NCBI GenBank assembly: GCA_963792395.1 | Contig: CAWBWE010000020.1 | Span: 169,255-233,254 of the forward strand | Origin: an uncultured Bacteroidales bacterium | Lineage (GTDB): Bacteria; Bacteroidota; Bacteroidia; Bacteroidales; GCA-2748055 | DNA: 64,000 bases | Direction: 5' to 3' | In this document: positions 1 through 64,000 of the stretch, piece by piece | How positions within the stretch are numbered: position 1 is the stretch's first letter | Layout of the letters: each line of letters begins with the position of its first letter | Translations under genes and position numbers: made by a program | The notes under the pieces: model-generated | Databases searched by the model: none | Told to the model about the DNA's origin: nothing | Seen by the model: only the letters and a program-made list of their open reading frames with translations

Positions 1-134
1 CAGAGGCTTCCCATCCCGATACCTTATCCGCAGGAAGCAATTCTTTGAAATTGTGAAAATTGCTTATAAAACTGAAGATCTGCTGATCATTGCAGGTTGA
101 CTTACCGATTCTACTCTCTATTTTCATTCTCTGG

Positions 135-776
135 CTATTTCTTTGCTCCATTCCAGGTAGCAGGTTGCTTCCTCCATTGCTGAAGCATCTCCACCTGGTT
201 TTGATGAATATATCCCGTGGCCAGAGCAGTCTCAATCAGTACATGATAGTCGGTGAGGGTATGCAAGTCCACCTCCGATGCCCTGAAATTAGAGATGGCC
301 ACCTCGAAGCCATAAGAGAAGATAGCCACCATTCCAAGAACTTCTGCCCCAGCATTTCTCAGGGCGTTAACAGCCTTCAGAGAGCTTCCACCTGTGCTGA
401 TCAGGTCCTCCACCACAACCACCTTTTGTCCGGGTAAAATACGGCCTTCGATGAGGTTCTGCCGTCCGTGCTCCTTGGCTGATGGCCTCACATACACAAA
501 GGGCAGATTCATGGCATCAGCCACCAGAGCCCCCTGTGCGATGGCTCCCGTGGCCACTCCGGCAATAATCTCAAGGGTTTTAAAATGGTCCTGTATGCGG
601 GCGCAAAATGCCTCTTTTATGTAGTTCCTGATCTCCGGGTAGGAGAGTGTGATCCGGTTATCGCAATAAATTGGGGATTGCCAGCCCGAAGCCCAGGAAA
701 AGGGTTTTGCGGGTTCAAGGATTATTGCTTTACTTTGCAACAGCATAGCTGCTACTTGTCGATCTATATCTGCCAT
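135..776 (-). CDS. pyrE: orotate phosphoribosyltransferase
   Basis: Intact 213-aa ORF. It has the PRPP-binding loop VVVVEDLISTGGS and a PyrE-like N-terminus (SGWQSPIYCDNR). Confidence 0.9.
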   Translation of the reverse strand: MADIDRQVAAMLLQSKAIILEPAKPFSWASGWQSPIYCDNRITLSYPEIRNYIKEAFCARIQDHFKTLEIIAGVATGAIAQGALVADAMNLPFVYVRPSAKEHGRQNLIEGRILPGQKVVVVEDLISTGGSSLKAVNALRNAGAEVLGMVAIFSYGFEVAISNFRASEVDLHTLTDYHVLIETALATGYIHQNQVEMLQQWRKQPATWNGAKK

Positions 777-783
777 TCAGCAA

Positions 784-1398
784 ATGTATAAAGTTTTTTT
801 CAACGATAGAACGGTATATTTTGGAGATGATTTCTCCAGGGCTTTTACTAAACATAATGGCCTTTTTTATAAGTATAGCAGTTTTCGGGAGTTGAATGAA
901 CTGGTTGGCTTTTTTGATTCTCTGACCCAGATAAACAAGCTTTATATCCTTCATGAGGATATCCTGATGGTGTTCGAGAAGTTCAAAGCCTGTTTTAAGG
1001 TAATCGAAGCTGGAGGAGGTGTCATATTTAACAAAAAGGGTGAGTTCCTGGTGATATTCCGAAACGGGACCTGGGATCTTCCTAAAGGAAAACTGGAGAA
1101 CGGCGAGGATTTTCAGCAGGCTGCAGAAAGGGAGGTAGCGGAGGAGACAGGTCTATCTGGGATCCAGGTGAATGAATCACTACTCTCCACCTATCACACC
1201 TATGTTTTAAAAGGAGACAGGGTGCTGAAAAAGACCAAGTGGTTTGAGATGACCTATGGAGGAGAGGCTGAGCCTGTATTGCAGGGAAAGGAGGGAATTA
1301 CGGACTACAGATGGGTAATACCCGGGCAAACCGGATTTGTCCGGGAAAACTCCTATGCAAGCATTCTGGATGTACTCTATGCCAGAAACATCCTTTGA
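784..1398 (+). CDS. NUDIX hydrolase family protein
   Basis: Intact 204-aa ORF with a Nudix box, GKLENGEDFQQAAEREVAEETGL. Substrate unknown. Confidence 0.8.
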   Translation: MYKVFFNDRTVYFGDDFSRAFTKHNGLFYKYSSFRELNELVGFFDSLTQINKLYILHEDILMVFEKFKACFKVIEAGGGVIFNKKGEFLVIFRNGTWDLPKGKLENGEDFQQAAEREVAEETGLSGIQVNESLLSTYHTYVLKGDRVLKKTKWFEMTYGGEAEPVLQGKEGITDYRWVIPGQTGFVRENSYASILDVLYARNIL

Positions 1399-2832
1399 TT
1401 AGATTTCACCCCTTGAACGCATAATTCGAAAAAGCTGTTGCTCAAATCCTTCTGAAGGAAGTGTGGCTGGAGACAGGAGCAGTTTCCCGTTCCGATCGAT
1501 CAGGTAGGCTGTTGGATAGGCCCTAACCATATAATCGGTCAACACTCCTGGTTGTCCTTCATAGTGGAGGACCTTCCAGCTGTAGTCATTCCGCTTCATA
1601 AAATCTTCCAACTTATGCTGCTCCTCTGATATCATGACGGTAAGCACAGTCAGATACGCGGCATGTTTTTCCACAAACGATTGTAAAAAGGGATATTCCA
1701 TCATACAACCGTAGTGATCGGTAGTTCCAAAGAAGAGATAGGTGTACTTGCCCTTAAAATCATCCAGTGTCCAGGACTTACCATCCAGGTCCTCCAGGCT
1801 AATATCCGGAGGGGTGTTGCCGGTTACCAGGCTGGATAACTTCTCATTTAATTGTTTGGCATAGATTCCAAATTGAGGGGCAGGGGGATCGTGGGCCATG
1901 GAGTCCAGCATGATCAGGATCGCCTCTTTATGATATTCACCTCTGTAAAACAGTTCTGAAAACTCCTGAAGCAGGATCATCTCTGCAAGGGTATCACTCC
2001 ATACAGCCGGATGTTGCAAAATGAGCTGCCTGGCTCTCCTGAACTCCTGATGTCGGTTCACAATACTCCGGAAATCCTCTCCTTCTTTGGAGCCCGAGTA
2101 GTAATAAATGAAATCTTTAAACAAGGTCCTGAACAATTCGATAAATCCGGGATGCCATTCCATGACGGTAGGTCCCAGGTATTTATGGCTTAGTTCAGCC
2201 AGTCCGGTTTTTCCTTCATTCAGTTTCAGACCTCCGTACCGGAAGCGGCGGTAATCTGCAAAAAAACGGGAACTATCCTGAATGAATTGCACCTCCAGTT
2301 GCTGGATGAGTGAATCGGCGTTCCCTGCCTGTCCCAGTTTTCGCTTTGAAATAATCTCCCGGTTGGCATTCACAAAAAGTGAATCAAAGAAGGCGATGGA
2401 GTGGTTCACATCCAGGGTACCATCTACGAGTTCCCGGCTTTCAAGCGAGGTGCGGGAGAGGACAGTCAGAGGAAGAGCCACAGGCTGGTAAAATGGAGAG
2501 ATTCGGCTATCCCAGTTTTTCTCCAGGTACCCGGGAAATTTCACCTCATAATGATAACCGGGTTCCATGTACAGGTAAGCCTGATAGATCCCGGTTTCGA
2601 ATTGGACCACACGGGCTTCCTTAAGCGGTATAAGCTGTTCAAAATCCCCCGCTTCACTGCATACCACTCTTTGGGAGAACTCAGGAATGGTGATAAAGGG
2701 ATTCCAGGCTATGGTGGTGTGGATGCTCTGGCCCGCATAATCCGCAGCGGCAGCATGAACGGAAGCAGACTGGCCATGCAAAATTCCATAGCTCCAGAAC
2801 AACAGCATAAAAATGGATAAACAACAGCGCAT
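1399..2832 (-). CDS. secreted thioredoxin-fold (TlpA/AhpC-TSA-like) protein with degenerate CXXC
   Basis: 477-aa ORF with an N-terminal signal peptide. The C-terminal ~130 aa resemble a TlpA-type redoxin (DLDGKSWTLDDFKGKYTYLFFGTT...AYPTAYLIDRNGKLL). The CXXC position reads DHYGC, with a single Cys. The N-terminal 340 aa have no motif I recognise. Confidence 0.5.
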   Translation of the reverse strand: MRCCLSIFMLLFWSYGILHGQSASVHAAAADYAGQSIHTTIAWNPFITIPEFSQRVVCSEAGDFEQLIPLKEARVVQFETGIYQAYLYMEPGYHYEVKFPGYLEKNWDSRISPFYQPVALPLTVLSRTSLESRELVDGTLDVNHSIAFFDSLFVNANREIISKRKLGQAGNADSLIQQLEVQFIQDSSRFFADYRRFRYGGLKLNEGKTGLAELSHKYLGPTVMEWHPGFIELFRTLFKDFIYYYSGSKEGEDFRSIVNRHQEFRRARQLILQHPAVWSDTLAEMILLQEFSELFYRGEYHKEAILIMLDSMAHDPPAPQFGIYAKQLNEKLSSLVTGNTPPDISLEDLDGKSWTLDDFKGKYTYLFFGTTDHYGCMMEYPFLQSFVEKHAAYLTVLTVMISEEQHKLEDFMKRNDYSWKVLHYEGQPGVLTDYMVRAYPTAYLIDRNGKLLLSPATLPSEGFEQQLFRIMRSRGEI

Positions 2833-3302
2833 CAGAGAAATTCATTGATGTCCACACCCTTCGGAAGAAACTGAGAGGCATCACCTCCGTTTCTGATAAT
2901 ATCCCGTATGATGGTGGAGTTAACCGGGGTGTGTTCTGGAGTGGTGAGGAGGAAAATGGATTCCACCGATGGCAACATCTTTTTATTGATCTGGGCAATG
3001 GCCCTTTCGTATTCAAAGTCTGCTGCTGTCCGTATCCCCCTTAGCATATGAGTGGCATGGACTTTTCTACAATAATCTACGGTCAGTCCTTCAAAAGAGC
3101 CGGCACTTACCTGCTCATTGTCCTTGAAAATCCGGGTAACCATCTCAACCCGGGCCTCTATTTTCAGGAGTGGCTGCTTGGTGGAGTGAATCCCTATGGC
3201 AACAATGATCTTATCAAAAATACTGAGTCCACGAAGTACGATGTTTTCGTGACCTACGGTAAAAGGATCAAATGATCCCGGAAAGACAGCGACTTTTTCC
3301 AT
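2832..3302 (-). CDS. coaD: phosphopantetheine adenylyltransferase
   Basis: N-terminus MEKVAVFPGSFDPFTVGHENIV carries the T/HxGH nucleotidyltransferase motif. The ORF track extends to 3356, but the internal Met at 3302 fits CoaD length. The stop overlaps the start of the downstream gene (ATGA). Confidence 0.88.
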   Translation of the reverse strand: MEKVAVFPGSFDPFTVGHENIVLRGLSIFDKIIVAIGIHSTKQPLLKIEARVEMVTRIFKDNEQVSAGSFEGLTVDYCRKVHATHMLRGIRTAADFEYERAIAQINKKMLPSVESIFLLTTPEHTPVNSTIIRDIIRNGGDASQFLPKGVDINEFL

Positions 3303-3382
3303 CTGCTTTTTTTTCAAAGGTAATGTTTTAGTTGATTTCTTTTTTCTTGTTGGCACTTACAAACAGCACATTTCCCAGCTTG

Positions 3383-5556
3383 TTATAACCCGGTAAAGAG
3401 CTTATATCCTTCGGTGTTCAACTGCTCATGCCTGAACCCAACGATGGTCAGGTCGGCATCTGCGGAGACTTCTCCGATGATCTCCCGGGTCCCTGTATCC
3501 CCGTCTGCACTGATCAGGCTAATGTTGGCCAGGGAAATGGGCAGTCGTCCCTCTTTGATCAGTTCTTTCAACTCTTCCATCCTTCGCGTGACTGCTTCAG
3601 GCTGATGGATGGCAAAGATCTTGATGATCCCCTCTTTCCACTCGGGATGCCCCAGGATGATATATCCCAGCAGGATCATCAGGTTGGCATTGTCAAAATC
3701 CGCTGGCGTGATCCAGATATGGATCTGTTTTTTATAGCCGAATCCCTTGTAGGAGGTACTCAGGACGCACAGGTCAAATCCGGTGGCATAAAGGATATCA
3801 TGGGTGTTCAGAGCTTCTTCAAGTTCCTGGGGTTCCGTTTGGGAAAATTCAAAGAGGATCATATTATTCCCTTTTCCTGAGATGCCGGAAAGCTGGATCA
3901 CCTGTGCAATGGCTGAAGTATAGGAAGGACTGATAATGGTATCCAGGTAAACCCGGTTTTTGCTACCTGCAGCCAGGTGGATCAGCTTGTTGAGAATCTC
4001 TTTGGACTCTTGTTGGTTTCTTCGGTTAGGAATCCCTTGATATAGTGTATGTAGGTTCCAAAACCATATTTCAGGGAGATCCACCTGAGTATATCAAAGG
4101 CGCTTCGTCGCATAAAGGTATCCTGTGAAACACAGATGGTAAAAGGTCTCCAGTGTTCGTCCAGGTCTTCCCGGTCGGCTCGTTGTGCCAGGATCTGAAG
4201 TTGCCTGCTGGCCTGGAACACCACCCCTCGGAACAGGTTGACCAGTCCTTTCTCCTTTCTTTGTAGCTGGAGACCATGACATAGATACCTCCCATCACAA
4301 TCAGTGATAGCAGGGCATAGGGAGCATTCATTTTAAACATGAACCAGAAAGAGGTGACTGCTCCCAGCAGGGATATATACCACCTGGAATTTGAAGGTGG
4401 GACGGTAGGAGGGATCAGCTGCAAAGTGTTCCAGCAGTGAAATCAGACAGATCACCCCATAGGTGACCATAAAGAACATGGCGATGATCTGGGCCACAAA
4501 ATCGATGTCGCCAAAGGCAACAAAAACAAATCCAATGATGATGCTGATCAGTCCGGCATTGGTGGGTTCATTATCCTTCTCCTTGCCTCTGGAGAGCCAG
4601 CTATTCAAACCCTTCCGGGAAATACGTCATCGTATCCCATGGCCTGGAGGGTTCGGGGCGCCACCATGATGGAACCCAAGGGCAGAGGAGAGGGAAGCTG
4701 CAGCCAGTCCAATGGGAATGATGGGTCCCCATAGGGCAATTTTCTCCATGATCATTTGATCAGAGGCCAGATCTTCCGGCGAGGCGCTAATGGCCAGTTT
4801 ATAGGCCACCAGGATGTAGACCACAAATCCACCCAGGGTGGCCAAGAGGGTTCCCCTGGGAATGGATTTGCTGGGATCTCGAAGATCACCGGAGAGTCCA
4901 AGTCCTGCCACAAGCCTGTGAAGGCAGGAAAGATGATGGTAAAAACAAAGAAAAAATTATCGGGATTCTGAATCTGGGCATTTAGAATAAATGGCTGTTC
5001 CTCGACACTTGGATTTTCCCAGGAAGAAAAAGAGCAGGGAAGTAAAAAGTAGGGCTACAACAAAATACAGGGCTTTCATCCCGATGTTGGCTCCCCGGGT
5101 AAGGATAATCAGTGAAAGGAGACTCATGCTTGCCAGTCCGACCCACCGTTTATCAATCAGCGGTGTATTAATCTCATAGTGAAGATATCTGATCAGCGGA
5201 TCAAAAGCTTCTGAAAAGGCGATGACATAAAAGGCAACACTGATGGCCTGACTCAGATAGAGTGCAATGCCAATGGCAGATCCAATGTTGATTCCAAATG
5301 AACGGCTGATGATATAATAGGCACCTCCTCCCTGAACCTTCTGATTGGTGGCAATCTCAGCCACTGCCATGGCGGTTGGAATGGTCACCATATGTCCCAG
5401 GAAAATGATTCCGATTACTCCTATAAATCCCTGATGACCAACCGCATAGCCAAATCTCAAAAAGAGTATGGCCCCCAGAATGGTGGAGATGGTGGTCATG
5501 AAGACCGGTAGGGTACCGAAAGTGGCTGTGGTTCTATGCGTTTGCGAATCTGGCAT
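3383..5556 (-). pseudogene. cation:chloride cotransporter (SLC12/APC superfamily) transporter, frame-disrupted
   Basis: The N-terminal fragment (4957-5556) reads FGTLPVFMTTISTILGAILFLRFGYAVG...NQKVQGGGAYYIISRSFG, typical of SLC12-type permeases. Collinear fragments follow at 4627-4911, 4333-4608, 4071-4424 and 3383-4084 (cytoplasmic C-terminal domain) in different frames, giving at least 4 frame breaks. Confidence 0.7.
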
Positions 5557-5688
5557 GCTTCTTTTAACAGCATTAAAACAGTGAAGATTACAAAAAAAAC
5601 CTGAAATGCCGCCAGAAGAAAGCGTTTTTTGTCCTGACGGGATTTTTATATCTTGCGCCCTGAAAAGAAAGAAATCCTCCTGCATCCC

Positions 5689-6510
5689 ATGGAAGATCTG
5701 TTGAAAATACTGATTGTAGATGATGAGCCGGAAGCCCGGGAGATTGCTCAAATATATGCTTGCAGGAGAGCAAGGGGGCTTAAGGTTGTTGGGATGGCAG
5801 GCCATGTGGATGAGGCTATTACAACTGGTGAAAAAGGAGCGCCCTCACCTGGTTCTTCTGGATATACAGATGCCTGAAAAGGATGGCTTCCACTTCATTG
5901 AGCAGGTTCAGCGAATCAGGGACATGATCCGGGAATTATTTTTGTTACGGCCTATGAGCATTACGCCATACAGGCCATACGGAATTCTGTTTTTGACTAT
6001 ATTCTAAAACCTGTTCATCAGGAAGAACTGGACAGTGCCATTGAACGTTTCAGAACCAGGGCAGGAAGGTTCAGAAACAGGATCTTCAGAAGCTGATTGA
6101 AATGCTTGAAGGATACAGGCCATCCCGGAATAAAGCTGAATACCCGTTCGGGTTATATTCTTATAGATCCGTCGGAGGTTGTTTACTGCAAAGCCGATGG
6201 AAATTATACCCATATTCAGCTTAGTAGCGGGACACTGGGAAATTACGCACCCAGAATTTGGGTCACATTGAGGAACTTCTGGAGGGAAGCAGTTTTTTCC
6301 GGGCCAGCCGGTCCTACCTGCTAAACTTGAAATATCTTTCACAGGGTCGATCGCAAGAGCTGCATTTGTATTCTGGAGTATCCGGGTGAAACGTGCTCCA
6401 TTAAGATTCCGGCCCAGAAAATCAAGATGCTGGAATGGCATTTTCCAATTAAATGCTTTATCCGTAAAATTGCAGGGTTCATATCCAGAATGCACTGGTT
6501 CACACAATAA
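5689..6510 (+). pseudogene. LytR/AlgR-family response regulator (REC + LytTR), frame-disrupted
   Basis: The receiver domain reads MEDLLKILIVDDEPEAR...LVLLDIQMPEKDGF...FDYILKPV. The LytTR domain reads GYILIDPSEVVYCKADGNYTHIQL...FFRASRSYLLNL. The protein is spread over at least 4 frames. The end coordinate is approximate. Confidence 0.7.
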
Positions 6511-6595
6511 GTCACTATTTCTCTTTTCTTTCGTTTTCCACGTCCCATAAATTAGGCGGCATAAGAGTCCACTGAACTAAAATCCGAGCTGAACC

Positions 6596-6766
6596 ATGGT
6601 AGAAGTATTTAACCTTGAAGGCATGCCCGTTTACAAATTAGCGTCCGAGGAAAAGGATAATTTTACAGTTTCTGATCTGGAAGGTAAGGGTCTACCCTGC
6701 GGAATCTATTTTGTGAAGATCAAGAAAGCAGATGGTATTGAAACAGCCAAGCTACTGATTTGTTAA
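6596..6766 (+). pseudogene. orphan T9SS (Por) C-terminal sorting-domain fragment
   Basis: 56-codon ORF MVEVFNLEGMPVYKLASEEKDNFTVSDLEGKGLPCGIYFVKIKKADGIETAKLLIC. It has the pattern of a type-A T9SS C-terminal domain (V.V.N..G..V...L..GIYFVKI....T.KL). No cargo domain lies upstream. Confidence 0.45.
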
Positions 6767-6767
6767 G

Positions 6768-9208
6768 CTAATTTTCATGGGCTTGATCCACCTTCTCATT
6801 CAGCAGCACAAATTCCATCAGTCCTGATATCTCATTCACATACTTGAAGTTTAATCCCTTCGGTAGATCTCATTGATCTCCTCCACATCTTTTCTGTTTT
6901 CCAGGGAGATGGCAATATCGGTGATTCCGGCCCTTTTGGCAGCCAGGATCTTTTCCTTGATTCCACCCACAGGCAGTACCTTGCCCCTCAGGGTGATCTC
7001 ACCGGTCATGGCCAGTGTTTTCCCTGACCTTGCGCTGAGTGAATGCCGAAGTGATGGAGGTCATCATGGCTACTCCTGCTGAAGGGCCGTCCTTGGGAAT
7101 TGCTCCTTCGGGAACATGAACATGAACATTGTATTTTTTAAAGATCTCAGGATCCATGGAGAATTCTGAGAGCGTGCGATTTCAGGTACTCCAGGGCCAG
7201 CACAGCCGATTCCTTCATCACATCGCCCAGGTTTCCGGTGAGGGTCAGTTTCCCTTCTCCCTGACTCAGGGAGGTCTCCACAAATAGAATTTCACCACCT
7301 GTGGCAGTCCAGGCCAGTCCTGTTACCACTCCTGCATGTTTGTTACCGTCATATTTATCCCTGATAAACCTGGGTGGACCCAGAATCTCAGTGCATGTTT
7401 TTCGTGGAGAGCTTTTTCTCGTAGCTATCTTCAAAAGCAATGTGTTTGGCCACTACCCTTACCAGCTTGGCAATCTGTTTGTCCAGTTGCCTGACTCCCG
7501 ATTCCCGGGTATAGCTCTCAATAATATACTCAAGCACTGAGGCTGGGATGGAAATCTGTTTCTCGGTAAGACCATGATTTTCTAGTCTGTTCGGGATCAG
7601 GTGCCTTCGGGCAATCTGAATTTTTTCTTCCACGATGTAACCTGAGAGATCGATGATCTCCATCCGGTCGAGCAGGGCCGGATTAATGCCTGCAGTGGTA
7701 TTCGCAGTGGCAATAAACATGACCCTGGACAGATCGTAATCCAGTTCCAGGAAGTTATCATGAAAGGCAGCTATTCTGTTCAGGATCGAGAACTTCCAGA
7801 AGAGCAGATGCCGGATTACCCTGGGCATCTCTTCCAACTTTGTCGATTTCATCCAGCACAAAAACCGGATTGGATGATTTCACCTTTTTCAGATTCTGGA
7901 TTATCCTGCCGGGCATGGCACCAATATAGGTTTTCCGGTGCCCCCTGATTTCTGCTTCATCGTGGAGTCCGCCCAGTGACATTCTGACATATTTCCGGTT
8001 CAGTGCTTCTGCAATGGATTTTCCCAGGGAAGTTTTACCCACTCCCGGAGGACCTACCAGGCAAAGAATGGGCGATTTTAGATCGCCTTTTAGCTTCAGT
8101 ACAGCCAGGTGCTCCAGGATCCTGTCCTTTACTTTTTCCAAGCCCGAAATGATCCTTGTCCAGAATTCGGCTGGCTCGTTTCAGGTTGAAGTTATCTTTG
8201 GTGTATTCGTTCCAGGGAAGTTCAACCAGGGTCTGGATGTAATTCACCTGGACGGAATATTCACCGGTGGCCGGATTAAGCCGGAGCAATTTGTCCAGCT
8301 CCTTTTCAAAGGCAGCAGCCACTTCTTTGCTCCATTTTTTCTTTTTCCCTTTTTCCCTGAAATCAATCACTTCCTGGTCCTGGGGAGAACCACCCAGTTC
8401 ATCCTGAATGGTTTTCATCTGCTGGTGCAGCAGGAATTCTCGCTGCTGCTGGTCCAGGTCACTTTTTACCTTGGTCTGGATATCGTTTTTCAGTTCCAGC
8501 ATCTGAACCTCTTTGGACAGGCTTTCAAGCAGGGTAAAGCCTCTTTTTGAAACACTGTTGGTTTCCAGCAGCTCCTGTTTCTGTTTCAGAGACAGTTCAC
8601 TGTTGGAAGCCAGGAAGTTAATCAGGAAGGAAGGGCTTTCAATATTTTTTACCGCAAAAGTGGCTTCTGTAGGGATATTGGAGGAGAGCTTAATAATCTT
8701 AATGGAGAGCTCTTTCAGGGCTGCAGCCACTGCTTTGGCTTCTCCTGCAGGTTCATCCTCCTCATCCTCCAGGGAGTAATTCTTGGCCACATGATACGGC
8801 TTTTCAGTCAGCAGGTCATTCATGATAAATCGTTTCCTGTCCCTGAATAATCACCGAGGTGGATCCATCGGGCATCTCCAGGATCTTCAGGATCTGTGCT
8901 ACGGTTCCGATTTTATAGAGGTCTTCTATTTCGGGATCTTCAATGGAGCCATCTTTCTGAGCCACAGCACCCAGAATTTTATTCTTCTTATAAACTTCCT
9001 GAACCAGCCTCAGGGATTTATCCCTGCCTACGGTAATGGGAATGACCACCCCGGGAAACAGGACGGTATTGCGCAATGGCAGAATGGGCAATACATCGGG
9101 GATATTCACTTTTTTCAGATCCTCTTCTTCCTCCTCGGAAAGCAAAGGTATATATTCAGTCTCTTCGTCTATGGGAATCATCAGCTTCTCTAAACTATTT
9201 AAACTCAT
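6768..9208 (-). pseudogene. lon: ATP-dependent Lon protease, frame-disrupted
   Basis: The Lon N-domain lies at 8816-9208 (ILPLRNTVLFPGVVIPITVGR). The Walker A motif [15 protein letters not shown] is in 7758-8141. The AAA and protease parts lie in 7388-7861, 7147-7440 and further fragments down to the stop at 6768. At least 6 frame breaks. Confidence 0.85.
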
Positions 9209-9328
9209 TATGCAGTCAATCTGTCAGATCCGTGTATTTCGGCACCGGCCACACCGATATGTCAATAAGCGTGCCAAGAAATAATACACGCGGACAGGGG
9301 TATTTGTTTAAAATGCCCCTGTTTCCGG

Positions 9329-10515
9329 TTATATGTAACTGATGGTGACTTCCTTCAGAAACTTTTCCTCCAGCATCCTGGCCATTCGTTTCACCACGGT
9401 TCTTCTGATCTCCAGGTCGATGGGAAGGTTTGGATCCTGGTGCGCAATATTTACCCTGGTCCCGATGATGAAGTGAATCTCATCACTCTGTTGTACCAGT
9501 TTCACAATCCGGTCGGCGGGACCTTTGCCCAGGGCATAGGAAGGAGAAAAATCTTTGAGTATCCGGGTTACCTTGGTGATGGTCAGTATGCCTTCGGTCA
9601 CCAGGTCAATTCCCTCCATATGTGAGACCGGTGGAAGCTCGGGATCCTCAAATACCAGGCTGTCTTCAATTTCCACACCCAGTTCACGGGCAATGATATC
9701 GGCAGTTGTGGCTCCGCAAATCACTTTTTTTCCTTTAAAAGCCCTCACGGTATTGCCCAGCTTTTTATCGTTTTCCTCTTCATAAGGCGGACCGGTAACT
9801 ATCATCAGCTTACGTGGTTTTCGAAAATAGATGCTGGCACAGCTGGTATCGTCTTTGGAACTGTAGCCATCGTTACGGTGAGCCATATTTACCATTTTCG
9901 ATGCCAGTTTGGCAGCGGAGATCTTGGGACTGTTCTGGACCAGTTTGAGGGAGTACTCCAGCATATTATCTCTTCCCCAGCCCAGGGGAAACTTGTCTGT
10001 TCCCAGACCCGACTGAGCAATGCCATCGCTGCAGAACAGGATCCTGTCCTCTTTCCTGGGTTCAAACTGGCAGGTAGCAGGATTTCCTTCCCTGATTTTT
10101 CTCGCTGTCAAGGATCAGGCTTTTCCAGCCCGGATCAAAGGGTTTGTTGTCTCTCAGGATGATGGTCTGCGGATTGTCAAACTCCAGGATGGTGATCAGA
10201 ACCGTCGTGTTCAATATCCACAATGGTAAAGGTGGAGTAGCTCATCTGTCGTTCACTGCATACCGGCAGGGTATTCATGATGATCTCGGCAATCTTCTCC
10301 ACCGCTTTATGCTCTATGGTGAAATTGACGGCCATGGTGGCGGTCAGGGTGGCAAGTACATTGGCTTTTACTCCATGTCCCATTCCATCGGAAAGCACTA
10401 CAATGGTCCGGTTCTCCTCTTTTACCTTCCGGCTGATAAATACATCTCCGCAGATCCGCTCATTGCCGTAATTGCGCTGATCGCAGGCGACCTCTATATA
10501 AAATTTACCACTCAT
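9329..10515 (-). pseudogene. PP2C/SpoIIE-family protein phosphatase (hydrogenase-sensor linked), frame-disrupted
   Basis: The N-terminal fragment reads ICGDVFISRKV...VVLSDGMGHGVKANVLA, a SpoIIE/PP2C metal-binding motif. The C-terminal fragment reads ILFCSDGIAQSG plus an extra ~150-aa domain. Two frame breaks occur near 10110-10180. The start overlaps the upstream stop (TAATG). Confidence 0.7.
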
Positions 10516-12383
10516 TACTTTTTCAGGTCCTGTCTTAGGTTGTAGGATTCGATGATGGAATTAAGCATTCTTTCAGTTTCTGATGCACCTTCTCCCAGGA
10601 TAAATCCGATTTGTTGCGCCAGGCTCAGGTTTTTGTCGATGACTTCTGTGAGTCTTTTTACCACCTCCTCTTTTTGCACTTCCGGAGCTGACATATCGCG
10701 GATCACTGCTCCCACAATCTTATCCTTTTCGATGACAAATACACTGACATTCAGGATTTTACCTTCGTGCCGGATATCCCTGTTGGTGATGGATTCATTG
10801 TGTGCCAGAACGTAGGTGAAGAGGTTGTAGAAATTGTAGGGGAGGAGGGTCTTTAAATCAGCTCCTGCAAGTCCGGGGACCACTTCGTTAATCTCCCTGG
10901 CATCTTCACCAAGCAAGGCGATAAAACTGTTCATTGGTTTGAATAATCTTCAGGTTCATGTCGCAGATGACCACCATGGAGGGTAGTTTATGCAGCATCC
11001 GCCGGACAATTTCAGAAGCTTCCCTGGCCGCATTCTTCTCCTTTTGGGCAAGTGCGTTCTGACTCTTTGAGGGCCTCCTGGGCCTGGGCCAGCTTTTCGT
11101 TGCTGATTTTGAGGGACTGAATGTGATCCTGCCGGTTCCTGGATGCATAGGTGTTGCACATTTCAGGAATGGCCAGCCCCTGTGCAATGGCGATGGCAAA
11201 GTCCGTGCAACTTGCATATCCACAGGCCCCGCAACCCACATCTGAGGGATTCTGCTGGTCCAAGTTCTTCCAGTATTTGCTTCAGATGGTTTTCTGAGGG
11301 GACGGGAAGGGATTGATCGTCTGCCTGGAAGCTGCGTTTCAGATTCAGGGAGGCAAACTCGGTCAATGCTGGCTTCCCAGGCATCGCGGTCCAGAGTCTT
11401 CAGGCGTTTTTCCACATATTTGATCAGCTGACTTCGCCTGAGGAATCTTTTACCTCCGGCACTTGTTCCCCTTCCCATGAGGAACTCTTTATAAAAGAGG
11501 TTAAAATGGTGTTCGATGGCTCCAATATTCTCTTCAAACTCTTTAATGGCATCCATCATTCCCTCACCTTCTACAGTGATTACGGGGCTTAGGTGCAGCT
11601 CTTCTTCGATTTCCGCAGCCTGTATGATTCCATTGGCCACCGGGAAAAAGGAGCCCTTATATCCAAGGGGATCATCAAAATCACTGTATTCCAGATCAGT
11701 TTCATGAATGCTGGGCCTCCGTGAAAAGCTCCCGGAGTTCTACAAAGGTGATGGCCAGGTCGATTCGACTGTCCCCTTCGAAATCGTCTGATCTCATCTT
11801 TGCTGGCAATTAAGGGGACTGATATAGACCAGGACCACTTCCTCACCTGCAATCTTCCGCACCACCATGGCCGTAGCAGCCACTGGAGGGAGAATGGGGG
11901 CCAGGTTGGGTACCAGGCCAGGGCTGTATTTTTCCACAAAGGAGACGGTCACCGGATCGTTTGACATGATATAGTATTTCCCCTTGCTCTTTTCAAAAAG
12001 CTCATTGTAGGCCCGGGCCACCAGATCCACCCCAAAGGCCACTTCATGAACATAGTCAAATCCCAGGTTCACGAAGCATCTGGACAAATTTTCTGTAATC
12101 CGTGATGTCGGGAAACTCACCTGCAATGGACGGATCCACCAGGGCAGCCACTTTCTTTCCTGCTTGTCAGGAGTTTATTCAGCTCATTTTTGGAATTACG
12201 TATCTCGATGGCCCCTGGTCCGCAAACAGCCACACAGCTTCCGCAGCCAATACATCTTTCGGGGATGATCTCTGGTTTCACCTTTTCGCTCTGTACCCTG
12301 ATGGCTTTCACCGGACAGGCCCTGACACATGCATAACAGGCGATGCAGGTTTCACTGTTTATTTTCAGGAGAGCTTCCATCAT
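10515..12383 (-). pseudogene. [FeFe]-hydrogenase-like sensory protein (2x[4Fe-4S] ferredoxin domain + degenerate H-domain + 4-Cys motif + PAS), frame-disrupted
   Basis: The N-terminus carries CIACYACVRACP and CIGCGSCVAVCP. The H-domain is a paralog of ORF 16940-18928, but the cluster cysteines are substituted (see findings). The C-terminal motif is CGACGYASCTDFAIAIAQGLAIPEMC. The PAS-like tail lies at 10515-10934. At least 5 frame breaks. Confidence 0.75.
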
Positions 12384-12391
12384 AGTTTGTT

Positions 12392-12646
12392 TTACATCTC
12401 TCCGAATTCATTTTCCAGGATCTCCAGGACATTCTCGTCACTTACCTCTTCATATACCTTTTGTCCAATTTTTAGCACCGGTCCCTCATTGCAGTCACTG
12501 AAACAGTGATTTCCTTTCAGGATAACCTCTCTTTCCAGTTGATGGTCCTTCAGGTATTTCTGAATCACCTGCAGTGTTTGTTTGTTTCCCCGGCTGAAAC
12601 AGGAGCTGCCCATGCAGATCTTAATCTCCTTTTCAAACAGTGTCAT
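12392..12646 (-). CDS. thioredoxin-like [2Fe-2S] ferredoxin (NuoE-fold, stand-alone)
   Basis: Intact 84-aa ORF. The cysteine pattern CMGSSC...CFSDC (Cx4C...Cx3C) is typical of NuoE/HydC-type 2Fe-2S domains. It is the first gene of the minus-strand sensor operon. Confidence 0.7.
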   Translation of the reverse strand: MTLFEKEIKICMGSSCFSRGNKQTLQVIQKYLKDHQLEREVILKGNHCFSDCNEGPVLKIGQKVYEEVSDENVLEILENEFGEM

Positions 12647-12660
12647 TTCGGTTGAGCATT

Positions 12661-12668
12661 CAAAGTTA
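12661..12668 (-). promoter_or_regulatory. candidate Bacteroidota -7 promoter element (TAacTTTG) for the ferredoxin/sensor/phosphatase operon
   Basis: The plus strand reads CAAAGTTA, which is TAACTTTG on the minus strand. This is an exact match to TAnnTTTG, 15 nt upstream of the ATG at 12646. Confidence 0.3.
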
Positions 12669-12708
12669 ATAAAATCAGTTCAGCTGTCGTAATTTATAAT
12701 CTATTCAA

Positions 12709-12745
12709 ATTGATTACTGTTTTTCAAATAACAAACATAATCAAT
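12709..12745. promoter_or_regulatory. 8-bp perfect inverted repeat ATTGATTA-N21-TAATCAAT in the divergent hydrogenase promoter region
   Basis: The arms lie at 12709-12716 and 12738-12745. A third ATTGATT copy lies at 12789-12795. Read directly from the sequence. Confidence 0.3.
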
Positions 12746-12752
12746 ATCTTTG
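12745..12752 (+). promoter_or_regulatory. candidate Bacteroidota -7 promoter element (TAtcTTTG) for hydCBA
   Basis: Exact TAnnTTTG match, 57 nt upstream of the hydC ATG (12809) and immediately upstream of the palindrome at 12760. Confidence 0.35.
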
Positions 12753-12759
12753 AGCGTTC

Positions 12760-12772
12760 TGTGAATATCACA
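12760..12772. promoter_or_regulatory. perfect palindrome TGTGA-ATA-TCACA (candidate operator)
   Basis: A 5+3+5 perfect inverted repeat, located where a transcription start would be expected downstream of the -7 box. Confidence 0.3.
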
Positions 12773-12808
12773 ATATTTCATGTTAAAAATTGATTCTGAT
12801 CCATTGCT

Positions 12809-13285
12809 ATGGATGAGCCACAGCACGAATAGAAGAGATTCTGCAGCGGTTTCCCCAGATCAAGAGGAATGCGCTGATTCCCCTGCTTCAGGCCATTCAG
12901 GATGAATTTGGATATATTTCTGAAGAAGCTATTGGCGCATCGGTGCTCATCTCTCTCTGCCCACCAGCAAGGTATACGGCCTGGCTACATTCTACAACCA
13001 GTTCACTTTTTCACCCAGAGGATTTTACCATGTGATGCTTTGTAATGGAACTTCCTGTCATATGGGAGGTTCCGGGGAATTGGTCAATGAAATCACCAAA
13101 CTGCTGGAGATCAAAGATGGAGAAACAACGCCGTGACGGACTTTTCAGCCTGGAAGTACAATCCTGTATCGGGGCCTGCGGACAATCACCGGTAATGGCG
13201 GTCAATGGGACCTATTATTCCGGGATCGACGGTAAAAGAGGTTAGGGAGATTATCAAACAATACCGGGAAGATGCAGAGAGATAG
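12809..13285 (+). pseudogene. hydC: [FeFe]-hydrogenase NuoE-like subunit (HydC), frame-disrupted
   Basis: Across frames it reads EEILQRFPQIKRNALIPLLQAIQDEFGYISEEAI...KVYGLATFYNQFTF...YHVMLCNGTSCHMGG...LFSLEVQSCIGACGQSPVMAVNG...VREIIKQYRE. This is the NuoE 2Fe-2S pattern. At least 3 frame breaks. Confidence 0.75.
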
Positions 13286-15208
13286 GGAGCTGTTACTGAA
13301 GCTGGCACAGAGTAATGGTTCTGAGCTGAATCCTGAAGAACAAGGCCTGAGGGACAAACTCAGGAAGATCCAGTGTAGACCAGGCCACTGGTCATGGTCA
13401 ACAGTTCAACTTCCGGAATTGTGGCCGGATCCCAAGCCACATGGAAAGCCATTGAACAGTATGCTTCGGATCGTTCCATAGAAATTGAACTGGCTGAAAC
13501 GGGAAGTATCGGACTGAGTTCAGAAGATCCGGTTGTTTCTGTTCAGATGCCGGGCCGTACCACGCATCTTTTTCAGCAGAATCACTGCAGAAAAGGTTCC
13601 CATCTTGCTGGATGATCTCTTTCACCAGGTGGTTCCGGATCAGATGCGTGATCGGCCAGCTCTCACAGGAAGGACAGGAGGCCTGGGCAGATGTTCCTTT
13701 CCTGGATGAGATTCCCTTTTTCGCTTTGCAGAGCCGGATGGTGATGGACGCCTGCGGAATCATCGATCCCTTTTCTCTGGAGGAATATGTGGCAGGCGGC
13801 GGATACAGGGCATTTCTGCTTACCATCCGCACCTATACCTTTCGTGAAGTTTGCGAGCTGGTGAAGAAGAGTGGTCTGAGGGGCCGGTCCGGCGGAGGTT
13901 TTCCCACGGGTGAAAAATGGAAAGCAGCCTTTGAGACTCCCTCGGATCAAAAATATCTGGTATGCAATGCCGAGGAGAGTGATCCCGGGGCCTTTATGGA
14001 TCGAACACTGATGGAGGGAAATCCATTTCAGTTGCTCGAAGGTATCTCCATTGCAGCCTATGCCATCGGGTCCAATCGGGCCTATATTTATATCCGCAGT
14101 GAATACAAGGATACCATCAGGCGTATCAACCATGCCATTAAGGAACTAAGGGAGATGGGACTCCTGGGGGATAATATCCTGGACAGTGGGTACAATCTGC
14201 AGATCTCCCTGCGTAAGGGTCCTGGAGCCTTTGTATGTGGTGAGGAAACTGCCCTGATAGCCAGCCTGGAAGGAAGAAGGGGAATGCCCGCTGCCAAGCC
14301 GCCCTATCCCTCCACTTCCGGTTACCTGGGACGTCCAACCGTGGTAAATAATGTGGAGACCCTCTCCAATTTGCCCGGGATCATCCGAAAGGGTCCGGAT
14401 TGGTTCAGAGGAATAGGGATGGATGGGTGTCCCGGGACCAAGATATTCAGTATCTCAGGCCGGGTGGCACTTTCCGGATTGGTAGAGGTACCCATGGGTA
14501 CCTCCTTTAATACCATTGTCAATGAGATTATTGGAGGGGTCAGAAAGGGCCGGGAACTGAAAGCACTACATGTGGGTGGCCCATCGGGCTGCATGGTTCC
14601 GGTGGAACTGATGGATCTACCCGTGACTTATGAGACTCTGAAGGAAAAAGGACTGGTCATGGGTTCGGGGGGAGTTCTGGTGATGGACGATAAGACCTGC
14701 GTGGTAAATACGGTCAGGTACTTTATGGAGTATTTGAATAAGCAGAGTTGCGGTAAGTGTATCCCTTGCAGGGAAGGAACAAGGCGAATGGCGGAGATCC
14801 TGGCCAGTATTACCCGAAAACCGGTGGATGAGGAGGGGACATACCACTCTGGAAAGGTTCAAAGGAGTGATGCAACTGGAAAGCCTGGCTGAGGTGATGA
14901 AGGATACTTCGCTTTGCGGTCTTGGACAGAATGCCCCTAATCCGGTAGTAAGCACCCTGAAGTATTTCAGGCACGAATACGAGGAGCATATTTTCGACAG
15001 ACGATGTCCCTCCAACACCTGCACGGAATTACGTACCTGGTTCATTGATGTGGACCTGTGCACCGGGTGCTCCATCTGCGCCAAAAGGTGTCCGGCCGAG
15101 GCCATCATTGGTACTGCCAGACACCCCTATTTTATTGTGCAGGAGAAGTGTATTGGGTGCGGGATCTGTTTTGATGTATGCAAGTTTTCGGCCGTCTACT
15201 ATAAATAG
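13272..15208 (+). pseudogene. hydB: [FeFe]-hydrogenase NuoF-like flavoprotein subunit (HydB), frame-disrupted
   Basis: The main fragment 13612-14892 has the FMN/NADH motifs GLRGRSGGGFPTGEKW, YLVCNAEESDPGAF and GAFVCGEETALIASLEG, plus the N3 cluster motif [11 protein letters not shown]. The C-terminal fragment 14828-15208 carries two 4Fe-4S motifs ([23 protein letters not shown]). At least 3 frame breaks. Confidence 0.85.
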
Positions 15209-15211
15209 GGA

Positions 15212-16939
15212 ATGATGGGAATTAAGCTGGAAGTTAACGGGACAAATATTGAAGCGGAGAAGGGGGAGACCATACTCTCCGCCCTGAATCGCCATGGCAT
15301 GCATGTGCCTACCATCTGCAGCATGAAAGACCTGACTCCCTCCGGAGCCTGCCGCATGTGTGTGGTGGAGGTGGAAGGAAAGGAAAACCTGGTCCCATCC
15401 TGCTCCTTTCCCGTGGAAGGTCCCTTGAAGATTAAAACCCACTCTCCCAGGGTTCTGAGGGCACGAAAGACCAATGTGGAGTTGTTACTGTCCAATCATC
15501 CAGACGATTGCCTCTACTGTGAGCGGAACGGTTCCTGCGAATTGCAATCGCTTTCCGAGGATTTGAATATCAGGGAGCGACGGATACCGGGAAAGCGAAC
15601 CCTTCATAAAATTGATAAATCAAGTCCGGCCATTATCCGGGATCCTTCCAAATGCATATTCTGTGGAAGATGTGTCAGGATCTGCGAGGAGATAATGAGT
15701 ACCTCTACTCTGGATTTTGCTCACCGGGGAAATGAATTGAGGATATCCACCACCCTGGGCAAGCCCTTGAATTATTCCAATTGCACTTCCTGCGGTCAGT
15801 GCCTGATCGCCTGTCCCACGGGGGCCCTGATCGAACATGTTCAATTTCCGGAGCTTGAAAGCCATATTCATGCCCCCGGGAAACTGGTGGTGGCCCAGTA
15901 CAGTCCGGCTGTGGCTATTTCCGTGGCTGAAAAGCTAGGGTATAAACCCGGAACCGATATGAGTGGCATCATCAACACCGTGTTGCACCGCTATGGATTC
16001 GACAAGGTTTTTGAAAGCTCTTTTGGAGCCGATCTTTTGATTCTGGAACAGGCCGAGATATACAAACAGGTAAGGAGCAGACAACAGGACTTTCCCCTGA
16101 TTACCAGCTCCTGTCCGGCCTGGATACATTATGCAGAACAGTATTATCCGGAACTGCTGCCTTTCCTTTCTCCCCTGAAGTCACCCCAGCAGATTAACGG
16201 GGCACTGATCAGGGAGTGGTATGCAGGAAACGGAAAGCAGGCGGATAAAGAGATTGTCTCTGTGCTGATTACTTCCTGCACGGCTGCCAAGGCAGAGGCC
16301 AGACGAATGGAGATGACCCGGGCAGGACTTCCCGTGATTGACCTTGTGCTGACTACCCGTGAGCTGCTGAGAATGATTAAACTCAGCGGACTGGAGCTGG
16401 ATCAGCTGGAGCCGGAACTTCCTGATGCCCCCTTCTGCTCTTTTGGTTCTGCCGGAAAACTGTCGGGAATTGCGGGTGGAGAAGTAGAAGCCACCATTCG
16501 CACCCTTTATGCGCAATATGCAGGGACAGAGATGCCGCCTTCGAAACTGCACAGGTTCCGGGTGCACAAGTCCTACCGGGAAATGAGCGTTAAAGCCGGC
16601 TCCTCGGAGATCAGGATAGGGGCAGTCAATGGACTGGCTAATGTGCATGCCGTGATTGAGGAGCTTAAGGCGGGAAAAAAGAAGCTGGATATTCTGGAGG
16701 TGATGGCCTGCCCGGAAGGATGTATCAACGGGGGAGGCCAACCAATCCCTGTGGATGATAAATTGCTTCGTGCCCGTTCTAAGGCCATCTACGACCTGGA
16801 TAACGGGAGCGAACTGCATACCGCTCATCAAAATCAGCCTGTTCAGGATATTTACAGGGATTTACTGGGGGAACCCGGAGGTCCCTTGAGCAGGAAGCTG
16901 CTCTATACCACCTTTTTTAAGCGGGAGGTTTTGCTATAA
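15212..16939 (+). CDS. hydA: [FeFe]-hydrogenase large subunit (HydA-like, M3 architecture) with non-canonical L1/L2 motifs
   Basis: Intact 575-aa ORF. It has an N-terminal 2Fe-2S domain (CSMKDLTPSGACRMCVVEV) and ferredoxin-type clusters (CIFCGRCVRIC, CTSCGQCLIACP). The H-domain L3 motif is EVMACPEGCINGGGQP. L1 reads TSSCPAW and L2 reads TSCTAAKAE. Confidence 0.9.
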   Translation: MMGIKLEVNGTNIEAEKGETILSALNRHGMHVPTICSMKDLTPSGACRMCVVEVEGKENLVPSCSFPVEGPLKIKTHSPRVLRARKTNVELLLSNHPDDCLYCERNGSCELQSLSEDLNIRERRIPGKRTLHKIDKSSPAIIRDPSKCIFCGRCVRICEEIMSTSTLDFAHRGNELRISTTLGKPLNYSNCTSCGQCLIACPTGALIEHVQFPELESHIHAPGKLVVAQYSPAVAISVAEKLGYKPGTDMSGIINTVLHRYGFDKVFESSFGADLLILEQAEIYKQVRSRQQDFPLITSSCPAWIHYAEQYYPELLPFLSPLKSPQQINGALIREWYAGNGKQADKEIVSVLITSCTAAKAEARRMEMTRAGLPVIDLVLTTRELLRMIKLSGLELDQLEPELPDAPFCSFGSAGKLSGIAGGEVEATIRTLYAQYAGTEMPPSKLHRFRVHKSYREMSVKAGSSEIRIGAVNGLANVHAVIEELKAGKKKLDILEVMACPEGCINGGGQPIPVDDKLLRARSKAIYDLDNGSELHTAHQNQPVQDIYRDLLGEPGGPLSRKLLYTTFFKREVLL

Positions 16940-18928
16940 ATGGAACAGTTACAGAAAAAGAGGGGCCTGGTTTACACGGTCAAGGATTTGTGCCGGGTAT
17001 GTTATACCTGCGTCAGGGAGTGCCCGGTGAAAGCTATCCGGATTGTGGACGGTCAGGCCGAGGTGGTGGTGGAAAGATGCATAGCTTGCGGAAACTGCAC
17101 CATCGTTTGTTCCCAGGGAGCAAAGGTATATGAGCGCTCCGTCGACCGGGTGCATGCGCTCCTGCAGTTCGAAAAAGAGGTGATTGCCATTGTTGCACCA
17201 AGTTACGTTGCTGAGTTTGAAGAGATTCCGGATATGGCTCTTTTTGCCGGGATGTTGAAAAAACTGGGATTTAGTCAGCTCTTTGAGGTGGGTATGGGAG
17301 CCGATCTGGTGGCAGAAGCCTATGAAAAACTGATCAACGGATCTCCGGGCAAAGGATTCATCAATTCCGATTGTCCGGCCATTGTCTCCTATGTTCAAAA
17401 ATACCATCCCGATCTGATTGGTACACTCACCCCGGTGGTTTCCCCTATGGTAGCAACGGTAAGGTATATCAGAGAGGTAGAGAAGAGCCAGGCAAAGGTT
17501 GTTTTTATCGGACCCTGTGTGGCCAAAAAAGAGGAATCCCATGAAGTGGATGAGGTGATTACTTTTGCAGAATTGCGAACCATGTTCACCTCCATACGGA
17601 TCAGGGCTTCCAATGTGGAAGCTGCGGCCTTCTCCCCGCCACTGGCCAAAAAAGGGGCAGGTTTTCCCGTAAGCAGAGGCTTGCTTCAGTCTATGAACCT
17701 GGAGGGAAATCATGTGGACCAACGGGTCATAGTAGCTGAAGGCCGGGTTCATTTTCAGGAGGCCATCCGGGAATATGCTTCGGGCAGGCTGGGTTCCAAA
17801 CAACTTGAATTGCTCTGTTGTGAAGGGTGTATCATGGGCCCGGGAACCAGTCCCGGTGGGAAGAAATTTGTACGCAGAAGCCTGGTGCTTAATCACCTGT
17901 ACGAAAGAATTGACCAGAACCATGGAGAGAGTGAGGCCATAAGGCCGGAGGGCATTCATCTGGATCTTAGCCGCTCCTTTAGAAGGGATGATCAACGCCT
18001 GCAGGATTCATCGGAGGATGAGATCCAAAAGGTGCTTCAGCAAATGGGAAAATTTTCCCAACAGGACCACCTGGATTGTGGCGCATGCGGGTATGATACC
18101 TGCCTGAGCCATGCGCGGGCCATTACACAGGGACTTGCCGAGGTGGAGATGTGCCTCCCTTATTCCATAGACACCCTGCACCGGACCATACACAAGCTGG
18201 ACGATTCCAAACACAAGTTGCTCTCCGTGGAACAGGCTCTCAGGCAGAGTGAAAAGCTGGCACATATGGGTCAGCTATCCGCGGGGATCGCTCATGAATT
18301 AAATAATCCCCTGGGTGTGGTGATTATGTACAGCAACCTGCTGCTGGAAGAGGTGGGAAATGACCGGCAGTTGAAGGAAGACCTGGAATTAATTGTGGAG
18401 CAGGCCGGGCGATGCAAATCCATTGTGGGCGGATTACTTAATTTTGCCAGGAAGAACCAGGTAAGGTACAGTACCATGGATCTGGAAGAGTTGATGAGGA
18501 AAAGTACAGGTTCTCTGATTTTTCCGGAAAACATCCGCTATACCCTGAACAACCAGCTTTCCAATCCTTTTGCCGAAATGGACGGGGAACAAATGGTCCA
18601 GGTCATCAGCAATCTCTTAAAAAATGCAATGGAAGCCATGCCCGGGGGTGGGGCCCTGACCGTAAGCCTCACTGACAGCCAAGACTGGGTGAATATCAGG
18701 ATCCAGGATGAAGGCAGCGGGATCTCCCCCGAAGAGCTTGAAAAGGTATTTGAACCCTTTTATACGACCAAGGGAATTGGAAAGGGGACCGGACTCGGAT
18801 TGGCGACTACCTATGGGATCGTCAAGATGCACCGGGGACAGATCGATGTGAACTCCAATACCAATCCTGAAAAAGGAGCCACGGGAACCGAATTCATGGT
18901 GAAGCTTCCGCGAAAGCGTGCCACCTAA
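16940..18928 (+). CDS. sensory [FeFe]-hydrogenase-like domain fused to a histidine kinase (HydS-HK)
   Basis: Intact 662-aa ORF. The N-terminus has 2x[4Fe-4S] motifs (CRVCYTCVRECP, CIACGNCTIVC). The H-domain has L1 NSDCPAIV, L2 GPCVAKKEE and L3 LLCCEGCIMGPG. A 4-Cys motif CGACGYDTCLSHARAITQGLAEVEMC follows. HisKA reads SAGIAHELNNPL. HATPase_c reads NLLKNAMEAM...GTGLGLATTYGIV. Confidence 0.85.
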   Translation: MEQLQKKRGLVYTVKDLCRVCYTCVRECPVKAIRIVDGQAEVVVERCIACGNCTIVCSQGAKVYERSVDRVHALLQFEKEVIAIVAPSYVAEFEEIPDMALFAGMLKKLGFSQLFEVGMGADLVAEAYEKLINGSPGKGFINSDCPAIVSYVQKYHPDLIGTLTPVVSPMVATVRYIREVEKSQAKVVFIGPCVAKKEESHEVDEVITFAELRTMFTSIRIRASNVEAAAFSPPLAKKGAGFPVSRGLLQSMNLEGNHVDQRVIVAEGRVHFQEAIREYASGRLGSKQLELLCCEGCIMGPGTSPGGKKFVRRSLVLNHLYERIDQNHGESEAIRPEGIHLDLSRSFRRDDQRLQDSSEDEIQKVLQQMGKFSQQDHLDCGACGYDTCLSHARAITQGLAEVEMCLPYSIDTLHRTIHKLDDSKHKLLSVEQALRQSEKLAHMGQLSAGIAHELNNPLGVVIMYSNLLLEEVGNDRQLKEDLELIVEQAGRCKSIVGGLLNFARKNQVRYSTMDLEELMRKSTGSLIFPENIRYTLNNQLSNPFAEMDGEQMVQVISNLLKNAMEAMPGGGALTVSLTDSQDWVNIRIQDEGSGISPEELEKVFEPFYTTKGIGKGTGLGLATTYGIVKMHRGQIDVNSNTNPEKGATGTEFMVKLPRKRAT

Positions 18929-18945
18929 TTAATTAAAAAGAAGTA

Positions 18946-19341
18946 ATGAGCGAGATAAAAAAGAAGACCATTTTGCTGGCTGACGATGATCCGGATTTGA
19001 TATTCCAGGTGAAACATCACCTGGAGCGCTGGGGATATGAGGTGGTTGCTGTGGAGTCGCGCGCGGATGCCGAACGATACCTGGAGAGTGGATGCCCCGA
19101 CCTGGCCATCCTCGATCTGATGATGGAGGAGGAGGACAGCGGATTTATTCTCTCCTACCGGATAAAGAAATGCCGGCCCGGGGTACCGGTGATTATCTCT
19201 ACGGCCGTGACTGCCGAGCGGGGTATCTCTTTTGATATAAACAGTCCGGGGAGCAAGTCCTGGATCAGAGCGGACCACTACCTGGAGAAGGGCTACAGAA
19301 TGGAAGAATTGAAATTACTTGTCAAAAAATACCTCGATTAA
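18946..19341 (+). CDS. single-domain response regulator (receiver only)
   Basis: Intact 131-aa ORF with ILLADDDPD...DLAILDLMM...VIISTA receiver motifs and no output domain. Confidence 0.85.
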   Translation: MSEIKKKTILLADDDPDLIFQVKHHLERWGYEVVAVESRADAERYLESGCPDLAILDLMMEEEDSGFILSYRIKKCRPGVPVIISTAVTAERGISFDINSPGSKSWIRADHYLEKGYRMEELKLLVKKYLD

Positions 19342-19345
19342 TCCT

Positions 19346-20470
19346 ATGGAGACTTTATCTGTTCTGGTGGTTGACGATGAGCCGGGAATCCGCTCGGGTG
19401 TGAAAAGGATCCTGGAAGGGCACCACGTGAGTTTCCCCTTCATGGATGAAGATTATCAATTTATATGCAGGGAGGCAGCCAGCGGGGAAGAAGCACTGCT
19501 TATGCTGGAAGAATCCCCGCCCGAGATACTCCTGCTGGATAATAAGCTGCCCGGGATGGACGGGATGGAGGTGCTGGAGATCATCAAGCAGAAGAATATG
19601 GATATCATGGTGGCAATGATCACCTCCTATGCTTCGCTGGAGATTGCGGCCAAAGCTACCGATGACGGGGCCCGGGATTTTATTCCGAAGCCATTTACTC
19701 CGGCAGAGCTGAAGTCCAGCATTGATCTGATCACCAAGCAGTATTTCCTCAAAAAGATCACCCGGACCATGAAGGAGGAGGGAAAGAAGATTCGTTACCA
19801 GTTTCTTTCCGTTTTGAGCCATGAGCTCAAATCACCCCTCAATGCCCTGGAGGGTTACCTGCAGATGATGAAGGAACGTGAACTTGGAGAGGACTTGAAG
19901 GAGTATGATGCGCTTATTGATCGCTCACTTCAGCGTGTGGAGGGGATGCGCTCGCTGATCATGGACCTGCTTGATTTTACCAAGATCAGGCTGGAGAGAA
20001 AAGAGGAGAAAATAGAGCGGGTGGACCTCATGGAACGGGCACAGCTGGCCCTGGCCACCATTAAACCCCTGGCCCATATGCGGAATGTTACGATTAGCTT
20101 TTCGGGAGAGGCGATTTATTACGACGCAGATCCATCGGACCTGGACATCATGTTTAACAATCTGCTCTCCAATGCGGTCAAATATAACCGTGACGGAGGA
20201 GAAGTGGAGCTGGTGCTCCGACAGAAGGAGCAGATGCTTGAAATACTCGTGAAGGATACGGGGATCGGGATGAGCGAAGAGGAGGTTTCCCAGTTATTTA
20301 AAGAGTTTGTCCGCATTAAAAACAGCCGGACCAGGGGAATTACCGGTTCGGGCCTGGGCCTCTCCATTGTAAGTAAAATAGCTGAGCTTTACGGGGGACA
20401 CATTGATGTGAACAGCGTCCCCGAAAAGGGGAGCGAATTCAGCGTAATTCTTCCTCTTCACGGAGACTGA
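19346..20470 (+). CDS. hybrid receiver-histidine kinase (REC + HisKA + HATPase_c)
   Basis: The ATG at 19346 gives METLSVLVVDDEPGIR...LLLDNKLPGMDG...FIPKPF (REC), then FLSVLSHELKSPLN (H-box) and GSGLGLSIVSKIAELYGG (G2 box). The ORF-track start at 19319 overlaps the upstream gene. Confidence 0.85.
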   Translation: METLSVLVVDDEPGIRSGVKRILEGHHVSFPFMDEDYQFICREAASGEEALLMLEESPPEILLLDNKLPGMDGMEVLEIIKQKNMDIMVAMITSYASLEIAAKATDDGARDFIPKPFTPAELKSSIDLITKQYFLKKITRTMKEEGKKIRYQFLSVLSHELKSPLNALEGYLQMMKERELGEDLKEYDALIDRSLQRVEGMRSLIMDLLDFTKIRLERKEEKIERVDLMERAQLALATIKPLAHMRNVTISFSGEAIYYDADPSDLDIMFNNLLSNAVKYNRDGGEVELVLRQKEQMLEILVKDTGIGMSEEEVSQLFKEFVRIKNSRTRGITGSGLGLSIVSKIAELYGGHIDVNSVPEKGSEFSVILPLHGD

Positions 20471-20500
20471 CGGGTATCAACAGAATTGTTGATCTGAAAC

Positions 20501-20516
20501 TGTGATTTAATTAACA
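20501..20516. promoter_or_regulatory. candidate Rex operator TGTGA-N6-TAACA upstream of rex
   Basis: TGTGATTTAATTAACA has half-sites spaced as in the Rex consensus TTGTGAA-N4-TTCACAA (Clostridial variant TTGTTAA-N4-TTAACAA). One half matches each variant. It lies 38 nt upstream of the rex ATG. The adjacent TATTTTG resembles a -7 box but is one T short. Confidence 0.35.
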
Positions 20517-20553
20517 ATATTTTGTAGTATTGTATCAGTCCAAATTGATAGCT

Positions 20554-21177
20554 ATGACCTTGCCGGAGCGAACGGTTGAACGTTTGAGTGAATACCGCAG
20601 ATCCCTGCTTCAGTGCCTGGAGGAGGGAAAGACCCACATATTTTCACATGAACTGGCTGATCTCCATCATAATACTGCGGTTCAGGTTCGCAGGGATATT
20701 ATGTTTATCGGGTATACGAGCATGCAGCGAAAAGGCTATGATGTCAGAGAACTGGTGGATGTTATCGGGGAGATTCTGGATTCCGAGAGCGGGCTTAATG
20801 TGGCCGTGATCGGTGTGGGGAATCTGGGCCGCGCAGTGACCACCTACTTTGTAGGAAAGCGTTCCAAACTCAATATACTGGCTACTTTCGATGTGGATAC
20901 CAATAAAATTGACCGGGTGATTTCCGGGGTAAAATGCTATCCGCTAAGCAGGCTGAAAGAAGTGGTTCAGGAACAGAACATCTCCATTGCCATCATGACG
21001 GTACCAGCCGATTCTGCTACCGAAGTGACCGCAAACCTGGTGGATGCCGGGATTAAGGGTTTGATGAATTTCACGACCATACCCCTGAATGTACCCCCGG
21101 AAGTATACCTGGATGAATATGATATGATTACCTCCCTGGAGAAAGTAGCCTATTTCGTGAAGAGTCCCCAAAAATAG
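20554..21177 (+). CDS. rex: redox-sensing transcriptional repressor Rex
   Basis: The N-terminus reads ERTVERLSEYRRSL (winged-helix). The Rossmann motif is NVAVIGVGNLGRAV. The length is typical of Rex. The start is placed at the ATG at 20554; the ORF track uses TTG at 20530. Confidence 0.85.
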   Translation: MTLPERTVERLSEYRRSLLQCLEEGKTHIFSHELADLHHNTAVQVRRDIMFIGYTSMQRKGYDVRELVDVIGEILDSESGLNVAVIGVGNLGRAVTTYFVGKRSKLNILATFDVDTNKIDRVISGVKCYPLSRLKEVVQEQNISIAIMTVPADSATEVTANLVDAGIKGLMNFTTIPLNVPPEVYLDEYDMITSLEKVAYFVKSPQK

Positions 21178-22062
21178 ATGCAGGTACATCAGTCCATGGA
21201 GCATTTGCCGGAGATTCCGTCGCCGGTTGTGACCGTAGGTTCCTTCGATGGGGTACATGTGGGTCACCGGGCAATTATCCGCCGACTAAAGAACCTGGCC
21301 CGGGAAGTGAATGGATCCTCTGTACTGATCACCTTTTTCCCACACCCTCGTAAAGTGCTGTATCCGGATGCTGCAGGGAAGGATCTGAACTTGATTAATT
21401 CCCAATCTGAAAAGATCGAGCTTCTGGCTGAAGCGGGCCTGGATCACCTGATTATCCTGGAGTTTACCCTTGATTTTGCAAAGACCAGTTCCGCTGACTT
21501 TGTAGAACATTACCTGGTAGGGAAGCTTCATGCCCATACCATTGTGGTGGGATTTAACCACTATTTTGGCCACAACAGGGAAGGGAGCTTCAGCTCTCTT
21601 TACAAGGCCAGGGATCTTTATGGATTTCAGGTGGAAGAAATTCCTCAGCAAGAGATCCAGAATGAAACCGTTAGCAGCACCAAAATCCGAAGAGCCCTGA
21701 AGGAGGGAAACATTCAGCGGGCCAATGCTTACCTGGAGCATCACTATATGATCCGGGCAAAAATGGAACGGCTTCCGGACCAGGGGGACTTGCCTCTGCA
21801 GCCCTGTTTTTGGATTCCTGTAAGCGATCCTTTGAAAGCGCTTCCGCCAGCAGGGGACTATGCAGCTTCATTTTCACACGAGGATCACTACGAGAAGGCC
21901 CTGGTGTGTATCAATGAAAAACAAATACTTCTTTATCCACTTGAGATTCAATTACCCGGCCTGGACGAGGAGGGCCTTATCCGTTTTCATAAACGATTGG
22001 AAGCCCGGGGAGGATCCAGCCTTCCAAAGCAGCTGGATGCTGTCAGGGAACTCATTTATTAG
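21178..22062 (+). CDS. ribF: RibF-like FAD synthetase with divergent riboflavin-kinase domain
   Basis: The N-terminus VVTVGSFDGVHVGHRAIIRRL...VLITFFPHP is an FMN adenylyltransferase domain. I cannot find the GxxLGFPTAN kinase motif in the C-terminal ~120 aa. There is no gap to rex. Confidence 0.75.
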   Translation: MQVHQSMEHLPEIPSPVVTVGSFDGVHVGHRAIIRRLKNLAREVNGSSVLITFFPHPRKVLYPDAAGKDLNLINSQSEKIELLAEAGLDHLIILEFTLDFAKTSSADFVEHYLVGKLHAHTIVVGFNHYFGHNREGSFSSLYKARDLYGFQVEEIPQQEIQNETVSSTKIRRALKEGNIQRANAYLEHHYMIRAKMERLPDQGDLPLQPCFWIPVSDPLKALPPAGDYAASFSHEDHYEKALVCINEKQILLYPLEIQLPGLDEEGLIRFHKRLEARGGSSLPKQLDAVRELIY

Positions 22063-22074
22063 TATATTCGTTTT

Positions 22075-22317
22075 ATGGAAAAACGCATCGGAGCGATCCT
22101 GATACTGATCGGGAAGGAGGGTGATATTCACCGGATAAATGCTATTATTTCCGAACATGCCGAGCTGATCCTGGGGCGGCAGGGAATCCCCCTCAGGGAC
22201 CGGTCTACCAGCGTCATTTCCCTGGTACTGGAAGGGAACACCGACAGGATGGGATCACTCAGTGGCCAGTTGGGTCGTTTGCCCGGGGTCAAAGTCAAAT
22301 CGGTGCTGGCCGGTTGA
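22075..22317 (+). CDS. TM1266-family putative iron-only hydrogenase system regulator (ACT/NikR-C-like)
   Basis: 80-aa ORF MEKRIGAILILIG...VISLVLEGNTDRMGSLSGQLGRLPGVKVKSV. It matches my recollection of the small TM1266/TIGR03959 family, which is normally found beside HydEFG or hydrogenase genes. Confidence 0.65.
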   Translation: MEKRIGAILILIGKEGDIHRINAIISEHAELILGRQGIPLRDRSTSVISLVLEGNTDRMGSLSGQLGRLPGVKVKSVLAG

Positions 22318-22430
22318 TAAAGCGCGTTCAAATGTTAAAAAACATCTCTTTTTTGTTAAATGCGCCGGAGCAAAAAACAAATCGGGCTTTTATTGGTTAT
22401 ATATAGCGAAAAGTAATTGTTGGGGTGCAA

Positions 22431-22492
22431 GGCAAGTTGCGAATCTTTTGAGGGTTTTAGGAAGAATAGCAACTTGCCTTATTTTTTTTATT
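22431..22492 (+). terminator. hairpin GGCAAGTTGC-N28-GCAACTTGCC followed by a T-rich run
   Basis: 10-bp perfect stem (22431-22440 and 22469-22478). TTATTTTTTTTATT follows at 22479-22492, downstream of the TM1266-like gene. The 28-nt loop is large for a classical intrinsic terminator. Confidence 0.3.
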
Positions 22493-22581
22493 CCTGTTCT
22501 TAGGCAGTGTTCTAAGACACTCCCGATCGGGCGATCACACAAATCTGCTTTGTTATCTTTGAATCTGTTAAACCGATTCGA

Positions 22582-24646
22582 ATGATTAATCGCCAACTTA
22601 TTAATCCTGAGAGCATTGTCGTTGTTGGAGCCTCCAATAATATTTCCAAGCCAGGAGGAAAACTCTTTCATAATATACGTACCGGAACCTTTAAAGGCAA
22701 ACTTTACTGCTCTGAATCCGAAGGAGGATACAGATACAGGGATCTGCCTTCTTACAGGGAGATCAGAGAGCTGCCCCCCACCGAGCTTGCCTTCCTGGCC
22801 ATACCAGCCTCCTTTTGCGCTGGAGATAGTCAGGGAACTTGCTGAGACCAAGGGTACCCGCGCATTTATTATTGTGTCGGCCGGATTCAGTGAGGAGAAC
22901 CTGGAAGGAGCTGCCATTGAGCAGGAGATCGTGGAAATATGCAGGGAGCATGATGCAGCCCTGATTGGTCCAAATTGCATCGGGGTGATGACTCCGGCCT
23001 ACCAGGGTGTATTTACCCTTCCCATTCCCAAGCTGGATCCCCAGGGCTGCGATTTTATTTCAGGAAGTGGTGCCACTGCCGTCTTCATCATGGAATCGGG
23101 ACTAGCAGAAGGGACTCAGCTTCAACCATGTCTTTTCGGTCGGTAATTCTGCCCAGCTTGGGGTGGAGGATGTACTGCAATACCTCGATGAAACTTTAGC
23201 AAGGAAAACTCCTCCCGGGTGAAGATGCTCTATTTTGAGACCATCAAGGATCCGGGCCGTTTGCTCAGGCATGCCACCTCTCTGATTGGGAAAGGCTGTC
23301 AGATTGCTGCCATAAAGGCCGGAACCACGGATGCGGGAAGCAGGGCTGCCTCCTCACATACGGGGGCTATGGCCAGTTCTGATATGGCTGTTGATGCCCT
23401 CTTCCGCAAGGCCGGAATTGTTCGCTGCTATGGCAGGGAGGAGCTGACTACTGTGGCCTCGGTCATGCTGCATCCGCCACTGAAGGGGAAGAACCTGGCC
23501 ATTATCACTCATGCCGGCGGACCGGCTGTCATGCTTACCGATGAGCTGGCCAAGGGAGGTATGGATGTGCCTCACCTGGAAGGACCCCGGGTAGAAGAGT
23601 TACTTACACATCTCTTTCCGGGTTCATCCGCTTCAAATCCCATTGATATGCTGGCTACCGGCAATGCAGAGCAGCTGGGTATATGTATCGACTATTGTGA
23701 GCACTCTTTTCAGGAAATTGATGGCATAGTGGTCATTTTTGGCACTCCCGGACTAGACTCCTGTCTTTGATGTATATGAACTGCTTTATCAGAAAATGCA
23801 GCAGTGCAGCAAACCCATTTACCCGGTTCTTCCTTCGGTCACCACAGCAGCCAAAGAGGTGGAGGACTTTCTGTCTCATGGACACTATTAATTTTCCGGA
23901 TGAGGTGCAGCTGGGCGAGGCACTGACTCTGGTGTACGGAACAGCTGCAGCCTGCCGGGGAGCGTTTCCAGGCCGGAGGGGATTGATCAGCCGGCTATCA
24001 GGAAGCTGATTGATGAGTCAGAAGAGGGCTATCTGGCCCCGGGGGTCATTCAAAAAATTCTGGATGCTGCAGGATATCCCACGGGTAAGCGAAGAGGTAG
24101 CCAGGGATGAAGCCTCCCTGGATCGACTGGCCAAGCAGATTAGGTTTCCGCTGGTTATGAAAGTGGTAGGACCGGTTCATAAATCGGATGTGGGAGGGGT
24201 CGCCCTGGGAATAGACAATGATGATTGATCTGATGGAGCATTTTCAAGGAATGATGAAGATTGAGGGTGCCACGGGCGTTCTTGTTCAGCCCATGCTGGA
24301 GGGGATTGAACTTTTTGTGGGGGCCAAATATGAACCGGGTTTTGGACATGTGATTCTCTGTGGCCTGGGGGGCATTTATGTGGAGGTTTTGAGGGATATG
24401 GCGACTGGACTGGCCCCTCTATCGATAAGCTGAGGCAGCCCGGATGATCCGCTCTCTCAAAGGATATAAAATGCTGGAAGGAATGAGGGGACAGCCGGGA
24501 ATCAATATCCAGTCCTTTGCAGAGATCACTGGTTAGACTTTCCGTAGTACTCAATGAAAATGCAACGAAATTGCAGAACTGGATCTGAATCCACATTATG
24601 GGAAGGGGAGATCGAACTGGTGGTGAGTAGGATTGCAAGAGTATAA
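22582..24646 (+). pseudogene. ADP-forming acetyl/acyl-CoA synthetase (CoA-binding + ATP-grasp fusion), frame-disrupted
   Basis: CoA-binding N-terminus: LINPESIVVVGASNNISKPGGK. The succinyl-CoA-synthetase-like part reads IGPNCIGV...FISGSGA...AAIKAGTTDAGSRAASSHTGAMA. The ATP-grasp part reads FPLVMKVVGPVHKSDVGGV. The tail reads ELDLNP. At least 7 frame breaks. Confidence 0.75.
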
Positions 24647-24694
24647 CACATGATATACTTGGCAAAGTCTTTAACTTCACATAGATTTAAAAGT

Positions 24695-26003
24695 ATGAAA
24701 CCAACACCCAATACCTTCTGAAGTTGTCAATGAAGTTATTGATGCCTTTGGCATCCACCCGGCCGGAAAAGCCACCATCAGGGAACTGGTAAAGATTGTC
24801 AATGATATTGAAGGGATTACCGGGCGAGGAGTTTATCCGGATGGAGATGGGGGTGCCCGGCCTGGATCCGACCTTTGTGGGAACTGAAGCTGAAATGATC
24901 GCCCTTCGTAAGGGTGTTGCTTCCAAATATCCCAATATTGAAGGAATTACACCCCTGAAAGAGGAGAGCTGCCAGGTTTGTAAAGTTGTTTCTGGATGTG
25001 GATGTGGAACCCATGCATTGTGTGCCTACAGTGGGATCCATGATGGGAGGTATGGCTGCATTTATGGTGGTAAACCGTTCAGATCAGAACCGGACAGGGA
25101 CCCTCTTCCTGGATCCTGGATTTCCAGTGCAGAAGCAGCAGTGCCTGGTACTGGGACACACTTACGGCTCCTTCGATCTGTATGATTTCCGGGGCGATAA
25201 ATTGAAGGCAAAAATGGAGGAGGAGATCGATAAAGGGCAGTATTCTTCCATTCTCTATTCGAATCCCAACAATCCCTCCTGGATCTGTCTGAATGAGGAG
25301 GAATTGAAAATCATCGGGGAGATTTCCATGAAATATGATCTGACCGTTATTGAAGATCTGGCCTATTTTGGGATGGATTTCCGAAAGGATCTTTCGCAAC
25401 CCGGGAGTCCCTCCGTTTCAGGCTACTGTGGCAAAATATACCGACAACTATCTGCTTCTGATTTCCAGTTCCAAAGCATTCAGTTATGCGGGTCAGCGTA
25501 TCGGCATGATGGTTATTGCACCGGAACTGTATGACCGAAAATACCCGGACCTGAAAAGATATTACTACCTCCGAAAAGTTTGGTCATGCCATGATTTATG
25601 GAGCACTCTATGCCTTGTCGGCAGGTGCTTCTCACACAGCTCAGTATGCACTTGCTGCCATTTTTAAAGCGGTGAATGATGGCACTTATAATTATATCAG
25701 TGAGGTGAGGGAGTATGGAGAGAAGGCCAGACATTATGAAGGCCTTGTTCCAGAAGTATGGATTTCAGATTGTTTATGATATGGATCTGGATGAACCCAT
25801 TGCCGATGGATTCTATTTTACCCTGTCCTACCCGGGTTTTGAGGGTCCCCAGCTGGTGGAGGAACTGCTTTATTATGGGATCAGTGCCATTTCTCTGGAG
25901 ATTACGGGAAGTAGCAGGAACGGAAGGGTTAAGAGCCTGTGTATCACAGGTTAGAAGGGATCAGTTTCCAGTATTGGAGGAGCGTTTGAAGCTGTTTCAG
26001 TGA
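24695..26003 (+). pseudogene. class I/II PLP-dependent aminotransferase, frame-disrupted
   Basis: The fragments read EEFIRMEMGVPGLDP...ALRKGVASKYPNIEG, then SILYSNPNNPSWICLNEEELKIIGEI...VIEDLAYFGMDF, then LLISSSKAFSYAGQRIG, which holds the PLP-lysine region (SxSKxF). At least 5 frame breaks. Confidence 0.65.
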
Positions 26004-26134
26004 GAACCATCCCATCCCGAAATAGATATTTTTATCCCTAAATAAAAGCATCCTGAGCAAACCTGTCCAATAACAGTTAAGAAGGAATTTGAGAATTGTT
26101 ACATTTGGTAATTGTACTTAAAAAATAGCATAGT

Positions 26135-26363
26135 ATGGCAAAAGCAAAAGGAGCCATTGTGGTGGATGTTGAGAGATGTAAAGGCTGTCAGGTCTGTATG
26201 GTGAATTGTCCTACCGACACCATCGGAATGGCCGAAGGAGGTGAATGGAAAAGGATACCATTATGCTTATATGGAAAATCCGGAAAGTTGTACTGGTTGT
26301 ACCAATTGCGCAGTGGTGTGTCCCGATGGTGTAATCACCGTTTACCGGGTTAAAAAGAATTAA
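26135..26363 (+). pseudogene. 2-oxoacid:ferredoxin oxidoreductase delta (2x[4Fe-4S] ferredoxin) subunit, one frameshift
   Basis: CKGCQVCMVNCP in the first frame and CTGCTNCAVVCPDGVITV after a shift near 26240. Confidence 0.7.
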
Positions 26364-26375
26364 AGTCAAGTTAGT

Positions 26376-27449
26376 ATGAAGGAACTGGCATTAATGAAGG
26401 GAAATGAGGCCATTGCAGAAGCGGCAATCAGGGCTGGAGTGGATGGCTATTTTGGATACCCTATTACACCACAATCGGAAGTCATGGAGTACCTGATGCT
26501 TCAGAAACCGGAAGAACGGACCGGAATGGTGGTCTTGCAGGCCGAAAGTGAGGTAGCCTCCATCAATATGGTTTACGGAGCAGCAGGAACAGGAAAAAAG
26601 GTGATGACCTCCTCTTCCAGTCCGGGCATCAGCCTGATGCAGGAGGGTATCAGTTATATTGCCGGTGCTGAACTGCCCTGCCTGATTGTGAATGTGGTCA
26701 GGGGAGGACCCGGACTGGGTACCATTCAACCTTCTCAGGCCGACTATTTTCAATCCACCAAGGGTGGTGGACATGGCGATTACCGCCTGATTGTACTGGC
26801 TCCGGCTTCGGTCCAGGAAATGGCCGATTTTGTGGACCTGGGATTTGAACTGGCATTCAAATACAGGAATCCGGCCCTGATCCTTACGGATGGACTGATT
26901 GGACAGATGATGGAGAAGGTGGAACTGCCTCCGCAGAAAGAACGGGTTAAGGAATTTGACCAGTCCTGGGTGACCACCGGAAAAACCAAGGACCGGGAAC
27001 GGAATATCATTACTTCGCTGAACCTGGATCCGGATCTGCAATACGAACATAATCTGAAACTTCAGGAGAAATACAAGAGCATGGAGCAGGATGTGATGTT
27101 TGAAAAAATTGAGTGTGATGATGCTGATTTTCTTCTGGTGGCCTATGGCTCCAGTGCCCGGATCTGTCAGAAAGTGGTGGAAATGGCCAGGAGCAGGGGA
27201 AAGAAGGTTGGCTTGCTGCAGACCCCAGACTCTCTTCCCATTTCCCACCGAGGAGATTGCCAGGATGGCCCGGAGGGTGAAAGGAATGATGTCTGTTGAA
27301 CTGAGTGCCGGACAGATGGTTGAGGATGTAAGACTGGCTGTAAATGGAAGAGTACCGGTTTACTCATTACGGAATGCTGGGTGGAAAGATCCATTCGCCC
27401 GATGATGTATTAAAGTGCGTTGGAAGAAAAATATATGGGAGGATACTAG
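26376..27449 (+). pseudogene. 2-oxoacid:ferredoxin oxidoreductase alpha subunit (Kor/Vor type), frame-disrupted near the C-terminus
   Basis: It reads MKGNEAIAEAAIRAGVDGYFGYPITPQSEV...VVRGGPGLGTIQPSQADY, typical of KorA/VorB. Frame breaks occur near 27240 and 27370-27440. The stop lies immediately before the beta-subunit ATG. Confidence 0.8.
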
Positions 27450-28235
27450 ATGGAAATCAAAGAGATCATTAAAGCCGAAAACCTGGTATACAAGCGCACT
27501 CCACTGATGACCGATGCCACCCTTTCCTATTGCCCGGGTTGTGGTCACGGAACCATTCACCGGCTGATCATGGAGGTGGTGGAGGAGATGGGAATTCAGG
27601 AAGAAACCATTGGGATTGCTCCTGTAGGTTGTTCGGTACTTGCCTATGATTTTATGGATGTGGACTTTTACCCAGGCTGCCCATGGACGTGCTCCTGCAG
27701 TGGCCACAGGGATCAAAAGGCTCTGGCCCGATAAATATGTATTTACCTACCAGGGAGATGGCGACCTGGCGGCCATTGGTACCGCTGAAACCATTCATGC
27801 CTGCAACCGGGGAGAGAACATTACCATCTTCTTTGTGAACAACGGTATTTATGGGATGACCGGAGGACAGATGGCCCCCACCACCCTGGAAGGAATGAAA
27901 TCATCCACTTCTCCCTATGGAAGGAACAATGAGACCATGGGACCTCCATATAAAATTACCGAGATGATCGCCCAGTCTGGAAGGGACCTATTATGTGACC
28001 CGGCAGGCTGTTCATAAACCGGGACCGGTGCGGAAAGGCTAAAAAGGCCATCCGAAAGGCCCTGGAGTTACAGAAGGAAAATAAGGGACTGTCATTTATT
28101 GAGTTTGTATCCAATTGCAATTCCGGATGGAAAATGACTCCCAACGATTCCAACATCTGGATGGAGGAAAATATGTTTCCGTTCTATCCCATGGGAGATA
28201 TCAAGGTAGATGGAAAGTTGCTGGATGGTAAATAG
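27450..28235 (+). pseudogene. 2-oxoacid:ferredoxin oxidoreductase beta (TPP-binding) subunit, frame-disrupted
   Basis: It reads YCPGCGHGTIHRL and the TPP motif [41 protein letters not shown]. At least 2 frame breaks. Confidence 0.8.
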
Positions 28236-28238
28236 TTA

Positions 28239-28812
28239 ATGGAAAATAGTATAGATATGACGGAAGAGATCATTATTGCAGGATTCGGGGGACAGGGAGT
28301 CCTCTCCATGGGTAAGATCCTGGCCTATTCCGGGATCATGCAGGATCAGGAGGTTAGCTGGATGCCATCCTATGGCCCCGAAATGCGCGGAGGAACGGCC
28401 AATGTGACCGTGATCCTGAGTGACGACCGGGTTAGCTCACCGGTACTGCAGAGTTATGATACGGCCATTCTGTTGAACCAGCAATCGGTGGATAAATTTG
28501 AATCCATGGTGAAACCCGGAGGACTGATGATCTATGATCCCAATGGTATTACCCGCCATCCCGAGCGGGAAGATATCCGGATCTTCCAGGTAGACGCCAC
28601 TGAAGAGGCTGTCCGTATGAAGTCGCCCATCACCTTCAATATGGTTGTTCTGGGCGCCTATATCAAGGTCAACCCGGTGGTGGAATTCAGACAATGTGAT
28701 CAAGGGTCTTCGCAAATCCCTTCCCGAAAGGCACCATCACCTGATTCCCCAGAATGAAAAGGCGATTCAACGGGGTATGGAGATTGTCAGGGAGGCCAAA
28801 CTTACTACGTGA
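28239..28812 (+). pseudogene. 2-oxoacid:ferredoxin oxidoreductase gamma subunit, one frameshift
   Basis: It reads IIIAGFGGQGVLSMGKILA...SYGPEMRGGTANVTVILSD. One frame break occurs near 28690. Confidence 0.8.
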
Positions 28813-28851
28813 TAGAGGATCAGGAATAGATCCTTTTGTGGGTTCATGTGA

Positions 28852-29428
28852 TTATTTTTCATAAAAATGCATCTCGCGCATATACTTGTAGGCTTTGGCA
28901 GGTACCAGGTGTCGCACATCTTTTCCCTCTCTTATGGCCTTTCGAATAAAACTGGAGGAGATTTCCATCAGGGGGGCATTCACCAGGGTGGCATTGGGCA
29001 AGGTGAGCCACTGTATCCAAATCGGTCCCGGGCCGGGGATAGATCAGCCGGTGGTACTTCTTCACGATCAGGTCGGCATGCTTCCATTTATGAAAGGTGC
29101 TTAGTCCGTCGGCACCCATGACCAGCTGGAACTTCCTTCCCGGATGTTTTTCCTCCAGGTAGGTCAGGGTATCGATGGTATAGGAGGGAGTGGGCAGTTT
29201 GAATTCTATATCAGAAGCTCTGAATCGCTCGTCATCCTCCACGGCCAGCCGGACCATCTCAAGCCGGTGGTAATCCTTTAACAGGCTCTTTTTCTCCTTC
29301 AGGGGATTCTGGGGACTGACTACAAACCAGAGCTGTTCCAGTTCGCTGAATTCGATCATAAAGTTGGCAATGGCCAGGTGCCCGATGTGAATGGGATTAA
29401 AAGAGCCAAAATAGAGTCCGGTGATCAT
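28852..29428 (-). pseudogene. nadD: nicotinate-nucleotide adenylyltransferase, C-terminal frameshift
   Basis: It starts MITGLYFGSFNPIHIGHLAIANF. The C-terminal ISSSFIR-type motif is recovered only after a frame change near 28990. Confidence 0.85.
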
Positions 29429-29992
29429 AAAGCCAGGAAATCTTTAACAATTTGTTCTGCTTCTGCCAGGGCCTTTTCAAGGGAATCATTGATCAGGATG
29501 TGATCGAAGTGGGAAGCATACTCCATTTCAAACAGTGCTTTTCCCAGCCTTTTTTGCAGGGAGTCTTCATCATCTGTAGCCCTGGCACGCAAGCGTTGTT
29601 CCAGAACCTCCATGGATGGAGCCTGTATAAAAATGGCACAGGCCCTCTCGCCAAACTCCTTTTTCAGGTTCAGTCCACCCACCACATCAATATCAAAGAT
29701 GGCATGATCCCCCCGCTCCCAGATCCGCTCCAACTCGCAATAAAAGGGTTCCGTAATACTGGTCCGGGTAGACCTCTTCCCATTCGATAAATGCATTCTC
29801 CCTGATCTTTTCCCGGAACTCTTCGGGAGAGATAAAATAGTATTCCCTGCCATCTATCTCACCCTCCCTGGGCTTCCGGGAGGTGGCTGATATACTGAAT
29901 GCCAGTCCCAGATTCTGTTTCATCAGGTGCTGAACTATGGTGGATTTTCCAGCTCCGGAAGGTGCACTGAAAATGAGTAGTTTCCCCTTCAT
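29425..29992 (-). pseudogene. gmk: guanylate kinase, one frameshift
   Basis: The P-loop is FSAPSGAGKSTI, followed by SATSRKPREGEIDGREYYF. The frame changes inside a CCC/TTTT run near 29745. The gene continues ELERIWERGDHAIFDIDVVGG. Confidence 0.85.
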
Positions 29993-30870
29993 TACAGTAC
30001 GTTAAGGACCTGCTCCTTGATCCGTTCCAGTTCATCTTTCATCTCCACCACCAGGCTCTGAATCTCTGTATGATTGGCTTTGGATCCCAGGGTATTGATC
30101 TCCCTGCCCATTTCCTGGGAAATAAATCCCAGTTTTTTACCGGCAGAACCAGGATCTTCCAGGGTTTCCAGAAAATACTTACAGTGGTTGGCCAGCCGGA
30201 CCTTCTCTTCTGAGATATCGAGCTTTTCTATGTAGTAAATCAGTTCCTGTTCAAAACGGTTCTCATCTACTACTCTCTTTTAGGCTGAGCTCTTCCAGGT
30301 GTTTCCCGATCCGCTCTCTGATCAGGTCTATGCGCTCTTCTTCATAGGTGCTCACCTGTGCCAGTTTCTCTGAATGGCCTCAACCCGCTGGCGCAGATCT
30401 TTATCCAGGGATTCCCCTTCCTGGTTCCTGAAACCATTCACCTGTTCCAGGGCCTGCTGCAGGGCCTCCTTTACCAAAACCCATTCTTCTTCTTCCAGCT
30501 CAGCTTTTTCGGTCCGGATGGTATCGGGCATTCTCATCACCGTGCTCAGCAGTTCCAGGGAGGCCATAAGTCCCAGCTCCCCGGAGATCCTGTAGAGTTG
30601 CTCGTAATAGTTTTTAACCACCGGTTCGTTGATGGTACCTGAGGCTGCATCCCCGGAAAGTTCATAGTGGAAGGAGCACTCCACCTTACCTCGTTCCAGC
30701 TCCGCAGCGATCAAGCTGACGGATTTCCAGTTCCTTTTCCTTATAGAGGGAAGGCAGACGGGTATTGCGTATCCAGCTGTTTGCTGTTGAGGGACTTGAT
30801 TTCGATGGTCAGTTTTTTATCAGGCAAGCAGGCATTCGGCTTTACCGTAGCCGGTCATGGATCTGATCAT
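29992..30870 (-). pseudogene. yicC: YicC-family stress-induced protein, frame-disrupted
   Basis: The N-terminus is MIRSMTGYGKAE. The C-terminus is GKKLGFISQEMGREINTLGSKANHTEIQ...IKEQVLNVL. At least 2 frame breaks. The stop overlaps the gmk start. Confidence 0.75.
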
Positions 30871-30927
30871 AGGTTATTCGGATAGGTTCGGGGCAAATTT
30901 ACAGTATTAGGACGGCTTTGGCAACGA

Positions 30928-34365
<3,438 letters not shown>

Positions 34366-34476
34366 CCTGGTAATCGTGGTAGCGTTAGTTCATATAGGAC
34401 GCACAAATATCGATCCAAGTTACCCAATAGGCCAGTGCAAATCAATGAAAAAAAGGTTAAATATTGTTATTTGAAC

Positions 34477-35890
34477 CTAACGGGTTATGGTGGCAGGCTC
34501 CAGTTTGGCCTTGATTACTGTCCTGGTTTTCCATCGGCCGGTACGGTAGTATATGACGGAAAGCAGCAGTCCTATCCCCCATCCACTGGGTATGGACCAC
34601 CAGATTCCATCGGCTCCCATCCCTAATCCTTTGATGCTGTGCCCAAACAGGAGGATGCTCTCCTGGCTCAGGAAAACGGCTGCCGGGATCCGGATAATCC
34701 AGAGGGAAAAAATGGTGAGAAACATGGGAATCAGGGTATCACCAGCCCCTCGCATCACTCCTCCATAGGTAAACATCCCGGTAAAGAGCAGGTAGAAGGC
34801 GGTGACTATGGTCAGATAATCACCGCCTATATCGATTACCCCCTGGTCATCGGGTAAACAGGCTCATTAGCGGGTACTTGAAAATTATAATCAGGATAGT
34901 AATCCCCATGGCAACGGCCGAGGACATCAGCAGGGTTCGTGCCAGTCCTTTCTTCACCCGGTCAATTTTTCCGGCCCCTATATTTTGTCCCACGAAAGTA
35001 GCCAGAGCCTGGGCAAAGACCATGGATGGAATGACCGCCAGGCTGTCCAGACGGCCGGCAGCGGTATACCCGGCAACAACATCGGTTCCAAAGCCATTGA
35101 CAATTCGCATAAGGGCCATCATTCCGAGGGCCACAAAGGCCTGTTGTACTCCCGTGGGCAAGCCAATGCGAATACTCTGCCTGAAGATATCCCAATCGAA
35201 AGCGAAATCCCTGAAATCAAACCGGATCAGTTCATGATTCCGGTTGAGGTAGAATACCGCGATTATAAAGGCGGTGCCCTGTGCAATCAGCGTGGCAAAG
35301 GCAGCACCTTCAATCCCCCAACCCAGTTTCACAATAAAAAGCAGATCCAGGCCAATATTTAGTAGGGTGGAGATCACCAGGAAATAGAGGGGAGTAATGG
35401 AATCGCCCAGTCCCCGCAGGATGGCAGCTACCCCATTGAAGCCAAAAAAGACAATCAGCCCGGAAACGTAGATGGTAAAGTAGTTGGTGGCCAAAGGCAT
35501 CAGCTCTTCGGGAAGATTTATCAGGCGGAAGATTTGCTCTGCGAATGAAATCCCAATAACAGTCATGAGTACGGCAAACACACCCATCACAATAAAAATA
35601 GTATCGATGGCCCGTTTTACCCTGGTAAAATCCCTGGCTCCGAAAAACTGGGAGATGACGATGGTCCCTCCTGTGGCAATCCCGATAATCAGGGCGATCA
35701 GGGTGAAAATAACCGGGAATGATGCACCCACGGCAGCCAGTGCTTCTTTTCCCAGGAATCGCCCCACAATGATCTGGTCCACAAAGGTGTAGAGCTGCTG
35801 GAACATATGGCCCACCAGCATTGGCATGGCAAATCGCAGGATATTCTTACCCACACTCCCTACGGTTAAATCTTTCATGCCGGAATTCAT
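34477..35890 (-). pseudogene. MATE-family efflux transporter, one frameshift
   Basis: Multi-pass ORF with MATE-like sequence (GRFLGKEALAAVGASFP...). The last two helices are in fragment 34477-34776, in another frame. Confidence 0.8.
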
Positions 35891-36090
35891 GGCCCTGATT
35901 TCGATGAGCCGCCAAAGTTCGCCATTTTATTTCTTGTTACATAATAGCCGGCTTGCAGATTCCCAATAGGGTATGCCGGCCACCGGCAGGGGATGTTCTT
36001 GGTCACAATGCTTTCATTTTACCTAAAATTTTATTAACCTGTATTCTATTTACCCCAGGCACCCATTAAACAACAAACCTTTTTAATCTC

Positions 36091-36729
36091 ATGAAAAACT
36101 TACGGATGCTTCTTGCCCTGTGTTTCCTTTATGGATTCCTGCAGGGTGGCTTTGCCCAGATTGCCGGGACCGCTCACGATTTCTCAAGCGAATCATGGGC
36201 TCCCACCTCTAACCGGGGATGTGGCGTTTGTCACACCACTCACCAATCAATCCCCGTCACCAGTGCGCCTCTGTGGCACCATGAAACCACGGTAGTAGCA
36301 GGCTACACGCTCTATGATTCGCCCACCTTCGACGGGGGCTCCACCATCACCGATCCCGGGGCAAGCTCCCGACTGTGCCTCAGCTGCCATGATGGAACGG
36401 TCGCGCTGGAAAACTTCGGAGGTGTTAGCTCGGGAACCAATTACATTGATCCCTCAGCCCGGATCGGGGGGGTGGCCGGGAATGATATGAGTACAGAACA
36501 CCCGATTTCCTTCGACTATACAGATGCGCTGGCTACCGGTGATGGCGGACTTTTCCCGCCCACCACCACCAACAGCGGTCTGGGGAGTACCATCGATAGT
36601 GATATGCTTTTCGGTGGTAAAATGGAGTGTGCCTCCTGTCACGATGTACATAACAGGTATGGTGTGATGCATCTGCTGAAAATGTCCAATGTGAACAGTG
36701 AACTCTGTCTCACCTGTCACAATAAGTAA
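36091..36729 (+). CDS. secreted tetrahaem c-type cytochrome
   Basis: Signal peptide MKNLRMLLALCFLYGFLQGGFAQ. Four CXXCH motifs (CGVCH, CLSCH, CASCH, CLTCH). It is a paralog of the N-terminal third of ORF 42331-44016. Confidence 0.85.
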   Translation: MKNLRMLLALCFLYGFLQGGFAQIAGTAHDFSSESWAPTSNRGCGVCHTTHQSIPVTSAPLWHHETTVVAGYTLYDSPTFDGGSTITDPGASSRLCLSCHDGTVALENFGGVSSGTNYIDPSARIGGVAGNDMSTEHPISFDYTDALATGDGGLFPPTTTNSGLGSTIDSDMLFGGKMECASCHDVHNRYGVMHLLKMSNVNSELCLTCHNK

Positions 36730-36768
36730 ACGATCTGGTTCCTGCTGACTTAAAACAGTTCATCACCC

Positions 36769-37852
36769 ATGAACAAAGCTATCCCTTTTGCATTTTACGG
36801 AATACTCCTGTTTGCCTGTCTGTTTAGTGCCTGTACACCCCACGTGGCCAGGGCCCCGGTTCATGAATCCCTGGTGATCTTTCCTCCGCCCCCGGATACT
36901 ACCCGGGTACAATATCTGACCCATTTCAGCACTTCCGACGATCTGGAAGGAGATCAGGGAGCGTTTCACCGTTTTCTTTTTGGGGGAGGAATCCCCTCTT
37001 ACTATGATCAAACCCTATGGGATCACTGCCCATAAAGAGAAGATATATATCTGCGATACCGGATTGGGCGGCCTGGAGGTGCTGGACCTGCAAAATGGAA
37101 GCTTTGAATACTTTATCCCGGGAGGAAAAGGTCAGCTGAAACTGCCCATCAACAGCTGTGTGGATGATCGGGGATATCTTTATGTGGCCGATGCCAACCG
37201 GGGACAGATAGTCGTGTTTGACAAGGAACTGAAATATGTTCATGCCTTCGGGGAGGCTGAAGGATTCAGACCCACCGATGTAAGTGTTTACCAGGACAGG
37301 ATCTGGGTGGCCAATGTTCAGGATCACCAGATTTACATCTTTGGTACCGGTGATTATAAGCTGATCGGGCGTTGGCCGGATCTGGGCGCCGGGGAAGAGG
37401 GCTTTATCCGGCAATCCACGAATATTGCCATCCAGAACGACAGGCTTTATGTATCGGATTTCGGAGATTTTAATGTGAAAAGCTATACCCTGGATGGGGA
37501 ATTCCTGAAAGTGATCGGAGGGTATGGGAACGGACCCGGACAATTCACCAGGCCCAAAGGCCTGGCCCTGGACAGGGAGGAGAATCTCTATGTGGTGGAT
37601 GCGGCATTTGAAAATGTGCAGCTGTTCAATCCGGCGGGGGAACTGTTGATGCATTTCGGGGGCTCCTACGAGGGAGCAGGGGCCATGTGGCTCCCGGCAG
37701 CGGTTGAAATCTCTTATGAGAACCTCTCTTTTTTCGAACCTTATGTGGACGACAGTTTTATCCTGAAATATCTGATCTACGTCACCAACCAGTATGGCCC
37801 GGCAAAAGTCAACGTTTACGGATTCGTGGAAGAGAACGAAAGACCAAAATAA
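36769..37852 (+). pseudogene. NHL-repeat beta-propeller lipoprotein, one frameshift
   Basis: The lipobox is LLFACLFSAC. NHL-type repeats are present (YVADANRGQIVVFD, IWVANVQDHQIYIF, LYVSDFGDFNVKSY, LYVVDAAFENVQLF). The frame changes between 36980 and 37035. Confidence 0.75.
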
Positions 37853-37860
37853 AGCTGTAT

Positions 37861-38433
37861 ATGAAACATCCCGGACAAATATGCATATGGGTTCTTCTGG
37901 GGATGGGGATGATCCTCTTAAGTCAATGCTCCCCCCGTACAGGGAAAAGTCTATTGCATATTTTCTTTGACGGGGTCCCGGAGACAGACAGCAGTTCTTT
38001 GGCGATCACAGACCCGGGGAACCTAGCGCCCGATTCAGGGAATATTGCAGCCTGGCAAATGGCCGGCAATGTAGCGGCAGGAGTTGTGCACTACCCCTAT
38101 GGAGAGCGGGAATGTGCCTCCTGTCATAATGAGCGCTCTCTGGGGAGCATGCTGGAGCCCCAACCGGGGCTCTGCTACCTCTGTCATGTGGATCTGTCCG
38201 GACAATACAACTACCTGCATGGGCCGGTTGCCGGAGGATATTGCACCGCCTGTCACGATCCGCACAGCTCCGAAAATGAACATTTGTTGAAGTATACCGG
38301 GGAAGCACTCTGTTTCTATTGCCATAGGGCAAAGAGTATCCTGGGCAACGAGATGCATGAAGGGATCGAAGGGATGCTCTGTTCCGATTGCCACAATCCC
38401 CACGGGGGGGAGGACAAATATATTTTTCAATAG
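37861..38433 (+). CDS. pentahaem c-type cytochrome lipoprotein (c3/c7-like)
   Basis: The lipobox is MILLSQC. Five CXXCH motifs (CASCH, CYLCH, CTACH, CFYCH, CSDCH) sit in H.P....C..CH.PH contexts typical of c7/c3 modules. Confidence 0.85.
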   Translation: MKHPGQICIWVLLGMGMILLSQCSPRTGKSLLHIFFDGVPETDSSSLAITDPGNLAPDSGNIAAWQMAGNVAAGVVHYPYGERECASCHNERSLGSMLEPQPGLCYLCHVDLSGQYNYLHGPVAGGYCTACHDPHSSENEHLLKYTGEALCFYCHRAKSILGNEMHEGIEGMLCSDCHNPHGGEDKYIFQ

Positions 38434-38451
38434 TCAGCCTATTAGGAAGTT

Positions 38452-40413
38452 TTGAATCGAATAAGAACCATATATCTTCTGGCACTGTTGCTGAGCCCCA
38501 TCCTGTCCTTCTCACAGGCACAGCGCTCTCTGGGAATCTGGTATCTGCGGAATATATCGGGGGAGCTGGATCTGAAGGGGCAGTACCGGCAGCTGGAAAG
38601 CTCTTTTAATGAGATCTCCGAGGATCAGAGAAGTACCTACCTCCTGAGCGGACTCAAAATAAATACCAGCTCTTACCTCTGGGACAAGGATATCTTATTG
38701 ATCGACCTGGGTGCGGCCTACAGTCCGGAGCTAAGGGATGAAAAGTACATCACCGTTCCCGACCGTTCGGAAGTCAGGACCCTGAAGAAAGTGGATCTTA
38801 AAACCACCCTCTTTAACAACAAACCGGTGACCCTGCAGGGATTTTATAATTTTGATCAGAACTATTACAACAGGGAGCTCCTGACCAATGTCAGATCCAA
38901 CAACCGGCAGTGGGGAGGGATTCTCTCTCTAAATAATAAGTTCCTGCCTGTAAGCCTGACCTTCAGGGACCAGAAGTGGGATCAGGAGGAGATCCAGAGC
39001 GGACGAAGCTTTCACATGGACCAGGAGAATCTGGAGGCCAGGGCGAGCAAGTCTTTTGGCTCCAGGGACCGGACAGAGTTACTCTATTCCCATAACTCTT
39101 ATCTCTACCGTTATGCTGCATTGCACCGGACCGCACATCAAATCGACCGAGTAGCACTCAATAACAGCCTCTTTTTTGATCGAGCAAGGCGATATAACCT
39201 GAATTCCCGCTTTACCTGGTACGACCAGGAAGGGACCTCCAGTTTCACCCGCGTGGAGCTTCTGGAGGGCCTTTCCATGCAACTGCCCCATCATCTGAAA
39301 CTAAGGGCAAATTTTAATTTATACGAGCTGAAGGATCCGGTACAGACCTGGAACCAGAAAAGAACCCGGGCCTCTTTGGAACATAAATTGTTCCAGAGCC
39401 TGACTACCAAGCTCTACCTGGAGTATACAAAGATCAAACTGGAAACTGACAACCTTCACCTGGAGTCTGATTTCCGGGGGGGAGTGGACCTGAAGTACAG
39501 CAAGAAAATCCCAACGGGACATCTGAACCTTGCATACAGGTATTACCGGCATGAACACTCCAGCGAAGGAGTATCTGGCATACTACAGGTTATTAATGAA
39601 GAGCAGATCATTTCTGATGGGGAGGTAAGCCTGTTGAATAAACCCTATGTTCAGGACCTATCCATTGTGGTAAAAGATGTGACCGGTTCCCTGATCTACC
39701 AGCTCAATTTTGATTTTGTCCTTATAGAGCGGGGAAGTTTTGTAGAGATCCAGCGGGTTCCGGGGGGTCTGATCCCAGATGGAGCGACTGTCTATGTCGA
39801 TTACAGCTACCAACAACCGGGCTCCTTCTCCTACGGGGCTAACAACAATTATTTCAGTGCCAGTGTCCTCCTGTTTAAGAGATTGGTGGAGCTCTACTAC
39901 AACTATTCCGTCCAGGACTACCCGAAGGTGAATCAGGGGGATCTGCTGACTTTGAACTATTTTCGCCAGCATCTGTATGGCCTGCGTCTGGATGTTGGCT
40001 TTGCCCGGGCCGGTGTGGAGGCTGACCTGTATAACAGCACTATCATTCCTTACAGGATGAGAAGATATTATTTCGATGTGAACTGGAATTTAAAATCCAC
40101 ACTACTGCTTACGCTGAACGGGAATATCCGGGATTACAGGATGATTGCCGATGAGGTGGACCAGTGGTATGCCAATGTTTCAGGGAAAGCGGTGTACCGG
40201 ATCGGACCAAGAATGCGAGTCAGCCTGGAATCGGGATACCTGAATCAACGGGGTGCCAATATCGATCTGGACCTGCTGACCTCCAGGGCCGAGTTTCAAT
40301 CCACCTTTAACAAACTCCGGCTAAGAGTTGGGCTGGAGATGTACAGGCGGCTCTATCAGAATAGTGAGTTTGCCTTCAATGGAGCTTATATACAGTTAAC
40401 CCGAAGATTTTAA
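38452..40413 (+). CDS. outer-membrane beta-barrel protein (candidate porin of a cytochrome conduit)
   Basis: TTG start and signal peptide NRIRTIYLLALLLSPILSFSQA. It has 653 aa and no cysteine. Amphipathic beta-strand pattern (YxLxLxF) is abundant. The C-terminus is YIQLTRRF, with a terminal Phe typical of BAM substrates. Confidence 0.7.
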   Translation: MNRIRTIYLLALLLSPILSFSQAQRSLGIWYLRNISGELDLKGQYRQLESSFNEISEDQRSTYLLSGLKINTSSYLWDKDILLIDLGAAYSPELRDEKYITVPDRSEVRTLKKVDLKTTLFNNKPVTLQGFYNFDQNYYNRELLTNVRSNNRQWGGILSLNNKFLPVSLTFRDQKWDQEEIQSGRSFHMDQENLEARASKSFGSRDRTELLYSHNSYLYRYAALHRTAHQIDRVALNNSLFFDRARRYNLNSRFTWYDQEGTSSFTRVELLEGLSMQLPHHLKLRANFNLYELKDPVQTWNQKRTRASLEHKLFQSLTTKLYLEYTKIKLETDNLHLESDFRGGVDLKYSKKIPTGHLNLAYRYYRHEHSSEGVSGILQVINEEQIISDGEVSLLNKPYVQDLSIVVKDVTGSLIYQLNFDFVLIERGSFVEIQRVPGGLIPDGATVYVDYSYQQPGSFSYGANNNYFSASVLLFKRLVELYYNYSVQDYPKVNQGDLLTLNYFRQHLYGLRLDVGFARAGVEADLYNSTIIPYRMRRYYFDVNWNLKSTLLLTLNGNIRDYRMIADEVDQWYANVSGKAVYRIGPRMRVSLESGYLNQRGANIDLDLLTSRAEFQSTFNKLRLRVGLEMYRRLYQNSEFAFNGAYIQLTRRF

Positions 40414-40423
40414 ACGAGCGCTT

Positions 40424-41302
40424 ATGATGCAATGGCTGTTTATAGATTTACTGATCGTTCTGGCGCTACCCATGAGCAGATCAACCCAGATTGAATCCTC
40501 GAGGGAGCAGCCGCAACTGGAGTGTAAGGAGTGTCATTCGGACCTGGTGGAGCACGGGGTGATGCACTATCCGGCCGAAGATGCCTGTGATAATTGTCAC
40601 GAATCAACCGGTGTTTCCCATCCTTCTGAAGATAGTGCGGGTTTTCGATTGATGGACCAGATCCCGGCCTTATGCTTTTACTGCCACGAAGAGAGTGAGC
40701 AGCAGAGCCATGCTCATGAACCACTTAAGAAGGGCAATTGTCTGGGCTGTCACGATGCCCACGGCTCATCGGAGCCTTCCCTCCTTTTATCCCCGGATCC
40801 CGGCCTCTGCCTCTCTTGTCACAACCGGGTATACCGGGGTGATTCAACAAAAACAGATAACATTGGTCGCCTGGTAAAGGGGAGGATGGTGGCCCATTCG
40901 GCCATTCCGGGTGGAGGCTGCATGTCTTGCCACCAGGCCCATGGCTCGGAATTCAGGGCCCTGCTGGTGAGTCCTTATCCTGAAGAAGACTATTTGCCGG
41001 CGGTCTCAGATAATTTCGAGCTCTGTTTTCTCTGTCACGACACCGATCTTCTGGAGGCGGAGGAGACCGAATGGGGAACCGGGTTCAGGAGTGGGAATCG
41101 GAACCTGCACCAGCTTCATATTAATGGGAATAAAGGGCGAAACTGCCGTATGTGTCACAACATCCATGGATCACCGTTGCCCTTTCTGGTGGAGGAAGTG
41201 GTGGGCTTTGGATCCTGGGAGATGCGAATGAATTTTGTTCCGGAAGAGCAGGGGGGAACCTGTCTTCCAGGGTGTCACGGGAAACAAGCTTACAGAAGAT
41301 AA
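40424..41302 (+). CDS. multihaem c-type cytochrome (8 CXXCH + 1 CX3CH)
   Basis: It has an N-terminal hydrophobic signal. The haem motifs are CKECH, CDNCH, CFYCH, CLGCH, CLSCH, CMSCH, CFLCH and CRMCH, plus a C-terminal CLPGCH. Confidence 0.85.
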   Translation: MMQWLFIDLLIVLALPMSRSTQIESSREQPQLECKECHSDLVEHGVMHYPAEDACDNCHESTGVSHPSEDSAGFRLMDQIPALCFYCHEESEQQSHAHEPLKKGNCLGCHDAHGSSEPSLLLSPDPGLCLSCHNRVYRGDSTKTDNIGRLVKGRMVAHSAIPGGGCMSCHQAHGSEFRALLVSPYPEEDYLPAVSDNFELCFLCHDTDLLEAEETEWGTGFRSGNRNLHQLHINGNKGRNCRMCHNIHGSPLPFLVEEVVGFGSWEMRMNFVPEEQGGTCLPGCHGKQAYRR

Positions 41303-41313
41303 GGGGAAAGCTC

Positions 41314-42330
41314 ATGATTTATGTCAAAATCCATAGGGAGCATAGAAAGGTACTCCGGAGAGTTACCCGGGCAGGGCTGGTGCTCTTTCTCTCCTTCCTG
41401 ATCCTGTATCCGGTGAGGGCCCAGTCAGCAGGAGCGTATCAGGTAAACTGGATTGGAGAGTACCCGGGTAAACAGGGAGATACAAAACCAAGCTTTGGGG
41501 AGCGAATCTCCAGGATTGTCTTTGGACAGAAAGCGGAGGAGGTGATAAAGCCCTTCAATGTAGTGGCAGCTACGATAGATAATTTCTGGATTCTGGACCA
41601 GGGAGCAGGAGGGATATTTCACATAAGCGATGGACAGGAAGCCCTGGTTCGCTCCCTGAAAAGGGGTGAGCAGGATTTTTCATCCCTGGTGGGACTGTGC
41701 CGGATGTCCGGAGGTGACCTGCTGTTCACCGATTCGAGGCTGAACAGGGTGCTTCGTATCCGCGAAGATCTCATCATGAATTTTGCGGATTCTATTGCTT
41801 TGGACCAGCCCACCGGGATCGCCTGTAACAGGTCCACCGGTGATATCTGGGTGGTGGAGACAGGGGCACATCGGATCCTGCGCCTCAACAGTCAGGGTCA
41901 AGAGATTGCCAGAATAGGGGAGCGGGGTACGGCCCCGGGACAGTTTAATTTTCCAACCTTTATCTGGATTGATCGGGAGGGGCGGCTCTACATTGTGGAC
42001 TCCATGAACTATCGCATTCAGATGCTGGATCAGGAGGGAGCCTACATGGGATCCTTCGGTGAACCGGGCGATGCCACCGGCTATATGGCCCGGCCCAAAG
42101 GGATTGCCACAGATTCAAAAGGGCATATTTATGTGGCGGATGCCTTGTTCCATGCGGTTCAGATATTTGACAGCCAGGGAAACTTCCTCTACAGCTTTGG
42201 AAGCCAGGGGCAGGGTACCGGCGAGTTCTGGATGCCGGCGGGCCTGTTTATTGACGAACAGGACCATATATATGTGGCAGACAGCTACAATGGCAGGGTC
42301 CAGATTTTTCAACTGGAAAAGAATAAATAG
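41314..42330 (+). CDS. NHL-repeat beta-propeller protein (signal-anchored or secreted)
   Basis: The ATG at 41314 gives MIYVKIHREHRKVLRRVTRAGLVLFLSFLILYPVRAQS. NHL repeats are present (IWVVETGAHRILRL, LYIVDSMNYRIQML, IYVADALFHAVQIF, IYVADSYNGRVQIF). The longer ORF-track start at 41152 overlaps the upstream cytochrome gene. Confidence 0.8.
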   Translation: MIYVKIHREHRKVLRRVTRAGLVLFLSFLILYPVRAQSAGAYQVNWIGEYPGKQGDTKPSFGERISRIVFGQKAEEVIKPFNVVAATIDNFWILDQGAGGIFHISDGQEALVRSLKRGEQDFSSLVGLCRMSGGDLLFTDSRLNRVLRIREDLIMNFADSIALDQPTGIACNRSTGDIWVVETGAHRILRLNSQGQEIARIGERGTAPGQFNFPTFIWIDREGRLYIVDSMNYRIQMLDQEGAYMGSFGEPGDATGYMARPKGIATDSKGHIYVADALFHAVQIFDSQGNFLYSFGSQGQGTGEFWMPAGLFIDEQDHIYVADSYNGRVQIFQLEKNK

Positions 42331-44016
42331 ATGAGAAAAACCTCCCTTATAGCCTTACTGCTTCTGACGATGATCCCTGCCCCGGCAGGAGCTCAATCCA
42401 TTGTGAATACGCTGCACAATCTTTCTGCTACGGGTCCGGGGGATGTGCGGGCTGTATCAGAATCAGAAATCTGCATCTTTTGCCATACCCCGCATAACAG
42501 CCTGCCTTCCAGTCCACTCTGGAATAAAGACGATCCGGGGTATACCTACACGCTCTATCATAGTTCCACTGCAGAAGCCGTACCGGGACAGCCCGATGGT
42601 TCCTCCATCCTTTGCCTTAGCTGCCATGATGGGACTACAGCACTTGGAAGCGTATTAAGCAGGACCGGGGATATTGGCTTTTCAGGGGGAATTACCACCC
42701 TTCCACCGGGATCTTCCAATTTCTCTACCGATCTGGCCGATGATCATCCCATCTCCTTCGACTACACCACAGGACTGGCGGCTGCTGATGGTCAGCTAAA
42801 GGACCCTTCGGCTATTATCCCCCCGGTAGCCCTTCAGAACGAACGAATGCAGTGTACCTCCTGTCACGATCCTCACCGGAACCTGAGCAATGATTTTCTG
42901 GTGCTCACCAATCAGTTTTCGGAACTGTGTTTTAGCTGTCATAACCGCAATTTCTGGTCCTTTTCAAGCCACGCTAACTCCTCGGCAAGCTGGAATGGAA
43001 ACGGCCCGGATCCCTGGCCGCATACCTCTTATCTGAATGTGGCCGAGAATGCCTGCGAAAACTGCCATCTTCCGCACAGTGCAGGGAACCCTCAGCGACT
43101 CCTGAATGAGCTTGCAGAAGAGAACAACTGCCTTCCCTGTCACAATGGCAATGTGGCCTCCACCAATTTAGTGATGCAGCTGGCCAAGCCCTATCTGCAT
43201 AATGTTTATGCCTATAACCTGGAACATGATGCGGCAGAGGATCCCCTGGTCCTCTCCCTGCATGTGGAGTGTGAGGATTGTCATAATCCACATGCGGTGA
43301 GTCAAACTCCGGCACTGGCTCCGGCCGCCAATGGATTTCTCACCGGGAGCTCCGGGGTGGACCAGAGCGGAAATCCAGTGGTTCCCATTCAGTATGCCTA
43401 TGAACTGTGTTACCGCTGTCATGCCGATAGTCCGGCCAAACCCAGCAGTCAAACCACCCGGCAAATTGAACAGGACAATGTGAGACTGGAATTCGATCCG
43501 GTGAATCCTTCCCACCACGCGGTCACCTCCCCGGGAGCGAATCCCAATGTCCCCAGCCTGATTGCACCTCTTAGCGAATCGAGTATGATCTACTGTACCG
43601 ACTGCCATTCCAGTGATGGATCGGGCTCCCCGGCAGGGCCCCATGGGTCCATCTATCCGGCGCTGCTAAAATACCAGTACCAGACCGCTGATCATACCGT
43701 GGAATCAGCGTCGGCCTACGAACTATGCTACAGCTGTCACAGCAGGACCAGCATCCTGAATGATGAATCCTTTGGATCACATGAGGAGCATATCCGGGAT
43801 ATAGGTGCCCCCTGCAATGCCTGCCACGATCCGCACGGGGTCAGCCATACCCAGGGTAACAGCACCAACCATGCTCATTTGATTAATTTTGATCTGAGCA
43901 TTGTCTCCCCGGCCAATAATGGCTTATTATCTTTTGAGAGTCTGGGGGTATTCTCGGGACGCTGCTACCTGAACTGCCACGGGCAGAATCACATGGGCTT
44001 TGCTTTTGAGTATTAG
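42331..44016 (+). CDS. multihaem c-type cytochrome (11 CXXCH + 1 CX3CH)
   Basis: Signal peptide MRKTSLIALLLLTMIPAPAGAQS. There are eleven CXXCH motifs plus a C-terminal CYLNCH. No gap separates it from the upstream gene. Confidence 0.88.
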   Translation: MRKTSLIALLLLTMIPAPAGAQSIVNTLHNLSATGPGDVRAVSESEICIFCHTPHNSLPSSPLWNKDDPGYTYTLYHSSTAEAVPGQPDGSSILCLSCHDGTTALGSVLSRTGDIGFSGGITTLPPGSSNFSTDLADDHPISFDYTTGLAAADGQLKDPSAIIPPVALQNERMQCTSCHDPHRNLSNDFLVLTNQFSELCFSCHNRNFWSFSSHANSSASWNGNGPDPWPHTSYLNVAENACENCHLPHSAGNPQRLLNELAEENNCLPCHNGNVASTNLVMQLAKPYLHNVYAYNLEHDAAEDPLVLSLHVECEDCHNPHAVSQTPALAPAANGFLTGSSGVDQSGNPVVPIQYAYELCYRCHADSPAKPSSQTTRQIEQDNVRLEFDPVNPSHHAVTSPGANPNVPSLIAPLSESSMIYCTDCHSSDGSGSPAGPHGSIYPALLKYQYQTADHTVESASAYELCYSCHSRTSILNDESFGSHEEHIRDIGAPCNACHDPHGVSHTQGNSTNHAHLINFDLSIVSPANNGLLSFESLGVFSGRCYLNCHGQNHMGFAFEY

Positions 44017-45386
44017 AGTTTTTCCAGCTCCACGGTAAAGTGACGCATGAGGGGGGCCTCGTACCGGATCTTATACCCTCTGCTTATATGCTCCCTTCGT
44101 TTGTAAACGTTGATCAGGGCAGCGGCCACATAGTCCATATGGTTCCGGGTATAGACCCGGCGGGGTATGGTCAGACGCAGCAGTTCCAGCCTGGGGTAAC
44201 GGTTTTCCCGGGTTTCCGGATCACGATCCGCCAGGAGGGTTCCTATCTCCACGGCCCTGATCCCCGACTCCAGGTACAGCTCGGCAGCCAGAGTTTGCGC
44301 GATAAACTCCTCCCGGGGTACCCGGGGAAGAAAGCGGGTGGCATCCACAAAAATGGCGTGTCCCCCGAATGGCTCCTGTACGGGAATACCGGCTTCCCTG
44401 AGCAGTTCGCCCAGGTAATGGACCTGGGAAATCCTGCTCTCCAGGAATCCAAAGGTGGTGGCCTCTTCCAGCCCCCGGGCCAGGGCGGCCATATCTCTTC
44501 CTGACATTCCCCCGTAGGTAATATAGCCTTCAAACAGGATGTTAAAGGTGGAAGCCTCCCGGTAGAGGGCCTGGCTTCGGAGAGCAATAAATCCTCCCAT
44601 ATTCACGATCCCGTCTTTTTTGCTGCTCATGGTCATCCCATCCGCATAGGAGAACATCTCCCGGATAATTTCCCTGATGGACCGGGTTTTATAGGCCTTT
44701 TCCCTGGTTTTGATAAAGTAGGCATTTTCAGCAAATCTGGCGGCATCAAAGATCACTGGGATCCCGTACTGATCTGCGAACTGGCGAACAGCTTTCAGGT
44801 TCTCCATGCTCACGGGTTGTCCCCCCGTTGAATTACAGGTGACCGTTACGATGATCATGGGAATCCGCTCCTTTCCGTAAACCTGCACGAGGTTTTCCAG
44901 CTTACTGATATCCAGATTGCCCTTGAAAGGGTGATATATACGGGTGTCGCCGGCCTCATCAATGGTACAATCAAAAGCAGTGGCCCTGCGGAACTCGATA
45001 TGTCCCTTGGTGGTATCGAAATGGGCATTGCCCGGAACCACCTGTCCCTCTTTCACCAGCACTGAAAAAAGTACGTTTTCAGCAGCTCTTCCCTGGTGGG
45101 TCGGAAGAACATAGGGGAAACCGGTTAATGAAGTGATGACCTCCTTCAGGCGGTCGAAGGATTTGCTTCCGGCATAGGCTTCGTCGCCGCTCATAAGAGC
45201 CGACCATTGCTCCTGACTCATGGCCCCGGTTCCCGAATCGGTCAGCAGGTCGATAAATACCTGGGTGCTCTTCAGGTTGAAGAGGTTGTAACGGGCTTCT
45301 TTGAGCCACACTTCCCGTTCCGTCCTTGTGCTGGGGTACATGGGTTCGACCATCTTTATTTTGTATGGTTCTGCGTAAGGTAACAT
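44013..45386 (-). CDS. tnaA: tryptophanase (beta-eliminating lyase family)
   Basis: Intact 457-aa ORF. It reads IDLLTDSGTGAMS, FDTTKGHIE, DAARFAENAYFIK and the PLP-lysine region MSSKKDG. These motifs are closer to TnaA than to tyrosine phenol-lyase. Confidence 0.85.
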   Translation of the reverse strand: MLPYAEPYKIKMVEPMYPSTRTEREVWLKEARYNLFNLKSTQVFIDLLTDSGTGAMSQEQWSALMSGDEAYAGSKSFDRLKEVITSLTGFPYVLPTHQGRAAENVLFSVLVKEGQVVPGNAHFDTTKGHIEFRRATAFDCTIDEAGDTRIYHPFKGNLDISKLENLVQVYGKERIPMIIVTVTCNSTGGQPVSMENLKAVRQFADQYGIPVIFDAARFAENAYFIKTREKAYKTRSIREIIREMFSYADGMTMSSKKDGIVNMGGFIALRSQALYREASTFNILFEGYITYGGMSGRDMAALARGLEEATTFGFLESRISQVHYLGELLREAGIPVQEPFGGHAIFVDATRFLPRVPREEFIAQTLAAELYLESGIRAVEIGTLLADRDPETRENRYPRLELLRLTIPRRVYTRNHMDYVAAALINVYKRREHISRGYKIRYEAPLMRHFTVELEKL

Positions 45387-45610
45387 GGGATATTGTATTC
45401 TGAATTAAGTTAAAATGGATCTATGATAAACGAAGACACATCCTACGGCCGGCATACGCTGGGACGCAGGTGCTGGCGCTAAAACCTGTCCCTTTGTTTG
45501 ATATTCAGGAACAGCTGCTTGGATGAGATAGGTATATGAAACTTCATCTCTGATACAAAGGTAGCCGGATAGTGGGAAACGAGCTGAATGAGAAGGATGT
45601 TTTTGGGCAG

Positions 45611-46750
45611 CTACTGAGCCTGCCGGGAGAGGTACTCCTCGTAATAACGGGAGATAATTTCAGCCTCTTTTACTTTAGCTTCCTGCATTCTGACCTGGTA
45701 GTCCTTTTTGGATTCCCCCTTTCTTCTTGGCTCAAAAATGGGGTCAGCAGCCAGTTCATCCCCCAACTCTTTTTCAAAATATTTCAGGACATATATTTCA
45801 GGCAGCCCCCAGCGAGTCAGGTCCCTGGCATAACTAATGCTGTAAAAGGAGTTCCCGTCGGGAAAAAAAACCAGGTCCATCACCGCTCCGCCATTCTCCA
45901 GTAACTGGTGGATCTTTTCGCCGCTTTCCACCTCCCACAGGATCAGCGACTGGTCGGCCGATCCGGTTACCAGGTGTCTGCCATCTGGACTAAACTCAGC
46001 TTCCAGGACCATATCGGTGTGTCCTTTCAGTATATGAAGCAGCTTCTCCTCTTTCAGATCATAGATCCTGGCGGATTTGTCTTTGGAGCATGCCACCAGC
46101 AGGTTTCCGTCCGGACTGAATTCCACATCGTAAATATCATCGGAGGGTCCATGAAGCGCAGAGATCACCTGTCTGCTCTCCCTGTCCCAGATTAGAATGC
46201 TCTGGTCATTACCCGCACTGGCTATAAAGCGACTGTCCGGACTTATACTTACGGCCAAACATGCATCCGTATGCCCGCGCATTTTTTCCAACAGGCTTCT
46301 GTTATTGACATCCCAGAGCAGGAAGGTCTTATTCATGGCAGAAGAGACGGCCCATTTGCCATCACGGCTGATCTCTGTATTCCAGATGGTGGTTGCATGA
46401 CCCGGCAAATCACTGAGGTGCTTTCCGCTTCTGTCCCAAAGTTTAATCATATTGGCTCCCGCAGTGAGTATAAAATCCATTTTTGGGGGCATATCCATGG
46501 CATTAACCGCTTTTGTGTGAGCTCCTTCCATCTCCAGAATTACCGAAAAACTATCCGGGTTCAACAGGCGGAACGATCCGTCATCAAAGCCGGCCAGCAG
46601 GAGAGTGCCGTCCGGTGACAGGTTTATGGAAGTTAAGGGCACCTTAAAGAGCTGCCGTTTCAGAATAAAGTTTTCGTTCTGAGCATCGCTGCGGGTCGAA
46701 GCTCCCCAGATCAGCAGAAATAGGATGAACAATCGGTAAATTGTATGCAC
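45611..46750 (-). CDS. secreted WD40-repeat beta-propeller protein
   Basis: Signal peptide MHTIYRLFILFLLIWGASTRSDAQ. There are about seven WD-like repeats (e.g. LKGHTDMVLEAEFSPDGRHLVTGSADQSLILWE), then a charged helical tail. Confidence 0.75.
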   Translation of the reverse strand: MHTIYRLFILFLLIWGASTRSDAQNENFILKRQLFKVPLTSINLSPDGTLLLAGFDDGSFRLLNPDSFSVILEMEGAHTKAVNAMDMPPKMDFILTAGANMIKLWDRSGKHLSDLPGHATTIWNTEISRDGKWAVSSAMNKTFLLWDVNNRSLLEKMRGHTDACLAVSISPDSRFIASAGNDQSILIWDRESRQVISALHGPSDDIYDVEFSPDGNLLVACSKDKSARIYDLKEEKLLHILKGHTDMVLEAEFSPDGRHLVTGSADQSLILWEVESGEKIHQLLENGGAVMDLVFFPDGNSFYSISYARDLTRWGLPEIYVLKYFEKELGDELAADPIFEPRRKGESKKDYQVRMQEAKVKEAEIISRYYEEYLSRQAQ

Positions 46751-46882
46751 GCCGGAAAGATACCTATTTCAAGCAAAATACCCAATAATAGGGATCGGTA
46801 GCAAGGCATCATGCTCTATTTTTGCATGTCTGTGATCCTTATGGGGTTTTGTTTGTTATAATAGTCTGAAAGGAGTTGGAAA

Positions 46883-48145
46883 ATGGTGGAGATAGCTAGT
46901 GGATATGTGAGGGAGCTGGCAGGACTGCTGAATGAAATGTCGCCGTACCTGCTTCTGGGTTTTTTGTTTGCCGGAATTCTAAGGGTCGTATTCCCCAGGC
47001 AGGTGATTACCAGGTATATGGGTCAAAACAACTTCAGGTCTGTGTTTAATGCTTCCCTGCTGGGTGTTCCCATGCCACTCTGTTCCTGCGGAGTGCTGCC
47101 AGCCGGGATTGGATTTTACAGGAACGGAGCCTCCAGAGGTCCTACCATCTCCTTTTTAATTTCCACCCCTCAGACCGGAGTTGATTCCATCCTGGCCACC
47201 TATTCCCTGCTGGGACTCCCACTGGCTATTATCAGGCCTGTGGTTGCTCTTTTTACAGGCTTGCTGGGAGGGGTCCTGGGAAATGTTGTGGAAAAAAATG
47301 GAGCCGATGATAAAGGCAAGGAGCGGAATAAGGAAGAGGATTATGAGAGATCTGTCAAAGAGCTATTCAGGTATGGATTTGTGGAGCTGATACAGGATAT
47401 CTCCAAGTGGCTGATCCTAGGAATGCTGGTGGCGGCGCTGCTTGCCGTGTTGATTCCCAATGATTTTTTCACCAGTACTATCTCCAGTGAGTACCTGGCT
47501 ATGCTTTTGATGATAGCAGCTTCGGTACCCCTCTACATCTGTGCCACCGGATCCATTCCCATTGCTGCTGTTTTGCTGATGAAGGGACTGGCTCCAGGGG
47601 CTGCACTGGTCCTTCTTATGGCCGGCCCGGCCACAAATATCGCCACGATGGCTGTGATAGGTAATACGCTGGGAAAAAAATCCCTGTGGGTCTATCTGGG
47701 AAGCATAATCGGAGGAGCCCTGTTTTTCGGGATTCTGGTGAATGAACTCTTACCCAGGGAGTGGTTTACCGGAGCCTTATCTTCGACGATTCATGTGCAT
47801 GAACACGGCACCGGATGGTTCAAATGGGCCTCATCCGCCCTGTTGGTGCTTCTGATTCTGAATGGGTATGTATTGAAACTGTTCTCCTCGAAAAATGAAC
47901 GGAGGAGAGACCGGGAAAAAGCGAAACATATGAAAACGAATATTCTTAAGTACCAGGTGGAGGGAATGACCTGCGATCATTGCAAGGCCACCGTTGAAAA
48001 GGGGCTGATGGATCTCCAGGGAGTTTCGGAGGTATTGGCCGACCGGACCAATAACCAGGTGAGTATACAGGCAGAATCTGTTTCAGATGAGCAGATTATG
48101 AAGACCATAGAAAAGCTGGGCTACAGGTATGTAGGGAAGCTTTAA
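46883..48145 (+). CDS. permease (SO_0444/DUF318-type putative metal transporter) fused to a C-terminal heavy-metal-associated domain
   Basis: Multi-pass protein with the PLCSCGVLP motif. The C-terminus YQVEGMTCDHCKATVEKGL is an HMA MxCxxC domain. Confidence 0.7.
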   Translation: MVEIASGYVRELAGLLNEMSPYLLLGFLFAGILRVVFPRQVITRYMGQNNFRSVFNASLLGVPMPLCSCGVLPAGIGFYRNGASRGPTISFLISTPQTGVDSILATYSLLGLPLAIIRPVVALFTGLLGGVLGNVVEKNGADDKGKERNKEEDYERSVKELFRYGFVELIQDISKWLILGMLVAALLAVLIPNDFFTSTISSEYLAMLLMIAASVPLYICATGSIPIAAVLLMKGLAPGAALVLLMAGPATNIATMAVIGNTLGKKSLWVYLGSIIGGALFFGILVNELLPREWFTGALSSTIHVHEHGTGWFKWASSALLVLLILNGYVLKLFSSKNERRRDREKAKHMKTNILKYQVEGMTCDHCKATVEKGLMDLQGVSEVLADRTNNQVSIQAESVSDEQIMKTIEKLGYRYVGKL

Positions 48146-48148
48146 GAG

Positions 48149-50620
48149 ATGACCCTGAATGATCTACATACAGGAGATTCTGCTACCATAGCCAGGATCA
48201 GGGGACGCGGAGCCTTTCGCAAGCGCCTGACGGAGATGGGCTTTATACGCGGGAAAGCCATTACCGTTGTAAAGTCCGCGCCCCTCAGGGATCCGGTGGA
48301 GTACCGGATCCTGGACAGCAATGTGTCATTGCGCCGAAGCGAAGCGGACCTGGTGGAGGTTGTTTCAGAGACCGAATTCCGGAGTGCTGAACCCCTGGCT
48401 CCTGGTTTTATTGCCGATGCTCTTCAGAGGGGACCGGTGGTGCCCAGAACCGGGAAAATCATTGATGTGGCACTGGTGGGAAATCCAAACAGCGGCAAGA
48501 CCACCCTCTTTAACCGCGTTTCCCGTTCCAGGGAGCATGTGGGTAATTATTCCGGGGTGACCGTCGGTTCGAAGGAGGCTCTTTTCCATCACAAGGGTTA
48601 TACCTTTCGTATCACGGACCTGCCCGGCACTTATTCTCTTTCCGATTACTCCAGCGAGGAGCGCTTTGTTCGGGAGCACATCCTTCAAAAAAAGCCCGAT
48701 GTGGTGGTCAATGTGGTTGATGCCAATAACCTGGAAAGGAACCTTTATCTCACCAGTCAGCTGATCGACATGGATGTGACCGTGGTGCTTGCCCTGAATA
48801 TGTATGATGACCTTCTGGCCAAAAAGGATAAAATTGACCTGGCTTTGCTTAGCAGGCTTCTCGGGATCCGGGTGGTCCCTACCATCAGTACCCGGGGAAA
48901 AGGAATTTACAGGTTATTGAATCATGTGATCCGGGTTTTCGAAAATCAGGATCCGGATATCAGGCACATCCACATCAACTATGGAGAGGAGATTGAGCAA
49001 TCGGTGCATAAACTCCAGGAGTTGATTCGCCTTACTCCCTCCCTGACGGATCACTATTCCTCCAGGTTCATTTCCCTGAAATTACTGGAACGGGATGATA
49101 ATTGTGCCTATTTGATTTCAGGGGCAGAGAATTTCGCGGAGATCCAGGCCCTGGCCCGCGAGGAAAGCGAGCGTATTAAAAGGCTTTTCCGGGATGACAC
49201 GGATACCTTGATCACAGATGCCCGTTACGGGTTTGTGGCGGGAGCTCTGAAGGAAACCATGAGAAGGAGCGGGGCCGATCCCGGGTTCTCGCGATCCCAG
49301 CGTATTGATCGTATACTCACTCATAAGTATCTGGGATTTCCCATATTTCTGGGATTTCTCTGGCTGATGTTTCATGCCACCTTTTCCCTGGGGAACTACC
49401 CCATGGGCTGGATCGAACAGGGAGTGGATCTGCTGGGCCGGTTTTTCCATACAAACATGGCGGAAGGTATCTTCCGGGATATGCTGGTGGACGGAGTGAT
49501 CGGAGGGGTGGGTGGAGTGATTGTATTTCTTCCCAATATTCTCATTCTGTTTTTCTTTATCTCCCTGATGGAGGATACTGGCTATATGGCCCGCACCGCG
49601 TTTATTATGGATAAGGTAATGCACCTGTTTGGCCTTCACGGGAAGTCCTTTATCCCGCTGATCATGGGATTTGGATGTAATGTGCCCGCCATCATGGCCA
49701 CCAGGACCCTGGAGAACCGGAACGACCGGCTGCTTACCATGCTGATCATCCCATTTATGTCCTGCAGTGCCAGGCTACCTGTCTATGTGCTGGTGGCCGG
49801 GGCCATCTTCCCTGAAAAAGCAGGGCATGTCATCTTTATGCTCTATATGCTGGGGGTTGGATTTTCTTTGGTTATGTCCATCCTCTTTAAGAAAATCCTG
49901 TTTAAAAACAGGGAGGCACCTTTTGTGATGGAGTTGCCCATATACCGGAATCCCGGGATCCGGGTGATCCTGCGCCATATGTGGACCAAGGGAGCGCACT
50001 ATCTGAAAAAGATGGGTGGAGTGATCCTGGTGGCTTCGCTGGTCATTTGGGTGCTTGGCTATTTTCCCAGAAATGTGGAATATTCACAGGATTATAAGCA
50101 GCTAATGGAGTTGGAAAAACTAAAGGATCCGGAGGAACCCACCCCTGAGTTTTTGCAGCTTAACCGGCAGATGGAGGCGGAGCGGCAGCAAAACTCATAC
50201 ATTGGCCGGATTGGCAAGACCATTGAGCCGGTCATCCGTCCCCTGGGCTTTGACTGGAAGATGGGGATCAGTCTTGTAACGGGATTTGCAGCCAAGGAAA
50301 TTGTGGTAAGCACCATGGGGGTTCTCTACCAGGCGGACCCCAACGAGGTGGATGGAACTGCCTCCCTGCAGCAGAGGATCAGGGAGGAGGTTTACACTGC
50401 AGGACCCGCTGCGGGGACGCGGGTGTTTACCCCCCTGACCGGCATCTCCTTTCTCCTTTTTGTATTATTCTATCTCCCTTGTGTAGCGGTTATTGCGACT
50501 GTGGGCAGGGAGTCGGGAAGCTGGAAATGGGCCGCTTTTGTGCTCTTCTATACAACGGTCATCGCCTGGTCCGCCAGTTTTGTAGTTTACCAGTTGGGCA
50601 GTTTATTCCAACTGGGATGA
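48149..50620 (+). CDS. feoB: ferrous iron transporter FeoA-FeoB fusion
   Basis: The N-terminal FeoA-like SH3 part reads GDSATIARIRGRGAFRKRLTEMGF. The G-domain reads VALVGNPNSGKTTLFN...ITDLPGTYSL. A polytopic FeoB membrane domain follows. Intact 823 aa. Confidence 0.9.
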   Translation: MTLNDLHTGDSATIARIRGRGAFRKRLTEMGFIRGKAITVVKSAPLRDPVEYRILDSNVSLRRSEADLVEVVSETEFRSAEPLAPGFIADALQRGPVVPRTGKIIDVALVGNPNSGKTTLFNRVSRSREHVGNYSGVTVGSKEALFHHKGYTFRITDLPGTYSLSDYSSEERFVREHILQKKPDVVVNVVDANNLERNLYLTSQLIDMDVTVVLALNMYDDLLAKKDKIDLALLSRLLGIRVVPTISTRGKGIYRLLNHVIRVFENQDPDIRHIHINYGEEIEQSVHKLQELIRLTPSLTDHYSSRFISLKLLERDDNCAYLISGAENFAEIQALAREESERIKRLFRDDTDTLITDARYGFVAGALKETMRRSGADPGFSRSQRIDRILTHKYLGFPIFLGFLWLMFHATFSLGNYPMGWIEQGVDLLGRFFHTNMAEGIFRDMLVDGVIGGVGGVIVFLPNILILFFFISLMEDTGYMARTAFIMDKVMHLFGLHGKSFIPLIMGFGCNVPAIMATRTLENRNDRLLTMLIIPFMSCSARLPVYVLVAGAIFPEKAGHVIFMLYMLGVGFSLVMSILFKKILFKNREAPFVMELPIYRNPGIRVILRHMWTKGAHYLKKMGGVILVASLVIWVLGYFPRNVEYSQDYKQLMELEKLKDPEEPTPEFLQLNRQMEAERQQNSYIGRIGKTIEPVIRPLGFDWKMGISLVTGFAAKEIVVSTMGVLYQADPNEVDGTASLQQRIREEVYTAGPAAGTRVFTPLTGISFLLFVLFYLPCVAVIATVGRESGSWKWAAFVLFYTTVIAWSASFVVYQLGSLFQLG

Positions 50621-50657
50621 TTTTACTATATTGTGCCCCCTTATAAATTGTAACTCT

Positions 50658-53600
50658 ATGTTGAAAAAGTTTTCTTTTCTCGTTTCCATGCCCTTTATGG
50701 CCATCTTGCTGATTATCCTGATCGTAGTGCTTGCACTGGCCACTTTTGTAGAGAGTGCATATTCTACTCAAACAGCCTGGGCCGTCATTTATGGAACACA
50801 CTGGTTCGAGCTGCTGATGCTGCTTATTGGACTCAACCTGGTAGGGGTATTGGTCAAGCAAAAATTATTCAGGCGCAAGAAGATTGTGGTGGTATTGTTT
50901 CATCTGGCATTTATCCTGATCCTGATAGGAGCTTCCGTAACCCGTTTCATCAGTTATGAGGGAAATATGCATATCCGGGAAAACGCTGCATCCGATGTCA
51001 TGCTGAGTAATAATGCCTACATAGATGTGGTACTGGAAGCCAATGGAGAGACTGCGCAACATGCCAAAGAAGTGATGTTAACCGATCTGACACCCAAAAA
51101 TTACCGCATGAGTACCCGCGTAGGGGGAGAAAAGGTAAAGATCAGGTCCATGGAATACCTGAGCAGCGCTATTGAGCAATATATCTCTTCTCCGGGAGGA
51201 GAACCCTACATGCAGTTGATGCTGGTTAGCGATCGTCAGACTACCGTTGGACTCCCCTCGGGGAGCCTGCAGGAGGTAAACGGAATGACCCTGGGATTAA
51301 ACAGGGAGGATAGTGCTGCGATGGTCAATTTCTATGCCCGGGGCGATGTGATATGGATGACCGCTCCCTTTCAGGTCACGGTGTTGCAAATGGGAGGTGC
51401 CGAAGGAGAAGAGTATGCTGCAGGAGGAGAGGTTCCTATCCGGGAGAATACCCTTTATGCCGTGAATAACATGCGAATGGCGCTCCAGAGTTACATGCCT
51501 TCCGCCAGGAAACAGATCGTACGGGCCCCGGCCAGTCAGCGGGGTTCCCATCTTGCTGCGGTGAAACTGGAGATCAGTTACCGGGGAATGAACGGTGAAG
51601 TTTTTGTTCCCGGTCTGGCCAGGCTGGCCGGTAGTCCCGTCCAGGGAAATATGGGCGATCTGAATTACACCATCACCTATGGTTCCAGAGAGATTCAGGT
51701 ACCATTTTCCCTGTTCCTCAAGGACTTTGAGGTAGAGCGCTACCCGGGTTCCAACAGCCCCTCCTCCTTTGCCAGTGATGTGGTTCTGCTCGACGAGGAG
51801 ATGGGTATCCAGGAAGAACGAAGGATATTTATGAATAACGTATTAAAGCACCGGGGATACAGATTTTATCAGGCTTCCTATGATAATGATGAGCAGGGGA
51901 CCATACTTTCGGTGAACCGGGACCGGGCAGGGACCTTTATAACCTATCTGGGTTACCTGGTATTGATCGCCGGCATGATGGTAGCCCTCTTTGTGCCCGG
52001 TACACGGTTTGCCATGATAGCCAGGAAGTCAGCTCCAGTGGCCAAGACCGCAGCGATGATCCTGCTGCTGATGGGGGGTAGTCTCTCCCTGTTTTCCCAG
52101 GAGGTTCCGCCCAAGGATGTGGCTCAGGAATTTGGCCAGCTGTGGGTACAGGACAGGGGAGGCAGGTTTGAACCCATGAACACCCTGTCCCACGAGGTAG
52201 TCAGGAAGATTACCAAAAAATCCCACTACGAAAATTACAGTTCCGACCAGGTGCTGCTTGGAATGATCCTCTATCCGCAAGTATGGCAGAATAAAGAATT
52301 ATTCGAAGTAAAACACCCGGAATTGCACCGCCTGACAGGCTACAGAGGGGATATGGTCAGCTTTAACGATATGATGGATTCCACAGGCAGCTACCTGCTT
52401 TCAAACCTGGTGAATGAGGCCTATGCCAAGCAGGTTCCCAGTCAGACGGAGCTGGACAGGGAGGTGATTAAACTGGACGATCGTCTCAATGCCTTCTACC
52501 TGGTGCAGTCGGGAGGTCTTATCCGAATATTCCCGGATGAAGGAGCAGAGAATCACAAATGGGCCTCGGTAAGCGAGGCCATGGCCGGACAGATGACCAA
52601 TCAGGCAGATACCATGGCCAATGTATTTATCAGTTACCTGAGCGCTTTGCAGCAGGGTGATTCCAGAGCCGTTAGTCAATACATAAACCAGCTGAGTGCG
52701 CATCAGCTGAGCGACAACATTCTTCCTCCGGACTCCAAAAAGAGGATGGAGATCGTATACAACCGGATCAATCTTTTTCCCTCTCTGGCCAAGTTTTACG
52801 GACTTTTTGGAGTGATCATGATGGTGCTGGCTTTCCTGTTGGTTTTCAGACCACGTAAGCTCTATACCTATCTCTTTAACATAGGAGTGATCCACCTGGC
52901 CGTGGCGCTTGTGGCCCATACCATAGCCCTTGGAATCAGGTGGTATGTAAGTGGTCATGCTCCCATGAGCAACGGCTACGAATCCATGATTTTTGTGTCC
53001 TGGGTGACCCTGCTTGCCGGATTGATTTTTGTAAAGCGATCGGGATATGCCCTGGCGCTCACCGCCATACTGGCGGCGCTCTCCTTGTTGGTGGCCGGTA
53101 TGAGCAATATGAATCCGGAGATTACCAATCTTGTTCCTGTCCTGAAATCTCCCTGGCTAACCATTCACGTAGCAGTGATTATGGCGGGCTATGGTTTCCT
53201 GGGACTGGCCTCTATCATGGGATTGCTGAATGTGGTAGTCTTTGCAGTTCTCACTCCTTCCAATAAGACCAGGCTGGAGGAGGTGATTGAACAGGTGACC
53301 AATGTGAATCATCTAACCCTGATTGTAGGGCTCTATTTCATGACGGCAGGGGTGTTCCTGGGCGGTGTATGGGCCAACGAATCCTGGGGGCGTTACTGGG
53401 GATGGGATCCCAAGGAGACCTGGGCACTGATTACTGTTCTGGTTTATGCTTTTGTTACCCATATGCACAGGATTCCCGGATTGAGGGGAAGGTTTGCCTA
53501 TAACCTGGCATCTTTTATCAGCTATAGTTCCGTTTTGATGACCTATTTCGGGGTAAACTATTTTCTGGGGGGGATGCACTCCTATGCCAGTGGCTCCTCC

Positions 53601-53714
53601 TTTAAAATTCCTCTTTGGACCTACCTGCTGCTGTTGTTGCTGGTGATACTTTCAGTGTTCGCCTTCAGGAAACAGCAAAAACACTTGCCGGAAAAAAGTT
53701 CGCAGGAGGAGTAG
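50658..53714 (+). CDS. ccsBA: system II cytochrome c synthase, fused CcsB(ResB)-CcsA
   Basis: A ResB-like N-terminal half with a large periplasmic domain. The CcsA half has the WWD motif WANESWGRYWGWDPKETWA and conserved His residues. Intact ORF of about 1018 aa from the ATG at 50658. Confidence 0.85.
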   Translation: MLKKFSFLVSMPFMAILLIILIVVLALATFVESAYSTQTAWAVIYGTHWFELLMLLIGLNLVGVLVKQKLFRRKKIVVVLFHLAFILILIGASVTRFISYEGNMHIRENAASDVMLSNNAYIDVVLEANGETAQHAKEVMLTDLTPKNYRMSTRVGGEKVKIRSMEYLSSAIEQYISSPGGEPYMQLMLVSDRQTTVGLPSGSLQEVNGMTLGLNREDSAAMVNFYARGDVIWMTAPFQVTVLQMGGAEGEEYAAGGEVPIRENTLYAVNNMRMALQSYMPSARKQIVRAPASQRGSHLAAVKLEISYRGMNGEVFVPGLARLAGSPVQGNMGDLNYTITYGSREIQVPFSLFLKDFEVERYPGSNSPSSFASDVVLLDEEMGIQEERRIFMNNVLKHRGYRFYQASYDNDEQGTILSVNRDRAGTFITYLGYLVLIAGMMVALFVPGTRFAMIARKSAPVAKTAAMILLLMGGSLSLFSQEVPPKDVAQEFGQLWVQDRGGRFEPMNTLSHEVVRKITKKSHYENYSSDQVLLGMILYPQVWQNKELFEVKHPELHRLTGYRGDMVSFNDMMDSTGSYLLSNLVNEAYAKQVPSQTELDREVIKLDDRLNAFYLVQSGGLIRIFPDEGAENHKWASVSEAMAGQMTNQADTMANVFISYLSALQQGDSRAVSQYINQLSAHQLSDNILPPDSKKRMEIVYNRINLFPSLAKFYGLFGVIMMVLAFLLVFRPRKLYTYLFNIGVIHLAVALVAHTIALGIRWYVSGHAPMSNGYESMIFVSWVTLLAGLIFVKRSGYALALTAILAALSLLVAGMSNMNPEITNLVPVLKSPWLTIHVAVIMAGYGFLGLASIMGLLNVVVFAVLTPSNKTRLEEVIEQVTNVNHLTLIVGLYFMTAGVFLGGVWANESWGRYWGWDPKETWALITVLVYAFVTHMHRIPGLRGRFAYNLASFISYSSVLMTYFGVNYFLGGMHSYASGSSFKIPLWTYLLLLLLVILSVFAFRKQQKHLPEKSSQEE

Positions 53715-53718
53715 GGGC

Positions 53719-54369
53719 TCAGTAGGGTACCTCGTTCAGGCTGCTGCGGTCTCTGGATCCAAAATCAATCACGCAGTTGATCCGGTACTTGCGATGCGGA
53801 CGGATGGCCACCCCTACGGAATTGAACTCCTTGGATAGTGTGTTCTTCCGGTGCCCCAGGCTTTTAATTCCTTCATCGATCAGCAGAGAAATAACTATAT
53901 CGACGGCCTGTTCATAGCCGTAGGAGCAGTTTTCAGCTACCTGTGTGTAGGGTTTGCCCAGCAAGGGCTTAAAGCGTTTTTCGAATTCACCGTGACCGGT
54001 AGTTCCTTTTTCCCCTGATTTCCGGGCATGGTCCTGGGCCACGGCCGTCAGGTCTTTTTCAGGGAGCAGCGGATCGAGCCCGGAGATATTCTTCAGATCC
54101 CGCTGGAGTGACCGGATATAGCTGCTGTTTTCCAGTTTTTTCTCCTGAATATAGCTAAGGAGGAAAGTCTCGGCAAAAAGGGGGCCGTTTTGCCTGGCCA
54201 GATTCATAAAGAGGATCACTTTTTTTTCTTCTTCGTTGAGGTATTCACTTTCTGACCCGGTATTCAGAGAACGCACCAGATCAGCGTCCCAGGCCAGCCA
54301 CGGACTAGTTTGTGCAGCCAGGGTCAGCGGGAGAAGCATCAAGCATATAAAAATCGCCCTAGGTATCAT
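53719..54369 (-). CDS. secreted CAP/SCP-domain protein
   Basis: It has a signal peptide and CAP-type motifs (GHGEFEKR..., GHRKNTLSKEFNSVGVA). Confidence 0.65.
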   Translation of the reverse strand: MIPRAIFICLMLLPLTLAAQTSPWLAWDADLVRSLNTGSESEYLNEEEKKVILFMNLARQNGPLFAETFLLSYIQEKKLENSSYIRSLQRDLKNISGLDPLLPEKDLTAVAQDHARKSGEKGTTGHGEFEKRFKPLLGKPYTQVAENCSYGYEQAVDIVISLLIDEGIKSLGHRKNTLSKEFNSVGVAIRPHRKYRINCVIDFGSRDRSSLNEVPY

Positions 54370-54778
54370 GTTGAATCATGTATACGTTATAGTCTGTAAA
54401 TACCTCAAATCCCAGGCTTGTGTAAAGTTGAACGGCCGGGACGTTAGCTCGGTGGACCTCCAGTTTCATGGGGGCCTTCTTTTCCCTGGCAAAAGCAAGG
54501 GACTCCAGTGCCAGAATACGGCCATATCCCTGTCCCTGCATGGAAGGCAGGATCGCAAAATGGTGCAGCAGAACACGCCTTCCGTCCCAGGTAAGCCAGG
54601 AGGTGCCTATAATCCGGTTGCTTGATTCCTCCTCCATGATCAGGAATCGCCCTCCCCGGGTATTACACTGAAGGATGCTTTCAGGGCTGTCCCTGCGCTC
54701 AGGGGTATAGATTCCGGTTTTTTTCCAGAGGCTCTCCACCTGTGGAAAATCATCCGGTTTGTATTTGCGGATGAGCAT
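54359..54778 (-). CDS. GNAT-family N-acetyltransferase
   Basis: 139 aa. The acetyl-CoA-binding motif is LPSMQGQGYGRILALESLAFA (Q/RxxGxG/A). Confidence 0.8.
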   Translation of the reverse strand: MLIRKYKPDDFPQVESLWKKTGIYTPERRDSPESILQCNTRGGRFLIMEEESSNRIIGTSWLTWDGRRVLLHHFAILPSMQGQGYGRILALESLAFAREKKAPMKLEVHRANVPAVQLYTSLGFEVFTDYNVYMIQHDT

Positions 54779-54783
54779 GGCAA

Positions 54784-56238
54784 CTAAACCTTTACCACAT
54801 ATACCTGACCGGTTTCATAACGCGTTACCTTCACCGGCTCTCCTCTGTTTATGAAGCCATATTCTGATTTGGCATCAAAGAGTTTATCATGGATCATTAC
54901 CCGGCCAGAGGGCCTTAGAACGGTATGTGCCACCCCAGTTTCCCCGATCAGACTTTTCTGTTCGGTCTCCACCCCGATAAATCCCTCCTCGGTACGCTGT
55001 TCACTTTTAAGAGAAAGATTGCTGAAGGCGGTAGTGGTAAGCAGTTTTCTGGTGGTCCAGAGGGATAATATGACCCCCATTAGCATAGCCACCAGGACCA
55101 GGCTTAAGGATTTCAACAAGATGCCCAGCCCTTCTCCTGTAAATTCGGGTTCCTCGAATACCACATTATCCACCATGCTCAGGGTGAGCCCGGTTATGAC
55201 CGCAATAATGCCGGCTACACCGGCAACTCCAAATCCGGGTATGGCAAAGATCTCCACCATGATCAGAATGATCCCGACAATAAAAAGGATCAGTTCCCAG
55301 TTCTGGGCCAGACCTTCCAGGTAGAGCGGTGCAAAATAAAGCAGGGCAGCCACAATGGAGGCCCCGAGGGCAAATCCGATCCCGGGCGATTGCAATTCGA
55401 AATAGATCCCTCCAATGATTATCATAATCAGCACCCCGCTTACCAAGGGATTGATCAGCAGACCTATGACCTTGTCCATTCCGGAGGGCGTGTATGTTTT
55501 TAGCTCATACTCCTTGATGCCGAGATTAGAGATCACCTCTTCCATGGAAGCGGCGATTCCTTCACAGTATCCATGTTCCATGGCCTCTGAGGCGGTGAAG
55601 GTCAGCACCTGCCCGGTGTCGCTGACTCCATCCACAAAGAGCCTGGGGTCGACCATCGCTTCAGCAATGGCAGGATTACGATGCCAGGTATACAGGGTAT
55701 CTGTACCTGTGATCAGGGTGTCCTTCCCGTGGGCTTCAGCCGTGGCCCTCATGGTAGCCCTCATATAGGACTGGTATTTGTCCGGGACCTGTTCCCCGGT
55801 TTGATTGACCACGGTAGCAGCACCAATCTTTCCTCCAGGTTTCATATAGATGCTGTCACAGGCAATGGCGATCAGGGCGCCGGCAGACGCAGCATTGTCA
55901 TCTATGAAAACATGAACAGGCATGGGTGCATTTAAAATTTTTGTACGGATGGAGTCTGCAGCGCTCACTTCACCCCCGTAGGTGTTCAGGTGCAGAATGA
56001 CCACATCGGCATCCAGAGTAAGGGCCTCCTCAAAGGCTTCCTGCGTAATTCGCCAGGTGGGAGCAGCAATGTTGTCCTGGATGGCGAAGGTGTAGACCAG
56101 GGTTTTCTTTTCGCTAACTGAATCGGATTCACTGACCAGGGTGTCCGCTGCCAGCACCTGGCTGGAGACGACCTGCACCTGACTGGAAAAGGCCAGAACC
56201 AGGAGTGCGGTGAAAACCGTATATTTGGCTTGCTTCAT
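54784..56238 (-). CDS. NfeD-family membrane-bound ClpP-class serine protease
   Basis: It has a signal peptide. The ClpP-like domain reads VVILHLNTYGGEVSAADSI...DNAASAGALIAIACD. Several TM helices follow. The C-terminal OB-fold NfeD domain reads GVAHTVLRPSGRVMI. The start is taken at the Met at 56238; the ORF track extends to 56259. Confidence 0.8.
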   Translation of the reverse strand: MKQAKYTVFTALLVLAFSSQVQVVSSQVLAADTLVSESDSVSEKKTLVYTFAIQDNIAAPTWRITQEAFEEALTLDADVVILHLNTYGGEVSAADSIRTKILNAPMPVHVFIDDNAASAGALIAIACDSIYMKPGGKIGAATVVNQTGEQVPDKYQSYMRATMRATAEAHGKDTLITGTDTLYTWHRNPAIAEAMVDPRLFVDGVSDTGQVLTFTASEAMEHGYCEGIAASMEEVISNLGIKEYELKTYTPSGMDKVIGLLINPLVSGVLIMIIIGGIYFELQSPGIGFALGASIVAALLYFAPLYLEGLAQNWELILFIVGIILIMVEIFAIPGFGVAGVAGIIAVITGLTLSMVDNVVFEEPEFTGEGLGILLKSLSLVLVAMLMGVILSLWTTRKLLTTTAFSNLSLKSEQRTEEGFIGVETEQKSLIGETGVAHTVLRPSGRVMIHDKLFDAKSEYGFINRGEPVKVTRYETGQVYVVKV

Positions 56239-56306
56239 AATGAACAGTATATAGTTCAAAAGTAAGAATATTTTCTGCTAAATTTGCGGGAACAAAACTG
56301 ATTCGA

Positions 56307-57650
56307 ATGGAATTGAATAAACTAACGGCCATATCACCCGTAGATGGACGTTACAGGTCGAAGACAGAATCTCTATCCTCCTATTTTTCAGAGTTAGGAT
56401 TGATCAGATACCGGGTGATGGTTGAAGTGGAATATTTTATTGCTCTCTGCGAGGCAGGGATTCCACGCTTATCTGATGTAAGTTCAGACCAGCAGGAGGA
56501 GCTGAGAAAAATATATACCGGATTTACCATGGAGGATGCGGAAAAGGTAAAGGAGATTGAGAAGGTTACCAATCATGATGTAAAGGCGGTGGAGTATTTT
56601 GTGAAAGAGAAATTTGAACAACAGGGACTTAACAACTTCAAGGAGTTTATTCATTTTGGGCTTACCTCGCAGGATATCAATAACACAGCCATCCCCCTCT
56701 CTCTGAAAGATGCCATGCAGAGCAGCTACTATCCCATGCTGGATCAGCTGACTCTGGATCTGGAGAAGCTGGCCACCGAATGGGACCAGATTCCCATGCT
56801 GGCGCGCACCCATGGGCAGCCTGCTTCACCAACCAGACTGGGGAAGGAGATCCGCGTTTTTATCGAAAGGCTCGATGTGCAACTGGAGCAGCTGGAAGAG
56901 ATTCCGGTACCTGCCAAGTTTGGCGGAGCCACCGGGAATATGAATGCCCATATGGTCACCTACCCGGAGATCGATTGGTTTCGTTTTGGCGAACATTTCG
57001 TAGGGGAGGTCCTGGGCCTGAAACGCTCCTGGCCGACCACCCAGATTGACCATTACGATAACCTGGCTGCCATGTTCCATGCCTTTGAACGGATCAATAC
57101 CATCCTGCTGGATCTGTCCAGGGATGTCTGGACCTATATTTCCATGGACTATTTCAAGCAGAAAATTAAAAAAGGGGAGATAGGTTCTTCGGCCATGCCT
57201 CATAAGGTGAATCCCATCGATTTTGAAAATGCGGAAGGGAACCTGGGTTTGGCCAATGCCATTTTCGCCTATCTGGCGGCCAAGCTTCCGGTCTCCAGAT
57301 TACAGCGGGACCTGACTGATTCTACCGTGCTTCGAAACCTGGGGGTGCCACTGGGACATACTCTGATTGCCATGCAATCGATGATACAGGGCCTGGGGAA
57401 GCTGATCGTGAATGAAAAGGCCATTCGGGCGGATCTGGAAAAGAACTGGGCTGTGGTGGCTGAGGCCATTCAATCGGTCTTGAGGCGGGAGGAGTATCCC
57501 AAACCCTATGAAGCACTGCTGGAACTGACTCGTACCAATGAGGCTGTGACGGGTGAAACCATCCATAAGTTTATTGAAAGCCTGAAAATCAGCCAGGAGG
57601 TGAAAGAGGAGCTTCACAAAATTGCTCCCTGGAATTATACCGGATTGTAG
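56307..57650 (+). CDS. purB: adenylosuccinate lyase
   Basis: Intact 447-aa ORF. It starts LTAISPVDGRYRSKT. The fumarate-lyase signature is GSSAMPHKVNPIDFEN. Confidence 0.92.
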   Translation: MELNKLTAISPVDGRYRSKTESLSSYFSELGLIRYRVMVEVEYFIALCEAGIPRLSDVSSDQQEELRKIYTGFTMEDAEKVKEIEKVTNHDVKAVEYFVKEKFEQQGLNNFKEFIHFGLTSQDINNTAIPLSLKDAMQSSYYPMLDQLTLDLEKLATEWDQIPMLARTHGQPASPTRLGKEIRVFIERLDVQLEQLEEIPVPAKFGGATGNMNAHMVTYPEIDWFRFGEHFVGEVLGLKRSWPTTQIDHYDNLAAMFHAFERINTILLDLSRDVWTYISMDYFKQKIKKGEIGSSAMPHKVNPIDFENAEGNLGLANAIFAYLAAKLPVSRLQRDLTDSTVLRNLGVPLGHTLIAMQSMIQGLGKLIVNEKAIRADLEKNWAVVAEAIQSVLRREEYPKPYEALLELTRTNEAVTGETIHKFIESLKISQEVKEELHKIAPWNYTGL

Positions 57651-57653
57651 CGT

Positions 57654-59480
57654 ATGAAAAGATTTTTCCGTCTGCTCAATTACCTGGTCCCATATAAATG
57701 GTATGTGGTACAGAATGTCCTCTATAACATCCTGGGGGCTTTTTTTGCCCTCTTTTCATTCGCCATGGTAATTCCATTTCTGAAGGTACTTTTCAGTAAT
57801 CAGGAGCTGGTGACCGAACCCATGGAGTTCAAGTTGAGCACGGAGTATCTTATTACATACCCTGAATTTTTACATTGCTAAAATCATGGGAACGCATGAG
57901 GAGGCCGGAGTATTGATTCTTGTAAGCCTGCTGGTTATTATGTTCAGCCTGCTTAAGAATGGTTTTATTTTTGCAGCCAATTTTGTCCTGGCACCCATCC
58001 GCGCCTTCCTGGTCAGGGATATCCGAAATGACATCTACAGAAAGGTGCTTAAACTTCCGCTTTCCTATTATACAGAAGCAAGGAAGGGGGATGTGATCGC
58101 ACGGATCTCCAATGATGTCCAGGAGATAGAAGCTTCCATTCTCAGCTCTCTCCAGATGCTGTTCAGGGATCCCATTACGATCATCATTTTTTTGGTGATT
58201 TTGTTCTCCATCAGTGTGAATTTGACGCTGACTGCAATTCTGGTTCTTCCGCTGGCAGGATTCCTGATCGGACGTATCGGTAAAAGTCTCCGGAGAACCA
58301 CCTTCCGTGGACAACAGCGCCTGGGTGAATTGCTGGCCTTGCTGGAGGAGACACTGGGTGGTTTAAGGATTATCAAAGCCTTTAACGCCGAGGAGCAGAT
58401 GAAAGGGCGATTTTTCAGTACCAATAATCGTTTTGCCCTGCTTGTCCGGAAAGTGGTGCGACGCAGGTATCTGGCCAGTCCCATCAGCGAAGTACTGGCC
58501 ACCATTGCCCTGATGGTAATTCTGGCATACGGGGGATCTCTGGTGCTGGGAGGATCCGATGAAATGAGCGGGGAGAGCCTGATTCTTTTCCTGATGATAT
58601 TCAGCCAGATCATTCCTCCGGCCAAAACCATTTCACACGGCCTGGATCAATATTCAGAAAGGGATGGCCTCTGTGGACCGGGTGGACCAGCTGTTGCTGG
58701 CAGATGATAAAATCGTGGAAAAGTCTGATGCGATCGAGGCAGATGGTTTCAGGGAGTCCATAGAGTTCAGGGATGTTTCCTTCAAATATGAGAAGGAGTA
58801 TGTTTTGAAGAATATTTCTTTTACCATCAAAAAGGGTCAGACCATGGCCCTGGTGGGAAAATCGGGATCCGGGAAATCGACTCTGGTGGATCTGCTTCCC
58901 AGGTTTATGGACACCAGCGAAGGGGAGATACTTATCGATGGGATACCTGTACGGGACTTACAGTCTGAAATCCCTGAGATCTTTAATGGGCATGGTGAGT
59001 CAGCAATCCATCCTGTTCAACGATACCTTCCGGAATAACATTGCCTTTGGAAAAAGCGAAGGGGCCGATCTGGAGGATATTGTAAATGCAGCTAAAGTTG
59101 CCAATGCTCATGAGTTTATCATGGAGACTGAAGATAGATATGAGGCTGGAGTGGGGGAAGGGGGAGGAAAACTGAGTGGTGGACAGAAGCAGCGGATCAG
59201 TATTGCCCGTGCAGTAATGGCCAATCCACCCATACTGATCCTGGATGAAGCCACCTCTGCTCTGGATACTGAGTCGGAGCGACTGGTGCAGGATGCCATT
59301 ATCAAACTGATGCAGAACCGAACCTCCATTGTGATTGCTCACAGGCTCTCCACGATCAAACATGCGGATCTGATCCTGGTGATTGATGAAGGCGAGATTG
59401 TGGAACGGGGGACCCATGAGGAACTAATAGGCAAGAAGAATGGCTTATATCGAAAATTTCATTCCATGCAAATGTTTTAG
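57654..59480 (+). pseudogene. ABC transporter permease/ATPase (MsbA-like exporter), frame-disrupted
   Basis: The TMD fragments lie at 57654-57881 and 57886-58707. The NBD has Walker A GKSGSGKST, signature LSGGQKQRISIARA and Walker B ILILDEATSALD. Three frame breaks. Confidence 0.85.
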
Positions 59481-59485
59481 CACCT

Positions 59486-60445
59486 ATGAAGATCAGTGGA
59501 TTTACAATGGGTAAAAATGCCCTTAAGCTATATTATCCCATGCGGCAATCGCTTGAGTCGATTCTGCCCCTGGTGGATGAATTTGTGGTGGTCCTGGGGG
59601 ATTCAGACGAGGATGATCGTACCCGGGCAGAGATAGAGGCCATCGGCAGTGAAAAGATTCGCATTGTGGATACGGTCTGGGATATTGAAAAATATCCCCG
59701 CGGTATGGAACATGCTCATCAGACCGACCTGGCCATGAAAATGTGTACAGGCGACTGGTTGTTTTACCTCCAATCGGATGAGGTGGTGCATGAAAAGGAT
59801 CTGGAGCCCATCCGGAAGCGCTGTGAAGAACTGCTGGATGATCATGAAGTGGAGGGCCTCCTGTTCCGTTACCGCCATTTCTGGGGGGACTATGAGCATG
59901 TACAGGACGGTCATTGCTGGTATCGCAGGGAGATCCGTATTGTCAGAAACCACCCCGACATCCATTCCTGGGAGTCGGCACAGTCCTTTCGAAAGATCCC
60001 GGGATTTGACGGAGTAAATTACAGGCAACAGGCCGGAACCTATAAACTGAAAGTGGCAACGGTGGACGCTGAAATTTTCCATTACGGCTGGGTCCGCCCG
60101 CCCAGGCTCATGCAGAATAAAATCAGGAGTTTTAGTATCAACCACCGGGGCACAGAGGGTGTGGCAGAGATGGAGGCTGCTCATCATTTCGATCGTGTTT
60201 TCGATTATGGAAACCTTTCCAGATATACCCGGTATGAAGGAACCCATCCCGCGGTTATGGAATCCTGGAAGGAAGATTTTGACTGGAAGGACCAGCTGCG
60301 TTTTACCGGTCCGACCCGGAGCCTGAATCCATACAGGGCCAAGCATGATAGATTCAAGTACCGCCTGCTTACCTGGATCGAAAAGAATCTGCTGGGTGGA
60401 GGTCGCCTGGGAGAATTTGCAAATTACATCCTGCTGAGAAGGTAA
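59486..60445 (+). CDS. putative glycosyltransferase (GT2-like)
   Basis: Intact 319-aa ORF. The N-terminus MKISGFTMGKNALKLYYPMRQSLESILPLVDEFVVVLGDSDED resembles a widespread Bacteroidota GT-like family. This assignment is from memory only. Confidence 0.45.
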   Translation: MKISGFTMGKNALKLYYPMRQSLESILPLVDEFVVVLGDSDEDDRTRAEIEAIGSEKIRIVDTVWDIEKYPRGMEHAHQTDLAMKMCTGDWLFYLQSDEVVHEKDLEPIRKRCEELLDDHEVEGLLFRYRHFWGDYEHVQDGHCWYRREIRIVRNHPDIHSWESAQSFRKIPGFDGVNYRQQAGTYKLKVATVDAEIFHYGWVRPPRLMQNKIRSFSINHRGTEGVAEMEAAHHFDRVFDYGNLSRYTRYEGTHPAVMESWKEDFDWKDQLRFTGPTRSLNPYRAKHDRFKYRLLTWIEKNLLGGGRLGEFANYILLRR

Positions 60446-60895
60446 CTATTTAGTGATCAGATTCCCCTCTTTATCATAGGTCTTCTTTCCGGGAAGCTCC
60501 TTGCCTGTATCAAAGCTTACCTCCTCGTACAATTCCCCGGTTTCATAATAGCGTTTAGTCTCTCCGTTCTTCCGGTTCTGGTAGTAGTTGGTGTATTCAT
60601 AGATCTTTCCGCTTTTGAAGAACCAGATGGCAGGCCCGTGTTTACGGCCATGCTCATAGGTGATCTTGGAATGAACCGTTAAACCGTCCTCATAGAAATT
60701 AACCTTCACTCCATGTACATAACCCTGTTCATCCACCGGGTTCATGCTGGACAGAGTGCCATCCTCCCGCCTTTTTTTAACCATATGAGGCGCCTCTTCT
60801 TCAGCAGCTTGTTCCGTTTGCTCCTTCCCCTGCTTACAGGAGGTGATCAGGATGGAGAGACTTATGATCAAAAACAGACGGAAGTAAGGTTTCAT
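60446..60895 (-). CDS. MORN-repeat (YwqK-like) lipoprotein
   Basis: The lipobox is LSILITSC. Repeated G...G....Y(Y/F)..G motifs are present (GVKVNFYEDG, GPAIWFFKSG, GETKRYYETG). The start is taken at the Met at 60895. Confidence 0.55.
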   Translation of the reverse strand: MKPYFRLFLIISLSILITSCKQGKEQTEQAAEEEAPHMVKKRREDGTLSSMNPVDEQGYVHGVKVNFYEDGLTVHSKITYEHGRKHGPAIWFFKSGKIYEYTNYYQNRKNGETKRYYETGELYEEVSFDTGKELPGKKTYDKEGNLITK

Positions 60896-61063
60896 TTGAG
60901 AACAGGGTTTAAGAGGGCAAATATACCCGATTTTCAATGATATTTGTCCATTGGTCTTCGCTTTTTGTCTTTCGGTCAATATAAAGACGCAAACTTGCCT
61001 GTTTAGTGTTTTGAATTAATATTTTTATACTGGAATTCAACAAGACTCTAATAACTACCTGGA

Positions 61064-61423
61064 ATGGAAATGAAGATTCATGAGCAGGATGGTGTAATTA
61101 TTCGCAGCATTACAGGTGAAGTCAATTTAGCGGAGATGATGGAATCCTGGAACATGCTGTTTGCCAAATATCCCAGTCTGAAGGAATACAAAGGGATCCT
61201 CGCCAACTTTCTTGATGCGAAAATAAAGCTGGAAGACAATAATCTGAATAGCCTGGTAGAATATCTAAAGAATCATCTGGAGCAATTGAAGGATCTGAAA
61301 ATTGCGGTCGTCATGGATACTCCCATGGTGACTAATACCATTATTATCGGTCAGAGGGTAAGGTCCTTGCAGATCAAACCCTTCACCACAGTGGATGCGG
61401 CCATTCGGTGGATCAATTATTAG
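61064..61423 (+). CDS. hypothetical protein
   Basis: Intact 119-aa ORF with plausible coding composition and no motif I recognise. Confidence 0.4.
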   Translation: MEMKIHEQDGVIIRSITGEVNLAEMMESWNMLFAKYPSLKEYKGILANFLDAKIKLEDNNLNSLVEYLKNHLEQLKDLKIAVVMDTPMVTNTIIIGQRVRSLQIKPFTTVDAAIRWINY

Positions 61424-62436
61424 CGGACTGAATCCGGTTTGCTGATGGGAATCAACTCGTTTATCAACTCCTTTCCCCTGATGAAAGTGTTCAGGTTTTC
61501 CAGCGTAGTAGCTGCAATCTGTTCCAGTGCCTCTCTGGTCAGAAAAGCCTGATGGGCCGTTATCAATACATTTGGAAAAGACATCAAACGTGCAATCTCG
61601 TCATCCTGGAGGATTTGTTCAGACCGGTCCTTGAAAAACAATTTCTCCTCCTGTTCATAAACATCGATGCCCAGATAGCCCAGGTGGCGCTTTTTTAGCG
61701 AGGTAATGACATCATGGGTTTTAACCAGAGCCCCCCGGCTGGTGTTTATCAGCATCACACCCGGCTTCATCATGTTAAGGGTCCTTTCATTTATCAGGTG
61801 GGTGGTCTCTGTGGTAAGCGGACAGTGGAGGGAGATAATGTCCGATTTGGACAGGAGCTCTTCCAGGCTAATATAATTCATCCCGGACGATTCTAAAGCT
61901 TCGTTTGGAAATTTATCATAGGCCAGGACCCGGCAGCCTAAGCCTGCCATGATGGAGGCAAATGCAGCCCCGATTCTTCCTGTTCCAATAACCCCAACTG
62001 TTTTACCGGACAGATTAAATCCGGTAAGCCGCGCCAGGGAGAAGTTCCCTTCCCGGACACGGTTATAGGCCTTATGTGTTTTTCGGTTCAAGGTCAGAAT
62101 CAGGGCCAGGGCATGCTCGGCCACAGCCTCCGGAGAGTAAGCCGGAACCCTGACTACTTTTATACCTGCATCAGCGGCAGCTTCCAGGTCCACATTGTTA
62201 AACCCGGCGCATCGAAGAGCGATTATGGAGGTTCCGTGCTCCTTCAATATGCCGATGGTCTCTCTGTCCAGTTTGTCGTTTACAAAGACGATTACGGCAT
62301 TGAATCCGGCCGCCAGATGAGCGGTCTGGCTTCTTAACCTGGCCTCAAAATGGGTAATTTCAAAATTTAAGCTTTTGTTTGCCTCATCAAAGTACTCCTT
62401 ATCATAGGAGGTGGAGCTGAAAAATGCTATTCTCAT
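61420..62436 (-). CDS. ldhA: D-lactate dehydrogenase (D-2-hydroxyacid dehydrogenase family)
   Basis: It is near-collinear with the E. coli LdhA pattern, including ALRCAGFNNVDLEAA, VVRVPAYSPEAVAEHA and GVIGTGRIG. Confidence 0.88.
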   Translation of the reverse strand: MRIAFFSSTSYDKEYFDEANKSLNFEITHFEARLRSQTAHLAAGFNAVIVFVNDKLDRETIGILKEHGTSIIALRCAGFNNVDLEAAADAGIKVVRVPAYSPEAVAEHALALILTLNRKTHKAYNRVREGNFSLARLTGFNLSGKTVGVIGTGRIGAAFASIMAGLGCRVLAYDKFPNEALESSGMNYISLEELLSKSDIISLHCPLTTETTHLINERTLNMMKPGVMLINTSRGALVKTHDVITSLKKRHLGYLGIDVYEQEEKLFFKDRSEQILQDDEIARLMSFPNVLITAHQAFLTREALEQIAATTLENLNTFIRGKELINELIPISKPDSVR

Positions 62437-62511
62437 CTAGGTATAACAAGAAGGAGCTACTTTTGTGCTAGCCTTGAGAAATTTCATATTTTAGTAAACT
62501 AATTCTGAAGA

Positions 62512-63444
62512 ATGACTTTATCTAGAAAATACCTCTTCCTGCCGGCTATCCTGCTGCTTGCTCTTTTATTCACGGAGTGTTCAGAGGAGAAAGAGCCCGG
62601 TACATCTGGTATCCTGGTCTCCACCCAATGGCTTCAGGATCATATGAATGATCCCGATGTGGTGCTTCTTCATTCCGGATCAAAAAGCAGCTTTGATTCC
62701 CTTCATATTCCCGGAGCCAGGTATATTGATCCCGCTGATTTTACGGTTAATACTTCGGATAATCGAAATGAAATTCCCCCGGCCGACAGCATTCTGGAAC
62801 TGTTGAGACGGGTGGGTGTGGAAAATAATTCCAGAATTATTCTCTATTACGAAGATTCAAGACTCCTCTCACGTACGGCGCGGGTATTTTTTACCCTGGA
62901 TCAGGTGGGTTTGGGTGAGCAAACCTTTGTTCTGGATGGAGGCTTACCCGCCTGGAAGGAGGAGGGGCGTGAGACCACCGATGTTTCTGCAGCTTTTTCA
63001 TATGGCAAACTGTCATTTTCTCAAGCCAGGGAGGTGCGGATAAGTGCTGAAGAACTGGAGCGGGAGCGCTGGAGCCCTGATGTGTTGGTGTTCGATACCA
63101 GATCGGATGAAGAGTATGCTGGAACTCCGGGCACGGCAGAACTTCCTGCGGAAGGAGGTCACATAGAAGGCGCCTATTTTTTTCCTTACCAGTCGATCCT
63201 CCAGGAGAATCACGACCATCTGTTTAAACCTGAAGCGGAATTGAAAAAGCTGTTCCGGGAGGCCGGAATGGATCCGGATAAGGTAAATATTGTATATTGT
63301 GGATCCGGGATCCGGGCATCGGTAGCTTACCTGGCAGCCAGACATCTGAAATACCCGGTTAGGCTCTATGACGGATCATATGAGGAATGGGAAAAGTTGA
63401 AACTGCCTTTAACCGGGCCAGTTGCACTAGCTCCCGGAGGATGA
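62512..63444 (+). CDS. tandem-rhodanese sulfurtransferase lipoprotein
   Basis: The lipobox is LLALLFTEC. It has two rhodanese domains. The active-site loop is YCGSGIRAS. Confidence 0.8.
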   Translation: MTLSRKYLFLPAILLLALLFTECSEEKEPGTSGILVSTQWLQDHMNDPDVVLLHSGSKSSFDSLHIPGARYIDPADFTVNTSDNRNEIPPADSILELLRRVGVENNSRIILYYEDSRLLSRTARVFFTLDQVGLGEQTFVLDGGLPAWKEEGRETTDVSAAFSYGKLSFSQAREVRISAEELERERWSPDVLVFDTRSDEEYAGTPGTAELPAEGGHIEGAYFFPYQSILQENHDHLFKPEAELKKLFREAGMDPDKVNIVYCGSGIRASVAYLAARHLKYPVRLYDGSYEEWEKLKLPLTGPVALAPGG

Positions 63445-63980
63445 ATAAACTCTTACTTATGACGAAAAAAGAACCCCGTCCCTACTGGAACCCGTATATT
63501 GTGGGTGTTGGCATTGGCCTTCTTATTATCCTCTCCTTTTTTGTTACCGGGAGAGGGCTGGGTGCCGTAGGAGCATTCAGTGGACTCATGGCCTCCCTGG
63601 TACATGCCATCGCTCCTGATTATGCGCTGTCAAAAGCAGCCTATTCCACTTATCTGGCAGGAGTGGACCATCCCTTGAAAGACTGGGTGGTGATTGAAAT
63701 AGCCGGTGTTTGCATCGGCGGACTCATGTCGGGGATCGTTTCCCGCAGATTCAAATTTGAAGTGATCAAAGGTCCCCGTGTCTCAAATGTGACCCGGCTT
63801 GTTTTTGCTTTCTCGGGGGGACTCCTAATGGCCTATGCCGCCAAATTTACCCGTGGGTGCACCAGCGGACTGGCCCTGAGTGGCGGTTCCGTACTTAGTC
63901 CGGGTGCCTGGCTATTTATGATCTCCGTATTTATAGGGGGTTATTCCATCGCCTGGTTAATGAAAAAAGCATGGAACTAA
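63441..63980 (+). CDS. YeeE/YedE-family sulfur-compound (thiosulfate) transporter, first half-gene
   Basis: The ATG overlaps the rhodanese stop (ATGA). The protein is polytopic, with the conserved motif FTRGCTSGLALSGG. A further ORF starts at 63980 (TAATG overlap) and runs off the window, probably the second YeeE/YedE half. Confidence 0.75.
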   Translation: MNKLLLMTKKEPRPYWNPYIVGVGIGLLIILSFFVTGRGLGAVGAFSGLMASLVHAIAPDYALSKAAYSTYLAGVDHPLKDWVVIEIAGVCIGGLMSGIVSRRFKFEVIKGPRVSNVTRLVFAFSGGLLMAYAAKFTRGCTSGLALSGGSVLSPGAWLFMISVFIGGYSIAWLMKKAWN

Positions 63981-64000
63981 TGGCTCCTCTTCAATTTACA

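Follow-up and report, generated by a model that had tools for sequence, protein, structure and literature searches.

The phosphatase-linked subgroup C3 of the [FeFe]-hydrogenases, defined for HydDB (PMC5037454), comprises sensory hydrogenases that adjoin a Ser/Thr (PP2C) phosphatase and hydrogenase structural genes, and the sensory role of the putative sensory hydrogenases is still termed 'putative' (PMC8924675). T. maritima HydS (group C, M2f) combines an F-domain with two [4Fe-4S] clusters, an H-domain, a CX2CX4CX16C motif and a PAS domain, in this order, and the CX2CX4CX16C motif is the accessory [4Fe-4S] site typical for sensory hydrogenases (PMC13104023). The hfsABC genes of Thermoanaerobacterium encode a small protein, a PAS-hydrogenase and a Ser phosphatase, and genetic work showed that HfsB regulates fermentation and hydrogenase genes (PMC11837493). 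Hydrogenase homologs without hydrogenase activity that were recruited elsewhere are represented by eukaryotic Nar1/NARFL (IOP1), which retains the H-site cysteines with Fe-S clusters, misses only the [2Fe] subcluster and works in cytosolic Fe-S assembly (PMC12621388).

We analysed a window of 64,000 nucleotides (the whole stretch of DNA under study), which encodes on its minus strand, from 12380 to 10518, a PAS-linked and phosphatase-linked [FeFe]-hydrogenase homolog of 618 amino acids with the C3 architecture of HydDB (Table 1). Its predicted domain order is that of TmHydS, its genetic neighbourhood is that of the C3 sensory hydrogenases, and its operon resembles hfsABC and the Ruminococcus albus hydS locus, where a small protein, a PAS hydrogenase-like protein (HfsB/HydS) and the serine phosphatase HfsC stand together (PMC11837493, PMC8924675). 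However, HfsB and HydS belong to Firmicutes, are [FeFe]-hydrogenases by the description of their sources and are linked to the group B enzymes HfsD/HydA2, whereas the gene studied here is from Bacteroidales and its partner locus consists of HydCBA, a histidine kinase (HK)-linked paralog and Rex. Furthermore, in TmHydS and every characterized member, which bind the H-cluster, the proton-relay Cys is the only one missing, whereas the homolog has lost the four ligand Cys and has a shortened L3 loop, so that binding of the H-cluster and of [4Fe-4S]H appears impossible from the sequence. In contrast to Nar1, the H-site cysteines are absent and the gene is part of a bacterial signalling operon. Group C homologs without an H-cluster are not mentioned in the open full-text literature searched, including PMC8924675, PMC12578642, PMC11216029 and PMC11011570; a prior mention elsewhere is possible. 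We infer membership in group C3 from the architecture and from 38-54% identity and collinearity with PAS-linked relatives that have four Cys, the closest of which are 54% identical.

Table 1. Positions of the hydrogenase homolog, its motifs and domains, and neighbouring genes in the window
Feature	Position	Strand	Evidence
Cys-less PAS-linked [FeFe]-hydrogenase homolog, complete gene	10515..12383	-	Frameshift-aware alignment to intact ortholog P0001; DNA alignment to L001
N-terminal F-domain, two CX2CX2CX3CP motifs (Cys12-Cys53), predicted 2 x [4Fe-4S]	12222..12347	-	Pfam Fer4 families
H-domain, residues 69-330	11386..12176	-	PF02906, AlphaFold, Foldseek
L1 remnant IMSNDP	11953..11970	-	phmmer and family alignments, ortholog comparison, corrected CDS
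L2 remnant SPLIASKDE	11793..11820	-	L001 DNA alignment, phmmer, ortholog DNA, corrected CDS
L3 remnant FYKEFLMGRG	11467..11496	-	Family and clade alignments, 120 nearest clusters, corrected CDS
C-terminal CX2CX4CX16C, Cys381/384/389/406	11156..11233	-	PF04060 at residues 381-406; invariant in both clades
Long predicted helix, residues 404-460, joining Fe-S domain to predicted PAS	10993..11164	-	DSSP on AlphaFold model, H404-460
Predicted PAS domain, residues 461-560	10692..10992	-	Pfam PAS_8/PAS_9 weak; AlphaFold secondary structure
SpoIIE/PP2C-type phosphatase gene, downstream	9329..10515	-	PF07228; 394 aa in ortholog; here split by extra bases
Thioredoxin-like [2Fe-2S] ferredoxin gene, 84 aa, first in operon, upstream	12392..12646	-	PF01257
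HK-linked (C1) hydrogenase-like paralog	16940..18928	+	Within divergent HydCBA-HK-RR-RR/HK-Rex unit; four H-cluster Cys

The gene boundaries given in the original prediction are correct: the stop codon occupies 10515-10517, and translation starts at 12380, or at 12383 with one extra Met. The prediction implied a single local frameshift; alignment to the intact ortholog and to the L001 DNA revealed nine single extra bases (at ~12166, 12067, 11818, 11779, 11712, 11364, 11259, 11054 and 10931), all of them +1 insertions; neither deletions nor nonsense codons occur. After their removal, a 1857-nt ORF (618 codons plus stop) without internal stops is obtained, which is 95% identical to the intact ortholog. 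In the uncorrected sequence the nine frameshifts split the frame into short ORFs and the public gene calls on the contig are fragments (e.g., P0166, the ORF 10906-11640), which would fit a pseudogene or decaying duplicate with real frameshifts, the Cys losses being part of the decay. However, DNA alignment to L001 revealed 54 single extra bases in non-homopolymer contexts, clustered between 3.4 and 14.8 kb, which also break the genes for Lon, PP2C, HydB and a permease, whereas 15.2-22.4 kb is clean. Because these +1 insertions are region-wide, do not lie in homopolymers, affect several genes and leave no in-frame stops once removed, the nine frameshifts are best attributed to sequencing or assembly insertions and not to decay. 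Purifying selection on the homolog is clearly strong (dN/dS = 0.084 against L001, similar to the neighbour genes), and over 120 clusters contain intact orthologs with the Cys replacements, whereas relaxed selection (dN/dS near 1), nonsense codons and a loss confined to this copy would be expected of a pseudogene. The original prediction had left open whether the protein is a sensor that has ceased to detect H2 directly or a decaying duplicate; the former is favoured, and we reject the latter as highly improbable.

Correction of the frame restored no cysteine. None of the four H-cluster cysteines remains (L1, TSCCP to MSNDP; L2, xPC to SPL; L3, FYCEGC to FYKE-F), i.e., the four ligand Cys of the hydrogenase motif set TSCCP / MPCxxKxxE / ExMxCxxGC are not present. 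In phmmer comparisons with solved hydrogenases, T. maritima HydA (7p5h) has TSCCP opposite MSNDP and MPC opposite SPL. In L1, which reads IMSNDPVTV, Asp141 (11956-11958) stands in place of the [4Fe-4S]H ligand Cys and Asn140 in place of the proton-relay Cys; in L2 (YISPLIASKDE), Leu189 (11811-11813) stands in place of the ligand Cys, and of MPCxxKxxE the Lys and Glu remain; L3, which reads NLFYKEFLMGRGTS, is one residue shorter and has Lys296 and Phe298 at the sites of the two ligand Cys, one of which bridges to [2Fe]H. The replacements of Cys by Asp in L1 and by Leu in L2 and the loss of both Cys in L3 had been predicted by eye from the window alone and are all borne out. The L2 assignment depended on the local frame, which is shifted by the extra base at ~11818, visible as AGT-C-CCCTTAATTGCC relative to three orthologs; the alternative frame, ISPLNC, meets a stop four codons past its Cys. 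With about one indel per 200 bp in the error-rich region, and an L2 call that hinged on the placement of a frameshift, the Cys losses might have been wrong reading frames. Yet L1 and L3 each lie inside a long uninterrupted frame segment, and the DNA of independently assembled intact orthologs gives the same residues, which makes such an artefact scarcely conceivable. One idea is that an Asp141-Lys296/Arg302 salt bridge together with Leu189 and Phe298 might occupy the former cluster cavity.

The orthologs have no canonical L1-L3 motifs either; the loss is shared by over 120 of their clusters and by about 24 genomes chosen as species representatives. All of the 120 closest 90%-identity clusters are devoid of the four Cys, with D/L/K/F in their place (I and Q in two), whereas all 119 clusters of the sister clade have four Cys. 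Among 150 family representatives, the four Cys are kept outside the Cys-less Bacteroidota clade, except in sequence fragments and in P0193, which is without the L1 Cys. When 80 species-representative loci were arranged in a neighbour-joining tree, every 0-Cys and 1-Cys form, all from uncultured MAGs, fell into one clade; the tree shows a pattern in which the L2 and L3 cysteines would have been lost once, the L1 Cys persisting in some branches, and forms with 4, 3, 1 and 0 Cys occur in the clade and its relatives. The near-invariance of the replacement residues and the retained Lys and Glu of the L2 motif might suggest that the old H-cluster pocket still holds a redox or catalytic metal cofactor through Asp141, Lys296, other residues or a partner subunit, and that H2 or gas sensing persists; Asp is a ligand of Fe-S clusters in some other proteins. 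However, Asp is the one plausible ligand in exchange for four Cys, the others being Leu, Lys and Phe, the L3 loop is one residue shorter, and the Pfam and NCBIfam hydrogenase profiles end ahead of L3. A specific ligand set is also unlikely because these positions differ among the deeper members of the clade (L2, L/V/D/E; L3, K/T/N/A/G and F/Y/S/T), and we regard a retained metal cofactor as very unlikely.

Structure prediction confirmed that the modelled protein retains a hydrogenase fold without the H-cluster ligands. The AlphaFold model (pLDDT 78; 84-95 across residues 1-240) has the [FeFe]-hydrogenases CbA5H, TmHydA and CpI as best Foldseek matches (E 5e-20; 356-479 aligned columns), and PF02906 matches with an E-value of 5e-29, over profile positions 1-196 of 245 only. 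Within the clade the H-domain is as conserved as other domains (mean pairwise identity 0.76-0.80). The ferredoxin-type clusters and the C-terminal four-Cys motif are retained, as was originally noted: the eight Cys of the F-domain are invariant across the Cys-less clade and, together with those of CX2CX4CX16C, all 12 accessory-cluster Cys are kept at 100%, the sister clade being laxer (Cys15, 74%). Matches to PAS_8 and PAS_9 are weak (E 5e-4 and 8e-4, under the gathering score), and in the model the secondary structure of residues 466-559 follows a PAS-like beta2-alpha4-beta3 pattern. Cys470 (10963-10965) in this domain is present at 100% in the Cys-less clade and is never Cys in the sister clade.

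The stop codon of the sensor gene and the start codon of the PP2C gene overlap by one nucleotide (TAATG), the catalytic motifs DGMGHG, SDG and DDTS of PP2C are present in the window, and the two genes adjoin at all loci with enough flank. The ferredoxin gene holds its position at almost all loci. These three genes (ferredoxin, sensor and translationally coupled PP2C) form an operon divergent from the HydCBA genes; the divergent HydCBA locus is kept across the clade and its HK-linked sensor/Rex part is usually kept as well. The originally proposed coupling of a cofactor-free hydrogenase fold to PAS and PP2C agrees with both the structural matches and this conserved operon. A search for the Rex-box TTGTGAAN6TTCACAA with up to three mismatches gave nothing above chance and no site in the divergent promoter, and none of ten large ORFs that were scanned elsewhere in the window is a hydE, hydF or hydG maturase gene. 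Both the proton-relay Cys and the cyanide-binding Lys are missing from the atypical HydA (TSSCP / TSCTAAKAE) of the neighbouring 'bifurcating' hydrogenase. The C1 paralog has an F-domain, an H-domain and a C-terminal Fe-S motif like those of the C3 homolog, but its motifs ([NS]SDCP / GPCxAKKxE / CEGC) contain the four Cys and its output is a histidine kinase instead of PAS and PP2C. Judging from their different subgroups and an identity of ~34% over ~520 aa, the two genes are not recent duplicates. The HK-linked paralog has four Cys at every one of ~49 loci with readable motif regions; however, five 0-Cys or 1-Cys loci (L005, L015, L019, L023 and L030) have no such paralog, and therefore a transfer of H2 sensing to it cannot be general.

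The conservation of the loss under strong selection across an uncultured Bacteroidales lineage indicates a working regulator and not a dead gene. We think it probable that the protein is a functional 'pseudo-hydrogenase', an H-cluster-free regulator of PP2C that probably responds to the Fe-S redox state and not to H2. Its ancestor would have been a PAS-containing, phosphatase-linked sensory [FeFe]-hydrogenase of the HydS/HfsB type (C3), whose H-cluster site was lost in one Bacteroidales lineage, presumably together with the binding and reaction of H2, while the protein would have remained the regulatory partner of the PP2C phosphatase. The remaining input may be the redox state of the accessory Fe-S clusters, which the co-encoded ferredoxin or the cellular ferredoxin pool would feed, and a ligand of the PAS domain might be a further or alternative input. 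The helix-PAS module would relay the signal to the phosphatase activity and thereby to the regulation of the adjoining hydrogenase locus, and direct H2 sensing, where it persists, would be left to the four-Cys HK-linked paralog. The 12 accessory Cys and the [2Fe-2S] ferredoxin gene that stays in the operon suggest that electron exchange still matters, and both are at odds with another, considerably less likely explanation, namely that the Fe-S clusters and the H-domain are purely structural and that the PAS domain senses (through a ligand or the thiol of Cys470), or that the protein is a constitutive scaffold or activator of PP2C without any input. This explanation is consistent with the high conservation of the PAS domain and the C-terminal helices (0.86-0.87 identity, the most conserved parts), with the clade-specific invariant Cys470 and with the precedent of TamHydS, whose structural integrity depends on an N-terminal cluster and whose C-terminal cluster is insensitive to H2 (PMC13104023); the sister clade, however, keeps the accessory Cys less strictly. 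Two points weigh against the redox-responsive regulator that we prefer: simple models of a redox relay through one Fe-S cluster call for caution, and once [4Fe-4S]H is gone, the F-clusters may lie too far from the C-terminal cluster for electron transfer.

A wider version of this regulator, for which we see perhaps one chance in a few, is that the whole module shifted from gas to redox sensing, the C3 sensor reporting the ferredoxin redox state to PP2C and HydA being remodelled in parallel. If this is true, HydABC itself may work slowly, with a bias or in a non-canonical way, and the module would represent a natural, conserved pseudo-hydrogenase signalling protein that co-evolves with a remodelled catalytic partner. 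Such proteins are named [FeFe]-hydrogenase large-subunit or 4Fe-4S proteins in their sources, and owing to these Pfam- and similarity-based annotation labels they may be miscounted as sensory hydrogenases in metagenome surveys of sediment Bacteroidales. The clade provides a natural 'cofactor knock-out', in which signalling architecture, operon and constraint were kept without the H-cluster site; it separates the action of the Fe-S/PAS/phosphatase machinery itself from the contribution of H2 binding, and the series of proteins with 4, 3, 1 and 0 Cys offers material for comparative biochemistry.

The sensor gene, which encodes a PAS-linked [FeFe]-hydrogenase homolog, was repaired by frameshift-aware alignment to P0001, an intact ortholog of 618 aa whose residue numbering is used here. 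The two are collinear throughout, and nine frame changes are needed, each corresponding to one extra base in the window. DNA alignment of window positions 496-22383 with the orthologous contig L001 (92.9% identity across 21.9 kb) revealed 54 single extra bases against only 23 missing ones, in non-homopolymer contexts. The extra bases cluster at 3.4-14.8 kb and also disrupt Lon (about 6.8-9.2 kb), an amino-acid permease, HydB/HydC and the PP2C phosphatase; no uncompensated frameshift is present at 15.2-22.4 kb (HydA, the histidine kinase (HK)-linked hydrogenase-like paralog, response regulators and Rex). Because the insertions are region-wide, and because removal of the nine bases from the sensor restores a single 1857-nt ORF without internal stops and with a dN/dS of 0.084 relative to L001 (0.02-0.19 for neighbouring genes), we attribute the frameshifts not to gene decay but to bases inserted during sequencing or assembly of a poorly polished stretch. 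The affected interval looks like an unpolished or low-coverage part of a long-read assembly. A frameshifted sensor fragment has been deposited in NCBI/ENA as a separate 244-aa protein (P0166), and the public annotation of the source genome therefore cuts the gene into meaningless pieces.

The repaired sensor reads IMSNDP at L1, SPLIASKDE at L2 and FYKEFLMGRG at L3, the motifs that carry the H-cluster cysteines (TSCCP, MPCxxKxxE and ExMxCxxGC). In a phmmer search against solved structures, MSNDP pairs with TSCCP and SPL with MPC of T. maritima HydA, and the differences from the closest Cys-bearing relatives are C141D, C189L, C296K and C298F, plus a one-residue deletion in L3. The repaired frame, phmmer and the alignment of relatives thus confirm the loss of H-cluster cysteines put forward in the original prediction; removing the extra bases did not restore them, the ligand positions still being Asp, Leu, Lys and Phe. 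The reading of the L2 cysteine as Leu, which had depended on a local frameshift in a run of C, was settled by the DNA of three orthologs, relative to which the window has one extra base there, and the ferredoxin-type clusters and C-terminal four-Cys motif are retained as proposed (eight Cys and CX2CX4CX16C, all intact). These results show that the sensor lacks the ligands for [4Fe-4S]H and the thiolate bridging to [2Fe]H. Because the defining ligands are missing, it should not be classed as a hydrogenase; it is instead a hydrogenase-derived pseudoenzyme. Among eukaryotes, Nar1/NARFL is the known precedent for a homolog that is not a hydrogenase (PMC12621388); its H-site cysteines are retained and bind Fe-S clusters, whereas the sensor has lost the site. 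The searchable literature, subscription-only reviews aside, yielded no account of bacterial group C homologs without an H-cluster.

An AlphaFold2 model of P0001, built from a 76-sequence alignment, has a mean pLDDT of 78 (84-95 over the F-domain and the N-lobe of the H-domain), and its top Foldseek matches in the PDB, CbA5H, TmHydA, TkHydA, DdH and CpI (E 5e-20 to 1e-15), are all [FeFe]-hydrogenases. PF02906 and TIGR04105 match the sensor but end before the L3 region, which they do cover in the HK-linked paralog and in P0121, the closest relative with four ligand cysteines. In the model, a predicted 57-residue helix (404-460) leads into a PAS-like beta2-alpha4-beta3 unit and two C-terminal helices; Pfam PAS matches to the sensor are weak and below threshold. 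In domain layout the sensor resembles TmHydS and other sensory hydrogenases of group C/M2f (PMC13104023), and the linkage to a Ser/Thr phosphatase is the pattern of HydDB subgroup C3, the paralog following that of subgroup C1 (PMC5037454). Gene order in the operon parallels hfsA-hfsB-hfsC of Thermoanaerobacterium, where genetic evidence has HfsB behaving as a regulator and HfsC is homologous to serine phosphatases (PMC11837493).

The ferredoxin, sensor and phosphatase genes are tightly packed (12646-9329). In L001, the sensor strand carries the Trx-like ferredoxin, sensor, PP2C and Lon, and the opposite strand HydC, HydB, HydA, the HK-linked protein, a response regulator, an RR-histidine kinase, Rex and RibF. 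Since this arrangement recurs over 80 loci regardless of the Cys state of the sensor, the ancestral four-Cys sensor and its cofactor-less descendant share one regulatory position. The divergent promoter region between the operon and hydC contains the inverted repeat TGTGAATATCACA; the repeat is not a canonical Rex box, and a Rex consensus search gave no match in this region. Elsewhere in the window, FeoAB lies between a multihaem cytochrome c and a large ResB/CcsA-type fusion, the latter two being respiratory components not usually expected in a Bacteroidales genome that looks fermentative.

Features of the window discussed in the text
Feature	Position	Strand	Remarks
Stretch rich in extra bases	3386-14841		
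SpoIIE/PP2C phosphatase gene	9329-10515	-	ATG overlaps sensor stop (TAATG)
Sensor gene (PAS-linked hydrogenase homolog)	10515-12383	-	spread across all three frames
ORF identical to P0166	10906-11640	-	
Cys470 codon	10963-10965	-	in 'VVICD'
Thioredoxin-like [2Fe-2S] ferredoxin gene	12392-12646	-	84 aa
Inverted repeat	12760-12772		
HydA	15212-16939	+	
HK-linked paralog	16940-18928	+	
Multihaem cytochrome c ORF	42331-44016	+	paired CXXCH; cytochrome c7 and MtrC-like domains
FeoAB	48149-50620		
ResB/CcsA-type cytochrome c assembly fusion ORF	50631-53714	+	

Over 100 full-length sensor orthologs (75-91% identity) were retrieved from 5.8 billion proteins, and every one came from a Bacteroidota MAG. 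This copy is not alone in lacking canonical motifs, as the Cys replacement is shared by 120 of 120 listed clusters (Asp, Leu, Lys and Phe, with Ile for Leu in one); residues flanking the four positions differ in a few of them. An exhaustive scan with HMMER covered 1.84 billion representatives clustered at 50% identity; the best 150 of these include further Cys-less members (P0122, 52% identity; P0129, P0134 and P0152, all partial), and the others keep four Cys, barring sequence fragments and P0193, which is without the L1 Cys. P0121 (54% identity, equal length and architecture) retains four Cys in 119 of its 119 nearest listed clusters. A one-genome-per-species scan yielded 80 loci, all from Bacteroidota and mostly Bacteroidales MAGs, with four Cys in most, three in six, the L1 Cys alone in six and none in about 24. 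All zero-Cys and one-Cys forms make one clade in a neighbour-joining tree, so the L2 and L3 cysteines were lost once. The one-Cys sensors (L019, L021, L022, L023, L029 and L030) are intermediates that already have SPLIASKEE and FYKE-FIMGRG, yet keep SNCP. This vestige shows the order of loss, the orphaned L1 Cys having disappeared after those of L2 and L3, at least twice. At the three-Cys loci (L035, L046, L051, L053, L072 and L074, match regions near 10001-11840), Asn replaces the first L3 Cys (FYNEGC). These loci form two separate groups with otherwise intact sensors, in which three Cys are left for [4Fe-4S]H and the cluster may have a non-Cys ligand. In the crown clade, mean pairwise identity of the H-domain is 0.76-0.80, on par with the other domains. 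The clade-wide Cys loss, its single origin and the conserved H-domain indicate a functional protein with a changed job; a decaying duplicate, the other option originally raised, is contradicted by the low dN/dS, the clean repaired ORF and the region-wide spread of the insertions.

HydA keeps its four ligand cysteines, but alignment to T. kivui HydA1 (8a6t) shows TSSCP for TSCCP at L1 (proton-relay Cys to Ser), TSCTAAKAE for MPCIGKKFE at L2 (Met-Pro before the ligand Cys to Thr-Ser, first Lys to Ala) and SPAVA for APAVR. In CpI this first L2 Lys (K358, CpI numbering) binds cyanide. Atypical HydA accompanies the Cys-less sensor in every crown zero-Cys locus with a readable HydA, and variant forms occur in one-Cys loci, whereas HydA of four-Cys-sensor loci is mostly canonical (SSCCP/MPCxAKKFE). 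Because the deep zero-Cys loci L024 and L025 still have canonical HydA, loss of the sensor cofactor seems to have come first and second-sphere remodelling of HydA later in the same lineage. The HK-linked paralog keeps four ligand Cys in all of about 49 loci with readable motifs, with Asp at the proton-relay position ([NS]SDCP) and CEGC (Cx2C) at L3; its module is absent at the zero- or one-Cys loci L005, L015, L019, L023 and L030, where Rex directly adjoins HydA.

Selection has preserved the motifs for three accessory clusters, the helix-PAS output, the ferredoxin encoded alongside and the coupled phosphatase. The vacated cluster cavity would probably be filled by the replacement residues, a charged trio (Asp141, Lys296 and Arg302) together with Leu189 and Phe298. 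In the PAS domain, Cys470 is invariant in the Cys-less crown clade, and the position is never Cys in the four-Cys sister clade; its thiol may provide a new input. TamHydS, in which the C-terminal cluster was unresponsive to H2 and an N-terminal cluster was mainly structural (PMC13104023), calls for caution: the Fe-S clusters of the sensor might also be structural and the PAS domain the true sensor, which we regard as less likely but as the main rival reading. We favour a sensor that would not react with H2 and would stay the regulatory partner of PP2C, its input now being the redox state of the accessory clusters (set by the ferredoxin pool or the operon's [2Fe-2S] protein) and/or a PAS-bound ligand.

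Follow-up and report, generated by a model that had tools for sequence, protein, structure and literature searches.

Serine at the proton-relay position of a HydABC-type [FeFe]-hydrogenase subunit from uncultured Bacteroidales, and a candidate glutamate-based replacement

In catalytic [FeFe]-hydrogenases the relay cysteine beside the adt amine is regarded as strictly conserved (PMC3485046), and it is a cornerstone of the accepted proton-coupled mechanism. What, then, is to be made of a hydrogenase subunit in which this residue reads as serine: is the serine real, and if so, how would such a protein work? The gene in question lies in a stretch of 64,000 nucleotides (the window) from an uncultured Bacteroidales bacterium (GenBank assembly GCA_963792395.1, contig CAWBWE010000020.1, positions 169,255 to 233,254, forward strand). 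An initial annotation of this DNA, which rightly took the first cysteine of TSCCP to be the relay next to the adt amine, had proposed that the serine means an altered proton path, a changed catalytic bias or a non-catalytic role.

The hydA gene and its neighbours

The gene, hydA, stands in the following locus (coordinates are those of the window):

9329-10515, minus strand: SpoIIE/PP2C phosphatase, frameshifted, recognised by Pfam on the intact copies of relative L007
about 10521-12383, minus strand: degenerate HydS-like paralogue, shattered by frameshifts, traced by tblastn, with motif strings MSNDPVTV and ISPLIASKDE
12392-12646, minus strand: thioredoxin-like 2Fe-2S protein (ORF translation), part of the divergent upstream unit 9329..12646
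12817..13282, plus strand: hydC, NuoE-like thioredoxin-type 2Fe-2S subunit, fragmented by frameshifts
13272..15208, plus strand: hydB, NuoF-like, with an FMN/NAD site and C-terminal 2x[4Fe-4S], split over three frames
15212..16939, plus strand: hydA, M3-type [FeFe]-hydrogenase subunit of 575 amino acids (ORF translation)
16940..18928, plus strand: hydS-HK, sensor paralogue with Fer4, H-domain, FeS, HisKA and HATPase_c (Pfam)
18946-19341, plus strand: response regulator (Pfam), in the same order as in relative L001
19319-20470, plus strand: hybrid histidine kinase (Pfam), in the same order as in L001
20530-21177, plus strand: Rex-type redox repressor (Pfam), in the same order as in L001

The linkage of hydA to NuoE/NuoF-type genes, as first described, stands in that hydA directly follows and adjoins hydC and hydB, with the refinement that both are frameshifted in the window. 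Searching with tblastn, L001 HydC recovers hydC in pieces from three frames and the intact 643-aa L001 HydB recovers hydB in pieces from frames 3, 2, 1 and 2; one of the hydB breaks is a 1-nt insertion at 14841, and Pfam matches fall on two of the fragments. In relatives the genes are whole, hydC at 158-163 aa in L001 and L007 (CAVVVN010000008.1) and hydB at 655 aa in L007, and the order hydC-hydB-hydA-hydS(HK)-RR-HK-rex is intact in both. The plus-strand genes of 18946..21177 form a regulatory module downstream of hydS-HK.

The two sensor paralogues differ in what they retain. HydS-HK, which begins one base past the hydA stop (a position kept in L001 and most related loci), has an L1 of NSDCPAIV and an L2 of IGPCVAKKEE, with all four cysteines kept and Asp at 299, and the upstream HydS-like paralogue has lost the H-cluster cysteines, so that the graded series of H-site divergence suggested for this locus holds and is steeper than described. 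Group C HydS proteins are found beside HydABC in T. maritima and also in R. albus; here two such paralogues flank hydABC, with kinase and PP2C-phosphatase partners. The arrangement also matches sub-type V BfuABC + BfuT of Hydrogenedentota, Calditrichota and Bacteroidota, where bfuC-bfuB-bfuA is followed by a kinase-fused 'T' gene and where, in Bacteroidota, a second T gene lies upstream (PMC11406978), as in the window. The P1-P3 motifs vary between Bfu sub-types, for which biochemical validation is lacking according to the authors; their treatment covers the fifth P1 position, TSC[C/S]P, which is the ligand cysteine, and does not include TSSCP, the L2 change, Glu423 or a link to proton transfer (PMC11406978).

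By Pfam, HydA is composed of Fer2_4, NADH-G_4Fe-4S_3, Fer4_Nqo3, Fe_hyd_lg_C and Fe_hyd_SSU, that is, an N-terminal 2Fe-2S domain, a NuoG-type 4Fe-4S domain, 2x[4Fe-4S], the H-domain and a small-subunit-like C-terminus, which is the M3 HydA architecture of the HydABC/Bfu type (Group A3). Fe_hyd_lg_C (PF02906) scores 240.1 bits against a gathering score of 22.1 and covers profile positions 2-245 of 245. HydA aligns over its full length with the HydA subunits of the bifurcating complexes of T. kivui (8a6t), A. woodii (7q4v) and T. maritima (7p5h), with E values of 2.7e-140 to 1.6e-107, the best solved relative being T. kivui HydA1 (8a6t, E 2.7e-140). With these Group A3/Bfu enzymes it shares the hydC-hydB-hydA gene order, a HydB with FMN/NAD site and C-terminal 2x[4Fe-4S], the canonical L3 and the four H-cluster cysteines; unlike HydABC of the 8a6t/7q4v/7p5h type, the HydB of relative L007 has an N-terminal domain free of cysteine. 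No PAS, kinase, phosphatase or other signalling domain was detected in HydA by Pfam, so that it is not a fusion of the Group C kind, and unlike Group C HydS it possesses the complete F-domain through which catalytic enzymes transfer electrons.

Residue equivalences were taken from alignment to CpI and to T. kivui, A. woodii and T. maritima HydA. The segments that bear on the active site are, all on the plus strand:

16049..16060: Q280-A-E-I283; CpI E279 is Gln and E282 is Ile, a loss of two proton-pathway carboxylates
16103-16123: L1, TSSCPAW; S300 is TCC at 16109-16111, and C301, a retained cluster ligand, is TGT
16271-16297: L2, TSCTAAKAE; in CpI numbering M353T, P354S and K358A, with C355, K359 and E361 kept
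16463..16483: S418...A421-G-G-E424; CpI F417 is Ser, T420 is Ala and V423 is Glu
16481-16483: E424, the proposed replacement proton relay
16697-16744: L3, EVMACPEGCINGGGQP, canonical, with E495, M497, C499 and C503 (CpI numbering)

The motifs and the codon are thus as first reported: the canonical L1 TSCCPxW and L2 MPCxxKxxE are absent and L3 is canonical. S300 corresponds to the relay C299 of CpI and C301 to the cluster ligand C300; T354/S355 correspond to M353/P354, A359 to K358, K360 to K359 and E362 to E361. All four H-cluster ligands are present as HydA C301, C356, C500 and C504 (CpI C300, C355, C499 and C503). The L2 lysine had been described as displaced by one position, which is correct at the level of sequence; in finer terms, Ala takes the place of K358, and of the two lysines usual in bacteria (KK) the second remains. 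A shift of the lysine by an indel is ruled out, the L2 segment having the same length as in CpI. The bifurcating enzymes have C299, E279, E282, M353, P354, K358, F417 and V423 at the positions where HydA has Ser, Gln, Ile, Thr, Ser, Ala, Ser and Glu. In our literature search TSSCP returned no relevant paper, although Poudel et al. 2016 (BBA) could still list the substitution, and TSCSP returned a single paper with any connection to hydrogenases.

Conservation of the serine and the clade that carries it

The state of the assembly makes it reasonable to ask whether the serine codon and the odd L2 are mistakes of base calling or assembly in a long-read sequence of poor quality. Alignment of 21.8 kb of the window to a 92%-identical relative shows about 145 indels, mostly 1-nt insertions, by which hydB, hydC, lon and other genes are shattered, and a compensated pair lies inside hydA itself at 16231/16239. 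The 1-nt indels that break hydB, hydC and many flanking genes are most likely errors of long-read assembly. An artefactual serine is nevertheless scarcely credible, because the errors elsewhere are indels, not substitutions, positions 15000-22000 contain no uncompensated indel relative to the same genome, and the same residues recur in sequences of independent origin as to both project and platform: each of the 120 best database homologues has TSSCP[AS]W or an equivalent motif, and each of the 131 aligned members of the clade described below has S299. Both the proposed check of orthologues for TSSCP and the earlier doubt about the base call are settled by this conservation, which refutes sequencing error as the explanation of Ser300.

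The clade was sampled as 131 relatives of 67-95% identity, from Bacteroidales/Bacteroidota MAGs, and set against 79 canonical sequences. Invariant in all 131 are S299, Q279, E423, the ligands C300, C355, C499 and C503, M497 and K359, as well as P324/Q325, E361, E495 and the GGGQP loop; A358 and S354 each occur in 128 of 131 (98%). Position 423 is Glu in every clade member and Val in 79/79 canonical sequences. Only ten H-domain positions are fixed differently between the two sets, and six of these (279, 299, 353, 354, 358 and 423) are known active-site or proton-pathway residues. The dN/dS of hydA, 0.06-0.14, indicates strong purifying selection. In 99 of 100 neighbour-joining bootstraps the Glu423 clade came out monophyletic, and the sequences around it in the tree are Bacteroidales HydA in which TSCCP/MPCxxKK is canonical and the synteny is shared. 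On the sequences compared, TSSCP is the norm of a sizeable uncultured Bacteroidales clade and not a peculiarity of the window locus. It had been allowed that the variant might turn out to be the norm of a known, active subgroup; it is the norm of a clade, but of an undescribed one, not of a known active subgroup.

A dismantled Group A proton pathway and a glutamate at position 423

The Group A proton-transfer pathway C299-E279-S319-E282-R286 reads Ser, Gln, Ser, Ile and Val in HydA, and its entrance residues S320 and H569 are Pro and Tyr, so that the Group A pathway is not conserved in the protein. Across the clade the changes are C299S, E279Q, E282I/V/L, S320P, H565R and H569Y. All 131 members have Gln at 279 and Ile, Val or Leu at 282, Pro320 is found in 129 (98%), and H565 and H569 are mostly replaced, by Arg/Gln/Lys and Tyr; M353, P354, K358 and F417 are replaced as well. 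What is left of the pathway is S319, together with R286 in 79% of members. The clade has lost the greater part of the Group A proton pathway. Our HMMER alignments disagree around E279/E282, being ungapped to CpI and having one gap to T. kivui. A register shift that would rescue E282 is ruled out, since most clade members have Arg or Ala at 281 and Ile, Val or Leu at 282; Q279 holds in both alignments. F417 and V423 are positions that we take to be gates of the gas channel; a literature search for an F290/V296 gas channel was without result.

Could HydA still be an ordinary, fast Group A3 HydABC subunit that uses the canonical route, with Ser300 serving as a Grotthuss-type hydrogen-bond relay like S319? 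The survival of S319 and, in most of the clade, of R286 speaks in favour of this, as does A. woodii HydA1, in which TSCSP, with Ser as a cluster ligand, is fully active and gives a normal H-cluster spectrum (PMC10021017), so that L1 deviations need not matter. The A. woodii variant alters the ligand cysteine, whereas TSSCP alters the relay cysteine. Against a canonical route stand the uniform loss of E279 and E282 and the near-uniform or frequent loss of S320, H565 and H569, and exchange of either E279 or C299 is enough to cripple CpI (PMC9563086; PMC10407848). With serine at the relay site, four model enzymes retain 0.002-1.3% of H2 evolution (PMC9563086), and the initial statement that engineered Cys-to-Ser variants are strongly impaired proves accurate (PMC9563086; PMC3485046). 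We therefore consider the canonical route quite improbable. The engineered proteins CpI C299S, CaI C298S, CpII C169S and CrHydA1 C169S carry the same relay exchange as HydA, but they keep the remaining pathway and lack Glu423, whereas in the natural clade at least ten changes have adapted together.

A closer parallel is offered by TamHydS of Thermoanaerobacter mathranii, a putatively sensory Group D enzyme, whose 'GGE' Glu252 lies at CpI 423, equivalent to HydA E424, and whose E289, in the ExM/LxC motif, lies at CpI 495, equivalent to HydA E496; these equivalences were deduced from published primers and text (PMC10407848). E252, a valine in Group A, lies 3.4 A from the adt amine in a homology model, and turnover depends on it: E252V and E252D lose >99.99% of H2 oxidation (PMC10407848). 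Together with E289 it forms an alternative proton pathway, of which E252 is the experimentally supported start (PMC10407848). HydA has the corresponding residues, E424 and E496, and lacks the relay cysteine (S300), and E423 and E495 are present in all 131 clade members. In TamHydS M353 is replaced by Ser, and C299 and E279 are lost (PMC11803613); the relay cysteine and E279 are thus lost in both proteins, and in both M353 has become a hydroxyl residue. The idea of an altered proton path is strongly reinforced by this Group-D-like glutamate at CpI 423 taken with the loss of E279, E282, S320, H565 and H569.

The likeness has clear bounds. TamHydS has Ala at 299 where HydA has Ser and Leu at 497 where HydA has Met; it has lost S319, which HydA keeps, and kept E282, which HydA has lost. 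Later residues of the TamHydS pathway are unmatched in HydA, the equivalent of S249 being Ala, and this tells against the glutamate relay proposed below. TamHydS, which does not belong to a HydABC complex, is of the M2e type: it has a C-terminal cluster domain and lacks the 2Fe-2S/NuoG-like module at the N-terminus; HydA, being M3 with M497 and S319 retained, does not have these Group D features. Nor is HydA placed next to Group C: its nearest relatives are A3 HydA proteins, and its clade lies among canonical Bacteroidales HydA (in a tree that does not contain TamHydS). The resemblance between HydA and TamHydS is most likely convergent, because by sequence HydA is nearest to A3 enzymes.

Function of HydA and its consequences

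On balance, and with slightly better than even confidence, we read HydA from these comparisons as the H-cluster subunit of a HydABC-type (NuoE/NuoF-linked, Bfu-family) hydrogenase with a rebuilt, glutamate-based proton relay and probably an altered rate or bias. Since HydA retains the four cysteines, M497, the L3 loop and intact electron-transfer domains, it most likely still binds the H-cluster and passes electrons to HydB and HydC. Position 423 lies at the top of the active-site pocket, the distance from Glu424 to adt being borrowed from the TamHydS homology model, and by analogy we propose that Glu424 takes over as proton relay and hands protons on via Glu496, in which case Ser300 would do no more than form a hydrogen bond with the adt amine and hold it in place. 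To judge from gene order, the adjacent H2-sensor kinase and Rex probably regulate expression. A scan of the window for Rex operators gave a match count no better than chance, and none of 20 ORFs from 26-64 kb scanned against Pfam is a maturase.

The outcome would likely be lower turnover and/or a shift to H2 oxidation or higher H2 affinity, not a dead protein, because the pocket has three changes of the CpII type and Cys-to-Ser exchange pushes model enzymes towards H2 oxidation. The Cys-to-Ser variants keep 14-16% of uptake and no more than 1.3% of evolution (PMC9563086). CpII, which is biased towards uptake, differs from CpI by A230S, I268T and M353T (PMC5506873); HydA and its clade share these pocket changes as A230S, I268S/T and M353S/T, although CpII keeps the relay cysteine. 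A strong uptake bias sits awkwardly with the genomic context, in which an aminotransferase, a 2-oxoacid:ferredoxin oxidoreductase, an ADP-forming acyl-CoA synthetase and Rex suggest fermentative H2 production. Also to be set against our reading is that the window organism may not make the complex at all if the hydB and hydC indels are real.

The most serious alternative is that HydA is non-catalytic, either because it binds [2Fe] poorly or because its H-cluster is very slow and HydS-like, and that its place in a NuoEF-type complex is that of a redox module or an H2 sensor. In model enzymes K358 holds the distal CN ligand, and [2Fe] is not incorporated without it; its replacement by Ala weighs against the glutamate-relay reading, in that HydA might bind the cofactor poorly unless the neighbouring invariant K359 can stand in. 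K358, C299, E279 and E282 are all replaced, single engineered changes at these sites nearly abolish activity, the pocket is like that of the putatively sensory TamHydS with its specific activity of about 0.1 umol H2/min/mg (PMC10407848), and degenerate hydrogenase paralogues occur in the same locus. The scores of HydA with its two best NCBIfam families point the same way and likewise count against the reading that we prefer, both being below the curated group A cut-offs: 612.2 against 765 for NF040763 (NADH-dependent, group A6) and 351.2 against 405.95 for TIGR02512 (group A). Against a non-catalytic role, the cluster cysteines, M497, P324/Q325, E361, E495 and GGGQP are invariant over the 131 sequences at a dN/dS of about 0.1, and the replaced positions are fixed to Ser, Gln, Ala and Glu without drift, a pattern that suggests a site with an altered function, not one in decay. 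Moreover, HydA has no signalling domain, and the locus already contains a dedicated sensor with output domains, HydS-HK, of a kind that typically regulates a catalytic enzyme. We judge a non-catalytic HydA unlikely, though with an appreciable chance of being right.

There is a wider proposal that we hold tentatively, at somewhat less than even: that a lineage of bifurcating-type HydABC independently evolved the Glu-based relay, of which Group D 'sensory' enzymes have been the only known case, as one branch of a wider Bacteroidales radiation that lost E279 and then came to at least three relay solutions, namely Cys, Asp299 (the counterpart of the engineered C298D) and Ser/Arg299 with Glu423. 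In either case, a large clade under purifying selection has replaced the relay cysteine and most of the pathway in an otherwise catalytic NuoEF-linked scaffold. Should the Glu424 enzyme be catalytically competent, the 'strictly conserved' Cys relay would be replaceable in nature, and the clade would provide a ready-made series in which to dissect how the proton pathway controls rate, bias and CO/O2 sensitivity. As a natural Group A/Group D hybrid, HydA could help to show what sets turnover rate, catalytic bias, overpotential and tolerance of inhibitors, for which the related Bacteroidales variants (Asp299; Cys299 without E279) are built-in controls.

There is also a consequence for surveys. 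Pipelines that require canonical L1-L3 (e.g. PMC6085437) or curated HMM cut-offs would miss or misname genes of this kind, with the possible result that H2 metabolism in Bacteroidales of sediments and soils is under-counted or misjudged. The sub-threshold NCBIfam scores are consistent with the names that NCBI gives to relatives of HydA, '(2Fe-2S)-binding protein' or 'ferredoxin'.

The hydA gene and conservation of its variant motifs

The hydA reading frame (15212-16939, +) is the longest of its neighbourhood and translates to 575 amino acids, to which Pfam assigns, in order, a 2Fe-2S domain, a NuoG-type 4Fe-4S domain, a two-cluster ferredoxin, an iron-hydrogenase large-subunit domain (240 bits) and a small-subunit-like tail, an M3 architecture common to CpI and the HydA subunits of HydABC complexes. 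The initial annotation had reported non-canonical L1 and L2 motifs beside a canonical L3, and each is present as described:

16103-16123 (+): L1, TSSCPAW, with the Ser300 codon TCC at 16109-16111
16271-16297 (+): L2, TSCTAAKAE, variant
16697-16744 (+): L3, EVMACPEGCINGGGQP, canonical

HMMER alignments to solved structures equate Ser300 with the relay cysteine C299 of CpI, Cys301 with the cluster ligand C300, Thr354/Ser355 with M353/P354, Ala359 with K358 and Lys360 with K359.

The variant L1 and L2 occur in all of the best 120 matches from a 5.8-billion-protein collection (70-93% identical; those with a source name are Bacteroidales/Bacteroidota MAGs), and a scan of GTDB species genomes gave orthologues 67-95% identical in 13 species, all MAGs labelled Bacteroidales, Bacteroidota or similar. 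Inspection of orthologues for TSSCP, as had been proposed, found Ser at position 299 in 131 of 131 clade members in the combined alignment; equally invariant are Q279, E423, the four cluster cysteines, M497, E495 and K359, and A358 and S354 are kept in 98%. Paired with each of ten orthologues, the window hydA gives a dN/dS of 0.06-0.14. Given such tight conservation and such ratios, the variant is almost certainly the conserved, selected natural state of a lineage. Sequencing error as its source is ruled out by the recurrence of the same motifs in all 120 homologues.

The same operon, with a kinase-fused paralogue directly after hydA, is found in many other Bacteroidales, where HydA is ~50% identical and has canonical TSCCP and MPCxxKK. 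In this wider family substitutions at E279 (Q, L, T, M, V, S) are widespread, even with C299 present, and position 299 is unusually free, being Cys, Ser, Arg (the comparison loci L020 and L072) or Asp. The Asp299 form (T[SG]DCP, otherwise MPCxxKK) lies near 10890 of loci L026, L032, L034, L064, L039 and L042, and is the natural counterpart of engineered C298D, Asp being the only engineered relay substitution with high activity retained (PMC3485046). The HydA proteins combining Glu423 with Ser/Thr353 (18 taxa: the query and HydA from 17 loci) are monophyletic in 99 of 100 neighbour-joining bootstraps, and C299 is absent from every one. L039 and L042 have Glu423 with Asp299 outside this clade, a distribution of residues that suggests convergence. 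One member of the representative library, P0121, is predicted at 4122 amino acids with seven separate HydA-matching stretches, and represents a giant fusion of several hydrogenases or else a gene-calling/assembly artefact.

Proton pathway, cofactor pocket and a candidate relay

Alignments numbered by CpI comprised 80 genomic loci and 150 cluster representatives (clustering at 50% identity) besides CpI itself and the HydA of T. kivui, A. woodii and T. maritima.

Table. Pathway and pocket positions (CpI numbering) and their state in the clade of 131 relatives.
C299, relay Cys: Ser
E279, pathway carboxylate: Gln
E282, pathway carboxylate: Ile/Val/Leu
S319, pathway: kept
R286, pathway: kept in 79%; Val in the window protein
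S320, pathway entrance: Pro
H565 and H569, pathway entrance: Arg/Gln/Lys at H565, Tyr at H569
A230, pocket: Ser/Thr
I268, pocket: Ser/Thr
M353, pocket: Ser/Thr
P354, pocket: Ser
K358, anchors distal CN: Ala
F417, pocket: Thr/Cys/Ser
T420, pocket: Ala
V423, pocket: Glu

When the clade is set against 79 canonical sequences, a different fixed residue is seen at only ten H-domain positions, six of them being 279, 299, 353, 354, 358 and 423. Divergence thus falls mainly on the proton pathway and cofactor pocket, a pattern that marks a remodelled site and not decay. The entrance residues S320, H565 and H569 were described recently (bioRxiv 10.64898/2026.09.22.753672).

Two further observations concern the pocket. 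In L017 and L027, whose HydA are the nearest canonical-Cys relatives, L2 reads MPCTAMKFE, with K358 replaced by Met and K359 kept, so that K358 has also been lost outside the Ser299 clade. Position 417, beside the open coordination site, is Cys in 49 of the 131 members (about 37%) and Ser in the window protein; in the Cys-bearing members the thiol might bear on proton transfer or on protection from O2.

TamHydS, a Group D putative sensory hydrogenase of Thermoanaerobacter mathranii, lacks the canonical pathway as well; in it an alternative pathway starts at Glu252, modelled 3.4 Å from the adt amine, with E289 as the next residue (PMC10407848). In the E252V and E252D variants practically no H2 oxidation was left and H2 evolution fell by 80-90%, and Group A enzymes have valine at this position (PMC10407848). 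In TamHydS, too, M353 is replaced by Ser, and neither C299 nor E279 is retained (PMC11803613). The TamHydS primers (PMC10407848) decode to SGG-E252-AF and DFF-E289-GLAC, so that E252 corresponds to CpI V423 (the 'GGV' motif) and E289 to CpI E495 (the Glu of ExMxC); at the equivalent sites the window protein has AGG-E424-VEA and LE496-VMAC. By this equivalence it would join a relay like that of Group D to a scaffold of A3 type, although the outer-route residues S249 and D265 of TamHydS have no match in it.

We propose that Glu424 may serve as the proton relay, handing protons to Glu496, and that the role of Ser300 would be limited to hydrogen-bonding the adt amine. An altered proton path, a changed bias or a non-catalytic role had been suggested at first, and the residue comparisons support that interpretation and sharpen its first option, the altered path, into a specific mechanism. 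Our overall best explanation, towards which we lean, is a catalytic HydABC-type subunit with a rebuilt proton route; the specific Glu424 relay, argued by analogy, is put forward tentatively, as a little short of probable.

Known relatives and expected behaviour

In operon type the locus matches the 'sub-type V BfuABC + BfuT' clusters known in Hydrogenedentota, Calditrichota and Bacteroidota, for which motif variation was noted and biochemical data are absent (PMC11406978). The P1 variation in that study affects the ligand cysteine (TSC[C/S]P), whereas that in the window affects the relay cysteine (TSSCP). A. woodii HydA1 is a normal enzyme with TSCSP, in which Ser301 serves as ligand of the cubane (PMC10021017); Ser replaces the ligand Cys300 in this way in 20 of the 79 canonical sequences. 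TSCSP is thus common; it was seen in the PDB 7q4v alignment and at L065, L066, L073, L076, L080 and L081. In the openly readable literature searched, no relevant mention of TSSCP was found. At least one survey dropped sequences without canonical motifs (PMC6085437), and scores against the NCBI curated group A models fall below the cut-offs (612 < 765 and 351 < 405.95).

The initial annotation's statement that engineered Cys-to-Ser variants are impaired agrees with published data: H2 evolution fell to 0.002-1.3% in four model enzymes, 14-16% of H2 uptake was retained in CpI and CpII, and the balance moved towards oxidation in all cases (PMC9563086). The clade also resembles uptake-biased CpII, for which A230S, I268T and M353T were singled out (PMC5506873), in having Ser/Thr at all three positions, and TamHydS is slow, with a low Km for H2 and an overpotential needed both ways (PMC10407848). 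By these analogies the most likely phenotype would therefore be a slower and/or oxidation-biased or higher-affinity enzyme.

Downstream of hydA lie genes for Rex, an ADP-forming acyl-CoA synthetase, an aminotransferase, a ferredoxin and a 2-oxoacid:ferredoxin oxidoreductase, a set that fits fermentative H2 release. Also present in the window are a cluster of multihaem cytochromes and a cytochrome-c assembly protein:

36091-44016, 50631-53714 and 48149-50620 (+): multihaem c-type cytochromes (MtrC/MtrF-like domains, doubled CXXCH) with an NHL beta-propeller protein; in their vicinity, a ResB-CcsA-type cytochrome-c assembly fusion and FeoAB

These cytochromes could accept electrons from H2, and the genomic context points both ways, to H2 release and to transfer of H2-derived electrons to cytochromes. 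For a Bacteroidales genome these are unusual components of respiration or extracellular electron transfer, and they lie close to the hydrogenase locus. An inverted repeat, TGTGAATATCACA, lies at 12760-12772 between hydC and the divergent gene, and a weak Rex-box-like site, CTGTGATTTAATTAACAA, at 20500-20517, just upstream of rex; Rex-box matches in the window are no more frequent than expected by chance.

Sequence quality, HydB and the sensor paralogues

L007, a close relative with intact hydB and hydC, shares 92.2% nucleotide identity with the window over 21.8 kb; relative to it the window has about 145 indels, 101 of them insertions of one base outside homopolymers. They are concentrated at 5-14 kb (within 5000-15000) and 22-27 kb, and break hydB (inserted A at 14841), hydC, the upstream HydS paralogue, the SpoIIE phosphatase gene, lon (five or more pieces), the ADP-forming acyl-CoA synthetase and the aminotransferase. 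The fragments retain high amino-acid identity and the same genes are intact in relatives; the indels therefore look like uncorrected long-read errors, with uneven error correction, rather than pseudogenes. The 15-22 kb stretch is indel-free except for a compensated deletion/insertion pair in hydA (16231/16239, 8 nt apart), which turns NRKAED of L007 into NGKQAD at residues 341-344 and may be a brief erroneous shift of frame, away from all motifs.

HydB of L007 (L007:8030-9994) has a C-terminal 2x[4Fe-4S] domain and no cysteine in its N-terminal ~170 residues, and therefore probably lacks the N-terminal [2Fe-2S] cluster known from solved HydABC complexes.

The graded series of H-site divergence first noticed at this locus is real. 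HydS-HK, the kinase-fused sensor paralogue (16940-18928, +) whose start codon abuts the hydA stop, keeps the four cysteines and the KK pair and has Asp at the relay position (NSDCPAIV), whereas the PP2C-linked HydS-like paralogue upstream (about 10521-12383, -) has lost its H-cluster cysteines, with Asp for C300, Leu for C355 and an L3 without Cys (window fragments IMSNDPVTV and YISPL; MSNDPVTV and ISPLIASKDE). The intact L007 copy (L007:5321-7231, -) has the same losses. Retaining an N-terminal ferredoxin domain and a C-terminal 'FeS' motif, the upstream paralogue is hydrogenase-like yet unable to bind an H-cluster.

What the first reader, a model, noticed from the sequence alone, without database searches (positions are those of the whole stretch)
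16940..18928. Single-polypeptide H2-sensor kinase: H-cluster domain fused directly to HisKA/HATPase_c, with Asp at the proton-relay cysteine position
This intact 662-aa ORF keeps all four cysteines expected to hold the H-cluster. They are in L1 SDCP, L2 GPCVAKKEE with Lys and Glu in register, and L3 CCEGC. It also has two N-terminal ferredoxin clusters and an extra Cx2Cx4Cx16C motif. In L1, the residue equivalent to the first Cys of canonical TSCCP (the proton-relay Cys of prototypical enzymes) is Asp. L3 lacks the GGGQP tail (IMGPG). The H-domain runs through a coiled linker straight into a histidine kinase. Gas binding could therefore control autophosphorylation within one protein. To my knowledge this enzyme class has not been biochemically characterised.
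Basis: partly seen in the sequence, partly recalled or inferred. Interest (0 to 1): 0.72.

Follow-up and report, generated by a model that had tools for sequence, protein, structure and literature searches.

The report
Hydrogenase-like sensor fused to histidine kinase
This gene encodes a hydrogenase-type metal-cluster domain fused directly to a histidine kinase, a probable hydrogen/redox sensor sitting behind a hydrogenase operon; the type is already catalogued from genomes but has never been tested in the lab, and this Bacteroidales lineage always carries an unusual aspartate beside the active site.

Summary
ORF 16940-18928 (+) is intact and encodes 662 aa. It has two ferredoxin-type 4Fe-4S motifs, an [FeFe]-hydrogenase H-domain, a C-terminal Cx2Cx4Cx16C cluster, about 37 helical residues, then HisKA and HATPase_c. 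All four H-cluster cysteines are present, as are the Lys and Glu of L2.

Three independent alignments place Asp144 at the CpI Cys299 position. The best CpI match in the PDB is the engineered C299D variant.

The class is not new. HydDB lists histidine-kinase-linked sensory [FeFe] hydrogenases. A 2024 paper describes this cluster type (bfuCBA plus a kinase-bearing "BfuT"), including the two-sensor arrangement in Bacteroidota. At least 575 species-level genomes encode relatives, and 42 of 150 distant representatives of the sensor module are kinase fusions.

What is distinctive is the Asp. It is invariant in 81/81 Bacteroidota loci but occurs in only 2 of 150 representatives, and in none of the other kinase fusions.

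The gene lies in a strongly conserved locus: hydC-hydB-hydA-sensor-RR-REC/HK-rex-ribF.

Best reading: an H2/redox-responsive kinase that regulates the adjacent hydrogenase. This is inferred, and no member has been characterised. It is a new member of a known, uncharacterised kind and a good experimental model.

The parts
16940..18928 (+). Sensor kinase gene, 662 aa: Fer4x2 - H-domain - 4-Cys FeS domain - helical linker - HisKA - HATPase_c
   Evidence: Intact ORF. Pfam domains. Same gene called in a 97%-identical relative.
16973..17122 (+). N-terminal 2x[4Fe-4S] ferredoxin-like domain (residues 12-61; Cys18/21/24/28 and Cys47/50/53/57)
   Evidence: Pfam Fer4_10 and Fer4_9. Motifs. All eight Cys invariant in 53 homologues.
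17174..17842 (+). H-domain (residues 79-301), Fe_hyd_lg_C
   Evidence: Pfam E = 5.5e-42. HMMER hits to CpI, T. maritima HydA and others. Foldseek match to CbA5H over 324 columns, rmsd 4.3.
17366..17377 (+). L1 motif SDCP (143-146). Asp144 (17369-17371) sits at the CpI Cys299 proton-relay position; Cys145 corresponds to Cys300.
   Evidence: Alignments. Asp present in 107/107 close homologues and 81/81 loci, but only 2/150 distant representatives.
17513..17536 (+). L2 motif PCVAKKEE (192-199): Cys193 = C355, Lys196 = K358, Glu199 = E361. Gly191 replaces Met353.
   Evidence: GPCxxKKxE present in 81/81 loci.
17816..17830 (+). L3 motif CCEGC (293-297): Cys294 = C499, Cys297 = C503, with an extra invariant Cys293. 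Followed by IMGPG instead of GGGQP.
   Evidence: LLCCEGCIMG(P/A)G present in 81/81 loci.
18077..18154 (+). C-terminal Cx2Cx4Cx16C cluster motif (380-405), Pfam FeS PF04060. This is the hallmark accessory cluster of group C/D sensory enzymes.
   Evidence: Conserved in about 144/150 representatives. Described for groups C and D in PMC8163306 and PMC13104023.
18155..18265 (+). Helical linker (406-442) joining the FeS domain to the DHp helices. Too short to hold a PAS domain.
   Evidence: AF2 secondary structure shows helices H406-420, H427-440 and H446-471, at low pLDDT in a monomer model. No Pfam domain found here.
18266..18916 (+). Histidine kinase core: HisKA (443-506, phospho-acceptor His452 at 18293-18295) and HATPase_c (548-659)
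   Evidence: Pfam. PDB ZraS E = 7.7e-29. Foldseek ZraS E = 3.6e-18. H, N, G1, F and G2 box residues invariant. AHELNNPL present in 81/81 loci.
15212..16939 (+). hydA (575 aa): M3-type [FeFe] hydrogenase large subunit of a HydABC-type enzyme. Non-canonical: TSSCP, and CTAAK in L2. Its stop codon abuts the sensor's start codon.
   Evidence: Pfam and NCBIfam, with FeFe_hydrog_A6 at 612 bits, below the 765 cut-off. Motifs.
12803..15208 (+). hydC and hydB (NuoE-like and NuoF-like subunits). Both are broken by single-base indels in this window.
   Evidence: ORF fragments. Intact 160-aa and 643-aa genes in relative L001. Indel map. The start coordinate is approximate.
18946..19341 (+). Stand-alone receiver-domain response regulator (131 aa), 17 nt downstream of the sensor
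   Evidence: Pfam Response_reg. Acidic pocket DDD and the LDLMM acceptor Asp are visible in the sequence. Adjacent to the sensor in nearly all loci.
19346..20470 (+). REC-HisKA-HATPase_c hybrid kinase (374 aa from the ATG used in L001)
   Evidence: Pfam. Sequence. Conserved synteny.
20554..22317 (+). rex (redox-sensing repressor), ribF (FAD synthetase) and a TM1266-like "iron-only hydrogenase system regulator". These are conserved downstream neighbours.
   Evidence: NCBIfam Rex at 195.8 bits against a cut-off of 126, and RibF. Pfam TM1266-like. Synteny.
9329..12646 (-). Divergent second sensor unit: 84-aa thioredoxin-like 2Fe-2S protein (12392-12646), a PAS-type H-domain paralogue (about 10515-12383) and a SpoIIE/PP2C phosphatase (about 9329-10515). 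The paralogue is frameshifted here and has lost all H-cluster cysteines in this lineage.
   Evidence: ORF fragments. Intact genes in L001 with Pfam Fer4, Fe_hyd_lg_C, FeS, weak PAS and SpoIIE. Motif loss.

Best explanation
The gene encodes a cytoplasmic, soluble one-polypeptide sensor kinase of the putative-sensory (group C) branch of [FeFe] hydrogenases.

**Proposed mechanism**
1. The N-terminal half binds two accessory [4Fe-4S] clusters, an H-cluster and a C-terminal [4Fe-4S] cluster.
2. H2 is split slowly at the H-cluster. Asp144 hydrogen-bonds to the azadithiolate amine, as the engineered Asp does in CpI C299D.
3. The resulting reduced state of the H-cluster/Fe-S chain changes the conformation of the C-terminal cluster domain. 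That domain is joined by a single short helix to the DHp helices of a dimeric HisKA kinase.
4. This switches autophosphorylation at His452.
5. Phosphate passes to the adjacent single-domain receiver and/or the REC-HK hybrid. Together with Rex (an NADH sensor), these tune expression or activity of the co-transcribed hydCBA hydrogenase and fermentative redox balance.

**What is shown**
- The architecture and the conservation of ligands.
- The register of the Asp.
- Intact kinase catalytic motifs.
- Operon-like packing and very strong synteny.
- Reuse of the same sensor cassette with many different signalling outputs.

**What is inferred**
- That an H-cluster is actually bound.
- That H2, rather than the redox pool, is the signal.
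- The direction of the switch, the role of Asp144 and the regulatory target.
For: **The protein itself**
- Domain order and motifs are as described.
- The four H-cluster Cys, K358/E361 (Lys196/Glu199), the APS motif (86-88, equivalent to CpI A230-P231-S232) and Phe242 (F417) are invariant in 53 aligned homologues of 58-89% identity. The motifs are present in 81/81 loci.
- This purifying selection contrasts with the PAS paralogue in the same locus, which has lost these residues in this lineage.
- The kinase boxes are invariant, and the fold matches ZraS and HK853.

**Genomic context**
- The hydA stop abuts the sensor start. The response regulator follows after 17 nt and the REC-HK after 4 nt.
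- The order hydC-hydB-hydA-sensor-RR-REC/HK-rex-ribF is kept in almost every one of 80 species-level loci with enough flank, at 55-85% protein identity.

**The sensor cassette elsewhere**
- The Fer4-H-domain-FeS cassette is fused in other lineages to PAS, PAS-HK-REC, GAF-GAF-HK, sigma54-AAA+-HTH, PAS-sigma54 and GGDEF-HD-GYP outputs. This is the behaviour of a signal-input module.

**Literature**
- Group C/D enzymes have low turnover, stabilised reduced states and H2-induced secondary-structure changes (PMC8163306, PMC13104023).
- CpI C299D keeps 30-80% activity. Its carboxylate H-bonds the adt amine, and reduced states accumulate instead of Hhyd (PMC6226526).
Against: - No group C or D protein has been shown to signal in response to H2 in vivo or in vitro. 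The role is called putative throughout the literature (PMC8924675).
- In TamHydS the C-terminal cluster had negligible effect on catalysis and was not reduced. This challenges signalling through that cluster (PMC13104023).
- The canonical proton pathway beyond Asp144 is not conserved in the clade. Position 126 is R/E/G and position 164 is T/A/M, so the function of the Asp is unclear.
- No DNA-binding response regulator lies in the conserved cluster, so the output is unknown.
- HydE/F/G maturases were not found among the ten large window ORFs scanned. Their presence in the genome is assumed from hydA.
- The AF2 model is only moderate (pLDDT 69.9) and is poor in the Fer4 domain and the linker.
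Confidence: 0.55

Rival explanations
1. A redox-pool sensor rather than a gas sensor. The Fe-S chain equilibrates with ferredoxin or with the HydABC complex, and the kinase reports the cellular electron pressure. An H-cluster may or may not be present and is not the primary signal input.
For: - The domain has two ferredoxin-type clusters at the N-terminus.
- The locus couples the sensor to Rex, an NADH sensor, and to 2-oxoacid:ferredoxin oxidoreductase genes.
- The PAS paralogue in the same locus keeps its accessory clusters after losing every H-cluster ligand. The scaffold can therefore be maintained without an H-cluster.
- PMC11406978 also reports group C1 proteins lacking recognisable H-cluster motifs.
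Against: The HK-fused protein keeps all four H-cluster Cys, the CN-binding Lys, Glu, APS and Phe242 without exception across 81 loci. This is hard to explain if the [2Fe] site were dispensable.
Confidence: 0.22
2. A catalytically competent hydrogenase subunit ("BfuT") that works with, or substitutes for, the neighbouring non-canonical HydA. The kinase would provide feedback. Asp144 would act as a working proton donor, as in C299D.
For: - Asp is the only substitution that preserves activity in group A enzymes (PMC6226526, PMC10055695).
- The sensor's L2 (CVAKKEE) is more canonical than that of the adjacent HydA. HydA lacks both the relay Cys (TSSCP) and the Lys at the K358 position (CTAAK).
- Across 75 loci, HydA has Ala, Ser or another residue instead of Cys in 50.
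- PMC8542988 raises a metabolic role for a group C enzyme in a bifurcating cluster.
Against: - The E279 and S319 equivalents are not conserved.
- Met353 is Gly and Met497 is Leu, as in the slow sensory enzymes (PMC8163306).
- The GGGQP tail is absent.
- A fused kinase and an adjacent receiver argue for signalling.
Confidence: 0.1
3. A sensor of an H-cluster inhibitor or oxidant (O2 or CO). The H-cluster would act as a sacrificial or reversible detector that shuts down hydrogenase expression on exposure.
For: - H-clusters react with O2 and CO.
- Sensory enzymes show altered CO and O2 reactivity (PMC8163306).
- An extra invariant Cys293 sits next to the ligand Cys294. It could take part in protection or redox chemistry.
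Against: - There is no direct evidence.
- The tight, conserved coupling to hydCBA and rex fits product or redox feedback more simply.
- The protective Cys of CbA5H corresponds to position 299, which is Asp here.
Confidence: 0.05

Closest known systems
BfuT of "sub-type V" BfuABC gene clusters (group C3 [FeFe] hydrogenase with a histidine-kinase domain), described in Hydrogenedentota, Caldithrix abyssi and Bacteroidota (Perlabentimonas gracilis, Tenuifilum thalassicum, Williamwhitmania taraxaci); PMC11406978
   Same: - The H-domain protein carries a His-kinase domain and is encoded immediately downstream of bfuA/hydA.
- In Bacteroidota a second, PAS-type bfuT lies upstream of bfuC.
- The window shows exactly this arrangement. 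One related locus is a Tenuifilaceae MAG.
   Different: - That paper gives no residue-level analysis of the kinase-fused protein in the passages I read. The invariant Asp at the relay position, the extra Cys293 and the decay of the PAS paralogue are not mentioned there.
- I did not align the window protein directly to the named species' proteins.
HydDB [FeFe] group C1, "histidine kinase-linked (putative)" (PMC5037454)
   Same: A putative H2 sensor that works through a histidine kinase. It has the Fer4-H-domain-FeS cassette without the group-A proton pathway.
   Different: - In the described C1 examples the kinase is a neighbouring gene (PMC6163223, PMC8542988), or only a HATPase_c is fused (PMC11406978). 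Here a complete HisKA+HATPase_c is fused.
- The HydDB classifier was not run, so assignment to C1 or C3 is open.
Thermotoga maritima HydS (TmHydS), the characterised group C sensory [FeFe] hydrogenase (PMC10055695)
   Same: - N-terminal 2x[4Fe-4S], an H-cluster with four Cys, and a C-terminal 4-Cys cluster.
- Met353 replaced by Gly, and a non-Cys residue at position 299.
- Encoded beside a HydABC-type hydrogenase.
   Different: - TmHydS has Ala at position 299 and a PAS domain as its output.
- The window protein has Asp at 299 and no PAS domain. The FeS domain joins the kinase directly.
CpI C299D, CrHydA1 C169D and CaHydA C298D engineered variants (PDB 6GLZ; PMC6226526, PMC3485046)
   Same: An identical SDCP sequence at L1. 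6GLZ is the best-scoring CpI sequence in the PDB search.
   Different: The engineered proteins keep the full group-A relay (E279, S319, E282, R286) and Met353/Met497. The window protein does not conserve the E279 and S319 equivalents.
HoxBC-HoxJ regulatory [NiFe] hydrogenase system (HydDB group 2b)
   Same: A hydrogenase-derived H2 sensor coupled to a histidine kinase that controls hydrogenase genes. It is a functional analogue.
   Different: - The metal site and protein family are unrelated.
- Sensor and kinase are separate polypeptides.
- This comparison rests on general knowledge and on the HydDB table (PMC5037454). It was not tested here.

Membership tests
[FeFe]-hydrogenase H-domain (H-cluster-binding fold) | Significant match to Fe_hyd_lg_C and fold similarity to solved hydrogenases | tested here: met
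   Pfam E = 5.5e-42. HMMER hits to CpI and TmHydA. Foldseek match to CbA5H 6TTL.
[FeFe]-hydrogenase H-domain (H-cluster-binding fold) | Four cysteines ligating [4Fe-4S]H and bridging to [2Fe]H (C300, C355, C499, C503 in CpI) | tested here: met
   Cys145, Cys193, Cys294 and Cys297 are aligned. They are present in 81/81 loci.
[FeFe]-hydrogenase H-domain (H-cluster-binding fold) | Second-sphere residues that hold the [2Fe] subsite (K358, E361, A230-P231-S232, F417) | tested here: met
   Lys196, Glu199, Ala86-Pro87-Ser88 and Phe242 are all invariant or nearly so in alignment A1.
Prototypical group A [FeFe] hydrogenase | Relay Cys (TSCCP) and the E279/S319/E282/R286 proton pathway | tested here: not met
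   Asp144 replaces the Cys. Positions 126 and 164 are variable in the clade.
Prototypical group A [FeFe] hydrogenase | Met353, Met497 and the L3 tail GGGQP | tested here: not met
   Gly191, Leu292 and IMGPG are found instead. NCBIfam group A and B models score far below their cut-offs.
Putative sensory [FeFe] hydrogenases (groups C/D; M2f/M2e-like) | N-terminal 2x[4Fe-4S] plus the C-terminal Cx2Cx4Cx16C cluster domain | tested here: met
   Defined in PMC8163306 and PMC13104023.
Putative sensory [FeFe] hydrogenases (groups C/D; M2f/M2e-like) | A signalling domain fused or adjacent, and linkage to a group A3 hydABC operon | tested here: met
   HisKA/HATPase_c is fused. hydCBA lies immediately upstream in 75 of 81 loci; the remainder are mostly truncated contigs.
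Putative sensory [FeFe] hydrogenases (groups C/D; M2f/M2e-like) | Assignment to a HydDB subgroup (C1, C2 or C3) by the HydDB classifier or phylogeny | not tested
   HydDB is not available here. The literature calls kinase-bearing relatives both C1 and C3 (PMC11406978).
Putative sensory [FeFe] hydrogenases (groups C/D; M2f/M2e-like) | An H-cluster actually bound, with low turnover and stabilised reduced states | not testable with these tools
   Requires expression, artificial maturation, and FTIR/EPR/activity assays.
HisKA-type (class I) sensor histidine kinase | H-box His, plus N, G1, F and G2 boxes | tested here: met
   His452 in AHELNNPL, N558/N562, D590xGxG, F604EPF and G614xGTGL are all invariant. 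The H-box is present in 81/81 loci.
HisKA-type (class I) sensor histidine kinase | DHp four-helix-bundle plus CA fold, with a cognate receiver nearby | tested here: met
   Foldseek ZraS E = 3.6e-18, TMt 0.73. A receiver gene lies 17 nt downstream.
HisKA-type (class I) sensor histidine kinase | Signal-dependent autophosphorylation and phosphotransfer | not testable with these tools
   A biochemical assay is needed.

The most novel reading that the evidence does not exclude
In this Bacteroidales lineage the kinase-fused protein may be a working hydrogenase in its own right, rather than a near-inert sensor. A natural Asp proton donor would make this possible, and the protein would couple its own H2 turnover to phosphorylation. 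Meanwhile the neighbouring "catalytic" HydA, which has lost the relay Cys and the K358 Lys in most species, would have a different or reduced role. This would invert the assumed catalyst/sensor assignment in a widespread gene cluster. It would also give the first natural example of the C299D chemistry.
Probability: 0.1. Interest if true: 0.8.

Novelty: new member of a known kind. Interest (0 to 1): 0.42.

Why it matters
Whether "sensory" [FeFe] hydrogenases sense H2 at all is still unproven. The two characterised proteins have no enzymatic output to read. A single polypeptide that joins the H-cluster module through one helix to a canonical histidine kinase gives a direct in-vitro readout: autophosphorylation with and without H2. 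That would turn a long-standing inference into a simple experiment.

The clade's invariant Asp is the natural counterpart of the only activity-preserving mutation at the proton-relay position. It therefore offers a test of how that residue tunes H-cluster states in a native scaffold.

The locus is conserved across hundreds of anaerobic Bacteroidales species. It combines two hydrogenase-derived sensors, Rex and a hydrogenase, so it is probably a major control point for fermentative H2 production in sediments and digesters.

None of this is unique to this window. It applies to the whole family.

Tried and rejected
1. **Restored group-A proton pathway.** I asked whether Asp144 sits in such a pathway. 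The query has Glu126, Thr164 and Glu129 at the E279, S319 and E282 positions. Across 107 close homologues only Glu129 is conserved, so I rejected the idea.
2. **Rex operators.** A scan for TTGTGAA-N4-TTCACAA with up to 3 mismatches found 3 hits against 3.5 expected. This is uninformative.
3. **Intergenic palindrome.** TGTGAATATCACA at 12760-12772, in the divergent intergenic region, looked promising. It is absent from all 81 related loci, so I dropped it.
4. **Promoter and terminator scans.** The sigma-70 promoter and terminator scans of 12300-22600 were at chance level. Bacteroidota promoters are not covered by that scan.
5. **HydE/F/G maturases.** I looked among ten large window ORFs and found none. 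The rest of the window was not scanned, and many ORFs there are fragmented.
6. **Exact-sequence look-up.** The window protein is not on record in the assembly collection. The 97%-identical P0001 was used instead.
7. **Pfam tally of all 150 representatives.** I replaced it with local phmmer classification and a 10-protein sample.
8. **Greening et al. 2016 (ISME J).** The paper could not be retrieved.
9. **AF2 model.** It gave no usable information on the Fer4 domain or the linker geometry (pLDDT below 50). Coordinates are not exposed, so the surroundings of Asp144 could not be inspected.
Full report
**1. The observation**

The ORF at 16940-18928 (+) is open and encodes 662 aa. Its ATG directly follows the TAA stop of the upstream hydA.

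Pfam finds these domains:
- Fer4 dicluster domain, residues 12-61.
- Fe_hyd_lg_C, residues 79-301, E = 5.5e-42.
- The "putative Fe-S cluster" domain PF04060, residues 378-407.
- HisKA, residues 443-506.
- HATPase_c, residues 548-659.

No PAS domain is found, and there is no room for one. Cys405 and the start of HisKA are 37 residues apart, and the AF2 model makes that stretch helical.

- Two ferredoxin-type Cys motifs.
- L1 SDCP (143-146).
- L2 PCVAKKEE (192-199).
- L3 CCEGC (293-297), followed by IMGPG rather than GGGQP.
- Cx2Cx4Cx16C (380-405).

**2. The register of the Asp**

Three independent alignments agree.
- HMMER against all PDB sequences aligns query INSDCPAIV with CpI FTS-C-CPGWV. 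The best-scoring CpI sequence is 6GLZ, the engineered C299D variant, which itself reads SDCP at this spot. The C299A variant 6GLY and wild type follow.
- BLASTP against the window's own HydA aligns SDCP with SSCP, and CC-EGC with ACPEGC.
- In a MAFFT alignment of 150 distant representatives, the two columns after the Asp are Cys (148/150) and Pro (139/150).

The resulting residue map is:

| Window protein | CpI equivalent |
|---|---|
| Asp144 | C299 |
| Cys145 | C300 |
| Gly191 | M353 |
| Cys193 | C355 |
| Lys196 | K358 |
| Glu199 | E361 |
| Leu292 | M497 |
| Cys294 | C499 |
| Cys297 | C503 |
| Ala86-Pro87-Ser88 | A230-P231-S232 |
| Phe242 | F417 |

**3. How common the fusion and the Asp are**

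A search of the sensor module (residues 1-420) against 1.84 billion representatives gave 922 proteins with E <= 1e-30.

Among the best 150 (32-56% identity):
- 42 end in a histidine kinase.
- About 33 of those have the same direct FeS-to-kinase join, with tails of 240-294 aa. The window protein's tail is 257 aa.
- The same cassette is also fused to PAS (at least 66), PAS-HK-REC, GAF-GAF-HK, sigma54-AAA+-HTH with or without PAS, and GGDEF-HD-GYP outputs.

The cassette therefore behaves as a portable input module of signal-transduction proteins.

At the C299 position the 150 representatives show Ala 50, Pro 25, Thr 20, Ser 20, Cys 13, Asn 9, His 4 and Asp 2. This agrees with the published tally for HydDB sensory enzymes: Ala ~43%, Cys 17%, Pro ~10% and Ser ~10% (PMC10055695).

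None of the other 42 kinase-fused representatives has Asp.

In the window protein's own clade, by contrast, Asp is fixed:
- 107/107 full-length homologues of 59-97% identity.
- 81/81 genomic loci.

The clade is large. The best 80 are all Bacteroidota, mostly uncultured Bacteroidales, Rikenellaceae, Tenuifilaceae and Lentimicrobiaceae.

**4. Genomic context**

A 97%-identical relative on a 1.09-Mb contig (L001) shows the locus with intact genes:
- Minus strand: SpoIIE phosphatase, a 618-aa Fer4-H-domain-FeS-(PAS) protein, and an 84-aa thioredoxin-like 2Fe-2S protein.
- Plus strand: hydC (160 aa), hydB (643 aa), hydA (574 aa), the sensor kinase, a 131-aa receiver, a REC-HisKA-HATPase hybrid, rex, ribF and a TM1266-like "iron-only hydrogenase system regulator".
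- Further downstream: ADP-forming acetyl-CoA synthetase, an aminotransferase, a ferredoxin and a 2-oxoacid:ferredoxin oxidoreductase.

tblastn of these proteins against 80 further loci shows the block from SpoIIE to ribF in the same order and orientation. This holds in nearly every locus with enough flank, at protein identities down to about 45-55%.

In the window the intergenic gaps are 0 nt (hydA to sensor), 17 nt (sensor to RR) and 4 nt (RR to REC-HK). Co-transcription is likely but not shown.

**5. Function**

Evidence that the protein binds an H-cluster:
- All four ligands, the CN-contacting Lys, Glu361, the APS motif and Phe417 are strictly conserved.
- The PAS paralogue in the same locus has lost these residues in this lineage. 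There L1 is SNDP, L2 is SPLIASKDE and L3 is FYKEFLMG. This shows what relaxed selection looks like in this fold.

Evidence that the kinase half is competent:
- His452 in AHELNNPL, together with the N, G1, F and G2 boxes, is invariant.
- The model's best structural matches are ZraS, HK853, YycG and CckA DHp-CA modules.

The most economical mechanism is that H2 oxidation, or the redox state of the H-cluster/Fe-S chain, alters the C-terminal cluster domain. Through the single connecting helix this would alter the DHp bundle. The kinase/phosphatase balance toward the adjacent receivers would shift as a result.

Asp144 probably hydrogen-bonds the azadithiolate amine, as the engineered Asp does in CpI C299D. 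That variant keeps 30-80% activity and accumulates reduced states rather than Hhyd (PMC6226526). However, the equivalents of E279 and S319 vary freely in the clade, and only the E282 equivalent, Glu129, is largely conserved. The Asp is therefore not part of a rebuilt group-A relay, and its role is open.

Cautions:
- No group C or D enzyme has been shown to signal (PMC8924675).
- No DNA-binding response regulator lies in the conserved block.

**6. Comparison with what is known**

- HydDB already lists group C1 as "histidine kinase-linked (putative)" (PMC5037454).
- Published C1 examples have the kinase as a neighbouring gene (PMC6163223, PMC8542988).
- PMC11406978 reports HATPase_c in Hydrogenedentota C1 proteins. 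It defines a "sub-type V" cluster in which a group C3 protein with a histidine-kinase domain (BfuT) follows bfuA.
- That paper notes the same organisation in Caldithrix abyssi. It also notes that three cultured Bacteroidota (Perlabentimonas gracilis, Tenuifilum thalassicum, Williamwhitmania taraxaci) carry a second bfuT upstream of bfuC. This is the window's arrangement.
- The paper also notes Ser in the P1 motif of many BfuA proteins, which matches the TSSCP of the window's HydA.

Biochemically, only TmHydS (Ala at position 299, PAS output) and TamHydS (group D) have been studied (PMC8163306, PMC10055695, PMC13104023). I found no study of a kinase-fused member.

The finding is thus a new member of a known but uncharacterised kind. 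The clade-fixed Asp, the extra Cys293 and the paralogue decay are details I did not find in the passages I read of the searched literature.

**7. Verdict**

It is a sound hypothesis and matches the field's view, but the class is not unrecognised and the mechanism is inferred.
- Interest is moderate. The protein, or any of its hundreds of orthologues including those in cultured strains, is an attractive system for finally testing H2 sensing by an [FeFe] hydrogenase with a direct phosphorylation readout. The natural Asp adds a specific mechanistic hook.

Noticed in passing
window 6917-15200 and 22300-28814 (compared with L001): Against a 92.6%-identical relative, the window carries 113 mostly single-base indels, chiefly insertions that are not in homopolymers. 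They break lon, SpoIIE, the PAS paralogue, hydC, hydB, the acetyl-CoA synthetase (34 gaps), the aminotransferase and the POR genes. There are none between about 16240 and 22300 (sensor, RR, REC-HK, rex, ribF, TM1266-like). hydA has two compensating indels at 16232 and 16239. This is either patchy assembly error or real pseudogenisation of everything around an intact regulatory block. Errors seem more likely because housekeeping genes are hit.
   Followed up: partly
window ~10515-12383 (-); L001:3590-5446 (-): The divergently encoded PAS-type H-domain paralogue, paired with a SpoIIE phosphatase, has lost all four H-cluster cysteines in this lineage. L1 is IMSNDPVTV, L2 is ISPLIASKDE and L3 is NLFYKEFLMGRG. 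It keeps the Fer4 and C-terminal 4-Cys motifs. In 9 of 54 loci position 300 is Asp rather than Cys. In most others the Cys ligands are kept, with Asn at position 299 (36 of 54).
   Followed up: partly
window 15212-16939 (+) and the hydA genes of L002-L081: The presumed catalytic HydA is non-canonical. L1 is TSSCP (Ser at the relay Cys) and L2 is TSCTAAKAE, which has no Lys at the K358 position. Across 75 loci position 299 of HydA is Ala 30, Cys 25, Ser 13, Asp 3 and other 3. Many have PCMAMKFE and a GAGLP tail. NCBIfam's group A6 model scores 612, below its 765 cut-off. PMC11406978 mentions Ser variants in BfuA.
   Followed up: partly
window 17816-17818 (Cys293): An extra cysteine immediately precedes the H-cluster ligand Cys294 and corresponds to CpI Ala498. 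It is invariant in the clade (107/107 and 81/81) but occurs in only 11 of 150 distant representatives. Its function is unknown.
   Followed up: no
representatives P0144, P0150, P0157, P0168, P0170, P0191, P0223, P0184, P0205: The same Fer4-H-domain-FeS cassette is fused in other lineages to sigma54-activator AAA+-HTH modules (with or without PAS), to GGDEF-HD-GYP, to GAF-GAF-HK and to PAS-HK-REC. These outputs go beyond the three (kinase, MCP, phosphatase) named in HydDB.
   Followed up: partly
window 20554-22317 (+): rex, ribF (FAD synthetase) and a TM1266-like "iron-only hydrogenase system regulator" follow the two-component genes. rex and ribF are conserved there in most of the 80 related loci.
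   Followed up: partly
window 12760-12772: A perfect palindrome, TGTGAATATCACA, lies in the divergent intergenic region between the 2Fe-2S gene and hydC. It is not present in any of the 81 related loci, so it is probably not a conserved operator.
   Followed up: yes
window 42331-44016 (+), 44013-45386 (-), 54784-56259 (-): Elsewhere in the window are a multihaem c-type cytochrome (doubled CXXCH, DmsE-like), a tryptophanase (807 bits, above its cut-off) and an ORF with a ClpP-related phage head-maturation protease domain, which may mark a prophage remnant.
   Followed up: no
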